Below are positions 1 through 54,244 of a DNA stretch of 54,244 nt, in pieces. The stretch covers positions 1 to 54,244 of the IMG/VR virus record IMGVR_UViG_3300025646_000052; one strand, 5' to 3'. The stretch is from a virus (lineage: Duplodnaviria; Caudoviricetes). Within the stretch, counting starts at the first letter, position 1; each line of letters opens with the position of its first letter. The notes under the pieces are model-generated. The model ran no database searches, had not been told where the DNA came from, and saw nothing but the letters and a program-made list of their open reading frames with translations. Both the position numbers and the translations under genes were made by a program.

Positions 1-2
1 GC

Positions 3-680
3 TTTGAAGGTGAAGCAGAAGTTGACTTCCCAGCTTGGTGGCAAGCTAAACTCACAACAGCCATGAACAACATGGTTTCAGCTAAACATTATCTTGATTT
101 TGAAATCAAAGAACCAGAAATCGACGCCGCAGTAAACGCTATGACAGGTGAAGAACCTGAAATGGAACCAGAAATGGAACCACAAGTAATGACTGTTGAC
201 TTAGTAGGTGACGAAGACGAAATCGAAGAAGGTTTACCTAAAGGATATTGGTCTAAAAAAATCGAAGGTGGTGTAGACGAAGCTGTTACTTCTGATTTTG
301 AAGAAAGAATTGATCAGATAGTAAATCATTATTTTAAAGGAGATCAAGAAGTAAAAAAAGCAGCTATAGAATATGCAAGCATTAAAGGTGCTAGAGTAAT
401 GGGCGGATTGTCTTCTACAGCTTCTCTCTTTAAAGACTTCTATAACCAATATAGTGATGAAGTAGCCAATCAAGCTATGGAAGTAATTGATATGGCTAAC
501 GATGATGTATACTTCGAAGAAAAAGAAACAGCTGAATTAGACGAATCATTCGCTAAGCTTGTTAGTAAATTAGAAAAGCAAGGTAAATCAGAAAAAGCAG
601 CTAAAGCAATCGCTGGTGCAGTAGCAGCTTACAAAGCAAAAGGCGGCGGTAAAGGTCCAACAGCTAAACAGAAAAAATAA
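3..680 (+). CDS. 5'-truncated acidic hypothetical protein, probable head-associated/internal protein
   Basis: Frame is open from the window edge (FEGEAEVDFPAWWQAKLTTA precedes the Met at 63). Glu-rich with L/I-x-E sites (IEE, LDE) and a basic C-terminal tail (KAKGGGKGPTAKQKK). Confidence 0.6.
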   Translation, partial: FEGEAEVDFPAWWQAKLTTAMNNMVSAKHYLDFEIKEPEIDAAVNAMTGEEPEMEPEMEPQVMTVDLVGDEDEIEEGLPKGYWSKKIEGGVDEAVTSDFEERIDQIVNHYFKGDQEVKKAAIEYASIKGARVMGGLSSTASLFKDFYNQYSDEVANQAMEVIDMANDDVYFEEKETAELDESFAKLVSKLEKQGKSEKAAKAIAGAVAAYKAKGGGKGPTAKQKK

Positions 681-1195
681 TGACCAAAGCAGAACTAAGA
701 GATAAGATCAAACTTTTAGTTAAAACGGTTTATGGTGAAAAAAAGCTCGTAGACATCACCGCAGAAAAATACGACGAACTCACCAAATTCCCTGAACTAA
801 AAGACGTAATTGTAGACCTACTCGGTCCACAATTCGATGTATTCTTAGCTTCAATTGATTGGGTAGCTCCTAAACCAACTACATTCCGTATCAACCTTAA
901 AAACGGCGAAAACTTTTATTTAGTCTATAACGAAAGAAGTTGGGTAGCTGAGGTTGAAGGAAAAAAATACTATCTTCTTAATTTAAACGAAGAAGAAAAT
1001 GCTACTAATGCTATTTCTCGTATTTTAAGATACGGAGCTCCTAACATTATGGGCGAACAAGACGCTGCTGAATTTTCTACAGGCAGTGGAGGCGAATTCC
1101 CAGGTGGAGAAGGTGGTGGTAGTGCAGAAACTGCTGCTTCTGGAACTGAAACTACTGATGTAACCGTAGACACTGAAACTGAAACAGAAGCCTAA
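680..1195 (+). CDS. Hypothetical protein with acidic low-complexity C-terminus
   Basis: 171-aa ORF coupled to both neighbours by TAATG overlaps. N-terminus MTKAELRDKIK resembles the leader of the 7598 ORF. Confidence 0.7.
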   Translation: MTKAELRDKIKLLVKTVYGEKKLVDITAEKYDELTKFPELKDVIVDLLGPQFDVFLASIDWVAPKPTTFRINLKNGENFYLVYNERSWVAEVEGKKYYLLNLNEEENATNAISRILRYGAPNIMGEQDAAEFSTGSGGEFPGGEGGGSAETAASGTETTDVTVDTETETEA

Positions 1196-2316
1196 TGGAC
1201 GTTTTTGATAAATTTTTCCGTAAGTTTGCTTACAAGTTCGATAAAGGATATCCTGACATGAAAAATGAACAGGATATTCTTTTACTTGAATCATTATTAA
1301 GTAAACTAATAGGTGAAAATATTTCAATTATATCTGAAGCTGAAGATGCTGAAGAAGCAATTGATATTATTAAAGCTAGATTAGAATTAAAAGATGAAGA
1401 TTTCCTTAAACAATCTTCTTCTACTTATAAAATTCTAGTCCCTCGTTCAGAAAGATATGATTATGTTACTAAATTAAATTCACTCGAAGGATTTGAATAT
1501 GACCCTAACATGTCAGGATCTTCTATTGGAGGAGTAAGATATAAAACAGCTAAATTCTTACTTAAACCTTCAGGTGCACAAGGTAGAGCATCAGCTGGAA
1601 CTGAAAATGAAGACATTATAGCAAATGAACTAAATAATCTTTTAGCAGATGGTCCTAAAAATGTAGTATTTGTAGCTCCTAATAAAAATTATGTAACTAG
1701 AAGCGTTAAAGAAGTTACTACAGTTGGATATGATGTAGCAGGAGGTAAAAAAGCTGATATTGTATTAAATGGAGATAAAGATTATCCTATCTCAATTAAA
1801 AAAGACAATGCTGCTTTCTGGGAAAGTTCAGATACTCGTTATAAAGATGTTGTAGCTAAACTTTCAAAGAAAATTAAAAATGGAGATTTTGCTCCTGAAT
1901 TAATATTTAAACCTTTTGTAGATAAATTAGGATACAAAAAGGAAGGTATTAATGTTATGTATAATGAAACTACTGATCAACCTGTAACTGGAGTTATTGT
2001 AACTGATCTTCCAGCAAAAGATGAACAATCTATTATATTTGGTTCTGATAATGCTGTAGTAGTTTATAGAACTTTTACACCAAATGATTTTAATTTAGAA
2101 GGTGATACTATTAGAATTGAAGTTTCTAAAATTATTGAAAATTTAGCAGATGTAGAAGAATTTAATTTAGAACCTGTTCTTAATATTAGACATGACTCAA
2201 CAAGAACTGCTACAGGTGGTTTAAGAGCAACTGTCCAACCCGAAGATAAATTATATAGGGATGGTGAATTAACAGGTAATAAAATTGAAATTCCGTACGA
2301 TAAAATAATGTCTTAA
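1195..2316 (+). CDS. Putative PD-(D/E)xK endonuclease with N-terminal leader
   Basis: GTENE...KKADIVL...YPISIKK resembles the restriction-endonuclease-like catalytic motif. The first ~48 aa end in IISE-AE. Confidence 0.55.
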   Translation: MDVFDKFFRKFAYKFDKGYPDMKNEQDILLLESLLSKLIGENISIISEAEDAEEAIDIIKARLELKDEDFLKQSSSTYKILVPRSERYDYVTKLNSLEGFEYDPNMSGSSIGGVRYKTAKFLLKPSGAQGRASAGTENEDIIANELNNLLADGPKNVVFVAPNKNYVTRSVKEVTTVGYDVAGGKKADIVLNGDKDYPISIKKDNAAFWESSDTRYKDVVAKLSKKIKNGDFAPELIFKPFVDKLGYKKEGINVMYNETTDQPVTGVIVTDLPAKDEQSIIFGSDNAVVVYRTFTPNDFNLEGDTIRIEVSKIIENLADVEEFNLEPVLNIRHDSTRTATGGLRATVQPEDKLYRDGELTGNKIEIPYDKIMS

Positions 2317-2324
2317 TATTTATA
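2316..2324 (+). promoter_or_regulatory. Putative late promoter motif ATATTTATA
   Basis: Copy of the motif recurring before 15 genes; only 3 nt before the ATG at 2328. Confidence 0.5.
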
Positions 2325-2327
2325 GAT

Positions 2328-3113
2328 ATGTGTAGCTGTGGATGTGGAACTTGTAGTGCTTCAAAGCCTGTAGTGTTAAACGAAAGTTTAGCGCCAAAAG
2401 AAATCCTTTCTGAAGGATTAAAATTTCACTTAGATAACGCACGACCTCTTACTGAGCATGTATATCGCGCTGGTTCTGAAAAGTATTTTAATTTATGGGC
2501 AGAAGCCCGCGCTTTATATAGCCGCAATATTATTGAAGTACAAGGTGCTGATTTAGAGGTATTAACAGAAACAGATCTTGGTCACTTTGCATTAGTTGAA
2601 GGTGTTCAAGTTCCTTTAGATTTTCCTATTGAACTTAACGAACTCGAAACTGAAGAATTTTTAGCTGCAGTTGAAGACGAATTTGATAAAGAGACGTTAG
2701 AATTAATGAAGCAAGTGATCGAAAAAAGATTAGGCTTCCTTAATAAAGCTCTTGATATATCTAATCCTAGAAATGTAGTTAAAGGATATTTAGGTCATTT
2801 ATCGGAAGATCAAATTAAATTTGTCCACGAAGAAGTAAAGAAAAAAATTGGTAAACCAATGCGTTCTGCCTCAGGTGGTAAAGCTTATAAAGTATACGTT
2901 CGTGATCCTAAAACCAAGAAAATTAAAACTGTACGTTTTGGTTCAGGTGGTTTAAGAGCAAAAATCAATAACCCAAAGGCAAGACAAGCATTCGCTAAAA
3001 GACACGATTGTGCTAATAAAAAGGATAAAACTAAAGCTTCATACTGGAGCTGTCGTTTACCAAGATACGCTAAATTGTTAGGCCTTAAGTCTAACTTTAG
3101 CGGTTTTTGGTGA
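2328..3113 (+). CDS. Hypothetical protein: Cys-rich N-terminus, acidic middle, basic C-terminal domain
   Basis: CSCGCGTC start, LNE/LSE/LTE sites, C-terminal KVYVRDPKTKKIKTVRFG...FAKRHDC...YWSCR domain of a type seen in large-phage head regions. Confidence 0.65.
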   Translation: MCSCGCGTCSASKPVVLNESLAPKEILSEGLKFHLDNARPLTEHVYRAGSEKYFNLWAEARALYSRNIIEVQGADLEVLTETDLGHFALVEGVQVPLDFPIELNELETEEFLAAVEDEFDKETLELMKQVIEKRLGFLNKALDISNPRNVVKGYLGHLSEDQIKFVHEEVKKKIGKPMRSASGGKAYKVYVRDPKTKKIKTVRFGSGGLRAKINNPKARQAFAKRHDCANKKDKTKASYWSCRLPRYAKLLGLKSNFSGFW

Positions 3114-3370
3114 TGGATATATTTAACGAAATACTTTGGCCTCAATTTAAGGAGTTAAATCATATTCGTAAACTTCCACTTACAGAACAAGTTAATCAAT
3201 ATAATCAATATTTATATGAGTTAAATGAAGCTCGTATGAGTTGGATTATTTATCAAAATAAAGGCCCAAAGCGATTAACTCTTCAAAATGTAGGCTTCCT
3301 ACTCCAAGAAGATTTATTTAACTTACAACAAGAAGACGGAAACAATATTTTTATAACAGCATATGCCTAA
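3113..3370 (+). CDS. Small hypothetical virion-associated protein
   Basis: ATG at 3113 overlaps the upstream TGA (TGATG). C-terminal LLQEDxxxLQQEDG motif. Confidence 0.6.
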   Translation: MDIFNEILWPQFKELNHIRKLPLTEQVNQYNQYLYELNEARMSWIIYQNKGPKRLTLQNVGFLLQEDLFNLQQEDGNNIFITAYA

Positions 3371-3872
3371 TTTACCAATATCAGGATTACCAGCATCTTC
3401 AACCCTTCAAGGGGATGAATTATTTGCTGATGTTCAAGGTGGTGTAACTAAATACACTACTTTAGATGATGTTACAAATTACGTAACTGGTTCAATTGAA
3501 ACTTATAATCAAAACAATACTAATAATTCTTACTTAGTACCAGTTAATTTAACAGTAGAACCTACAGTAGATCAATGGCTCACAGGTTCAGCTTATGCTA
3601 ATACATCTATGATTCGCATAGATTGGAGTGGAGCTACTGGTACTATGAATTTGTATTTACCTGATGCCACGGCGGCAGTAAACACATATCGTGCACTTAG
3701 GTTTATTACTGATAGTACTTTTTCAACCTCTACAAGAGCTGAATTAACCCCACTTGCAGGTCAAACTTTAGATGGTAGTGCTGGTTCTTATACTATAAAT
3801 AAAGAATATGAGGGTATTATGGTATGGTCTGATGGAGCTGAATGGTATAGAATTCAAACAAAAGCTGGATAA
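3363..3872 (+). CDS. Putative structural (fibre/decoration) protein
   Basis: N-terminal MPNLPISGLP...GDELFADVQGGVTK resembles attachment segments of phage fibres. Beta-rich S/T/G composition, C-terminal WSDGAEWY. Confidence 0.55.
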   Translation: MPNLPISGLPASSTLQGDELFADVQGGVTKYTTLDDVTNYVTGSIETYNQNNTNNSYLVPVNLTVEPTVDQWLTGSAYANTSMIRIDWSGATGTMNLYLPDATAAVNTYRALRFITDSTFSTSTRAELTPLAGQTLDGSAGSYTINKEYEGIMVWSDGAEWYRIQTKAG

Positions 3873-4129
3873 TGCAACCCTATACTGATATTAAAGTAAA
3901 TAATAAGTACATCATTAGAGAATTTTCCCAAGACATTGACCCAATAGAGTTAATGTGGCACCGCGATGATGAAGATCGTACAATCGAAATTATAGGCGAA
4001 ACAAATTGGCAAATCCAACTTGATAATCAATTGCCAACTTCCATAAATAACATTATATTTATACCACGACATGAATGGCATCGTGTTATTAAAGGAACTG
4101 GTAATTTAACATTAAAAATATATAAATAA
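3872..4129 (+). CDS. Small cupin-fold protein
   Basis: WHRDDEDR and FIPRHEWHRVIKG match the two cupin His motifs. Confidence 0.55.
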   Translation: MQPYTDIKVNNKYIIREFSQDIDPIELMWHRDDEDRTIEIIGETNWQIQLDNQLPTSINNIIFIPRHEWHRVIKGTGNLTLKIYK

Positions 4130-4881
4130 TGAGTTATCCCTCTACAGGAAATTATTACGGAACAACTCGATTTGTGTACTTTAACTTACACACTACAAGC
4201 TCCCAACGAAATGATGGAGCTGGTTCAGGCGGGGATAATAATGTTTTTGTAATATATGACAAAACAGCAAATACCATGCTTACAGGTAGTGGTGTAAGAT
4301 TAGGAATGTTCCAATATACATGTTCAGTAGGCACTACTTATTATCCTACCTCTGGAGATGTAAATTTTTACCCTAGAGCTATTGCAGGAGACCCTGCTGG
4401 TAACGTCACAGAATCCGTTTGGATGCCTATATTTGGTGAAGCAGAAAATAGTTTACCATCTAATGGAGATTGGTTAGTTATTACTACAGGTAGTGGTACT
4501 TCTACTACAAATGTTAAAGAAATCCAATTCTATTGGACTGGATCTTCTACATTATGGGATAATGATGGTATAGCTGGGGTTGCTGATCTTAAAGTTTTAA
4601 TGGCACAGAAAACTAATATCCCCCTTAATGCCGGTTGTTGGAGTTATAGTTCAGCCGCTCAAGCTGTTAGAGATGCTGTTACTGGCTCAGGAGCTATTAT
4701 CTTAAGATGGACAAATCTTACTGATAATGTCTTTGGTGGAGAATGGACTTTCCCTAGATATAACCAACCAGATGCTACAACAGGGGGACAGTATAGTATC
4801 CCAGGCGGAAGTACATTTGGAAAAGCTGGAATATACCAGTGTTATGTATCTACAGTATTCCCAGCAGGAGGAGGTGCCTAA
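4129..4881 (+). CDS. Hypothetical Gly/Thr/Ser-rich protein, probably structural
   Basis: 250-aa ORF, beta-rich composition, four TGS motifs; followed by a terminator. Confidence 0.6.
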   Translation: MSYPSTGNYYGTTRFVYFNLHTTSSQRNDGAGSGGDNNVFVIYDKTANTMLTGSGVRLGMFQYTCSVGTTYYPTSGDVNFYPRAIAGDPAGNVTESVWMPIFGEAENSLPSNGDWLVITTGSGTSTTNVKEIQFYWTGSSTLWDNDGIAGVADLKVLMAQKTNIPLNAGCWSYSSAAQAVRDAVTGSGAIILRWTNLTDNVFGGEWTFPRYNQPDATTGGQYSIPGGSTFGKAGIYQCYVSTVFPAGGGA

Positions 4882-4927
4882 CAACATTTAGACTGATTCA
4901 TAGCCAGTCGCTTAAAACAATTTTTTG

Positions 4928-4968
4928 AGAGCTGTGGCCTCACTCGTTGAGAGCCGCAGCTCTTTTTT
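4928..4968 (+). terminator. Rho-independent terminator
   Basis: AGAGCTGTGGC (4928-4938) pairs with GCCGCAGCTCT (4953-4963), followed by a T-run. Confidence 0.8.
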
Positions 4969-4975
4969 GTATATT
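4947..4975 (+). promoter_or_regulatory. Putative -35/-10-type promoter TTGAGA-N17-TATATT
   Basis: 17-nt spacing, 24 nt upstream of the ATG at 5000; same architecture at 35879 and 43773. Confidence 0.45.
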
Positions 4976-4999
4976 TAATAGTTAAATAATAAAGGAAAA

Positions 5000-6376
5000 A
5001 TGGAAAAAATCGTAATTGTAGGAGCTGGAGTTGCAGGCGTAAATGCAGCTACAAAGCTAGTAGACAACGGTTACCCAGGCGAACTTATCACTATTATTGA
5101 TATGGGCAAAAGCCCATATAAGCGTAAACCTTCTGAAGTAATGGAAGGTTTTCTTGGTGCTGGAGGTTGGTCTGATGGCAAACTAACATATCATACAGCT
5201 ATTGGTGGTCAATTATCAAAATATTGTGGCGAAGACAAAGCAATGGAATTGATGGACCAAGTAATTACTAACTTCAAACGATTCCATCCTAAACCAGAGG
5301 AAGTACAATGTTCAAATCCTGAAGCAGAACCCGATTTTATCAAACCATATTTCGGTTTGCGATTGTTTCCTGTATGGCACGTTGGTACAGATTATCTACA
5401 CGAGATTGGTAAAAATTGGTACGATTATTTGGTGTCAAAAGGGGTTCAATTTGAATGGGAAGCTAAAGTAACAGCAATTGATTTCGAAAATAATACAGGT
5501 AAAGTAACAGTCCCACAATCAGACCTAACACATACATTTGAATATGACCGCCTAATATTTGCAGTTGGTAAATCAGGTATTGACTTTGGTAAGCAATTAG
5601 CTGACGACTATAATTTCCCTACTGAACCAAAACCAGTACAAATTGGTGTTCGATTTGAAGCACCACAAAAACACTTCCAGAAACTAATCGATATCAGTTA
5701 CGACTTTAAGTTGTATCGTAAATTCGATAATGGTGTTTCACTCCGTTCATTCTGCACCAATAATAATGCAGCATACGTTGCTGTAGAAGAAACTTACGGA
5801 GATCACAGTTATAATGGTCACGCTAAAAAAGATATGCGATTCCGTAACGATATGACCAACTTTGGTATCTTAATGGAAATCCCAGGCATTGAAGAACCAT
5901 TTAAATGGTCACGTGACTTGGTTAAAAAAGTTCAAAAAGATGCTACTGGTTTATTTTATAGCCCTTCACGTCGCCCTTCATTAACTTCTGAAGGTGGGAC
6001 TGTAAGTGCAGTTGCTATCAACGCTCAACAAATGGATAAAGTAAGAGAAGCATTCCAAGGTTATTATCAATATATTGATGATTTTATTGAGGATATGAAA
6101 AAAGTATTCCCAACACTTGCACATGACTGGGGTGTTTATATTCCTGAAGTTAAATACTTAGCACCGGAACCACTTGTAGACTATAAAAACCTAGCACTAG
6201 CCCAATTTGACAATGTTCACTTTGTAGGCGATGCTCTATCAGCTCGTGGTATTACAGTTTCAGGTGCTCAAGGTACATATGTTGCTGAAGATATTTTAGA
6301 ACGATTTTGCACTGTAGAAAATGGTTCGTACATTTGCGAATGGGATAATATACACGGAGACGTGATAAATTGGTAA
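5000..6376 (+). CDS. FAD-dependent oxidoreductase (uncharacterised FAD dehydrogenase type)
   Basis: N-terminal Rossmann motif IVIVGAGVAG, GFLGAGGWSDGKL, and C-terminal FVGD...RGITVSGAQG FAD motifs. Confidence 0.85.
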   Translation: MEKIVIVGAGVAGVNAATKLVDNGYPGELITIIDMGKSPYKRKPSEVMEGFLGAGGWSDGKLTYHTAIGGQLSKYCGEDKAMELMDQVITNFKRFHPKPEEVQCSNPEAEPDFIKPYFGLRLFPVWHVGTDYLHEIGKNWYDYLVSKGVQFEWEAKVTAIDFENNTGKVTVPQSDLTHTFEYDRLIFAVGKSGIDFGKQLADDYNFPTEPKPVQIGVRFEAPQKHFQKLIDISYDFKLYRKFDNGVSLRSFCTNNNAAYVAVEETYGDHSYNGHAKKDMRFRNDMTNFGILMEIPGIEEPFKWSRDLVKKVQKDATGLFYSPSRRPSLTSEGGTVSAVAINAQQMDKVREAFQGYYQYIDDFIEDMKKVFPTLAHDWGVYIPEVKYLAPEPLVDYKNLALAQFDNVHFVGDALSARGITVSGAQGTYVAEDILERFCTVENGSYICEWDNIHGDVINW

Positions 6377-6378
6377 TT

Positions 6379-6651
6379 ATGGCAAAACAAACTATATACG
6401 AAACAAAACAAATGAAAAATGGTGGGGCATATCATCATTTTTTTAAAGAATCAGGATCTGCAAATTGGAAATATCACAATTGGGATGGCCCTGCAGTAGA
6501 ACCTATTGAAGACGAAGATTCAAAATATAAAAAAGAGTACTATCTTTATGGAATTAGAATGACTCAAGAAGAATGGAATGAAGCTCGTAAAGATAGAGAA
6601 GGGCTTCCTTGGTATAAAAATCCATCAATGCGTGGAACAACACGATTCTAA
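6379..6651 (+). CDS. Small hypothetical protein with an HxxDGPA repeat-type motif
   Basis: YHNWDGPAV...EYYLYG. ATG at 6379 directly follows the upstream stop. Confidence 0.65.
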   Translation: MAKQTIYETKQMKNGGAYHHFFKESGSANWKYHNWDGPAVEPIEDEDSKYKKEYYLYGIRMTQEEWNEARKDREGLPWYKNPSMRGTTRF

Positions 6652-6652
6652 T

Positions 6653-7039
6653 ATGAGAGAACACACTTTAGAAGCTCAACCTTATCAAGGTGAGCACCAT
6701 GAAAAAGCATGGGGACACGAACTATGGATTATTAATAATGAATTGTATTGTGGCAAACTTCTAGTATTTAAAGAAGGTAAACAATTCTCAATGCACTATC
6801 ATATATTAAAAGATGAAGCTTGGTATGTTTCTAAAGGTGAATTTACATATAAGTGGATTGATACTGAAACAGCAACTGAACATCACACACATATTAAAGA
6901 AGGGGACTGTATCCATTTAATCCCAGGACAACCTCACCAATTATTGGCTCTTACAGAAGGAGCTACTATATTTGAGGTGTCAACACAACATTTTGATTAC
7001 GATAGTTATAGAGTTAAACCAGGAGATTCACAAGCATGA
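6653..7039 (+). CDS. Cupin protein, sugar (mannose-6-phosphate/ketol) isomerase-like
   Basis: KAWGHE...SMHYHILKDEAWYV...PGQPHQL...FEVST. The ATG at 6653 is a likelier start than 6578. Confidence 0.75.
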   Translation: MREHTLEAQPYQGEHHEKAWGHELWIINNELYCGKLLVFKEGKQFSMHYHILKDEAWYVSKGEFTYKWIDTETATEHHTHIKEGDCIHLIPGQPHQLLALTEGATIFEVSTQHFDYDSYRVKPGDSQA

Positions 7040-7566
7040 AAATAGGATTATGTGGCACAATGTCAGTAGGTAAAACTACACTTGTTAACGCTCTTAAAGA
7101 CCTCCCTGAATTTAAAGATTATATGTTTAGAACTGAACGCTCTAAATATTTAATGTCTCAAGGTATTCCATTGAATACTGATTCAACCTTAAAAGGACAA
7201 ACAGTATTTTTAGCTGAACGTGCTAGTGAGCTTATCCAAGAAAACATTATTACAGATCGTACTGTAATTGATGTTATGGCTTTTGCTCAAGCTTCTAAAT
7301 CAATGGATTATATTGATAAAGAAGCATTTACTGAATATGCTACACGTTTTATTAGCGAATATGATTATATTTTTTATATTTCTCCTGAAGGGGTAGAAAT
7401 GGAAGACAACGGTGTTCGTGAAACTGATCAAGATTACCGCCAACTGATCGATTTTACTATTAGAATGATTATTGATAAAAATAAACATCGTATTAAAAAG
7501 TATGGTATTCTTGAAGGACCTACAGAACAACGCATAGAACAATTGATATTTCAATTAGGGATATAA
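7036..7566 (+). CDS. P-loop NTPase / nucleotide kinase (NadR/Ttd14-like)
   Basis: Walker A GTMSVGKTT, IITDRTVID, YDYIFY, DNGVR. Confidence 0.75.
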   Translation: MKIGLCGTMSVGKTTLVNALKDLPEFKDYMFRTERSKYLMSQGIPLNTDSTLKGQTVFLAERASELIQENIITDRTVIDVMAFAQASKSMDYIDKEAFTEYATRFISEYDYIFYISPEGVEMEDNGVRETDQDYRQLIDFTIRMIIDKNKHRIKKYGILEGPTEQRIEQLIFQLGI

Positions 7567-7574
7567 TATTTATA
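7566..7574 (+). promoter_or_regulatory. Putative late promoter motif ATATTTATA
   Basis: Intergenic, 23 nt before the ATG at 7598. Confidence 0.6.
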
Positions 7575-7597
7575 ACAAAACCTATTATTTTTCTAAA

Positions 7598-8374
7598 ATG
7601 AAAAAATCTGAATTATACGATTCTATTCGTGAAATGATCGTTCAAGAACTTACCTCATACTCAGGACCAGAGGCTGTAACTTCTATGCAACAAGATCCAA
7701 ATTTCCAAAAATCTAAAGATAAAGAGTCTCTTATTAAAACTTTAAAATCAGGAGGCACTGTAAATTTAGAAGAAGAACAACTCGATGAAATGGCTAAAAT
7801 CGCTGGTGATTTAAAAGCTGCTATCGAAAAAGTAATCGAAAAAAATAAAGACGCTGAAAAGAAAGACGTTCGTAAAGCAATTAAAGCTGACGACGAAGTA
7901 GTAGCTGCTTTAGGTGACGAAGATTTATTTGATAATCAATTAAATAAATTTATCGATTTAGTAAGAGGTGAAAGAGAAGTAGGCCAACGTGGTCGTAAAG
8001 CCGATCCTGATAAACCACAAAAAGAAAAAGGTACACGTGGTCGTCCAAAATCAGCAACCCCAACCTCTCCAAAAGAAAAAGTAGCTAAGTTTGTAACTTC
8101 TAAATTAAACAAATCTTACACTACAGACGACGAAGAAGGACCATCAGATAAAGAACTTAAACAACTTGCTCGTTCAGGTGGTAAATTCGATAAATCAAAA
8201 TTAAGCCAACTCCGTCAACAAGAAAAAACCAAAATGATTAGAGCATTCTTGAAAGACATGCAATCTAAAGGTGTTGTTGACTCAGCAAACCGCGTATTAG
8301 ATAAAGACGCTTACGCTAAAGAATGGGCAGACGCTAAAGTAGATATTGAAGCAAAGGTAGCTGCTATAAACTAA
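7598..8374 (+). CDS. Highly charged hypothetical protein with AT-hook-like motifs
   Basis: GQRGRKA and GTRGRPKS motifs; leader MKKSELYDSIREMIVQEL; LEE/LDE sites. Confidence 0.6.
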   Translation: MKKSELYDSIREMIVQELTSYSGPEAVTSMQQDPNFQKSKDKESLIKTLKSGGTVNLEEEQLDEMAKIAGDLKAAIEKVIEKNKDAEKKDVRKAIKADDEVVAALGDEDLFDNQLNKFIDLVRGEREVGQRGRKADPDKPQKEKGTRGRPKSATPTSPKEKVAKFVTSKLNKSYTTDDEEGPSDKELKQLARSGGKFDKSKLSQLRQQEKTKMIRAFLKDMQSKGVVDSANRVLDKDAYAKEWADAKVDIEAKVAAIN

Positions 8375-8375
8375 A

Positions 8376-8954
8376 ATGAAAAAATATTTTAAAAATATCC
8401 AATCACTGTTAATTGCAGTATTGGTAGTTGTGATTTTCCTAATGAGACAATGCTCAGGAGGCTCAATTGAACCTACTGAACGTGTTATTAGGGATACTAT
8501 CATTGAATATGTAACAATTGAAAAAGAATACCCAGTTTACGTACCTAAAGTTAAATACGTAACTAAAGTAGACATTGATACATTTTCTACACCAATCGAT
8601 ACATCAGCTATCTTAGCAGACTATTATGCTATTAGAACATATGAGGATACACAAGTATTAGACAGTCTAGACTTAACAATTACTGATACAGTATCCCAAA
8701 ACCAAATCTTAGGTAGAAAAATTGCTTACAATTTTACCTATCCTAGAAAGACAATTATCGAAAAACACTATATTAACCAAAGAGAACTATACTTCGGTTT
8801 AGGTTTGGCAGGTAATAAAGATCAAATTCAATACTTAGGTGGTGAAATGTTATATAAAAACAAGAAAAAGCAAGCACTCGGCTTGGGAATAGGAGTTGAC
8901 CAGACTTTGGCACCAGTTATTTCGGGCCGTATGTACTGGAAACTCGGAAAATGA
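8376..8954 (+). CDS. Membrane-anchored protein, candidate spanin-like lysis protein
   Basis: Hydrophobic LLIAVLVVVIFLMRQC, extended DT-rich linker, C-terminal alternating Gly/hydrophobic beta strands ending MYWKLGK. Confidence 0.45.
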   Translation: MKKYFKNIQSLLIAVLVVVIFLMRQCSGGSIEPTERVIRDTIIEYVTIEKEYPVYVPKVKYVTKVDIDTFSTPIDTSAILADYYAIRTYEDTQVLDSLDLTITDTVSQNQILGRKIAYNFTYPRKTIIEKHYINQRELYFGLGLAGNKDQIQYLGGEMLYKNKKKQALGLGIGVDQTLAPVISGRMYWKLGK

Positions 8955-10522
8955 GCGAACCTAATTTAAGACATATAATTCAACAAGAGTACATAAAATG
9001 TGCCCAAGATCCGGTGCATTTTATGAACAAATATTGTTATATTCAACACCCACAACGAGGTCGTATTTTATTTAATCTTTATCCATTCCAAGGTAAAGTA
9101 CTTCATTTATGGAGAGACAATCCATATTCTGTAGTACTTAAATCCCGTCAGTTAGGTATCTCAACTTTAGCTGCAGGTTATTCTTTATGGTTAATGCTAT
9201 TCCATAAAGATAAAAACGTACTCTGTATTGCGACAAAGCAAGAAACAGCTAAAAACATGGTAACTAAAGTACGTTTCATGTATGATAATCTACCCAGTTG
9301 GCTTAAAATAGACACTATAGAAAATAACAGATTATCACTTCGATTAAGTAATGGATCTCAAATTAAAGCAGTAGCAGCAAGTAGTGATGCAGGTCGTTCA
9401 GAAGCAGTTTCTCTTCTACTAATTGACGAGGCAGCGTTTATTGAACAGATTGGTGAAATTTGGGCTTCAGCTCAACAAACCCTAGCAACTGGTGGTGGTG
9501 CTATTGTATTATCTACTCCTTATGGTACAGGTAACTGGTTTCATCAAACATGGATGAGAGCAGAATCAGCTGAAAATGATTTTTTACCAATTAAATTACC
9601 TTGGTATGTTCACCCTGAAAGAAATGAGGAATGGAGAAAACGACAAGATGAATTATTAGGTGATCCTAGATTAGCAGCACAAGAATGTGACTGTGACTTT
9701 AGTACTTCTGGAGATACTGTATTTTACTCTGAGTGGATTGAATTTATAGAAACTACCACTGTAAAAGAACCTATGGAACGTAGAGGTGCTGATAAAAATC
9801 TTTGGGTATGGGAACCAGCTGATTATAGTAGAGACTATATGGTGGTAGCTGACGTTGCTCGAGGTGATGGTAAAGACTTTTCAGCTGCTCATGTAATTGA
9901 CATTGCAACTAATACACAAGTTGCTGAATATAAAGGTCAATTACCACCTAAAGAATTTGGTTTATTTTTAATTGGTTTAGCTTCTGAGTATAATCAAGCA
10001 TTATTAGTAGTAGAAAACGCCTCAGTAGGGTGGGCTACTATAGAATTAATTATGGAAAATGGATATCGCAACTTTTATTCATCTCCTAAAAGTGACCAAG
10101 TTACAGCTGAATCATATTTTAGTAGATATGAATTTGGAAGTAATACAACTCCTGGATTTACTATGTCACTCCGTACAAGACCCCTTGTCATTAATAAAAT
10201 GAGAGAGTATATTGGTGATAGAAGTGTAAATATTCAATCTAAAAGATTGTTAGAGGAAATGAAAGTATTTGTTTGGAGAAACGGAAGACCAGAAGCCCAA
10301 CCAGGCTATAATGATGACTTGGTTATGTCATTTGGGATTGGTATGTTTCTACGAGATACATCACTTAAATTTCAACAACAAGGATTAGATATGACTAGAG
10401 CTGCTTTAAATAATATAAGTAAACCTAATTCCCCTAGTGGTGTATATAGTCGAATTGGAGCAGCTAATCCATACATGCAAGAAATTAAGGGTCAACAAGA
10501 AGACATTACATGGCTTTTGTAA
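8951..10522 (+). CDS. terL: Terminase large subunit (T4 gp17-like)
   Basis: LYPFQ, Walker A KSRQLGIST, Walker B LLLIDEAAF, LSTPYG, nuclease ADVARGDGKDFS and DDLVMS. Confidence 0.95.
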   Translation: MSEPNLRHIIQQEYIKCAQDPVHFMNKYCYIQHPQRGRILFNLYPFQGKVLHLWRDNPYSVVLKSRQLGISTLAAGYSLWLMLFHKDKNVLCIATKQETAKNMVTKVRFMYDNLPSWLKIDTIENNRLSLRLSNGSQIKAVAASSDAGRSEAVSLLLIDEAAFIEQIGEIWASAQQTLATGGGAIVLSTPYGTGNWFHQTWMRAESAENDFLPIKLPWYVHPERNEEWRKRQDELLGDPRLAAQECDCDFSTSGDTVFYSEWIEFIETTTVKEPMERRGADKNLWVWEPADYSRDYMVVADVARGDGKDFSAAHVIDIATNTQVAEYKGQLPPKEFGLFLIGLASEYNQALLVVENASVGWATIELIMENGYRNFYSSPKSDQVTAESYFSRYEFGSNTTPGFTMSLRTRPLVINKMREYIGDRSVNIQSKRLLEEMKVFVWRNGRPEAQPGYNDDLVMSFGIGMFLRDTSLKFQQQGLDMTRAALNNISKPNSPSGVYSRIGAANPYMQEIKGQQEDITWLL

Positions 10523-10530
10523 TATTTATA
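10522..10530 (+). promoter_or_regulatory. Putative late promoter motif ATATTTATA
   Basis: Intergenic, before the portal gene. Confidence 0.6.
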
Positions 10531-10549
10531 AGATATAATTAGATAAAAA

Positions 10550-12394
10550 ATGGCTGATACTAGCATATTCTCAAGATTAAGAAGATTATTCTCTACAGAC
10601 GTAGTAATTCGTAATGTAGGAGGAAACCAGCTCAAGGTAATTGATACAGATAGAATCCAAACTACAGGAGAATATGCTACCAATTCTTTAATTGATAGAT
10701 TTGGTAAATTATACATTAACCCTTCTGCAACTTCTTTAGCAGCAGCACAGTTTAATATGAACTGGCAATACCTTAGAACAATGATCTATTCAGATTATGA
10801 TTCTATGGATGCTGATGCTATTATTGCTTCTGCACTTGACATTGTAGCTGATGAGTGTACTTTAAAAAATGATTTAGGAGAAGTACTTCAAATTAGAAGT
10901 AGTGATGAAAGTATCCAAAAGATTCTTTATAATCTATTTTACGATGTACTAAATATTGAATTTAATTTATGGTCGTGGACTCGCCAAATGTGTAAATATG
11001 GTGACTTTTTCTTAAAACTAGAAATAGCTGAAAAGTTTGGGGTATACAATGTAATCCCTTATTCAGCTTACCATATCCAAAGACGTGAAAATTTTGACCC
11101 TAAAAACCCTTCAAAAGTTCAATTCTTATATAACGCAGATGGTTATTACTCTAACCCTTCTGGTTATTATGCTACTCCAAACTCAAAACCTTTAGCTAAT
11201 GAAATAGTATTTGATAACTATGAAATGGCTCACTTCCGCCTTTTATCTGATACTAATTATCTTCCATATGGTCGTTCATATATTGAACCAGCTCGTCGCC
11301 TTTACAAACAATATGTGTTAATGGAAGACGCAATGTTAATTCACAGAATTGTTCGTGCCCCAGAAAAAAGAGTTTTCTATGTAAATGTTGGTAATATTCC
11401 ACCTCAAGAAGTAGAACAATTTATGCAGAAAACTATGACGCAAATGAAACGCGCTCCTTATATAGATGAACAAACTGGTGAATACAACCTCAAGTATAAT
11501 ATGATGAACATGCTTGAAGATTTCTACATCCCAGTTAGAGGTAATGACCAAGCAACCAAAATTGATACTACTCCTGGATTACAATATGATGGAATTCAAG
11601 ACGTTGAATACTTAAGAGAAAAATTATTTGCAGCTCTTAAGGTGCCTAAAGCCTTTATGGGTTACGATGAAAATTTACAAGGTAAAGCTACATTAGCAGC
11701 TGAAGATATTCGTTTCGGTCGTACAATTGACCGTATTCAACGTATTTTACTTTCAGAACTTTATAAAATTGCTTTAGTTCACTTATATGTTCAAGGATTT
11801 GAAGGTGAACAAATGACTAATTTTGAGCTTAAATTAACTACTCCTTCTATCATTTACGATCAGGAAAAGATCGCATTAATGAAAGAAAAAGTAGATTTAG
11901 CTGCTCAAATTATGGAAAATAAGTTGCTTCCTACTGATTGGATTTATGATAATATTTTCCATTTTAGTGAAAATGAATATGAAGAATATAGAGATCTTCT
12001 TGTTCAAGATCAAAAACGTAGATTCCGTATGACCCAAATTGAAACTGAAGGTAATGACCCAATCACTACAGGACGTTCATATGGTACCCCACATGATTTA
12101 GCTTCATTATATGGTAAAGGCAGAATGGAAACCGACCCAGGTAATGTACCTGATGGTTATAATGAAAAAGCTCCTTTAGGTCGCCCACAAGAAAAAGCAT
12201 CAAATATTAATACTCAAGATAATGCTTTTGGTCGTGATCGTTTAGGTAAAAAAGATATGAGAACTGACGATCAACCCGGATTAAAAGAAGATGCGTCTTC
12301 TAATTACAATAAAAATAAGTCTTTGTTAGAAAGTTTAGGTGAAAAATTTAATACTCATCCACTACTAGACGAATCTAACATTAGGGAACAGTAA
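10550..12394 (+). CDS. Portal protein (T4 gp20-like)
   Basis: LMEDAMLIHRIVRAPEKRVFYVNVGNIP, MLEDFYIPVRG, IDTTPG, KLFAALKVP. Confidence 0.95.
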   Translation: MADTSIFSRLRRLFSTDVVIRNVGGNQLKVIDTDRIQTTGEYATNSLIDRFGKLYINPSATSLAAAQFNMNWQYLRTMIYSDYDSMDADAIIASALDIVADECTLKNDLGEVLQIRSSDESIQKILYNLFYDVLNIEFNLWSWTRQMCKYGDFFLKLEIAEKFGVYNVIPYSAYHIQRRENFDPKNPSKVQFLYNADGYYSNPSGYYATPNSKPLANEIVFDNYEMAHFRLLSDTNYLPYGRSYIEPARRLYKQYVLMEDAMLIHRIVRAPEKRVFYVNVGNIPPQEVEQFMQKTMTQMKRAPYIDEQTGEYNLKYNMMNMLEDFYIPVRGNDQATKIDTTPGLQYDGIQDVEYLREKLFAALKVPKAFMGYDENLQGKATLAAEDIRFGRTIDRIQRILLSELYKIALVHLYVQGFEGEQMTNFELKLTTPSIIYDQEKIALMKEKVDLAAQIMENKLLPTDWIYDNIFHFSENEYEEYRDLLVQDQKRRFRMTQIETEGNDPITTGRSYGTPHDLASLYGKGRMETDPGNVPDGYNEKAPLGRPQEKASNINTQDNAFGRDRLGKKDMRTDDQPGLKEDASSNYNKNKSLLESLGEKFNTHPLLDESNIREQ

Positions 12395-12401
12395 TCTTGA
12401 T

Positions 12402-12410
12402 ATATTTATA
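12402..12410 (+). promoter_or_regulatory. Putative late promoter motif ATATTTATA
   Basis: Intergenic, before 12427. Confidence 0.6.
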
Positions 12411-12426
12411 ACAAAACCTACTGGGA

Positions 12427-13293
12427 ATGAATATCAAACATTCAAAATATAAAAATACGGGCATTATCTTTGAACTTTTAGTTCGTAGAGTAACTTCAGA
12501 TACTCTAAGTGGTGATGCATCTCCCGCATTAAATATTATTAAAAAGTTTTTTGTTAAAAGCGAATTAAGTAAAGAATATAAATTATACGAAACTCTTACT
12601 AAAAAAACTTCTTTATCTGAACAACATTCTAATTTTTTAATTACTAGTTTATTAGATGCTTCTAAAAGATTAAATAAAAGTATTTTAAGAAGAGAAAAAT
12701 ATAACTTAATTAATGAAATTAAAAAACATTATAATTTAGAAGAATTTTTTAAAACTAAATTACCACATTATAAAACATTCGCTGCTTTTTATACTTTAAC
12801 AGAATTAGAAACCAATCTTAATATTATCAACCCTGATCAAATTGTATCTAATAAAGTAACTTTACTAGAACATTTAACATCTAAACCAGTTGATAAAAAA
12901 GATGTTGAAAATTCATTACTTAAAGAATTTGAATCTTATGATAAAGATGTAAGAATGCTTACTTATAAAATTTTACTTGAAAAATTTAATGGCAAGTATT
13001 CTAATTTATATGATTCTCAAAAAGAAATTTTAAGACAATATATCAACTCAGTAGATTCTACTCCTGTATTAAAAGAATTTTATAATTCTAAAGTAGGAGA
13101 AGTTAAAATTGCTTTAACTGAGTTAAATAAACAGGTTACTGACAGAGCTGTCCAAATCAAAATTAACGAAGTTACTAGCTTAATTACTGAGCTAGGTAAA
13201 ACTGATAAAGTATCAAGTGAAGATATTGTTAATATTCTTCAATATTTTGAACTTTATGAAGAATTGAAAGCAGCAAATGAAGCCGGTAAATGA
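12427..13293 (+). CDS. Helical hypothetical head-morphogenesis protein
   Basis: 288-aa ORF (IKHSKYKNTGIIFELL) between portal and protease; function inferred from position only. Confidence 0.6.
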   Translation: MNIKHSKYKNTGIIFELLVRRVTSDTLSGDASPALNIIKKFFVKSELSKEYKLYETLTKKTSLSEQHSNFLITSLLDASKRLNKSILRREKYNLINEIKKHYNLEEFFKTKLPHYKTFAAFYTLTELETNLNIINPDQIVSNKVTLLEHLTSKPVDKKDVENSLLKEFESYDKDVRMLTYKILLEKFNGKYSNLYDSQKEILRQYINSVDSTPVLKEFYNSKVGEVKIALTELNKQVTDRAVQIKINEVTSLITELGKTDKVSSEDIVNILQYFELYEELKAANEAGK

Positions 13294-13816
13294 ATTTAAA
13301 GTAGGAGACGTAACAGTTAAAGGTGGTATTAAAACCACAGTAACTGATGTTGACCCACAAACTGGAGCAGTAGAATGGGATATTGAATACGCTGCTGATT
13401 ATCTTAAATTATACCAACAAGTTCAACAGTTATTTAAAACTGTAGATAAAGCAGCTAGACACTCTAATGCTGAGCCTTTTATTAAAGATTGGGGGCAAGA
13501 TGTCCGCAATTTAAGAAATTCACTTAGAACTTACTTACGTAATAATAAATCTGAAGAGTATAATCGTGTTAAAAACGTACACGAAATGTCCTTATCAGGA
13601 GAAGCTGGTGGGTATTTATCCAAAAATGCTTTTGAAAAAGATCAAGAATTAAAAGAATCTAACCCAGGTTCTACTTTAGGCCCAGGTCCAAAAGCAAATG
13701 AAGATGGTGTTAAAGATAATGCTTATGTTAAACAATTTAAATATAAACTTGTTAATAAAAAAGCGTTAAATAAACAAGCCAAAGGTATTGAAGTTAAACA
13801 TTTATGGGGTAAGTAA
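13277..13816 (+). CDS. Hypothetical protein, probable prohead/internal protein
   Basis: VNE, VHE and LKE sites; head gene cluster. Confidence 0.6.
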   Translation: MKPVNEFKVGDVTVKGGIKTTVTDVDPQTGAVEWDIEYAADYLKLYQQVQQLFKTVDKAARHSNAEPFIKDWGQDVRNLRNSLRTYLRNNKSEEYNRVKNVHEMSLSGEAGGYLSKNAFEKDQELKESNPGSTLGPGPKANEDGVKDNAYVKQFKYKLVNKKALNKQAKGIEVKHLWGK

Positions 13817-13818
13817 AT

Positions 13819-14073
13819 ATGTATAAGTATCGATATAAATTAAAAGTAAACGAAGCCGACCCAGGTCGCGCTCAATTCCAAGAAAGACGTATGCAAGCTT
13901 TTAAGGAAATTGAAGCTCGTATAAATAATTTATATCCTTTGTTAGATAATGCCGCTGATGAAACAGCAAATTACTACAAAGAAAACCCTCAGTCGTATGC
14001 TGTTGTATACGGAACTGATTTAATTTTAGACTTAATAAAAGATATTGAAACAATATTAAAAGGAGACGAATGA
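13819..14073 (+). CDS. Small hypothetical protein
   Basis: 84-aa ORF coupled to its neighbours; leader MYKYRYKLKVNE. Confidence 0.6.
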   Translation: MYKYRYKLKVNEADPGRAQFQERRMQAFKEIEARINNLYPLLDNAADETANYYKENPQSYAVVYGTDLILDLIKDIETILKGDE

Positions 14074-15140
14074 AAACTTTACAAGAACAATATAACTTAA
14101 TCCAAGAAGGAAAAGGGCACGTAGATGTGTTCATGAAATCTGCTCGTAGATTATTCCCTGAATATGTTACTAATTTTGCTACATATAATGAAGCTAGTAC
14201 TATTCTTAAACAAAAAGGTATCCTTAGTGAGGGAATTGGTGGTATTGTTACCTCTAAATCAGCTAATCCTTTTATTAATTGGTCTCAATTCTTAAACGAA
14301 GAAGCTAAAGCAGAAGAAAAAAATCCTACTAAAGAAGTTACTGATATGGAAACTCGTGACTTCGATTATAAGGATAAGAAAAACATTGATAACGTATATG
14401 GTCAAGAGTTTTTAGAAGGCTACTATGCTGAAATGAAAGACCCTAAAAACGAAAAGAAAACTGTAGACGAATTAAAAGCTATCGTAGCTAAAAACTTAGC
14501 TAAAGATGCTACATATTATACTACTAACCAAGCCTTTGGAATTAAAGGCATTGGTTATACTCAAGATCACCCTGGTTTAGGCTCTACCAAAGAAGTAAAG
14601 GGCAAATATGCATCATCAGGTATGGAACCTGTGAAAATCAAAGAAGACATGATTAAATTAACAGACTTACTTAACGAAGGTATTGGCGGTTATGTTGATA
14701 TTCGCCCTGCTGGAATGGCTCCTAATGTTCAATTAAATGAAAAAGAAGACCAAGAAGAAAAGTACGTAGGCGACGATGAAAAGTACGAATACGAAAAAGG
14801 TAAAAAAGCCGGCGAAAAAGAAGAAAAAGAAAAAATCAAAAAAGAAGGTTTAGAGCATCGTCTTAAAGAAATCGAAAGTGCTGGTAATGTAGCTGCTTTA
14901 GAAGCTAAAATAAATGCTATCGACGAAGAAATCGTTGCCCGTGAAGGTAAATTATCTATGGTCCAAGAAAACGATGCCATTGCTGAATTTATCAACCCAG
15001 CTCGTATTAAAGAAATTCAACGTGAAATTAAAGCTTTAGAAGGTGCTAAAACTAAATACGGTAAAATGTATGAAAAAATGTGCGGTAAAGCTTATGTTAA
15101 AAAAGAAGTTGTAGACGAAACTGACGAGTCAGCATATTAA
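14070..15140 (+). CDS. Charged hypothetical protein, probable prohead core/internal protein
   Basis: Many L/I-x-E sites (LQE, IQE, LSE, LNE x3, IKE); C-terminal coiled coil; precedes the protease gene. Confidence 0.6.
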   Translation: MKTLQEQYNLIQEGKGHVDVFMKSARRLFPEYVTNFATYNEASTILKQKGILSEGIGGIVTSKSANPFINWSQFLNEEAKAEEKNPTKEVTDMETRDFDYKDKKNIDNVYGQEFLEGYYAEMKDPKNEKKTVDELKAIVAKNLAKDATYYTTNQAFGIKGIGYTQDHPGLGSTKEVKGKYASSGMEPVKIKEDMIKLTDLLNEGIGGYVDIRPAGMAPNVQLNEKEDQEEKYVGDDEKYEYEKGKKAGEKEEKEKIKKEGLEHRLKEIESAGNVAALEAKINAIDEEIVAREGKLSMVQENDAIAEFINPARIKEIQREIKALEGAKTKYGKMYEKMCGKAYVKKEVVDETDESAY

Positions 15141-15141
15141 A

Positions 15142-15744
15142 ATGAAACAAGTACTTATTGAAACTCAACTCTTTAAAGCTAACCCTGTATCTTTAACAGA
15201 GGGTAAGCTTTCTGAGCGTGGTAATCCTATAGTAGAAGGTATTTTAGCAACTGCCGAAGTTAAAAACGGTAACGGTCGCTATTATGCTAAAGATTTATGG
15301 GAAAGAGAAATCGATAAGTACATGGAATCGGTTAAACAAAAAAGAGCATTAGGCGAATTAGACCACCCAGAATCATCTATTATTAACCTTAAAAATGTAT
15401 CTCATAACATCACTGATATGTGGTGGGATGGAGATCATGTATGTGGTAAAATTGAAATCTTACCTACACCAAGTGGTAATATTTTAAAAGCACTTATTGA
15501 CAATGGTATTCAAGTAGGTGTTTCATCACGTGGTATGGGTTCATTAAAGCAAATGGGTGAAGTATTAGAAGTTCAAGACGACTTCGAATTATTATGTTGG
15601 GACTTTGTTTCAACACCATCCAACCCAGGTTCATATATGCACGTAATTAAGGAAGGTAAAGAGCACTTAGTTAATTCCTATTTTAAAGTAAATTCAATTG
15701 TTACTGAAATTTTATGTTCAAACGGCAGTTGTCCAATTATTTAA
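15142..15744 (+). CDS. Prohead protease (T4 gp21-like)
   Basis: KNGNGRYY, ALGELDHP (His), GVSSRGMGS (Ser), DFVSTPS. Confidence 0.95.
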   Translation: MKQVLIETQLFKANPVSLTEGKLSERGNPIVEGILATAEVKNGNGRYYAKDLWEREIDKYMESVKQKRALGELDHPESSIINLKNVSHNITDMWWDGDHVCGKIEILPTPSGNILKALIDNGIQVGVSSRGMGSLKQMGEVLEVQDDFELLCWDFVSTPSNPGSYMHVIKEGKEHLVNSYFKVNSIVTEILCSNGSCPII

Positions 15745-15747
15745 ACT

Positions 15748-16569
15748 ATGAAATTTGATTTAATTAAATACTTATCTAATAATCCTCTTCTTCAAGAAGC
15801 TGAAGCAGAAGATTTAGCTACTTCTTTTAAAAAAGATGTTCCTTCATTTAGAGATGATTTAGCTAAATATATGGCGGACCCAAAAGTTAAAGCTATTCTT
15901 AAAGGTGGATTAGCAGATGGAGACCCAGATGATGATAAATTACCATACAGTACTACTACGGTTGCCGTTAAAAAACTTATCCCCACCCAAAAAGAAATTG
16001 GATTTGATCAAAGTATCCAAAATTTATTAGACGATAAGTATGGTAGTTTAGATAGCATTTTAGCTGGAAATGCTAATGTAGGAGGTCCTATTGTAATTTA
16101 CGCTGGTAAATATGTTATTGATGGTCACCATAGATGGAGTCAAGTATATGCAGGAAACCCTAAAGCTAATATGCAAGCTTTAGATATTAAGCCTAAACAA
16201 GGTTTCCAACCTCAAGATGTATTAAAAGCTGTTCATGGAGCTGTAGCTGCTGAATTAGATAAAGTTCCTGCTTCTAACCCTAAAGGAATTAACATTATGA
16301 CTGGTGTTAACTATGAAGGAGTATTAGGTAAAGTTCAAAAATATTTAACAGAACCTGCAGCAGCTGTATGGGCTAAATATGGATTTGACTCCCCAGAAAA
16401 AGTTGCAAAACAACTATATCAAAATTTAGAGCAAATAGTTAAAAATGGTCACATAGCAATGGCACCAGGTCGTATTGATATGCCTCAAACCGATGGCGAG
16501 GGTAGTAAGTCTCAAGACAAAATGAATGCTTTAGCTAAAGGTCAAATTAACATTACAGAACCATTTTAA
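15748..16569 (+). CDS. ParB/Srx-fold protein with cleavable leader
   Basis: LIPTQ...PIVI...YVIDGHHRWS; leader MKFDLIKYLSNNPLLQE-AE. Confidence 0.7.
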   Translation: MKFDLIKYLSNNPLLQEAEAEDLATSFKKDVPSFRDDLAKYMADPKVKAILKGGLADGDPDDDKLPYSTTTVAVKKLIPTQKEIGFDQSIQNLLDDKYGSLDSILAGNANVGGPIVIYAGKYVIDGHHRWSQVYAGNPKANMQALDIKPKQGFQPQDVLKAVHGAVAAELDKVPASNPKGINIMTGVNYEGVLGKVQKYLTEPAAAVWAKYGFDSPEKVAKQLYQNLEQIVKNGHIAMAPGRIDMPQTDGEGSKSQDKMNALAKGQINITEPF

Positions 16570-16599
16570 ACAATATTTAAGAAGCCTGCTACCTTAGGC

Positions 16600-16625
16600 A
16601 AGGTCCCCGAAAGGGGGCCTTTTTT
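16600..16625 (+). terminator. Rho-independent terminator
   Basis: AAGGTCCCC-GAAA-GGGGGCCTT followed by a T-run. Confidence 0.85.
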
Positions 16626-16644
16626 ATTTTTATAAAATCTATAC

Positions 16645-16653
16645 ATATGTATA
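16645..16653 (+). promoter_or_regulatory. Putative late promoter variant ATATGTATA
   Basis: One mismatch to the consensus; directly after a terminator and upstream of scaffold/capsid. Confidence 0.5.
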
Positions 16654-16749
16654 GACATAATATACTATTTACATATAGTATTAATTTTAAATTTATCTAT
16701 ATTACGATTCTTAAATAATCGTAACCCCCAAACAAAAATTTTGAGGAAA

Positions 16750-17901
16750 ATGACAAACAGAGAAATGCTTGCTGAAGCAATCGCTGATGCAAAAGCTGTT
16801 AAAGAAACTGCTATTGCAAATGCAAAGGCTGCTTTAGAAGAAGCTTTTACTCCTTACCTTAAAGAAAAATTTTCTGCTAAATTGCAAGAAATGGACGAAG
16901 AAGAGGAAGTAAAAGAAATGAAGCACAGCAAAGATGAAGTTAAAGAAGAAACTTCTGAGCCTCATGGTAATATTGGAGAGAAAACTCCTGAAGGTGAGCC
17001 TTTAGGTTTTCTTGAAGAAGAAGACATGGACGAAGAAATGGATTTAGACGAAATCTTAGCTGAACTCGATGGAATGGATGAGGCCGAAGAAGAGGAAGAA
17101 GTTGAAGTTGACGCTGAAGAAGAAGGCGAAGGCGAAGAAATGGAAGACGAAGATATCGACCTTGAAGAGATGTCAGAAGACGATCTCAAATCATTCATCG
17201 AAGACGTAATCCGCGATATGGTTGGTTCTGGTGAGTTAGAAGCTGGTGAAGAATTCGAAATGGAAGACGACATGGAAATGGACGGCGAAATGGAAGATGA
17301 AGAATCAGTTGAAGACGAAGTAGAAGTAGACGAAATCATGGAAGGAGAAGAAGAGATTGAAGAAGGTTTAGGTGACAAGTTAAACAAAGTAATCCAAAGA
17401 ATGAAAGACAACGCCGCTGCTGGCCGTCCTTTAATCGACGATGAAATGTTTAAGTTTGTAGATAAGGCCGATTTATTACCTCCTGGATTAGTATCTAAAG
17501 GTATGGAAAAATCAGGCGCTGGTAGAACTTCATCAATTGGTGAAACAGAAGAAAGGGACGAAATGAAGAAAGAAATCGACGAACTAAAAGCCGATCTTCA
17601 AGAAGTTAACCTTCTTAACGCTAAACTTCTTTATGTAAATAAGATTTTTGGGTCTAAGAACTTATCTGAGTCTCAAAAAGTAAAAGTATTGGAAGCTTTT
17701 GATAAAGCTAAATCAACAACTGAAGCAAAACTTGTATTTGAAACTATCAATGAAAACACAAGCTCTACAACTCGTGTAAACGAATCAGTAAGAGGAATGG
17801 CTTCTAAAGTTATTGGTACTACAGCTCCAACAAAACAACCAATTCTCGAAGTAAACGAGCAATTTGCAAGATGGCAAGTTCTCGCTGGTATTAAAAAATA
17901 A
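16750..17901 (+). CDS. Prohead scaffolding/core protein (T4 gp22-like position)
   Basis: Very acidic, coiled-coil ends, directly upstream of the capsid gene, C-terminal RWQVLAGIKK. ATG at 16750 preferred over TTG at 16741. Confidence 0.8.
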   Translation: MTNREMLAEAIADAKAVKETAIANAKAALEEAFTPYLKEKFSAKLQEMDEEEEVKEMKHSKDEVKEETSEPHGNIGEKTPEGEPLGFLEEEDMDEEMDLDEILAELDGMDEAEEEEEVEVDAEEEGEGEEMEDEDIDLEEMSEDDLKSFIEDVIRDMVGSGELEAGEEFEMEDDMEMDGEMEDEESVEDEVEVDEIMEGEEEIEEGLGDKLNKVIQRMKDNAAAGRPLIDDEMFKFVDKADLLPPGLVSKGMEKSGAGRTSSIGETEERDEMKKEIDELKADLQEVNLLNAKLLYVNKIFGSKNLSESQKVKVLEAFDKAKSTTEAKLVFETINENTSSTTRVNESVRGMASKVIGTTAPTKQPILEVNEQFARWQVLAGIKK

Positions 17902-17930
17902 AAATTAATTTAAAACAACTCTAAAACACT

Positions 17931-19571
17931 ATGTCACAAGTACAACAACTTTTAGAATCTGCTGCTGACGGATGGAAGAACATGCAGTCAGATGCTGCTA
18001 GATTGGCTTCAAAGTGGGAGAAGACAGGTTTATTAGAAGGTCTTAACGAAGGCTCTAAGAACAACATGTCTATCATCCTCGAGAACCAAGCTAAGCAATT
18101 AGTGGTTGAGCAATCACAAACTGGTCAAGGTGGTTCCTTTACTGTAGGAACTGGCGAGCAGTGGGCTGGTATCGCTTTACCATTAGTACGTAAGGTATTC
18201 GGTCAAATCGCTGCTAAAGAATTCGTTTCTGTACAGCCAATGAACTTACCTTCAGGCCTCGTATTCTATTTAGATTTCCAGTATGGTAACACTAAGAACC
18301 CATTTAGCGCTGGCCAATCTATGTATGGTACTACAGGTTCAACTTACCCATTCTCTACTCCAGCTGCTGAAGGTGGTTTATATGGTGCTGGTAGATTTAC
18401 TTTCTCTACTAACCAAACCTCTTCAACTGTATCAGCTACTGTAGCTTCAGCTTCTTTAGCTGACGTTAGATATGATTCATCTCTTTCAGCTTCTGTAGCT
18501 GCAGGTGAAGTTAAGAAATTTACTGTAGCCGCTTCTGGTTTACCTACATTTGATCCAGATGCAGTTCGTGGTTTCTTATTAATCTCAGGTGGTGCCGCTA
18601 CTGTAGCTACAGCTTTACCAGCTTTCACTACATACAATGGTACTAACATTAGCTTCTTTGTTACTGCTTCTACAGCTTTAACTAACGGTACAGCTACTTC
18701 AGCTAACTCAGTTGTATACTACAACAAGATTACTGCTGATAACAACCGTGGTGATTTCGAATCTTCAAGCTCATTTGCATATCCAAACACATTAAGCACT
18801 GGTAACATCGTTATCCCAGAAATTAATATCGGTATGCGTTCACAAGCCATCACTGCTAAGACTAAAAAGTTAAAGGCTGTATGGACTCCTGAATTCGCTC
18901 AAGACCTTAATGCTTATCAAGCTCTTGATGCCGAAGCTGAAGTAACTAACATCATGAGCGAGTACATTTCTTTAGAAATCGACCTCGAAATCCTTGATAT
19001 GTTAATTGAAGATGCTGCTGCTGGTACTGAGTACTGGTCAGTTATCTCTAACAGAACTATCACTGGTACTGAAACTGCTGTTTCTCAATTCGGTGATGCT
19101 GGATACTACAACACACAAGGCCAGTGGTTCCAGACTTTAGGTACTAAAATCAATAAGTTAAGCAACAAGATCCACCAGTTAACTCTTCGTGGTGGTGCTA
19201 ACTTTATGGTAGTATCTCCAACTGTTGCTACTATCATCGAATCTATCCCAGGCTTCGCTGCTGATAACTCAGACGCTGAAAAAATGGAATATGCATTTGG
19301 TGTACAGAAATCTGGTAATTTAAACAGCCGTTATAAGGTTTACAAGAACCCTTATATGACTGAAAACACTATCTTATTAGGTTTCCGTGGTACTCAATTC
19401 TTAGAGGCTGGTGCTGTATTTGCCCCATACATTCCTTTAATCATGACTCCTCTTGTGTACGATCCTGAGACATTTACTCCACGTAAAGGCCTCTTAACTC
19501 GCTACGCTAAGAAGATGTTACGTCCTGAATTCTACGGTAAGATCTACGTTAACGGTTTAACTAGCCTTTAA
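17931..19571 (+). CDS. Major capsid protein (T4 gp23-like)
   Basis: KWEKTGLLEGL, VSVQPMNLPSGLVF, AKTKKLKAVWTPEFAQDL, EIDLEIL, APYIPL, FTPRKGLLTRYA. Confidence 0.97.
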   Translation: MSQVQQLLESAADGWKNMQSDAARLASKWEKTGLLEGLNEGSKNNMSIILENQAKQLVVEQSQTGQGGSFTVGTGEQWAGIALPLVRKVFGQIAAKEFVSVQPMNLPSGLVFYLDFQYGNTKNPFSAGQSMYGTTGSTYPFSTPAAEGGLYGAGRFTFSTNQTSSTVSATVASASLADVRYDSSLSASVAAGEVKKFTVAASGLPTFDPDAVRGFLLISGGAATVATALPAFTTYNGTNISFFVTASTALTNGTATSANSVVYYNKITADNNRGDFESSSSFAYPNTLSTGNIVIPEINIGMRSQAITAKTKKLKAVWTPEFAQDLNAYQALDAEAEVTNIMSEYISLEIDLEILDMLIEDAAAGTEYWSVISNRTITGTETAVSQFGDAGYYNTQGQWFQTLGTKINKLSNKIHQLTLRGGANFMVVSPTVATIIESIPGFAADNSDAEKMEYAFGVQKSGNLNSRYKVYKNPYMTENTILLGFRGTQFLEAGAVFAPYIPLIMTPLVYDPETFTPRKGLLTRYAKKMLRPEFYGKIYVNGLTSL

Positions 19572-19598
19572 TAGTAGTTTAATCTAGAATTAAAATAG

Positions 19599-19628
19599 GG
19601 AGCCCCGCGAAAGCGGGGCTCTTTTTTT
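19599..19628 (+). terminator. Rho-independent terminator after the capsid gene
   Basis: GAGCCCCGC-GAAA-GCGGGGCTC plus T7. Confidence 0.9.
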
Positions 19629-19637
19629 ATATGTATA
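19629..19637 (+). promoter_or_regulatory. Putative late promoter variant ATATGTATA
   Basis: Immediately after the terminator, before phoH. Confidence 0.5.
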
Positions 19638-19661
19638 ATTAACAACAAACGTTCTTAATTT

Positions 19662-20393
19662 ATGACATCAAACCATCACAACGATGAGGTTTTCGTCGAG
19701 AAACGAAGACCCAAAGGTCCTATTAAATTTAAAATCCAATTAAATGAAGAACAAAAAGAAGCAAAAGCAAAAATATTAAACAATACAGTTACATTATTAG
19801 CTGGTTCAGCTGGTTCAGGTAAGACATTATTAGCATGTCAAATCGCATTAGAAAAATTATTTACGAAAGAATGCGATAAAATTATTATTACACGTCCTAC
19901 GGTGAGTAAGGAAGAAATCGGGTTCCTCCCCGGTGATCTCCGCGAAAAAATGGACCCATGGGTCCAGCCTATATACCAAAATATGTACACTCTGTACGAT
20001 AAAACAAAAATTGAAAAACTTATATCAGATGGACAGATCGAAATTGTTCCAGTATCTTTTATGCGTGGTAGAACTTTTCTCGATAGTGTGGTTATTGTGG
20101 ACGAAGCTCAAAACGTAACCCACGAACAAATGGAAATGATTGTTACTAGAATTGGTTTACGTAGTAAAATGATTATATGTGGAGACGATCACCAAGTAGA
20201 CTTAAAGCGTAAAGCTGATTCTGGATTTAGATTTTTATACTCAGCTGCACGTAAAGTAAAAAATATGTGTGCTATATCACTTAAAACTAATCATAGAGAT
20301 TCTATTGTAGAAGATTTAATTAATTTATACGAGGAAGCAGCCGAGCAAGGTATAGTATTAGGCACATCAGGTTCTAGTGGAAAAAATAAATAA
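19662..20393 (+). CDS. phoH: PhoH-family ATPase
   Basis: GSAGSGKT, ITRP, IGFLPGDLREKMDPW, FMRGRTF, VDEAQN, GDDHQVDL, NHR. Confidence 0.95.
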   Translation: MTSNHHNDEVFVEKRRPKGPIKFKIQLNEEQKEAKAKILNNTVTLLAGSAGSGKTLLACQIALEKLFTKECDKIIITRPTVSKEEIGFLPGDLREKMDPWVQPIYQNMYTLYDKTKIEKLISDGQIEIVPVSFMRGRTFLDSVVIVDEAQNVTHEQMEMIVTRIGLRSKMIICGDDHQVDLKRKADSGFRFLYSAARKVKNMCAISLKTNHRDSIVEDLINLYEEAAEQGIVLGTSGSSGKNK

Positions 20394-20407
20394 ATATATT
20401 TCTTTTA

Positions 20408-20416
20408 ATATTTATA
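20408..20416 (+). promoter_or_regulatory. Putative late promoter motif ATATTTATA
   Basis: Intergenic, before 20427. Confidence 0.6.
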
Positions 20417-20426
20417 ACAAAAAGCA

Positions 20427-21605
20427 ATGGCAAACATCCCAATATATAATGGTGAACAAACTTGGGCTTCAGGTATAACTCCTTTTGGGTTTTACGATTC
20501 TGATTCTGAATTCCAAGCAGATGCTTTAAAAGTAACTAAATTTTGTGCTATTCGTTTAGGATATCCTATTGAAAACGTAGAACTACAGTCTGGCTCTTTC
20601 TTTACAGCGTTTGAAGAAGCTGTAACTGTATATGGCAATGAATTATATGCATATAAACAAAGAGAGGATTATTTATCTATTGAAGGAGCTGGAAAATCTT
20701 ATGGAGGAACTGATACAGATTTATCATCTTCATTAATTACCCCTAACATGGGTAATGTTATTCGCTTATCAGAACAATATGGTGAAGAAGCTGGAGTAGG
20801 AGGAAATACTAATTGGTATAGTGGATCTGTTGTTTTAACAGCTGGTGTTCAAGATTATGATTTAAATGAATGGGCTATAAACTCAGGTAGCCTTTCAGGA
20901 AGTGAACTTGAAGTAAAACGTGTTTATTTTAATGGTATTCCTGCTTCTGCTAATTATTATTATGGTGCTCCTGGATTTGGTTTAGGAGTAGGATTTGGTG
21001 GATTTTTAGGAGCATATGGTTTTACTGCTTACAACACAGCGTACTCTACTTTAGTAATGCCTGTAGCTTATGATATAGCAGCTATTCAAGAATTAGAAAT
21101 GTCTAACACAGTTAGAATGTCTAGCTATAGCTTTGAATTAATAAATAATAGACTTAGAATTTTCCCAATCCCAGGATCTGAGGATAATGGTGCTAATCTT
21201 TGGTTTCAATATTTAAATAAGACTGAAAGATTAAATAATTCATTCACTACAGGAAGTAATATTATTACTAATATCTCTCAGGTGCCTTACAGAAATATTT
21301 CTTATTCTCAAGTTAACTCTGTAGGTAGAATGTGGATTTTTGAATATACTTTAGCCTTATCTAAAGAAATGTTAGGTTTAGTTAGAAACAAATATTCAAC
21401 TATCCCTATCCCTGGAGCTGAAGTAACATTAAATGGTGGAGAATTAACAAGTCAAGCTGCTGCTGAAAAAAATGCTTTAGTTGAAAGATTAAGAATATAT
21501 TTTGACGAAACTTCTCGTAGATCTTTACTTGAAAGAAAATCAAATGAATCTACCTTTGCCCAAGAAGAGTTAAATAAAGTTCCAATGACAATATTTGTAG
21601 GATAA
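20427..21605 (+). CDS. Neck protein (T4 gp13-like head-tail adaptor)
   Basis: RLGYPIENVEL at the N-terminus; WIFEYTLALSKEMLG..R.KY...PG..VTLNG; position after the capsid gene. Confidence 0.8.
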   Translation: MANIPIYNGEQTWASGITPFGFYDSDSEFQADALKVTKFCAIRLGYPIENVELQSGSFFTAFEEAVTVYGNELYAYKQREDYLSIEGAGKSYGGTDTDLSSSLITPNMGNVIRLSEQYGEEAGVGGNTNWYSGSVVLTAGVQDYDLNEWAINSGSLSGSELEVKRVYFNGIPASANYYYGAPGFGLGVGFGGFLGAYGFTAYNTAYSTLVMPVAYDIAAIQELEMSNTVRMSSYSFELINNRLRIFPIPGSEDNGANLWFQYLNKTERLNNSFTTGSNIITNISQVPYRNISYSQVNSVGRMWIFEYTLALSKEMLGLVRNKYSTIPIPGAEVTLNGGELTSQAAAEKNALVERLRIYFDETSRRSLLERKSNESTFAQEELNKVPMTIFVG

Positions 21606-21606
21606 A

Positions 21607-22152
21607 ATGGCATTATACGGTGAAGCACGTGATATAAGTCTATTTAGACATGTAAATAGAGAATTGATGCACAACATCATTTCTCAACAATGTGTTTTGT
21701 ACAAATATGATATTGAAGAAACTAAAGTAAATATTTACGGTGAATCTTCTACTGACAAATACTATCATCCCCCAATTTTATTATACTGCTTAATAGACAT
21801 CCCAGACCAATTATATAGTGTTAATGACATTAATATAGATTATACTTGGAACCCAACATTTAGATTTTTAAGAGACGATTTATTATCTGTATCTGCTGAA
21901 AATCCTAATGGAGCTAATGTAGTTCCTGAAGTAGGTGATATTATTATGTTCCAAGAAGCTTATTATGAAGTAGACACTATAGACCAAAGCAACTTCTTCG
22001 TAGGTAAAGATCCAGATTACCCATTTACTGATGATAATGGTAATAATCCTTTAGAAACTGATTTAGATAGATTTGGATATAATGTTGGAATTATTTGTTC
22101 TACTCACTATGTACCTGCTGATAAAGTTGGTATAACTAAAGAAAGAATGTAA
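21607..22152 (+). CDS. Neck/head-closure protein (T4 gp14-like)
   Basis: NIYGES, PEVGDII..YYEV; synteny. Confidence 0.7.
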   Translation: MALYGEARDISLFRHVNRELMHNIISQQCVLYKYDIEETKVNIYGESSTDKYYHPPILLYCLIDIPDQLYSVNDINIDYTWNPTFRFLRDDLLSVSAENPNGANVVPEVGDIIMFQEAYYEVDTIDQSNFFVGKDPDYPFTDDNGNNPLETDLDRFGYNVGIICSTHYVPADKVGITKERM

Positions 22153-23099
22153 TGGCTACTACTGGAAGAAAACCTATACCAAAAACCCAAAAAGAAATAT
22201 CTATTGGGAAACATACTGCAATTGATAAAGAACAAGGTAACCCTAATTTTTCAGGTCGTTCTAATAGAGGTACTCAAAAATCAGCACAAGGAGAAACTAC
22301 TAAACCTTTAACTATTGGCATTCAAGATATTGATGAAGCAGTATTTTATTATTTTCAAAACATTATTCGTCCTTCTGTAGTACAAAACGGAAATAAAATT
22401 GAAGTTCCTGTATTATATGGTGCTCCTGAAAAATGGAAAGCTATTCAAAAGGATGGATATTATCGAGATAAAAATGGAGCTATTATGCTTCCTGTTATTG
22501 TAATTAAAAGAGATACTATTGAAAAAAATAGAACTATAGCTAATAAATTAGACGCTAATAACCCTAATAATTTTGCAGTTGTAAGTACAACTTGGAATAA
22601 AGATAATTATTATTCTAAATTTAATGTATTAAACAATAGAATCCCTACTAAAACTTATTTTACTACTGTAGTCCCAGATTATGTAACTTTAGACTATAGT
22701 TGTTTAATTCAAACCTATTATATAGATCAACTTAATAAAATAGTTGAGGCTATAAATTATGCTTCTGATGCATATTGGGGAGACCCACAACGTTTTCAAT
22801 TTAGAGCAATGATTGATTCTTTTGCTACTCCTACCGAACTTGTTCAGGATAATAATAGAGTAGTTAGAGCTAATTTTAATATAAGACTTAATGGGTATTT
22901 AATTCCTGATGTAATCCAAAAAAATGGAGTAAATTTTCCACAGTTTTCTGAGCGTTCTAAAATTTTATTTTCAATGGAAACTGTAAGTGATCCTGGTATA
23001 TTCATTGGAAACCAAAATTCAGATGGTAGAATAGAAACTCCAACACCTCAAGAATTAGAAGCACAAAAAAGAGTTAATAAAAGTACTTTAGTACCTTAA
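22152..23099 (+). CDS. Tail terminator/sheath stabiliser (T4 gp15-like)
   Basis: VPVLYGAPEKW, LPVI, VPDYVTLDY, QLNKIVEAI; synteny. Confidence 0.7.
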   Translation: MATTGRKPIPKTQKEISIGKHTAIDKEQGNPNFSGRSNRGTQKSAQGETTKPLTIGIQDIDEAVFYYFQNIIRPSVVQNGNKIEVPVLYGAPEKWKAIQKDGYYRDKNGAIMLPVIVIKRDTIEKNRTIANKLDANNPNNFAVVSTTWNKDNYYSKFNVLNNRIPTKTYFTTVVPDYVTLDYSCLIQTYYIDQLNKIVEAINYASDAYWGDPQRFQFRAMIDSFATPTELVQDNNRVVRANFNIRLNGYLIPDVIQKNGVNFPQFSERSKILFSMETVSDPGIFIGNQNSDGRIETPTPQELEAQKRVNKSTLVP

Positions 23100-23117
23100 T
23101 TTTTATTGTTTAAATCT

Positions 23118-23126
23118 ATATTTATT
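23118..23126 (+). promoter_or_regulatory. Putative late promoter motif ATATTTATT
   Basis: Intergenic, before giant repeat gene 1. Confidence 0.55.
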
Positions 23127-23144
23127 AGATATACCTGAGATCAA

Positions 23145-26100
23145 ATGGCAAATATAAGATATCTAGACCAAGTAACAGTTGGCCCTTCCGTAACTTCTAT
23201 TAGTGGTGAATCCACTACTTCTGGCACATCTGGAACCGCAGGTTCTTCAGGCACAACTGGCTCATCTGGAACATCAGGATATTCAGGTTCTGCAGGTACT
23301 TCAGGTATTACTGGATCTTCAGGTCAATCAGGTTCTACTTCAGGAACATCAGGCTCTGGTGGTTCTTCAGGTACTTCAGGTGCCGTAGGTTCTTCAGGCG
23401 AATCTAGTACATCCGGCTCTTCAGGCGAATCAGGCACTTCAGGCACTTCAGGCTCTTCAGGCGAATCAGGTACTTCAGGCTCTTCAGGCGAATTTGGAAC
23501 ATCAGGTTCATCAGGAAGTTCAGGTTCATCAGGTAGTTTAGGTTCTTCAGGTAGTTCAGGTTCATCAGGTTCAAGTGGTTCTTCAGGTTCATCAGGTTCA
23601 AGCGGAACATCAGGTTTAAGCGGTTTTTCAGGTAGTTCAGGTTCATCAGGTAGTTCAGGTTCTTCAGGTAGTTCAGGTTCAAGTGGTTCATCAGGAAGTT
23701 CAGGTTCATCAGGTAGTTCAGGTTCATCAGGTAGTTCAGGTTCATCAGGTTCAAGTGGAGCTGATGGCTCTTCAGGTGAATCTGGTACTTCAGGTTCATC
23801 AGGAGTTGCTGGCTCATCCGGTACTTCAGGTTCATCAGGTTCAAATGGTTCATCTGGCACTTCAGGCGAATCTGGCACTTCAGGTTTAAGTGGATCTACA
23901 GGTTCAAACGGTACCTCAGGTAACACTGGTACCTCAGGTCAATCCGCTCAATCTTCAACATCAGGCTCTTCCGGCTCTTCAGGTACTACTGGCTCAACAG
24001 GAGCTGCAGGTACATCAGGCGAAGCTGCAACTTCAGGTTCAGCAGGTTCATCTGGTACAAATGGTACAAGTGGAAATTTAGGCTCATCAGGAGCCTCAGC
24101 TCAATCAGGCACTTCAGGCTCATCAGGTACAGTAGGTTCAACCGGAGCTGCGGGTACATCAGGTTTATCTGGTTCATCTGGTTCATCTGGTTCAACAGGA
24201 GAATCAGGTACTAGTGGAATTTCAGGTACTTCAGGCGAATCTAATTCTTCAGGAACTAATGGTTCTTCAGGCAATAGTGGTACATCTGGTGAATCCGGTA
24301 CATCAGGTTCAGCTGGCTCTTCAGGTACTATAGGCTCAAGTGGTACAGGTGCAGGCTCAGGTTCATCAGGTACTTCAGGTTCTTCAGGTGAATCTGCAAC
24401 TTCAGGTTCATCAGGCTCTTCAGGTTTAGCTGGCACATCAGGAGCTTTAGGTTCAAGCGGAGAATCAGCCCAATCAGGTACCTCAGGCTCTACAGGTTCA
24501 AACGGTACTTCAGGTAACACAGGAACATCTGGTCAATCAGCTCAATCTTCAACATCAGGCTCTTCAGGTTCTTCAGGTACTACTGGTTCAACTGGAGCTT
24601 CAGGTACATCAGGTGAATCTGGCACTTCAGGTTTATCAGGCTCTACAGGTTCAAACGGTACTTCAGGTAACACAGGTACTTCAGGTCAATCTGCTCAATC
24701 TTCAACATCAGGTTCTTCAGGTTCTTCAGGTACTACTGGCTCATCTGGTGAGTCTGGCACATCAGGTGAATCTGGCACTTCAGGTTTATCAGGTTCAACT
24801 GGTTCAAATGGTACCTCAGGTAACACAGGAACATCTGGTCAATCAGCTCAATCTTCAACTTCAGGTTCATCTGGTTCTTCAGGCACAACTGGCTCATCTG
24901 GTGAGTCTGGCACATCAGGTGAATCTGGATCTTCTGGTACTTCAGGTTCAACAGGTGAATCTGGTACCTCAGGTAATAATGCTACTTCAGGTTTATCAGG
25001 TTCATCAGGTACAGTAGGTTCAACAGGAGAATCAGGTACTTCAGGTGAATCAGGTACATCAGGTTCAGCTGGATCTTCAGGTACTATAGGTTCAAGTGGT
25101 ACAGGAGCTGGTGCTGGTACTTCAGGTGAATCTGGTTCATCAGGTGAATCTGCAACTTCAGGCTCAGCAGGCTCTTCAGGCTCAGCTGGTACATCAGGAG
25201 ATTTAGGATCATCAGGAGCATCAGCTCAATCAGGAACTTCAGGCTCTACAGGCTCAAATGGTACCTCAGGTAACACAGGAACATCTGGTCAATCAGCTCA
25301 ATCTTCAACTTCAGGTTCTTCTGGTACTTCAGGTACTACAGGTTCAACTGGCATAGCAAGTACTTCAGGTGAAGCTGGATCTTCAGGTTCATCAGGTTCT
25401 TCTGGTACCCAAGGTTCTACAGGAGCCGCAGGTACTTCAGGCGAATCTACTACATCTGGTACTTCAGGCTCTTCAGGTACAGTAGGTTCAACCGGAGCTG
25501 CTGGTACTTCAGGAGAAGCAGCCACATCTGGTACTTCAGGTTCTTCAGGTACTATAGGTTCAAGTGGTACAGGAGCTGGTGCTGGTACTTCAGGTGAATC
25601 TGGTTCATCAGGTGAATCTGCAACTTCAGGCTCTTCAGGTTCATCTGGTACAAACGGTACCTCAGGTAATATAGGATCATCAGGAGCATCAGCTCAATCA
25701 GGAACTTCAGGTTCTACTGGTTCAAACGGTACTTCAGGTAATACAGGCACTTCAGGCCAATCTGCCCAATCAGGCACATCAGGTAGCTCAGGCTCATCTG
25801 GAACTACAGGTTCAACAGGAGCTGCAGGTACTTCAGGCGAAGCTGCTACATCAGGCTCATCAGGCTCTTCTGGTACTCAAGGCTCAACAGGAGCCGCAGG
25901 TACTTCAGGCGAATCTACTACATCAGGCACTTCAGGTTCTTCGGGCACAGTAGGTTCAACTGGAGCTGCTGGTACTTCAGGAGAAGCAGCTACATCAGGC
26001 TCTTCAGGATCTTCAGGTACTATAGGTTCAAGTGGTACAGGTGCAGGCTCAGGTACATCAGGTATTTCAGGTTCTTCAGGTGAATCTGCAACTTCAGGTT

Positions 26101-29100
26101 CATCAGGTTCCACTGGTACAAATGGTACAAGTGGAAATGTAGGTTCATCAGGAGCTTCAGCTCAATCAGGTACTTCAGGCTCTACAGGCTCAAATGGTAC
26201 CTCAGGCAATACAGGCACCTCAGGTCAATCTGCTCAATCTTCAACATCAGGCTCTTCAGGTTCTTCAGGTACTACAGGTTCAACTGGTGCTGCGGGCACA
26301 TCAGGAGATAGTGCTACTTCAGGTTCTAGTGGTTCATCAGGTACTCAAGGTTCAACCGGAGCTGCTGGTACTTCAGGTGAAGCCTCTACATCTGGTACTT
26401 CAGGTTCATCAGGTACTCAAGGTTCAACCGGAGCTGCTGGTACTTCAGGAGAAGCAGCTACATCAGGCTCTTCAGGATCTTCTGGTACTCAAGGCTCAAC
26501 AGGAGCCGCAGGTACTTCAGGTGATAGTTTAACTTCTGGTACTTCAGGCTCTTCCGGTACAGTAGGCTCAACAGGAGCTGCAGGCACTTCCGGTGACAGC
26601 TCTACTTCAGGTTCATCAGGTACTACAGGTTCAACTGGTACTAGTGGTGTAGGTTCAGGTTCAGGATCTTCAGGCGAATCAGGAACAAGTGGTTCTTCTG
26701 GTTTAGCAGGAACTTCAGGTTCTACAGGCTCAAATGGTACTTCAGGTAATAATGGTACTTCAGGATTATCTAATACTTCAGGTTCGTCTGGTTCTACAGG
26801 TTCAAACGGTACTTCAGGTAATAACGGTACATCAGGTGCATCAGCTACTAGCGGATCTTCAGGTTCCACTGGTACAAATGGTACAAGTGGAAATGTAGGT
26901 TCATCAGGAGCTTCAGCTCAATCAGGTACCTCAGGCTCTACAGGTTCAAATGGTACTTCAGGTAACACGGGTACTTCAGGTCAATCTGCTCAATCATCAA
27001 CTTCAGGTTCATCAGGTACGTCTGGTACCACTGGTTCAACTGGAGCCGCAGGTACTTCAGGCGAATCTACTACATCTGGATCTTCAGGCTCTTCAGGTAC
27101 TCAAGGTTCTACAGGAGCTGCAGGCACATCAGGCGCTTCAGCTACTAGTGGATCCTCAGGTTCAACTGGTACAAATGGTACTTCAGGAAACGTTGGTACT
27201 TCAGGAGCATCTGCACTTTCAGGTTCATCAGGTTCAACTGGTTCGAATGGTACCTCAGGTAATACGGGTACTTCTGGTCAATCTGCTCAATCTTCAACAT
27301 CAGGCTCTTCAGGTTCATCTGGTACTACAGGCTCAACTGGAGCTGCAGGTACATCAGGCGCATCAGCTACTAGCGGATCTTCAGGTTCTACTGGTACAAA
27401 TGGTACTACAGGTAACGCCGGAACTGCAGGTCAATCAGGCTTAAGCAAATCTTCAGGAACAAGTGGTTCATCTGGTACTACAGGTTCAACCGGAGCAGCT
27501 GGTAGTAGTAATTTAAGTGCCACGTCAGGTACTTCAGGCTCATCAGGTACTCAAGGTTCAACAGGAAACGCCGGTACTTCAGGCGAAGCTGCTACATCAG
27601 GTTCATCAGGTTCAACTGGTACAAATGGTACTTCAGGAAACGCTGGTACTTCAGGATTATCAGCACTTTCAGGTTCATCAGGTTCAACAGGTACAAACGG
27701 TACTACTGGTAATGCAGGTACTGCAGGTCAATCAGGTTTAAGTAAATCTTCAGGTACCTCAGGTTCATCTGGTACTACAGGTTCTGCTGGTGCTGCTGGT
27801 CAATCTAATTTAAGTGCAACTTCAGGTACTTCAGGCTCATCAGGTACTCAAGGTTCAACAGGAAACGCCGGTACTTCAGGCGAAGCTGCTACATCAGGTT
27901 CAAGTGGTTCCACAGGTTCAAACGGTACCTCAGGCAATAATGGCACATCAGGTGCATCAGCTACTAGCGGATCTTCAGGTTCAACAGGTACAAACGGTAC
28001 TACTGGTAATGCAGGTACTGCTGGACAATCAGGTTTAAGTAAATCTTCAGGAACAAGTGGTTCATCTGGTACTACTGGTTCAGCTGGAGCAGCTGGCGGT
28101 AGTAATTTAAGTGCTACATCAGGTACTTCAGGTTCATCAGGTACTCAAGGCTCAACAGGAGCAGCTGGTACTTCAGGTGCGGCTACTACATCAGGTTCAA
28201 GTGGTTCTACTGGTTCAAACGGTACTTCAGGTAATAATAGCACATCAGGCGCATCAGCTACTAGCGGATCTTCAGGTTCTACTGGTACAAATGGTACTAC
28301 AGGTAACGCCGGAACTGCAGGTCAATCAGGCTTAAGCAAATCTTCAGGCACCTCAGGTTCATCTGGTACTACTGGTTCAATAGGAGCGGCAGGTCAATCT
28401 AACTTAAGTGCTTCTTCAGGCACTTCAGGCTCATCAGGCACAACTGGTTCAGCAGGTAATGCTGGTGGTAGCAATTTAAGTGCTACATCAGGTACTTCAG
28501 GTTCATCTGGTACTACAGGTTCTGCTGGTGCTGCTGGTCAATCTAATTTAAGTGCAACTTCAGGTACAAGTGGCTCAACAGGTACAAATGGTACTTCAGG
28601 CAATGCTGGTAACTCAGGTAACTCAGGCACTTCAGGCACTTCAGGCACTACAGGTTCAAATGGTAACTCAGGTAATGCTGGTAACTCTGGTAATTCTGGT
28701 ACTTCAGGTACCTCAGGAACTAATGGTTCAAATGGTAACGCCGGTAATTCAGGTAATTCTGCTACATCAGGTACAAGCGGTTCTACTGGTACTAATGGCT
28801 CAAATGGTAATAATGGAGGTTCAGGTTTAAGCAGGACATCAGGTTCATCAGGCTCATCAGGTACAAATGGTACTTCAGGTAATAATGGTACTGCAGGTGC
28901 TAGTGCTAATTCAGGCACAAGTGGATCAACCGGTACAAACGGTACTACTGGTAACGCAGGCACAGCTGGACAATCAGGCTTAAGTAAATCTTCCGGTACT
29001 TCAGGTTCATCTGGTACTACTGGTTCAGCAGGAGCTGCTGGTGGTAGTAATTTAAGTGCTACTTCAGGCACTTCAGGTTCATCTGGTACTACAGGCTCAA

Positions 29101-31688
29101 ACGGTAATAATGGTGGTTCAGGAATAAGCCGGACATCAGGTTCATCAGGTTCAACTGGTACAAATGGTACTTCAGGTAATAATGGTACTGCAGGTTCAAG
29201 TAGAACTTCAGGAAGTTCTGGTACAACTGGTTCCAATGGTACTTCAGGTAACAATGGTAACGCCGGCAATTCAGGTAATTCAGCTACTTCAGGCACTTCA
29301 GGCACTTCAGGTTCAAATGGTAATGCTGGAGCAGCAGGATCTTCTAACGTAAGTGCCACTTCAGGAACTTCTGGTACAAATGGTTCAAACGGTGCTGCTG
29401 GTAATGCTGGTTCATCTAACGTAAGTAATACATCAGGTACTTCAGGATCGAATGGCACATCAGGTAACTCAGGCAATGCAGGTAATTCAGGATTAAGCCG
29501 GACTTCTGGTACAAGTGGTTCAACAGGTACAAACGGTACTTCAGGAGCTAATGGAAACTCTGGTAATAGTGGTAACTCAGGTACTTCAGGTACAAATGGT
29601 TCAAGTGGTAACAATGGTAATGCTGGTAACTCAGGCAACTCAGGTACTTCAGGTACTTCAGGTACAAATGGTTCTAGTGGTAATGCCGGAGCAGCTGGCT
29701 CATCTAACATAAGTGCTACTTCAGGAACTTCAGGTACAAATGGTTCAACCGGAGCTGCCGGTAATGCTGGTTCATCCAACGTAAGTGCTACTTCAGGAAC
29801 CTCAGGCTCAAATGGTACTTCAGGTAACTCAGGAAACGCTGGTAACTCAGGATTAAGCCGTACTTCAGGAACCTCAGGTTCAACTGGTACTAATGGTACC
29901 TCAGGTAACAACGGTAACGCAGGCAATTCAGGTAACTCAGGTACTTCAGGTACAAATGGTTCAAGTGGTAACAATGGTAATGCTGGTAACTCAGGTAACT
30001 CAGGTACTTCAGGTACAAATGGTTCAAGTGGTAACTCAGGTAACTCAGGTAATTCTGGTAATTCAGGTACATCTGGTACTAATGGTTCAAACGGAGCTAA
30101 TGGTAACGCAGGCAATTCAGGTTTAAGCAGAACCTCAGGTACCACAGGTTCAAATGGTACCTCAGGTAACAATGGAGTCAATGGTAACTCAGGCAACTCA
30201 GGCAACTCAGGAACTTCTGGTACTAATGGTTCAACTGGTAACTCAGGCAACTCAGGCAACTCTGGTAATTCAGGTACATCTGGTACAAACGGTACTTCAG
30301 GTAATAATGGAGCTAGTGGCAACTCAGGCAACTCAGGCGTATCAGGAACAAATGGCACAACTGGTTCAAACGGTACCTCAGGTAATAATGGAGCTAACGG
30401 AAACTCAGGTAATTCAGGAGTTTCAGGTACAAATGGTACTAATGGTTCAAACGGTGCTAATGGTAATAACGGTAACTCAGGATTAAGCCGGACTTCAGGT
30501 ACTTCAGGTTCATCTGGTACAAATGGTAATAGTGGTAACACTGGAGCTTCTGGCATAAGCCGTACTTCAGGTACTAATGGCTCAAACGGTACCTCAGGTA
30601 ACAATGGTAACTCAGGCAACTCAGGTAACTCAGGTACTTCAGGCACAACAGGTTCATCAGGCAACTCAGGTAACTCAGGTAACTCAGGTAACTCAGGTAA
30701 CTCTGGAACTAATGGTACTTCTGGAACCTCAGGTGCTTCTTCAGGTTCTTCAGGTACTAGCCGGACTTCAGGTACAAGTGGTACAAATGGTACTTCAGGT
30801 GCTTCAGCTACTACTTCAGGTACTAGTGGTAACTCAACAGGCAAAACTTCAGGAACTTCAGGTACAAATGGTACCTCTGGTAACAATGGTAATGCAGGTA
30901 ACTCAGGTAACTCAGCAGTTTCAGGAAATTCAGGCACATCTGGTAGTAATGGTACTAATGGCAACAACGGTAACTCAGGCAACTCTGGTAATTCAGGTAC
31001 ATCTGGTACAACTGGTTCAAGTGGTACTTCAGGTGCTAATGGTAACGCAGGTGGTTCAGGCAGTTCACGCTCATCAGGTACTTCAGGTACAAATGGTACA
31101 AGTGGTATCTCAGGTAATGTAGGTACAGCAGGTACTTATGTATCAATTACAGCCGGTTCTGGTCTATCAGGTGGTGGTTCATTGATTACTGACCGGACTA
31201 TATCACTCCAAGATGACTTAAGAGGTGAAGCTTGGTATATTGGTAGAGATACTAATGATTATATCCACGTTAACACTACTCAAATTGAATTCTACTTAGA
31301 TGGTAACTTAGATGCCTTAATTCAAAATGATGGTGATTTCCACGCTGACGGTGACGTAATTGCTTACTCTACTACAACTTCAGATAGAAGATTAAAAGAC
31401 AATATCACAACTATTGAAAACGCTTTAGATAAAGTTACTAAACTTAGAGGTGTTGAATATGATTGGAATGCGGGTGGTAGAAAAGGACAACATGACTTAG
31501 GTGTAATAGCCCAAGAAGTTGAAGAAATTATCCCTCACATTGTAAGAGAAAAAGAACTTAAAGTAGGAGAGTATAAAAACAACCCTCAAATAGTTAAAAC
31601 TGTTGATTATGAAAAATTAACTGCAGTATTAATAGAAGCAGTTAAAGAACTTAAAACACAGCTTGATGAATTAAAAAATAGTAAATAA
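23145..31688 (+). CDS. Giant Gly-X-Y Ser/Thr/Asn-rich fibre protein with C-terminal peptidase S74-type intramolecular chaperone
   Basis: 2847 aa; about 2640 aa of triplet periodicity (GSS/GTS/GNS); fibre motif AGSGLSGGGSLITDRT; SDRRLKDNI...GVIAQEV...VDYEKL..VLIEAVKEL at 31380-31688. Confidence 0.85.
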   Translation: MANIRYLDQVTVGPSVTSISGESTTSGTSGTAGSSGTTGSSGTSGYSGSAGTSGITGSSGQSGSTSGTSGSGGSSGTSGAVGSSGESSTSGSSGESGTSGTSGSSGESGTSGSSGEFGTSGSSGSSGSSGSLGSSGSSGSSGSSGSSGSSGSSGTSGLSGFSGSSGSSGSSGSSGSSGSSGSSGSSGSSGSSGSSGSSGSSGSSGADGSSGESGTSGSSGVAGSSGTSGSSGSNGSSGTSGESGTSGLSGSTGSNGTSGNTGTSGQSAQSSTSGSSGSSGTTGSTGAAGTSGEAATSGSAGSSGTNGTSGNLGSSGASAQSGTSGSSGTVGSTGAAGTSGLSGSSGSSGSTGESGTSGISGTSGESNSSGTNGSSGNSGTSGESGTSGSAGSSGTIGSSGTGAGSGSSGTSGSSGESATSGSSGSSGLAGTSGALGSSGESAQSGTSGSTGSNGTSGNTGTSGQSAQSSTSGSSGSSGTTGSTGASGTSGESGTSGLSGSTGSNGTSGNTGTSGQSAQSSTSGSSGSSGTTGSSGESGTSGESGTSGLSGSTGSNGTSGNTGTSGQSAQSSTSGSSGSSGTTGSSGESGTSGESGSSGTSGSTGESGTSGNNATSGLSGSSGTVGSTGESGTSGESGTSGSAGSSGTIGSSGTGAGAGTSGESGSSGESATSGSAGSSGSAGTSGDLGSSGASAQSGTSGSTGSNGTSGNTGTSGQSAQSSTSGSSGTSGTTGSTGIASTSGEAGSSGSSGSSGTQGSTGAAGTSGESTTSGTSGSSGTVGSTGAAGTSGEAATSGTSGSSGTIGSSGTGAGAGTSGESGSSGESATSGSSGSSGTNGTSGNIGSSGASAQSGTSGSTGSNGTSGNTGTSGQSAQSGTSGSSGSSGTTGSTGAAGTSGEAATSGSSGSSGTQGSTGAAGTSGESTTSGTSGSSGTVGSTGAAGTSGEAATSGSSGSSGTIGSSGTGAGSGTSGISGSSGESATSGSSGSTGTNGTSGNVGSSGASAQSGTSGSTGSNGTSGNTGTSGQSAQSSTSGSSGSSGTTGSTGAAGTSGDSATSGSSGSSGTQGSTGAAGTSGEASTSGTSGSSGTQGSTGAAGTSGEAATSGSSGSSGTQGSTGAAGTSGDSLTSGTSGSSGTVGSTGAAGTSGDSSTSGSSGTTGSTGTSGVGSGSGSSGESGTSGSSGLAGTSGSTGSNGTSGNNGTSGLSNTSGSSGSTGSNGTSGNNGTSGASATSGSSGSTGTNGTSGNVGSSGASAQSGTSGSTGSNGTSGNTGTSGQSAQSSTSGSSGTSGTTGSTGAAGTSGESTTSGSSGSSGTQGSTGAAGTSGASATSGSSGSTGTNGTSGNVGTSGASALSGSSGSTGSNGTSGNTGTSGQSAQSSTSGSSGSSGTTGSTGAAGTSGASATSGSSGSTGTNGTTGNAGTAGQSGLSKSSGTSGSSGTTGSTGAAGSSNLSATSGTSGSSGTQGSTGNAGTSGEAATSGSSGSTGTNGTSGNAGTSGLSALSGSSGSTGTNGTTGNAGTAGQSGLSKSSGTSGSSGTTGSAGAAGQSNLSATSGTSGSSGTQGSTGNAGTSGEAATSGSSGSTGSNGTSGNNGTSGASATSGSSGSTGTNGTTGNAGTAGQSGLSKSSGTSGSSGTTGSAGAAGGSNLSATSGTSGSSGTQGSTGAAGTSGAATTSGSSGSTGSNGTSGNNSTSGASATSGSSGSTGTNGTTGNAGTAGQSGLSKSSGTSGSSGTTGSIGAAGQSNLSASSGTSGSSGTTGSAGNAGGSNLSATSGTSGSSGTTGSAGAAGQSNLSATSGTSGSTGTNGTSGNAGNSGNSGTSGTSGTTGSNGNSGNAGNSGNSGTSGTSGTNGSNGNAGNSGNSATSGTSGSTGTNGSNGNNGGSGLSRTSGSSGSSGTNGTSGNNGTAGASANSGTSGSTGTNGTTGNAGTAGQSGLSKSSGTSGSSGTTGSAGAAGGSNLSATSGTSGSSGTTGSNGNNGGSGISRTSGSSGSTGTNGTSGNNGTAGSSRTSGSSGTTGSNGTSGNNGNAGNSGNSATSGTSGTSGSNGNAGAAGSSNVSATSGTSGTNGSNGAAGNAGSSNVSNTSGTSGSNGTSGNSGNAGNSGLSRTSGTSGSTGTNGTSGANGNSGNSGNSGTSGTNGSSGNNGNAGNSGNSGTSGTSGTNGSSGNAGAAGSSNISATSGTSGTNGSTGAAGNAGSSNVSATSGTSGSNGTSGNSGNAGNSGLSRTSGTSGSTGTNGTSGNNGNAGNSGNSGTSGTNGSSGNNGNAGNSGNSGTSGTNGSSGNSGNSGNSGNSGTSGTNGSNGANGNAGNSGLSRTSGTTGSNGTSGNNGVNGNSGNSGNSGTSGTNGSTGNSGNSGNSGNSGTSGTNGTSGNNGASGNSGNSGVSGTNGTTGSNGTSGNNGANGNSGNSGVSGTNGTNGSNGANGNNGNSGLSRTSGTSGSSGTNGNSGNTGASGISRTSGTNGSNGTSGNNGNSGNSGNSGTSGTTGSSGNSGNSGNSGNSGNSGTNGTSGTSGASSGSSGTSRTSGTSGTNGTSGASATTSGTSGNSTGKTSGTSGTNGTSGNNGNAGNSGNSAVSGNSGTSGSNGTNGNNGNSGNSGNSGTSGTTGSSGTSGANGNAGGSGSSRSSGTSGTNGTSGISGNVGTAGTYVSITAGSGLSGGGSLITDRTISLQDDLRGEAWYIGRDTNDYIHVNTTQIEFYLDGNLDALIQNDGDFHADGDVIAYSTTTSDRRLKDNITTIENALDKVTKLRGVEYDWNAGGRKGQHDLGVIAQEVEEIIPHIVREKELKVGEYKNNPQIVKTVDYEKLTAVLIEAVKELKTQLDELKNSK
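23220..31140 (+). repeat. Coding 9-nt periodic low-complexity array with higher-order units (153, 297, 468 nt)
   Basis: Recurring GGTTCATCA/GGTACTTCA/GGTAACTCA. Near-identical blocks start at 24615/24768, 25081/25549/26017 and 27517/27814/28111. Confidence 0.9.
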
Positions 31689-31711
31689 ATTAAAATTCAT
31701 CTTATATAGTT

Positions 31712-31733
31712 AAAGGGGTGTATGCCCCTTTTT
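31712..31733 (+). terminator. Rho-independent terminator
   Basis: AAAGGGGT-GTAT-GCCCCTTT plus T-run. Confidence 0.7.
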
Positions 31734-31751
31734 CTATTCATAGACCCTAAA

Positions 31752-31760
31752 ATATTTATT
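31752..31760 (+). promoter_or_regulatory. Putative late promoter motif ATATTTATT
   Basis: After a terminator, before giant repeat gene 2. Confidence 0.55.
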
Positions 31761-31786
31761 ACAAAACACGGGAATTCCTCTATATA

Positions 31787-34700
31787 ATGGGTGAAAATAA
31801 AAGATATACTGTCCAGAAAAAACAAGACTCAGGTCAAGATAATAAGGTTATAAATGACCTATTTTTACTATCAGTTCCCACTGGTTCTGTTGAAGACTAT
31901 GCTTTAGTAATTAATCCTAATTCAAAGCAAGTTAGATACGTTATAGGAGGAGTAAGTGGTGGTGGAGGTGGAAGCAGTAGTGGTAGCTCAGGAGGTTCCA
32001 CATCAGGTAGTGCAGGCACCTCAGGCTCATCTGGTAGATCATCAGGTACTTCAGGTTCATCTGGCTCTACAGGTAAAACAGGTAGTTCTGGTATAACAGG
32101 TACTTCAGGTAGTTCAGGAGCATCAAGTGGCTCTTCAGGTTCTTCTGGTTCATCGGGTTCAACAGGTTCATCGGGTTCTTCAGGCTCAACAGGTTCATCA
32201 GGCAACTCAGGTAACTCCGGTTTAAGCCGCTCTGCAGGCTCATCTGGTTCTTCGGGTTCATCAGGTACTTCTGGTGTAGGTGGCTTATCAGGCACTTCAG
32301 GCTCATCTGGCTCTTCAGGCTCAGCCGGTTCTACTGGTTCTTCTGGTAACTCAGGTAACTCCGGTTTAAGTCGTTCATCAGGTAGTTCAGGCTCCTCAGG
32401 CTCATCAGGTACTTCTGGTGTAGGTGGCTTATCAAGCACTTCAGGCTCATCTGGTTCTTCAGGTTCCTCAGGTTCTTCAGGTAATACAGGTACATCAGGT
32501 TTAAGTCGCTCTTCTGGTTCATCAGGTTCAAGTGGTTCTTCAGGTACTTCAGGTGTAGGAGGATTATCTAGTACCTCAGGCTCATCTGGTTCTTCAGGTT
32601 CCTCAGGTTCTTCAGGTAATACAGGTACATCAGGTTTAAGTCGCTCTTCTGGTTCATCAGGTTCAAGTGGTTCTTCAGGTACTTCAGGTGTAGGTGGGCT
32701 ATCAAGCACTTCAGGCTCCTCAGGCTCATCTGGTTCAGCAGGTTCTTCAGGTAATACAGGTACATCAGGTTTAAGCCGCTCTTCTGGTTCATCAGGTTCA
32801 AGTGGATCATCAGGTACTTCTGGTGTAGGTGGGCTATCAAGCACTTCAGGCTCCTCAGGCTCATCTGGTTCAGCAGGTTCTTCAGGTAATACAGGTACAT
32901 CAGGTTTAAGCCGCTCTTCTGGTTCATCAGGTTCAAGTGGATCATCAGGTACTTCTGGTGTAAATGGTTTATCAAGTACTTCAGGCTCATCAGGCTCAGC
33001 AGGTTCAACAGGCTCATCAGGTAACTCAGGTAACTCAGGTTTAAGCCGCTCTTCTGGTTCATCAGGTTCAAGTGGATCATCAGGTACTTCTGGTGTAGGT
33101 GGTTTATCTGGTACTTCTGGCTCATCAGGTTCGTCTGGTTCAGCAGGTTCTACTGGTTCTTCTGGTAACTCAGGTAACTCAGGTTTAAGCCGTTCAGCAG
33201 GTAGTTCAGGCTCCTCAGGCTCATCAGGTACTTCTGGTGTAGGTGGGCTATCAGGTACCTCAGGCTCATCAGGCTCAGCAGGTTCAACAGGCTCATCAGG
33301 TAACTCAGGTAACTCAGGTTTAAGTCGTTCAGCAGGTTCATCTGGTTCTTCGGGCTCATCAGGTACTTCTGGTGTAGGTGGTTTATCTGGTACTTCTGGC
33401 TTATCAGGTTCGTCTGGTTCAGCAGGTTCTACTGGTTCTTCTGGTAACTCAGGTAACTCAGGTTTAAGCCGTTCATCAGGAACATCTGGTTCTTCAGGTT
33501 CTTCAGGTACTTCAGGCGTAGGAGGATTATCAGGTACTACAGGCTCAAATGGTTCAAGTGGTAATTCAGGTGAGTCTGGTAATTCGGGTACAACTGGTTC
33601 AAATGGATCTAGTGGCAATGCTGGTAACTCAGGTAAAGCAGGTTCTTCAGGTTCATCAGGTAGTTCAGGTTCTTCAGGTACTTCAGGTGTTGGTGGACTA
33701 TCAAGCACTTCAGGCTCTTCAGGTTCTTCAGGATCATCTGGTTCATCAGGTAATACTGGTACTTCTGGTATAAGTCGCTCTTCAGGCTCATCAGGTTCTT
33801 CGGGTTCATCAGGTAATACAGGTACATCAGGTTTAAGCCAGAGCTCAGGTTCTTCAGGTAGTTCAGGTTCATCAGGTAATACAGGTAACTCCGGTTTAAG
33901 TCGTTCAGCAGGTTCATCTGGTTCTTCGGGCTCATCAGGTACTTCTGGTGTAGGTGGTTTATCTGGTACTTCTGGCTCATCAGGTTCGTCTGGTTCAGCA
34001 GGTTCTACTGGCTCCTCTGGTAACTCAGGTAAAGCAGGTTTAAGCCGTTCATCAGGAACATCTGGTTCTTCAGGTTCAGCAGGTAATACAGGTACATCAG
34101 GTTTAAGCCAGAGCTCAGGTTCTTCAGGTAGTTCAGGTTCATCAGGTAATACAGGTACATCAGGTTTAAGCCAGAGCTCAGGTTCTTCAGGTAGTTCAGG
34201 TTCATCAGGTACTTCAGGCGTAGGAGGATTATCAGGTACTACTGGCTCAAATGGATCTAGTGGCAACTCAGGCAACTCAGGCAATTCAGGTACTACTGGC
34301 TCAAATGGATCTAGTGGTAACTCAGGTAACTCAGGTAAGTCTGGATCATCAGGTTCATCTGGTACAAGTGGATCAAGTGGTACTTCAGGTGTAAGTGGTC
34401 TTTCAGCGGTTTCAGGTACTACAGGTTCTTCTGGCTCAGCAGGTGCTACAGGTAACTCAGGAAAATCAGGTCAATCTGGTACAACAGGTTCTAATGGTTC
34501 AAGTGGTAATTCCGGTAACTCAGGTAACTCAGGTAATTCAGGTACTACTGGTTCAAATGGTTCAAGCGGTAACTCAGGTAACTCAGGTAACTCAGGTACA
34601 ACAGGTTCCAATGGCTCAAGTGGCAACTCAGGTAACTCAGGTAATTCAGGTACTACTGGTTCAAACGGCTCAAATGGTAATTCTGGTAATTCCGGCAACT

Positions 34701-35746
34701 CAGGCAAGTCTGGATCATCAGGTTCATCAGGAACTTCAGGTTCATCAGGAACATCAGGTGTAAGTGGCCTTTCAGCTGTTTCAGGTACTACAGGTTCTTC
34801 TGGCTCAGCAGGTGCTACAGGTAACTCAGGAAAATCTGGTAATTCAGGCACAACAGGTTCAAACGGCTCAAATGGTAATGCCGGTAACTCAGGTAACTCA
34901 GGCAACTCAGGTACTACAGGCTCTAATGGTTCAAGCGGTAACAATGGTAACTCAGGTAACTCAGGCAACTCAGGTACTACAGGCTCTAATGGTTCAAGCG
35001 GTAACAATGGTAACTCAGGTAAATCAGGCAATTCAGGAACTACAGGTTCAAATGGATCTAGTGGTAACGCTGGTAATTCTGGCCCTAGTGGTTCTTCAGG
35101 TAGTTCAGGTACAGCAGGTAAAGCTGGATCATCAGGTAGTTCTGGCACTTCAGGTGTATCTGGTATTTCAGGTAATATAGGTACAGCAGGTACTTACGTA
35201 TCTATAGTAGCAGGTACGGGTTTAAATGGAGGAGGATCATTAAGTACTGATAGAACTGTAAACGTAAACTGGGCAGGTTCTACTGTAGGTGGTATTACAA
35301 CTTATGGTAAATCTGGAGATCCTACGGTTTATTCTAATTTTTATTATGATACTACTAATGGTAATGTTGTATTAACTGGTAGCACTTTCTTAGCAGTTAA
35401 TTACACAGCAGCCCCACTTCACCATGTAACAGTTTCAGGTTCAATATCTATTACAGGATCTAACGTACCCGCAGCTTCTTTAAGATTCCAAGATACAGGA
35501 GGAACTTCTCGTAATGCTTTATATGTTAATAGTACAAACTATTTAGAAGTAGGTAACCAATTTTATACAGGTTTAAAGTTAATTCATAGTGGATCTTATG
35601 GTAGTGCTTATACTCCTGGTGGTAGAAATGGAGTTAGTGATATTATTGGAGCAACAGCTGATGATAATGTATTAGGTACCCCAGATAGCTGGTTAGCCGT
35701 TAGAGTAGGAGCAACAGACTATGTAATTCCAATGTATACAGCATGA
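31787..35746 (+). CDS. Second Gly-X-Y Ser-rich fibre-like protein
   Basis: 1319 aa; about 1070 aa of GSS/GTS/GNS triplets; AGTGLNGGGSLSTDRT junction; beta-rich tip ending WLAVRVGATDYVIPMYTA. Confidence 0.8.
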   Translation: MGENKRYTVQKKQDSGQDNKVINDLFLLSVPTGSVEDYALVINPNSKQVRYVIGGVSGGGGGSSSGSSGGSTSGSAGTSGSSGRSSGTSGSSGSTGKTGSSGITGTSGSSGASSGSSGSSGSSGSTGSSGSSGSTGSSGNSGNSGLSRSAGSSGSSGSSGTSGVGGLSGTSGSSGSSGSAGSTGSSGNSGNSGLSRSSGSSGSSGSSGTSGVGGLSSTSGSSGSSGSSGSSGNTGTSGLSRSSGSSGSSGSSGTSGVGGLSSTSGSSGSSGSSGSSGNTGTSGLSRSSGSSGSSGSSGTSGVGGLSSTSGSSGSSGSAGSSGNTGTSGLSRSSGSSGSSGSSGTSGVGGLSSTSGSSGSSGSAGSSGNTGTSGLSRSSGSSGSSGSSGTSGVNGLSSTSGSSGSAGSTGSSGNSGNSGLSRSSGSSGSSGSSGTSGVGGLSGTSGSSGSSGSAGSTGSSGNSGNSGLSRSAGSSGSSGSSGTSGVGGLSGTSGSSGSAGSTGSSGNSGNSGLSRSAGSSGSSGSSGTSGVGGLSGTSGLSGSSGSAGSTGSSGNSGNSGLSRSSGTSGSSGSSGTSGVGGLSGTTGSNGSSGNSGESGNSGTTGSNGSSGNAGNSGKAGSSGSSGSSGSSGTSGVGGLSSTSGSSGSSGSSGSSGNTGTSGISRSSGSSGSSGSSGNTGTSGLSQSSGSSGSSGSSGNTGNSGLSRSAGSSGSSGSSGTSGVGGLSGTSGSSGSSGSAGSTGSSGNSGKAGLSRSSGTSGSSGSAGNTGTSGLSQSSGSSGSSGSSGNTGTSGLSQSSGSSGSSGSSGTSGVGGLSGTTGSNGSSGNSGNSGNSGTTGSNGSSGNSGNSGKSGSSGSSGTSGSSGTSGVSGLSAVSGTTGSSGSAGATGNSGKSGQSGTTGSNGSSGNSGNSGNSGNSGTTGSNGSSGNSGNSGNSGTTGSNGSSGNSGNSGNSGTTGSNGSNGNSGNSGNSGKSGSSGSSGTSGSSGTSGVSGLSAVSGTTGSSGSAGATGNSGKSGNSGTTGSNGSNGNAGNSGNSGNSGTTGSNGSSGNNGNSGNSGNSGTTGSNGSSGNNGNSGKSGNSGTTGSNGSSGNAGNSGPSGSSGSSGTAGKAGSSGSSGTSGVSGISGNIGTAGTYVSIVAGTGLNGGGSLSTDRTVNVNWAGSTVGGITTYGKSGDPTVYSNFYYDTTNGNVVLTGSTFLAVNYTAAPLHHVTVSGSISITGSNVPAASLRFQDTGGTSRNALYVNSTNYLEVGNQFYTGLKLIHSGSYGSAYTPGGRNGVSDIIGATADDNVLGTPDSWLAVRVGATDYVIPMYTA
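31975..35190 (+). repeat. Coding 9-nt periodic array including four 135-nt tandem units
   Basis: GTAATACAGGTACATCAGGTTTAAG recurs at 32481, 32616, 32751 and 32886. Confidence 0.9.
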
Positions 35747-35895
35747 TACCTTTAACCCCTGAATTAGAAAATAAAATAAAAGCTAGTGGAGGTAATATTC
35801 ATTATGTTACTTTAGAAGAATTTCAACAAATATTATCTAAGGGAACACTTTTATCTAAAGAAGAAGGATTAAAACAACTTGGCAAATCAAAATAA
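35743..35895 (+). CDS. Unannotated 50-aa protein
   Basis: MIPLTPELENKIKASGGNIHYVTLEEFQQILSKGTLLSKEEGLKQLGKSK; ATGA overlap with the fibre 2 stop; fills the intergenic gap. Confidence 0.65.
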   Translation: MIPLTPELENKIKASGGNIHYVTLEEFQQILSKGTLLSKEEGLKQLGKSK

Positions 35896-35907
35896 AGTTA
35901 TTAAATT
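35879..35907 (+). promoter_or_regulatory. Putative -35/-10-type promoter TTGGCA-N17-TAAATT
   Basis: 22 nt upstream of the first glycosyltransferase ATG; same spacing as the 4947 and 43773 sites. Confidence 0.4.
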
Positions 35908-35929
35908 AGTTATAAACTAAAACAAGTCT

Positions 35930-44979: not shown

Positions 44980-45256
44980 ACTTTTAGTGTTTCAACAGAT
45001 ACACGATATAGTGTATAATGGTCAAGGAGGTTATTCATGGGGAGAAGTATACGATTTTCCAATTTGGTTAAGAAGAGCTACAATTAATTTCTTAAATAAA
45101 TCTATAGATGCTAGAAATAAAGCTGATGAAAAAGCTTATAATAATTCTACTTCTAAAACTGGAAAAACTTCTACTACTACTAATTTAGATTGGGGTAATC
45201 CTGATAAAAGTAAGATTAAACCTCCATCTTATGTTACAAAGGCATCAAAAAAATGA
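44945..45256 (+). CDS. gp51-like / gpT-like chaperone segment, possibly expressed by frameshift
   Basis: No ATG (GTG at 44987). Frame is open from 44945 (KFNFFGLTPEHRLLVFQQIH); YSWGEVYDFPIWLRR motif. Confidence 0.6.
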   Translation, partial: KFNFFGLTPEHRLLVFQQIHDIVYNGQGGYSWGEVYDFPIWLRRATINFLNKSIDARNKADEKAYNNSTSKTGKTSTTTNLDWGNPDKSKIKPPSYVTKASKK

Positions 45257-45264
45257 TGCCTTTT
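45238..45264 (+). terminator. Probable terminator overlapping the stop codon
   Basis: AAAGGCATCA-AAAAAA-TGATGCCTTT followed by T. Confidence 0.65.
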
Positions 45265-45265
45265 A

Positions 45266-45274
45266 ATATTTATA
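45266..45274 (+). promoter_or_regulatory. Putative late promoter motif ATATTTATA
   Basis: Intergenic, before the tape measure gene. Confidence 0.6.
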
Positions 45275-45293
45275 CGAGTACAATATTCTAATT

Positions 45294-47924
45294 ATGGCTA
45301 AAGGCGACGAAAAACTAGAACAATTAAAAGCTGATCTTATAGCAGAACAAAATGAAGCATTAGGAGATCAGCTAAGCATATCTTCTCAGTTAGCCACTCA
45401 AATGTCTTTAATGTATAAGTACATGAAAGATAAAACAGAATTAGATAAGCAAGCAGTTGATCTTTCAAAACAAAATGCTAAAATAGCAAGAGATTTAAAA
45501 CTAGATATTGATGATCAGGCTTCTACTCAAAAACAGTTAGTAAAAATAGCTGAACAACGAAATAAAATAGAAAGAGTAAAGAAAGGCTTATTAAAAGACG
45601 CTTCTAATGATTTAAAAAACGAAGTTGCTTTATTTAAATCTAGAGAAAAAGACTTAACTAAACAACTAGAATTAGGAAAAATTACTGAAGAACAATATTC
45701 TGAACGACTTCGTGGTTTAGAATCTCAATTATCTATAGAAGCTAAACAAATCATCAATTTAGATAGACAAGCTGCCCAATTAGGAAAAATAGGAGAAATA
45801 CTTGCAGATCAAGAACGAAGGCAAAAAAACATAAATAACGCTATGGGCATACTAGGCAAAAGTGCTGAAGGTGCTAGCAAATTCCTCAATAAAATAGGAC
45901 TCTCAGGTGTAGCTAAAGTTTTCCAAGGTGCCGCTGACAGTGCTCGTGATGCTGCTAAGAAAGTTACCGATATGGGTGATAAAGGGGCAGGTGCTATGGG
46001 TAAATTAAAAGTAGCAGTAGCTGCCGTAGGTGGCGCTCTTAAAGCTCTAGCAGCAGGTGGTATTATAGGAATTTTAACTACGCTTTACCAACAGTTTGTA
46101 AAGTATGGAGAAATGGGTCTTGAATCTATTAAAAGAACTAGTGAACAAGCTACTCAATTATCTCGAAATTTAGGTGTAAGTGCTGCAAAAGGTCAAGAAT
46201 TAGCAGCTTCTGCTCGTTCTGTTGGTATGGCTATGGGAATGACAGGAGATATGGCCGTAAACTCAGCTAAAGAAATCTACAGTTCTATTAATGGTGCTGA
46301 AAAACTATCTAAAGAAACCCAAAAAACATTTATGCAGTTAAATGTATTTGCTGGAATGTCAGCAGATAATTTAGCTACTTTTTATAAATTCGCAAAACAA
46401 AGTGGTCAAGAAGCAGGTACAATGGTTAAAAATATGGTTGACACTGCTACCCAATCAATAAAAAACCTTAAACTTAACGTAAGCCAGAAAAAACTGTTAA
46501 GTGAGGTTGCACAAGTATCTAGAGCTACTCAAGTTGCTTTTAAAGGTCAAGGGACTGAATTAGTTAAAGTGGTAGCTCAAGCTACTAAATTAGGTCTTTC
46601 TTTATCTAAAGTTGAAAAAACTATGGATAGCCTTTTAAATTTTGAAGACTCTATTTCAGCTGAAATGGAAGCTCAACTTTTAACAGGAATGAATCTTGAT
46701 TTAAGTAAAGCTAGAGCATTAGCTTTAGATGATGATCGTGCAGGAGTAATGGAGGAAATTACTAAACAAGGCATTACTCAAGAAAAATTTGCAAGTTTAG
46801 ATCGTATTAGCAAAGAAGCTATAGCTAAAACTTTAGGCATGTCCTCTGAAGAAATGGCAGACATGTTAGCAGGAGCAAAAGAAAACGTTTCTGAGAACCA
46901 GCAAATGATAGATCTCCAAAGCCAAGGATTAGCAGCAATGACTTCAATGGTCTCAGTTCAAGAACAACTTCTTAAAATGGAACAAGACCGACAAGATGCA
47001 TTAGCGGGAACAGGTGACCAGTTTCTTGGCTTTAAAAAAACTCTTCAGGATATCCAAATGAAAATACTTCCTTATATCAATATCATTTTCGAAGAAATTG
47101 GAAAATTGTTAAATGAAAGTTTAGGAGAAGTAAATGAAATGACTGGTACCTTTGAATTAACAGATGAAAAAGCGGCAGAATTTAGAGAAACTGTACGAGA
47201 AGTACTTGATGTCTTTAGAACTATTAAAGATATTGTAGGATGGATTTATGATAAATTTGGTGCTTGGGGTGTAATATTAGCTCCTATGGTAGGAAAGCAA
47301 TTACCTGGTATGGTTGGAAGTATAGGTAAGTATCTTTTTACTCAAAGACAAGTTTTAGATGATGCTGGTAAATTAGTAGGTAAACAATCTAGATTTAAAG
47401 ATCTTGTAGATGGTTCTGGAAAATTAATGAAACAAGTAGGTGGCTATATTGGTGATGGTATAAAAGCTATGGGTAAATTTATAGGTAAGATAGCTGCAGC
47501 TGCTTACAAATTTTTAGCTCAAGCTGTTTCTTCAATTTGGAGCGCTTTTATGATGTTAGGTCCTATAGCAGGTCCAATAGCAGCAGGTGCTGCTACTGCT
47601 GCTATAGGTGCACTCGCTTACAGATACCTTGCTAAAGGTGACGACATTGTATCTCCTGGCTATGGAAAACGTACTCTATACGGCCCTGAAGGCGCTATCG
47701 CATTAAACGATAAAGACACAGTAATTGCAGGTACTAAATTATTTGGAGACGACGTTATAAGTGCTCCTAAAGGTACAGTAAGTATGGACAATAGTGCTAT
47801 GGCTAATGAACTCGCAGCTATTAAAACATTATTAAGTGATTTAACTAGTCGACCATCTGTAGTAGAAATGGATGGACGTAAAGTTGGAGAAACTATGAGA
47901 TTAGGATCATTTGCTACTCAATAA
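45294..47924 (+). CDS. Tape measure protein
   Basis: 876 aa, helical and Ala/Gly/Lys-rich with hydrophobic segments, ends VEMDGRKVG; follows the chaperone pair. Confidence 0.8.
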   Translation: MAKGDEKLEQLKADLIAEQNEALGDQLSISSQLATQMSLMYKYMKDKTELDKQAVDLSKQNAKIARDLKLDIDDQASTQKQLVKIAEQRNKIERVKKGLLKDASNDLKNEVALFKSREKDLTKQLELGKITEEQYSERLRGLESQLSIEAKQIINLDRQAAQLGKIGEILADQERRQKNINNAMGILGKSAEGASKFLNKIGLSGVAKVFQGAADSARDAAKKVTDMGDKGAGAMGKLKVAVAAVGGALKALAAGGIIGILTTLYQQFVKYGEMGLESIKRTSEQATQLSRNLGVSAAKGQELAASARSVGMAMGMTGDMAVNSAKEIYSSINGAEKLSKETQKTFMQLNVFAGMSADNLATFYKFAKQSGQEAGTMVKNMVDTATQSIKNLKLNVSQKKLLSEVAQVSRATQVAFKGQGTELVKVVAQATKLGLSLSKVEKTMDSLLNFEDSISAEMEAQLLTGMNLDLSKARALALDDDRAGVMEEITKQGITQEKFASLDRISKEAIAKTLGMSSEEMADMLAGAKENVSENQQMIDLQSQGLAAMTSMVSVQEQLLKMEQDRQDALAGTGDQFLGFKKTLQDIQMKILPYINIIFEEIGKLLNESLGEVNEMTGTFELTDEKAAEFRETVREVLDVFRTIKDIVGWIYDKFGAWGVILAPMVGKQLPGMVGSIGKYLFTQRQVLDDAGKLVGKQSRFKDLVDGSGKLMKQVGGYIGDGIKAMGKFIGKIAAAAYKFLAQAVSSIWSAFMMLGPIAGPIAAGAATAAIGALAYRYLAKGDDIVSPGYGKRTLYGPEGAIALNDKDTVIAGTKLFGDDVISAPKGTVSMDNSAMANELAAIKTLLSDLTSRPSVVEMDGRKVGETMRLGSFATQ

Positions 47925-47931
47925 AAAAATA

Positions 47932-47940
47932 ATATTTATA
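47932..47940 (+). promoter_or_regulatory. Putative late promoter motif ATATTTATA
   Basis: Intergenic, before the small ORF at 47973. Confidence 0.6.
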
Positions 47941-47972
47941 ACATATAATATTAACCCTTAAATTAAATTATT

Positions 47973-48140
47973 ATGTCACATCATGATATTGACTTAGGAA
48001 GTAGATACTACCGTGGTGGTTCAAGACTAGATCCACGTGGTGGTAATGGTCAAAACACCGGAGGAGGAAACGATCCTAAAAACAAATATGGTAATAAAAA
48101 TCCATACGGAACAGGAGGAGATCGTCCACCAAAACCATAA
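47973..48140 (+). CDS. Unannotated 55-aa Gly/Asn/Pro-rich protein
   Basis: MSHHDIDLGSRYYRGGSRLDPRGGNGQNTGGGNDPKNKYGNKNPYGTGGDRPPKP; own promoter motif; fills the gap. Confidence 0.65.
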   Translation: MSHHDIDLGSRYYRGGSRLDPRGGNGQNTGGGNDPKNKYGNKNPYGTGGDRPPKP

Positions 48141-48150
48141 TCCAAATTAA

Positions 48151-49899
48151 ATGCCTTTAATAGACTTAAAATCTGACCTTAGAGATCTAAAATACAGTAA
48201 AGATCTACCAGGTGGGGGAACTAGTAATCAACCCTATATTACTACCGATATCCCAGCCTATACTGATCCTTATGGTACACCACCTGGGGCATCGGGGTTA
48301 GATTTTATTCTTAGAGGTGGTGGAAAATATGATACCTATGTAAGTGATCAATATAGTAGAGTAAAAGATCTACTAGAAGATACATCTTTACTTGGGGGAA
48401 ATATTGGGGAAAATTGGAAAAGTAAACAAGTAGCTTTATCAAGACAGTCAACTTGGCGTTTCCTATTCAGCCTCCCAATATCTCAAATATATGACAAAAA
48501 ACAAACTTTAGATCAACTTAGTGGAGGAGTAACTATTCCTGGGTTAAATATTCCTGGGTTTAATATAAATGTCCCTGAATTTAGAGGTGGTATTTTTAGT
48601 TATGGTGGTAACATTGGATTTGGAGGAGCTCAATTACCATCAGTTAATTTTCCTCACCTCTACAAACAAGGAGGAATTTCTATGCCTTCATTAGGATGGG
48701 CTAATCCTTTAAATTATACCAATGCTTATAAAGCAGCAGACCGAATTAAGATGAATCGAATGATTAATCTTTATAAAACTAAAGTCTCTACTTATGTAAA
48801 TGGTAAGGATCAAGCATATCAAATAGCTAATAGTGCTATATTGGGGGTTGCCCCTGAAATTGTTCCTGGTTCTGATTTGTTATTACAAACTTATTATGGA
48901 GGTACCGATAATTATGGAGGTCAAGTTTCTATTATTCCTCGCCACGTATTTTCAACTAATAAAAAACGTAGTTTTGGAGATGGTGTATTAACATACGATC
49001 AAAATATTTTAGGTAAAGTAACTTATGAAAGTGATGCTGGAAAATTAGGCAAAATCTATGGACCTAATAGTATAGCTCAATTAATTGACTTTAGACGAGT
49101 TATTAATACACAACTTAACTTAACCCCAGAAGAAGAAAAGTTACTTCCAAGTACTGATTATAATACTTTTAATAGAATATCTACCTATAATACAGGTGAT
49201 CCTGGACAAAGAGGACTAATTAGAAATAATCCAAATAAAGGAGTTCGAGGAGCAGATGGTAAACCTACATTGGTTACTACTGACCATATTGCTATGAAAC
49301 CCTTACTTACCAATACCGACGATATTCTTAATGATGATATGATCAAATTTAAAATCTCAGCAGTAGACCCTGACCAACCTTCAAATAGAATATGGTTTAA
49401 TTTTAGAGCATTTTTAGGTAAAGTCTCAGACGGATTCCGTGCTAAATATCAATCTTATAATTATATTGGTCGAGCTGAAAGTTTTTATAAGTACCAATCG
49501 TTTGATAGAAGTATGGGAGTTGAGTTTACTGTAGCAGTTCAATCACGACAAGAACAATATACTCAATACCAAAAATTAAATTATTTAGCATCTTTAACAG
49601 CTCCTAATTATAAAGATGGTTTTATGAGAGGAAATATTACTTATTTAACTATAGGAGACTGGTTTAATGATGTACCCGGAGTATTAACCTCAGTAAAATT
49701 AAGCATCCCAGATCAAGCTTCATGGGAAATTGCTAGAAATGATGATGGAACTGTTGATGATACAATAGCTCAATTACCTTTTGTAGTTGAAGTTAGTCTT
49801 GATTTTGAACCAATCCACAACTTTGTACCACAAAGAGGTTCTAAGTTTATTGGGTATGATATAAACACTAACCAAAACGAATTAGTTACAATAGAATAA
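48151..49899 (+). CDS. Baseplate tube-initiator-like protein
   Basis: C-terminal FRAFL..SD...Y.YIGRAE.FY.Y..FDR...F, LTIGDW...PGVLTSV, WEI, LP..VEVSLDFEPI tube-like domain; follows the tape measure gene. Confidence 0.65.
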   Translation: MPLIDLKSDLRDLKYSKDLPGGGTSNQPYITTDIPAYTDPYGTPPGASGLDFILRGGGKYDTYVSDQYSRVKDLLEDTSLLGGNIGENWKSKQVALSRQSTWRFLFSLPISQIYDKKQTLDQLSGGVTIPGLNIPGFNINVPEFRGGIFSYGGNIGFGGAQLPSVNFPHLYKQGGISMPSLGWANPLNYTNAYKAADRIKMNRMINLYKTKVSTYVNGKDQAYQIANSAILGVAPEIVPGSDLLLQTYYGGTDNYGGQVSIIPRHVFSTNKKRSFGDGVLTYDQNILGKVTYESDAGKLGKIYGPNSIAQLIDFRRVINTQLNLTPEEEKLLPSTDYNTFNRISTYNTGDPGQRGLIRNNPNKGVRGADGKPTLVTTDHIAMKPLLTNTDDILNDDMIKFKISAVDPDQPSNRIWFNFRAFLGKVSDGFRAKYQSYNYIGRAESFYKYQSFDRSMGVEFTVAVQSRQEQYTQYQKLNYLASLTAPNYKDGFMRGNITYLTIGDWFNDVPGVLTSVKLSIPDQASWEIARNDDGTVDDTIAQLPFVVEVSLDFEPIHNFVPQRGSKFIGYDINTNQNELVTIE

Positions 49900-49900
49900 A

Positions 49901-50242
49901 ATGTATAATAGATATTATAGTCAATATGAAGGAGCGATTGATATAGCTCTAAATGGTAAATTAGTTCCTCCGGTAGTAAAATACCCGGAAGTTCCTTTAT
50001 CATCAAATGATCTTTATGTTTATACTACTATAGGTGATACTTTTATTACTTTAGCAAACCAATTTTATCAAGATCCTACTTTATGGTGGATTATATCTAT
50101 TGCGAATACTGGGACAACCGGTACTGATCTAACAACAGACCTCCCCCAAGACAGCATATACATCCCAGTTGGTACACAATTACGAATCCCTTCAAACCCT
50201 ACAAATATTGTAAATCTATTTAAACTTATAAACCTCTATTAA
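49901..50242 (+). CDS. LysM-like baseplate wedge protein (gp53/gpX-like)
   Basis: GDTFITLANQFYQDPTLWWIISIAN...GTQLRIP. Confidence 0.8.
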   Translation: MYNRYYSQYEGAIDIALNGKLVPPVVKYPEVPLSSNDLYVYTTIGDTFITLANQFYQDPTLWWIISIANTGTTGTDLTTDLPQDSIYIPVGTQLRIPSNPTNIVNLFKLINLY

Positions 50243-50244
50243 TT

Positions 50245-53200
50245 ATGGGTAATATAATAGGAATTGATTTACAACCTTGGGCTAAAGATCAAGTTAATTT
50301 AAGACAAAGACTTTATGGAAAGTCTCCTTTTGGTTTAGATAGTAATGGTCTTAACCAAGGACAAATTCAACAATATTTAAATGGCAAAACATCCTGGCTA
50401 AGAGCCGCATCCTCAGCTTACATATCTCGAGAAAAAAGTGTAGAACTAACAGGCACTGATATCTATAATGGAAGAGAATTAGCTAAACAATATGTTTTAT
50501 TTAATGGTACTACTGGTATATCTAGGGATATTGGTTCAAATGAGCAAGAGTTAGATAGTTTTACTCCTACTTTTAGAGCAGGTGTAGCTAACGATATATC
50601 TTCAATTAATAATTTTGCTTATGGGTTAGGTGGAATAGAACAAGGATTAGTTCCTATGCCTGGTCTTACTTCTTTAAGTATACAAACATATAACCGTGGT
50701 TCTTTAAGAAAAGCCAGTTTAAAATTAGTATGTCATAATAGAAATCAATTCCAGATAATTGATTCTTTATACATGCGCCCCGGATTTACAATCTTAATTG
50801 AATGGGGACATACAACATACTTTACAGGCACTGTAGATAATCCTATTTATGTACCTTCCCCTAATTTTAACACAGATGTATTCTTTAATTTCTTTAAAAA
50901 TAATAGTTTACCTCAAAAAGATGTTACCCAAGAACTATTATTACAAAATATAAGACTAGAAAGAAGAAACACAGGAGGTAATTACGATGGGTTTTATGGT
51001 CATATAACTAATTTTAAATGGGACTATAAAGAAAACGGCACTTACGAAATTGATATAACAGCAGTTTCAGTAGGAGATGTTATTGAATCTTTAAACATAA
51101 ACCGAGTTAAAACTAAAGACAATTATACTGTACCCTTAGAAATAAGATCTCCTATAGTAAAATCAAGTACAGCAACTACTACAACTAACCCTAACTTAAT
51201 AACTCTTACAGGCAATAAAGCTGGCCAAGGTGATTTCAGTGTAGAAGTAGATGTAACTTCAGCTTCAACTAAAAACTATAAAGAGTATTGGACTCAATAT
51301 TTAGGTCTTGACCAAAGTGTTATTACTGCTTTTTTGGCAAATATTAATGCCGGTAAGACTTCTTGGGATCCTTCAAGTGCAAATGGTCTTAGTTATAATC
51401 AAGCCCAACAATTACTTGGAGCAGAATCAATCTACCAGACAGTGCCAGATGGGAAGGGTGGCTTTACGACACAAGTAAACCCAAACTATGGAGGTACTCC
51501 CCCCTCAGGAACATATTCTTCGGCTGTATTTTACACCAACCAAGATGCAGTAAGCACATATCGAAATTTATATAATAAATTAGCATCAAACAAAGGAAAC
51601 TTTACTAAACTCCCGGAGCCTAAGGATACAATTAAAGCTGAAGAAATTAACGATAAAATTTCAGTATTAGCAGATGAAAACCGTTCTAAATTTAACGGGT
51701 TTTTATATAAAATATATGATTATGCTACAACTAACTTAAAAACCAAATCTAAAAAAGTAAATAGTAATACTATAGATAAAAATTTAGTTACCTGTTTTGC
51801 TGGTCCTATCCCCCCTGAATCAGGTGAGTTATTTGCTAATGACCCATTTGATGTAGTAGCTGTTCAAACTTTTGTAGTATTAGACACAATAGGAGGAGCT
51901 TCTGGGCAAGTCGTGGGTCATGCTGTTAAAGCAAGTAAAAATTACCCTTTTGTATATATAAAATTAGGGAGAATTTTTGAGTATATTGAACGTAATTTAT
52001 TAATCTACAATACTGATGAAAATGACACTTCTAATGGAGAATCTATAGTAAATATAGATGTAGATACACTTAATAATTTTTGTTTTACTTTTCCATTCCA
52101 ATACTCTATAAACCCATATGTGTGTGTTATCCCATTTTCAGTAGCTAATGTTGATTATGTCCCTAGTACAGATAAAAATGAAGGAAACGTTACAGTAAAT
52201 TCTATTGATTTTAATTCTTTTACTCCATATTGGGAAGAAGTATTAGGAGATGATTTTCGTAAAAATCCTAGTGATTATGTTGGTAGTTTAATGGATATTC
52301 ATGTAAATATACATTTTATAACAGACCTAATTAAAAAACTTACCACAGACAATTCATTACCTTTGTTGAAATTTTTAGAAAGTATGATGAGTGGCATACA
52401 AGAAGCATTGGGTAGTGTAAACAAATTTACTGTAACTTATGACCATGATGAAAATACTGTTAGAATTACAGATGATATCCCATTAGACCCTGTAATCACA
52501 GGTATAACAAAAGAAACTTTAACTACTTTTAATGTATTAGGATTCCAAGAGAGTACCCAAGAAGGCGCATTTGTAACAGATGTAAAATTATCTACTACTA
52601 TTACTAACCAATTAGCCTCAATGATTGCAATCTCAGCCCAAACTAAAAAAGCATCTGATGTTGTTAATTCAACAGGTTTAATGAAATTTAACGAAGGTAT
52701 ACAAGATGCTATTTACCCTCAAAAAGTAAGTGTAGTAGCAGCTGAACAAAAAACATTAAGTCCTGAACAAATTATGTATAAAACCTATTATAATTTAGTT
52801 AAATTAAGAGGTAGTGTAGTAGATTCATTTTATAAAACAGCAACTGCATGTTCTACTGAATTAGTAGATTCTCAACAAACTTTAGCTTCAAGTTTTTTTA
52901 GATATAAAGCTAGTGATTATGGAGCTAAAGGAACAGTTGTTACACAGACGTTTTTTCCATTTAGTTTAGGTTTAGATATGGATGGGTTTTCTGGAGCTAG
53001 AATTTATGAAAGGTTTACTATTAATAATCAAATATTACCACCTTCATATCCTAAAATTAGTTTTGTAATTAAGGGACTTAATCATAAAGTTGATGGAAAT
53101 GGTTGGTCTACTGATATAGATAGTTTAGCTTATGAAGCATTAGAAGATACAATTACTACTACAAATCAAGAAGCAAACCTCATAGATTATAACAACCAAA

Positions 53201-53259
53201 CTGAAAATGTGTTACGTAGTCCTAACCAAACCCTCCCCGGGGGAACATTTTATTCATAA
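50245..53259 (+). CDS. Large baseplate hub-like protein
   Basis: PMPGLTSL, GSLRKA, LYMRPGFTILIEWG, YDGFYGHITNFKW, LDMDGFSG, F.IKGLNHKV...WSTDI; baseplate synteny. Confidence 0.6.
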   Translation: MGNIIGIDLQPWAKDQVNLRQRLYGKSPFGLDSNGLNQGQIQQYLNGKTSWLRAASSAYISREKSVELTGTDIYNGRELAKQYVLFNGTTGISRDIGSNEQELDSFTPTFRAGVANDISSINNFAYGLGGIEQGLVPMPGLTSLSIQTYNRGSLRKASLKLVCHNRNQFQIIDSLYMRPGFTILIEWGHTTYFTGTVDNPIYVPSPNFNTDVFFNFFKNNSLPQKDVTQELLLQNIRLERRNTGGNYDGFYGHITNFKWDYKENGTYEIDITAVSVGDVIESLNINRVKTKDNYTVPLEIRSPIVKSSTATTTTNPNLITLTGNKAGQGDFSVEVDVTSASTKNYKEYWTQYLGLDQSVITAFLANINAGKTSWDPSSANGLSYNQAQQLLGAESIYQTVPDGKGGFTTQVNPNYGGTPPSGTYSSAVFYTNQDAVSTYRNLYNKLASNKGNFTKLPEPKDTIKAEEINDKISVLADENRSKFNGFLYKIYDYATTNLKTKSKKVNSNTIDKNLVTCFAGPIPPESGELFANDPFDVVAVQTFVVLDTIGGASGQVVGHAVKASKNYPFVYIKLGRIFEYIERNLLIYNTDENDTSNGESIVNIDVDTLNNFCFTFPFQYSINPYVCVIPFSVANVDYVPSTDKNEGNVTVNSIDFNSFTPYWEEVLGDDFRKNPSDYVGSLMDIHVNIHFITDLIKKLTTDNSLPLLKFLESMMSGIQEALGSVNKFTVTYDHDENTVRITDDIPLDPVITGITKETLTTFNVLGFQESTQEGAFVTDVKLSTTITNQLASMIAISAQTKKASDVVNSTGLMKFNEGIQDAIYPQKVSVVAAEQKTLSPEQIMYKTYYNLVKLRGSVVDSFYKTATACSTELVDSQQTLASSFFRYKASDYGAKGTVVTQTFFPFSLGLDMDGFSGARIYERFTINNQILPPSYPKISFVIKGLNHKVDGNGWSTDIDSLAYEALEDTITTTNQEANLIDYNNQTENVLRSPNQTLPGGTFYS

Positions 53260-53279
53260 TCTTATAGGAAAATAAAATT

Positions 53280-53888
53280 ATGTATTACCCTAAGTCACAA
53301 ATTAAAACTAATTTATATGCTAATCCTGGCGAATTCATTACTCGCCAGGATAACACAGCATATACTGGTTATTATTGGGCTACTTCTAAGGGAACATTTT
53401 ATACTGGCAAAACCCCAAATGACACTCCTACCCTTGAATTAATCAAATCCACCCCAGTAGACACTCCTAATCTACCACTTAAAACCCCCGTAGAAATAGT
53501 ATCAGGATCTACTTCAGTAGATAATTATTTAAATTTAAGAGGTATAAATCTTAACCAATTACCTAAAGTTTATTCTCCAAGTTATAGCCTAAATACCCCT
53601 ACTTCAAACGATTACGATTTAGGATATTACACAAGATTTTTTTGTAAAAAATCAAATCAAAACATATATTTAGAAATTAACCAAGATACTTATAACGATT
53701 TATTTAATTCTTCTCCTAATATAGATTTTGAAAATTATAATGCTTTTAAATTAATTTGGATTCTTACTGGAGAAGATCGCCTTAAAGTATCAAATATAAA
53801 TAGACGCCAAGTATTACTCTTAGAACAACAACTTTTACTTGACGGTTTTTCTAACTACTTTACAAACTACTCCCAATTCTATCAGTAA
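53280..53888 (+). CDS. Hypothetical baseplate-region protein
   Basis: 202-aa ORF; YTGYY...FYTGKTP, PTSNDYDLGYYTRFF. Confidence 0.6.
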   Translation: MYYPKSQIKTNLYANPGEFITRQDNTAYTGYYWATSKGTFYTGKTPNDTPTLELIKSTPVDTPNLPLKTPVEIVSGSTSVDNYLNLRGINLNQLPKVYSPSYSLNTPTSNDYDLGYYTRFFCKKSNQNIYLEINQDTYNDLFNSSPNIDFENYNAFKLIWILTGEDRLKVSNINRRQVLLLEQQLLLDGFSNYFTNYSQFYQ

Positions 53889-53898
53889 AAAAATAAAC

Positions 53899-54244
53899 AT
53901 GGTTTTTGAAAATTTTGTTATCCCTGAAACTAATAAAGATTTATTAGAAGGTTTTTATAAAGAAATAGTCGAAGAATTCGAATACGACAGATTTGGCATT
54001 AAAGTCGAACCCGAAGACATAGTAGTTGATTGTGGCGCTAACATAGGAATATTTAGTAGATATGCCGCTGATATCATGGGCGCATCTAAAGTATATAGTT
54101 TTGAACTACTCCCCAGCTGGTTTAAATACCTTGATATTAATACATTTAACCACCCAAAAATTACAACTTGTTTAGGTAATGTAAGCCCTGAAGATTGGAG
54201 CCTTCAAAAAATTATAGAGACCTATAAACTCTATTATATTGATT
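53899..54244 (+). CDS. FkbM-family SAM-dependent methyltransferase (3'-truncated)
   Basis: Not in the ORF track; ATG at 53899, open to the window end; DIVVDCGANIGIFS...ASKVYSFE. Confidence 0.8.
   Translation, partial: MVFENFVIPETNKDLLEGFYKEIVEEFEYDRFGIKVEPEDIVVDCGANIGIFSRYAADIMGASKVYSFELLPSWFKYLDINTFNHPKITTCLGNVSPEDWSLQKIIETYKLYYID

What the first reader, a model, noticed from the sequence alone, without database searches (positions are those of the whole stretch)
23145..31688. Proline-free collagen-like repeat of ~2640 aa capped by an S74 trimerisation chaperone
Seen: Gly at nearly every third position (occasionally Ala/Ser/Lys/Arg) with no Pro in the repeat, and an SDRRLK autocleavage motif at 31380. 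Established: S74 domains fold trimeric fibres; collagen rises ~0.29 nm per residue; glycosylated Thr stabilises a vent-worm cuticle collagen in place of hydroxyproline. Inference: a triple helix stabilised by glycosylation could reach ~750 nm, several times the tail length implied by an 876-aa tape measure. Alternative: compact polyglycine-II bundles as in snow-flea antifreeze protein.
Basis: partly seen in the sequence, partly recalled or inferred. Interest (0 to 1): 0.8.

Follow-up and report, generated by a model that had tools for sequence, protein, structure and literature searches.

The report
Giant proline-free collagen-like phage fibre
An uncultured freshwater phage encodes a 2847-residue fibre made almost wholly of proline-free Gly-Thr/Ser-Ser triplets with a self-cleaving trimerising cap, followed by sugar-adding enzymes that probably coat the fibre, which would be an unusual way to build a collagen-like thread.

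Summary
ORF 23145-31688 (+) encodes 2847 aa. It has 879 in-phase Gly-X-Y triplets with Gly at 776, only 4 phase shifts and no Pro between aa 21 and 2665. Peptidase_S74 starts at SDRRLK (nt 31380).

The window is a 54-kb IMG/VR fragment of a myovirus whose nearest major capsid protein is Flavobacterium phage immuto (56%). The gene follows gp13-like neck and gp15-like tail-terminator genes. Downstream lie a second 1319-aa collagen-like fibre, two glycosyltransferases and a TibC/Aah-family protein Ser-O-heptosyltransferase (TIGR04414, 326 bits against a cutoff of 200; PDB 4RB4, E 1e-58; catalytic Asp and four iron-finger Cys conserved).

Five related contigs carry giant orthologues of 2269-4661 aa at the same locus. 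All are Pro-free and have Ser at 53-63% of Y positions.

Best reading: a trimeric, S74-registered fibre shaft that phage enzymes probably O-glycosylate on Ser. Three things remain untested. The presence of glycan is another. The exact length is the third, because no read or contig spans the gene.

No paper describing this pairing was found in eight searches. Eight earlier notes of this scan describe the same TibC plus serine-collagen pairing on other DNA.

The parts
20427..21605 (+). T4 gp13-like neck protein (392 aa), upstream context
   Evidence: PDB 9mkb/9lu4 'neck protein gp13', E 1e-5, over aa 291-357; PHROG 211 head-tail adaptor, E 1.8e-11
21607..22152 (+). Conserved 181-aa protein in the position of gp14; unassigned
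   Evidence: 51-71% identical in 5 related contigs. No PHROG, Pfam or PDB-profile match
22152..23099 (+). T4 gp15-like tail terminator (315 aa), immediately upstream of the giant gene
   Evidence: AF2 model from a 101-sequence alignment, pLDDT 84.8. Foldseek: T4 portal-neck-tail complex 9mkb_AB, E 4.4e-9; gp15 4hud/4huh, E about 1e-6. Conserved at 54-59% identity in 5 of 5 relatives searched
23145..23204 (+). N-terminal 20 aa of the giant fibre. The first 10 residues (MA-x-x-R-[YF]-LDQV) are conserved; this is the putative virion-attachment peptide
   Evidence: M1, A2, R5, L7, D8, Q9 and V10 are invariant in 5 of 5 aligned orthologues. The attachment role is inferred
23205..31139 (+). Proline-free collagen-like shaft, aa 21-2665: 879 in-phase Gly-X-Y triplets, X = Thr/Ser/Asn, Y = Ser in 565
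   Evidence: The commonest uninterrupted run is 7 triplets (41 of 86 runs), which gives a 24-aa module of 7 Gly triplets plus 1 non-Gly triplet. DNA repeat periods are 72-468 nt at 61-84% match
31140..31379 (+). Short non-collagen tip or stalk, aa 2666-2745; this would be the C-terminus of the mature fibre after cleavage
   Evidence: Sequence. The junction motif is shared with the second fibre. PHROG 5668 'tail fiber protein', E 3.9e-37, covers tip plus S74
31380..31688 (+). Peptidase_S74 intramolecular chaperone, aa 2746-2847, with SDRRLK (Ser2746/Lys2751), plus the stop codon
   Evidence: Pfam PF13884, E 1.8e-17, 63.8 bits against a cutoff of 22; motif position
31712..31731 (+). Terminator-like hairpin 24 nt after the stop of the giant gene
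   Evidence: One of only 2 terminator-like sites in 22900-41200; shuffles give a mean of 8.9. This is a consensus match only
31787..35746 (+). Second collagen-like fibre (1319 aa): 364 triplets, 1 Pro in the repeat, about 180-aa non-S74 C-terminal domain
   Evidence: The tip type recurs in relatives L010, L032 and L034
35930..38632 (+). 900-aa glycosyltransferase: GT4/Glycos_transf_1 domain at aa 165-294, and a weak GT25-like stretch at aa 733-791
   Evidence: Pfam PF00534, E 1e-11; PF01755, E 3e-4, which is below its cutoff. Orthologues of 885-905 aa in G001-G004
38629..39579 (+). 316-aa GT4-like glycosyltransferase; its start overlaps the previous gene by 4 nt
   Evidence: Pfam PF00534, E 6e-7. 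Orthologues of 314-319 aa in 5 of 5 relatives
39576..40775 (+). TibC/Aah-family protein O-heptosyltransferase homologue (399 aa); its start overlaps the previous gene by 4 nt
   Evidence: NCBIfam TIGR04414, E 2e-97, 326.5 bits against a cutoff of 200. PDB 4RB4/4RAP TibC, E 1e-58, aa 29-394. Catalytic and iron-finger residues conserved

Best explanation
ORF 23145-31688 encodes a structural fibre of an uncultured freshwater myovirus.

Architecture. This is shown directly by the sequence:
- a conserved 10-residue N-terminal peptide;
- a 2645-aa proline-free (Gly-[Thr/Ser/Asn]-Ser)n shaft built largely of 24-aa modules;
- an 80-aa tip;
- a C-terminal Peptidase_S74 domain.

Mechanism. All of the following is inferred. 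The S74 domain trimerises and sets the register of the three chains at the C-terminus. The Gly-X-Y shaft then zips up from C to N into a collagen-type triple helix, or at least a three-stranded polyproline-II thread. The S74 domain finally cuts itself off at Ser2746. In this it acts like a self-removing procollagen C-propeptide.

The shaft has no imino acids, so I propose that sugars stabilise it. The phage's TibC/Aah-family enzyme (39576-40775), which is cytoplasmic like the virion assembly line, would O-glycosylate the exposed Ser side chains. Ser occupies 565 of 879 Y positions. The two upstream glycosyltransferases (35930-39579) may extend the glycan.

The product would be a flexible, heavily hydrated thread up to about 0.75 um long. 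Together with the second collagen-like fibre (31787-35746), it would probably serve long-range reversible capture of host cells. Interchangeable tips would set specificity.

The gene sits in the neck and tail-proximal module, after gp13-like and gp15-like genes and before the sheath gene. A neck or collar attachment is therefore possible, but the attachment site is unknown.
For: 1. The periodicity and composition are real: with a shuffle control.

2. The S74 match is above its cutoff and has the Ser-x4-Lys motif. The C-terminal 208 aa match 45 PHROG families, 21 of the 25 shown named tail fiber, long tail fiber or baseplate-wedge proteins; the best is E 3.9e-37.

3. The window is a myovirus structural module. 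It holds terminase, portal, major capsid protein, gp13-like, gp15-like, sheath and tube genes.

4. Orthologues of 4661, 2269, 2732 and 3709 aa directly follow the gp15-like gene in G001-G004. In G005, a 4333-aa orthologue lies at the same locus behind two smaller ORFs. G001-G004 share the N-terminal peptide; the tips differ (S74 in two, a different C-terminal domain in the others). All five have 0-2 Pro and Ser at 53-63% of Y positions. C-terminal tips across relatives fall into at least 5 unrelated types. That is the pattern expected of receptor-binding fibres.

5. The enzyme neighbour is a true TibC/Aah family member.
- TIGR04414, 326.5 bits against a cutoff of 200; LPS heptosyltransferase models score 46 bits or less.
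- TibC is the only PDB hit, E 1e-58, even at E <= 10.
- Asp110, Lys230, Arg286, Trp305 and Cys339/342/358/370 are all conserved, and Thr226 becomes Ser.
- TibC modifies Ser and not Thr, and it works on peptides (PMC4358343 passages).

6. Linkage between fibre and enzyme.
- A collagen-like ORF lies upstream on the same strand in 33 of 38 related viral loci with at least 5 kb upstream. None of the 80 loci has one downstream.
- After dereplication at 90% identity, 18 of 20 informative clusters have it.
- Two exception loci (L061, L080) carry a different Gly/Ser-rich S74 fibre in that place; three others (L031, L056, L075) have extra genes and too little upstream DNA.
- The cultured Microcystis phage Mel-JY01 has the TibC domain at 44% identity, fused to a GT4 domain. 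About 1.7 kb upstream of it lies an unannotated GTS/GSS collagen-like frame, in a different genomic position.
- In the 735-kb phage LR756501, a 699-aa ORF with 40 triplets lies 3.6 kb away.

7. The three transferase genes overlap by 4 nt each, as the coordinates show.
Against:
- Ser, Thr and Asn have low triple-helix propensity (recalled host-guest data). 103 of 879 triplets lack Gly. Only 312 triplets lie in perfect runs of 10 or more.
- No glycan has been observed anywhere.
- Synteny within one phage clade is inherited, so the 18 of 20 count is not 18 independent events.
- The 636-kb phage LR756504 has a TibC relative (36% identity) with no collagen-like ORF within 20 kb.
- The beta-hairpin thumb residues Phe265/Val266, which TibC needs for its dodecamer, fall in a gap of the alignment.
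- Pro300, the determinant of sugar stereoselectivity, is Gly here. No rfaE domain II gene was found in 5 related records. The donor sugar is therefore unknown.
- Published work reads glycosyltransferases near phage fibre genes as modifiers of the host surface or of DNA (PMC7029224 and PMC10202952 passages).
- The length rests on one short-read assembly. Eight of the 33 related loci with a collagen-like ORF have a contig end inside that ORF (my reading), which shows that these genes are hard to assemble.
Confidence: 0.55

Rival explanations
1. The shaft is not a triple helix. It is a disordered or single-chain polyproline-II, mucin-like Ser/Thr/Asn spacer, glycosylated or not, held together only by the trimeric C-terminal tip and the N-terminal anchor. 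It acts as an entropic tether or a glycan brush.
For: - There are no imino acids and almost no charged pairs; X and Y are Thr, Ser, Asn and Ala.
- Interruptions are frequent: 103 non-Gly triplets, and the median perfect run is 7 triplets.
- Ser/Thr-rich, heavily glycosylated linkers are typical of mucin-like regions (general knowledge).
Against: - A disordered linker has no need for Gly at exactly every third residue. Here Gly holds one phase in 776 of 879 triplets over 2645 aa with 4 shifts. Replacements are mostly the small residues Ala and Ser.
- The same rule holds in five orthologues that have diverged in repeat sequence and length.
- X and Y differ strongly in composition: Y is Ser in 64%, X is Thr in 37%. 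That implies a structural or enzymatic positional constraint.
- Caveat: repeat units are multiples of 9 nt, so part of the phase conservation is inherited through duplication.
Confidence: 0.2
2. The downstream glycosyltransferases, including the TibC-like enzyme, do not act on the fibre. They act on a host target (envelope protein, LPS or other phage receptors) to block superinfection. The unmodified fibre folds by itself at low water temperature.
For: This is the usual published interpretation of glycosyltransferases in the host-recognition regions of aquatic myophages (PMC7029224 passages; PMC10202952 passages). LR756504 has a TibC relative with no collagen-like ORF within 20 kb.
Against: - The TibC/Aah family is known as a protein-Ser modifier of Ser/Gly-rich repeats, not an LPS enzyme. 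LPS heptosyltransferase models score far lower.
- The cassette keeps its place directly behind the fibre gene or genes, even where the fibre type changes (L061 and L080), and in Mel-JY01, where the locus is elsewhere in the genome.
- The genes sit inside the late structural module between the tail terminator and the sheath.
Confidence: 0.15
3. The repeats fold back into compact polyglycine-II bundles, as in snow-flea antifreeze protein or the phage S16 gp38 adhesin, giving a short thick rod instead of a long thread.
For: Gly at every third position with small polar side chains is compatible with polyglycine-II packing. A regular 24-aa module could in principle be a hairpin unit.
Against: - Gly is 811 of 2847 residues, or 28%, close to exactly one per triplet. 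Known polyglycine-II bundles are much richer in Gly (recalled).
- No Gly-Gly or Pro turn motifs recur at module borders. The borders are in-phase single-triplet substitutions such as Ala, Arg or Lys for Gly.
- A C-terminal trimerising chaperone fits a parallel three-chain shaft.
Confidence: 0.04
4. The length or internal order of the gene is an assembly artefact of a repeat-rich region. The real gene is shorter, or it is a mosaic of population variants.
For: - No Logan contig spans the gene.
- Hundreds of alternative joints between repeat copies appear when contigs are laid on it.
- Eight of 33 related loci have contig ends inside the collagen-like ORF.
Against: - Repeats are diverged, at 61-84% match. 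The longest exact repeat in both genes is 141 nt, and only 30 of 12476 positions lie in repeated 127-mers.
- Identical internal pieces at five separate places occur in runs X1 and X2, two of them also in X6. Those runs may belong to one campaign or include the source sample.
- Five other contigs hold intact 2269-4661-aa orthologues between the same flanking genes.
- An 8.5-kb open frame in 33%-GC DNA cannot arise by chance.
Confidence: 0.06

Closest known systems
Collagen-like tail-fibre proteins of E. coli O157:H7 prophages (EPclA and relatives; PMC3368898, passages read) and 'bacteriophage collagen' (Smith et al. 1998, seen only as a reference)
   Same: Phage fibre proteins with a Gly-X-Y domain flanked by trimerisation modules. 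For EPclA a triple helix was shown experimentally, with Tm 42 C.
   Different: EPcl collagen domains are short. They have Pro in about half of X positions plus many charged residues, and were shown not to be glycosylated. Here there are 879 triplets, no Pro and almost no charge, with X/Y = Thr/Ser/Asn/Ser and dedicated glycosyltransferases next door.
S74 intramolecular-chaperone fibres and spikes: phage K1F endosialidase and T5 L-shaped tail fibre pb1 (recalled; the K1F and phi29 auto-chaperones are named in the abstract of PMC3357383, seen in a search listing; S74 description in PMC7824862 passages)
   Same: C-terminal PF13884 domain with a Ser/Lys pair that assists trimer folding and then cleaves itself off. 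The mature tip lies just upstream.
   Different: Known S74 fibres have beta-helical or beta-rich shafts. None of the 120 most similar giant (1565-4983 aa) S74 proteins is collagen-like. Here the chaperone caps a 2645-aa Gly-X-Y shaft.
TibC-TibA and Aah-AIDA-I, the bacterial autotransporter heptosyltransferases of E. coli (PMC4358343, passages read; PDB 4RAP/4RB4; NCBIfam TIGR04414)
   Same: The neighbouring 399-aa enzyme passes the family's equivalog cutoff and keeps the catalytic Asp, three of four sugar-binding residues and all four iron-finger Cys. Like TibC it is a soluble cytoplasmic enzyme, and it is encoded beside a Ser/Gly-rich repeat protein.
   Different: The presumed substrate is a phage collagen-like fibre, not a beta-helical autotransporter. 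The thumb residues needed for the dodecamer do not align. Pro300 is Gly, so the donor sugar is unknown. The gene travels with two more glycosyltransferases and is fused to one in Mel-JY01.
Glycosylated collagen-like filaments: BclA of the Bacillus anthracis exosporium, and the galactosyl-Thr cuticle collagen of the vent worm Riftia (both seen only as references 40 and 41 in PMC3368898; details recalled)
   Same: A collagen-like region whose Y-position hydroxy-amino acid carries O-linked sugar. In the worm case the sugar substitutes for hydroxyproline in stabilising the helix.
   Different: Those have Pro in X and Thr in Y. Here there is no Pro, Y is mainly Ser, and the candidate enzyme is a GT9 heptosyltransferase relative. 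Glycosylation has not been shown.
   Same: A virus-encoded enzyme decorates its own surface proteins with sugars.
   Different: The enzyme families, the target proteins (capsid and tail tube; eukaryotic-virus fibrils) and the hosts all differ.

Membership tests
Collagen triple-helix repeat (Pfam PF01391) | Uninterrupted or nearly uninterrupted Gly-X-Y periodicity matching the family model | tested here: met
   E 2.5e-259 over 34 stretches. 776 of 879 in-phase triplets start with Gly, with 4 phase shifts. The shuffle control reached at most 0.347 against 0.824 observed.
Collagen triple-helix repeat (Pfam PF01391) | Three chains actually form a right-handed triple helix | not testable with these tools
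Collagen triple-helix repeat (Pfam PF01391) | Imino-acid (Pro/Hyp) content, typical of characterised collagens but not strictly defining | tested here: not met
   0 Pro in aa 21-2665. 0-2 Pro in X/Y of 601-1284 triplets in five orthologues.
Peptidase_S74 intramolecular chaperone (PF13884) | Domain model matched above the curated cutoff at the C-terminus | tested here: met
   63.8 bits against a cutoff of 22, aa 2746-2800, model positions 1-57 of 58.
Peptidase_S74 intramolecular chaperone (PF13884) | Conserved Ser and Lys needed for autocleavage | tested here: met
   SDRRLK has Ser2746 and Lys2751. The requirement for a conserved Ser and Lys is stated in PMC7824862 passages; the Ser-x4-Lys spacing is recalled.
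Peptidase_S74 intramolecular chaperone (PF13884) | Autoproteolytic release after trimer folding | not testable with these tools
   Needs expression and SDS-PAGE or mass spectrometry.
BAHT / TibC-Aah protein O-heptosyltransferases (TIGR04414), for the neighbouring gene 39576-40775 | Full-length match above the equivalog cutoff, distinct from LPS heptosyltransferases | tested here: met
   326.5 bits against a cutoff of 200; the best LPS heptosyltransferase model scores 46.1 bits against a cutoff of 467. TibC is the only PDB hit, E 1e-58.
BAHT / TibC-Aah protein O-heptosyltransferases (TIGR04414) | Catalytic base Asp110 and sugar-binding Thr226, Lys230, Arg286, Trp305 | tested here: met
   Asp, Lys, Arg and Trp are identical, and Thr226 is Ser, in the HMMER alignment to 4RAP. 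Residue roles come from PMC4358343.
BAHT / TibC-Aah protein O-heptosyltransferases (TIGR04414) | Iron-finger Cys339, Cys342, Cys358, Cys370 | tested here: met
   All four Cys align.
BAHT / TibC-Aah protein O-heptosyltransferases (TIGR04414) | Beta-hairpin thumb (Phe265/Val266) mediating the dodecamer | tested here: not met
   These residues are insert states opposite a gap in the query. The oligomeric state is therefore open.
BAHT / TibC-Aah protein O-heptosyltransferases (TIGR04414) | Uses ADP-heptose and modifies Ser of an adjacent autotransporter | not testable with these tools
   The stereoselectivity position Pro300 is Gly. No rfaE domain II was found in 5 of 5 related records searched, all but one of them fragments. 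The adjacent repeat protein is a fibre, not an autotransporter.
Polyglycine-II bundle proteins (snow-flea antifreeze type) | Very high Gly content with short antiparallel PGII strands joined by turns | tested here: not met
   Gly is 811 of 2847 residues, 28%. One continuous phase runs over 2645 aa, and module borders are in-phase substitutions. The Gly content of known bundles is recalled.
T4 fibritin (wac) neck whiskers | Homology to fibritin, or a coiled-coil shaft with a foldon; attachment to the gp13/gp14 neck | not tested
   Only gene position was examined: the gene follows gp13-like and gp15-like genes. The shaft is Gly-X-Y, not coiled coil. The attachment site is unknown.

The most novel reading that the evidence does not exclude
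A widespread clade of aquatic phages builds 'glyco-collagen' threads that are micrometre-scale and imino-acid-free. They would measure about 0.75 um here and up to about 1.3 um for the 4661-aa orthologue.

In this reading the triple helix is registered by a self-cleaving S74 cap. It is stabilised not by (hydroxy)proline but by dense cytoplasmic O-glycosylation of Y-position serines. The enzyme is a phage branch of the TibC/Aah adhesin-heptosyltransferase family, with further transferases extending the glycan.

The absence of proline would also remove the slow prolyl-isomerisation step of collagen folding. A 2600-residue helix could then zip up within a phage latent period.

Such threads would be several times longer than the tail. 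They would act as fishing lines that raise the encounter rate with scarce hosts in dilute water.
Probability: 0.35. Interest if true: 0.85.

Novelty: new variant of a known kind. Interest (0 to 1): 0.7.

Why it matters
If the shaft is a sugar-stabilised triple helix, three things follow.
- It shows a third way to stabilise collagen, besides hydroxyproline and charge pairs, and one that is fully genetically encoded and works in the bacterial cytoplasm. That matters for collagen biophysics and for recombinant collagen materials.
- It would extend phage virion glycosylation from mycobacteriophages to abundant freshwater and marine myophages. It would also give the TibC/Aah family a second natural class of substrate.
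- It would change how the many glycosyltransferases in the 'host recognition' regions of aquatic phages are read; they are currently assumed to modify the host surface.

A fibre several times longer than the tail would also bear on how phages find hosts in dilute waters. Microcystis phage Mel-JY01 is a cultured phage with the same pairing, so the question can be tested directly.

Tried and rejected
- **Trimer prediction of a perfect 39-triplet segment** (aa 2332-2448 x3). It returned NOT FOLDED on likeness grounds and was counted.
- **Single-sequence AF2 of the second fibre's C-terminal 185 aa.** pLDDT was 32.9, so the model is unusable and the tip fold remains unknown. PHROGs gave only a marginal hit (E 0.0033).
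- **Megablast of 20001-45000 against GenBank phages.** No match. The first try was 1 base too long.
- **PDB profile searches** with the gp15-like family and the 181-aa family found nothing. The fold search then solved the gp15-like protein.
- **PDB search with the 900-aa transferase** found nothing.
- **Phage-encoded ADP-heptose synthesis.** rfaE domain II was absent from 5 of 5 related records searched, four of which are fragments. Mel-JY01's 'cytidylyltransferase-like' gene matched only weakly (PF01467, E 3.8e-4). The donor sugar stays open.
- **Read support for the length.** Logan contigs of X1, X2, X6 and X12 are too short. No piece spans the gene, and many joints between repeat copies were listed. 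Depth peaks in the repeats reflect shared words, not copy number.
- **Promoter-like sites** are no more frequent than in shuffles: 46 found against a mean of 45.7.
- **Literature.** Eight searches found no paper on a phage TibC-like enzyme with a collagen-like fibre and none on Mel-JY01. Supplements are closed, so tables in PMC7029224 or similar surveys that may list such genes were not seen.
- **Same-genome scan notes.** There were none.
- **Reading the giant gene as a fibritin-like whisker on homology grounds.** I rejected this; only its position supports it.


Full report
**What is there**

The window is the whole of one IMG/VR virus record: 54,244 b, linear, CheckV completeness 36%. It is a myovirus structural module, with these genes.

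| Gene | Coordinates | Evidence |
|---|---|---|
| Large terminase | 8951-10522 | |
| Portal | 10550-12394 | |
| Major capsid protein | 17931-19571 | |
| PhoH | 19662-20393 | |
| Sheath | 41085-43205 | |
| Tube | 43255-43743 | |

- The nearest capsid protein in GenBank phages is Flavobacterium phage vB_FspM_immuto, at 56% identity. Next are Microcystis phage Mel-JY01 (49%) and a 484-kb uncultured phage.
- No near-identical DNA is in that collection.
- The words of the giant gene occur in 22 of 24 listed public runs. Ten rows hold half or more of the words, and all ten are labelled freshwater metagenome, 2017. Their six study codes may belong to one campaign and may include the source sample.
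- A 2025 estuary run holds near-identical pieces of both ends of the gene.

**The observation**

ORF 23145-31688 (+) encodes 2847 aa.

- From aa 21 to 2665, a single reading phase holds 879 triplets. Gly is first in 776 of them. The other 103 start with Ala 53, Ser 14, Asn 14, Arg 10, Thr 6, Lys 5 and Leu 1. The phase slips only 4 times.
- The best-phase Gly fraction is 0.824. The maximum in 1000 shuffles was 0.347.
- The protein has three Pro, at aa 14, 2797 and 2814. None lies in the repeat.
- X is Thr 322, Ser 253 and Asn 118. Y is Ser 565, Thr 96, Asn 93 and Ala 87. The two positions are clearly not equivalent.
- The commonest perfect run is 7 triplets (41 of 86 runs). This makes a 24-residue module of seven Gly triplets plus one non-Gly triplet. 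The longest perfect run is 59 triplets.
- Pfam gives Collagen at E 2.5e-259. It gives Peptidase_S74 at aa 2746-2800, E 1.8e-17, 63.8 bits against a cutoff of 22.
- The last 208 aa match 45 PHROG families, 21 of the 25 shown named tail fiber, long tail fiber or baseplate-wedge proteins. The best is phrog_5668 'tail fiber protein', E 3.9e-37.
- A terminator-like hairpin lies 24 nt after the stop codon.

**Is the length real?**

The internal DNA repeats are diverged. Periods run from 72 to 468 nt, all multiples of 9, at 61-84% match.

- The longest exact repeat in the two collagen-like genes is 141 nt, and it lies in the second gene. Only 30 of 12,476 positions lie in repeated 127-mers.
- Logan contigs of four runs cover all 30 bins. 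They include pieces identical to the window at 23814-24151, 26492-26858, 28538-28884, 29646-29957 and about 31072-32216.
- None of those contigs spans the gene, and many alternative joints between repeat copies are listed.

Reads therefore neither confirm nor refute the length. The better argument is comparative, as follows.

**Relatives**

The 315-aa gene directly upstream (22152-23099) has a 54-59% identical match in 5 of 5 longer related contigs searched. I fetched the DNA between that gene and the TibC-like gene in each.

| Contig | Giant collagen-like ORF | C-terminus |
|---|---|---|
| G001 | 4661 aa | S74 |
| G002 | 2269 aa | S74 |
| G003 | 2732 aa | a different C-terminal domain |
| G004 | 3709 aa, plus a second of 1467 aa | a different C-terminal domain |
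| G005 | 4333 aa, behind two smaller ORFs, plus three Pro-rich collagen-like genes | another domain |

- The first ten residues, MA-x-x-R-[YF]-LDQV, are conserved in the window and G001-G004.
- All six giant proteins have 0-2 Pro in X/Y across 601-1284 triplets, and Ser at 53-63% of Y positions.
- Across the related loci, the C-terminal tips fall into at least five unrelated types joined to the shaft by a shared junction motif.
- The picture is a constant anchor, a shaft of variable length and exchangeable tips. That is the signature of a receptor-binding fibre.
- Eight of the 33 related loci with a collagen-like ORF have a contig end inside that ORF (my reading). These genes clearly do break assemblies.
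- Of the 120 most similar giant S74 proteins (1565-4983 aa) found by the C-terminal region, none is collagen-like. S74 on a collagen shaft is unusual among its closest S74 relatives.

**Neighbourhood**

- ORF 20427-21605 matches the T4 gp13 neck protein (PDB 9mkb, E 1e-5).
- The 315-aa protein was folded with a 101-sequence alignment built from a profile search that found 1261 relatives. The model has pLDDT 84.8.
- Its best Foldseek matches are the T4 portal-neck-tail complex chain 9mkb_AB (E 4.4e-9) and the T4 tail terminator gp15, 4hud/4huh (E about 1e-6). Many other neck and terminator proteins follow.
- The fibre genes therefore sit between the tail terminator and the sheath, not in the baseplate region, which lies at 44-53 kb.
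- This makes a neck or collar attachment possible. Position alone does not show it.
- Phage immuto annotates 'tail fiber' genes in the equivalent interval.

**The second fibre and the sugar enzymes**

ORF 31787-35746 is a second collagen-like protein of 1319 aa. It has 364 triplets, Ser at 266 Y positions and one Pro in the repeat. It has no S74 domain and ends in a C-terminal domain of about 180 aa.

Three glycosyltransferase genes follow; the second and third each overlap the gene before them by 4 nt.

- A 900-aa protein with a GT4 domain (PF00534, E 1e-11) and a sub-threshold GT25-like stretch.
- A 316-aa GT4-like protein.
- A 399-aa GT9 protein with a weak TibC N-terminal-domain hit.

The 399-aa protein is a true TibC/Aah family member.

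- In the PDB it matches only TibC (4RB4/4RAP, E 1e-58, aa 29-394 against 27-385), even at E <= 10.
- NCBIfam TIGR04414 'autotransporter strand-loop-strand O-heptosyltransferase' scores 326.5 bits against an equivalog cutoff of 200. LPS heptosyltransferase models score 46 bits or less.
- Residue roles were taken from the TibC structure paper (PMC4358343, passages) and mapped on the alignment.
  - Conserved: the catalytic base Asp110; sugar-binding Lys230, Arg286 and Trp305; and the iron-finger residues Cys339, Cys342, Cys358 and Cys370.
  - Thr226 is Ser.
  - The stereoselectivity residue Pro300 is Gly.
  - The thumb residues Phe265/Val266 fall opposite a gap.
- The same paper reports that TibC modifies Ser but not Thr, and that it acts on synthetic peptides.

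**Linkage of enzyme and fibre**

- In IMG/VR, 223 of 237 pattern hits encode relatives of this enzyme. The best 80 (62-83% identity) were kept.
- A collagen-like ORF lies upstream on the same strand in 33 of 38 loci with at least 5 kb upstream, and in 25 of 27 with at least 8 kb. None of the 80 has one downstream.
- After clustering the enzymes at 90% identity, 18 of 20 informative clusters have one. At 98% identity, 20 of 24 do.
- Among the exceptions, L031, L056 and L075 have extra genes and too little upstream DNA. L061 and L080 carry a different Gly/Ser-rich S74 fibre in the same place.
- These loci belong to one clade with inherited synteny, so they are not independent events.

More distant cases give some independence.

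- Only 4 of 50,697 GenBank phage records hold a relative.
- In cultured Microcystis phage Mel-JY01, the TibC-like domain (44% identity) is the C-terminus of a 1226-aa GT4 fusion annotated 'methyltransferase FkbM'. About 1.7 kb upstream lies an unannotated 1016-aa open frame of GTS/GSS collagen-like repeats. The record annotates mirror ORFs on the opposite strand there. This locus lies upstream of the terminase, a different genomic position.
- In the 735-kb phage LR756501, a 699-aa ORF with 40 triplets lies 3.6 kb away.
- In LR756504 (36% identity), nothing collagen-like lies within 20 kb.

**How it most likely works**

Shown:
- the architecture;
- the family memberships of the S74 domain and the TibC-like enzyme;
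- the conserved gene order;
- the positional Ser bias.

Inferred:
- S74 trimerises and registers the chains at the C-terminus.
- The shaft folds from C to N into a three-chain collagen-type helix.
- S74 cleaves at Ser2746 and leaves an 80-aa tip.
- The cytoplasmic TibC-like enzyme O-glycosylates exposed Ser, and the other transferases extend the glycan.
- The sugars make up for the missing imino acids.

Phage virions assemble in the cytoplasm. A soluble, nucleotide-sugar-dependent protein glycosyltransferase such as TibC is therefore the kind of enzyme a phage would need; this is inference.

If the helix is continuous, 879 triplets at 0.286-0.29 nm per residue give about 0.75 um. The 2.88 A rise is quoted in PMC3368898. 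With 103 non-Gly triplets the thread should be flexible. Its end-to-end reach would then be well below its contour length; this is inference.

**What argues against**

- No fold evidence for the shaft could be obtained.
- Ser, Thr and Asn are poor helix formers (recalled).
- No sugar has been seen.
- The donor sugar is unknown, and no rfaE domain II gene was found in 5 related records.
- The literature reads such transferases as modifiers of the host surface or of DNA.
The tail-length comparison is therefore unverified.

**Comparison with what is known, and novelty**

- Collagen-like motifs in phage fibres are long known (reference list seen).
- The characterised E. coli prophage examples are short, Pro-rich and unglycosylated (PMC3368898).
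- S74 chaperones and TibC/Aah enzymes are each well described.
- Eight full-text searches found no paper that links a phage TibC-like enzyme to a collagen-like fibre, and none on Mel-JY01. Supplementary files could not be read.
- Within this scan, eight earlier AI notes on other genomes describe the same pairing. I reached the TibC link, before seeing them. They are not independent evidence.

I class the finding as a new variant of known kinds and score its interest at 0.7.

Noticed in passing
L095 (Microcystis phage Mel-JY01, PP395634.1) 1-8430: The GenBank record annotates two Pro/Val/Glu-rich 'hypothetical proteins' on the minus strand (1-651, 739-2298). The plus strand there holds a 1016-aa open frame of GTS/GSS collagen-like repeats that runs off the record's first base. 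The annotated CDSs look like mirror ORFs of the repeat. The 1226-aa 'methyltransferase FkbM' is a GT4 plus TibC-like fusion.
   Followed up: partly
window 28538-30982 (-) and 31897-34284 (-): Long antisense ORFs of 814 and 795 aa lie inside the two collagen-like genes. They are most likely by-products of the repetitive codon pattern, not genes.
   Followed up: no
window 31787-35746: The second collagen-like fibre (1319 aa) shares with the giant fibre the junction motif between shaft and tip, but it ends in a different domain of about 180 aa without S74. Whether the two fibres are separate or join end to end is unknown. Its tip fold could not be predicted (pLDDT 33).
   Followed up: partly
L093/L094 (G005) between the gp15-like gene and the transferases: One related phage carries a Pro-poor 4333-aa collagen-like gene and also three paralogous Pro-rich collagen-like genes (837-1011 aa, 60-80 Pro each) with similar N-termini. 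Both styles of collagen coexist in one genome.
   Followed up: no
L061 and L080, upstream of the transferase genes: In two related contigs the collagen-like fibre is replaced by a non-collagen Gly/Ser-rich S74 fibre (at least 764 and at least 1430 aa). It is followed by a 227-aa ORF that also follows the S74 collagen fibres of G001 and G002 (223-232 aa). This may be a tip-associated protein.
   Followed up: no
window 24001-35000: G+C rises to 0.45-0.48 in the two collagen-like genes against about 0.30-0.36 elsewhere. The Gly, Ser and Thr codons explain the rise; it is not evidence of foreign origin.
   Followed up: no
window 19662-20393: A PhoH-like gene sits between the major capsid gene and the neck genes. 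It has the same position in Flavobacterium phage immuto and Mel-JY01.
   Followed up: no
window 5000-7566: An FAD/NAD oxidoreductase-like gene, a cupin and an AAA_28 kinase-like gene lie upstream of the terminase. Their roles are unknown.
   Followed up: no
loci L019, L020, L034, L053, L057, L066, L067, L082: Eight related viral contigs end inside a collagen-like ORF. These genes are frequent break points of short-read assemblies, so their true length distribution is probably under-sampled.
   Followed up: partly
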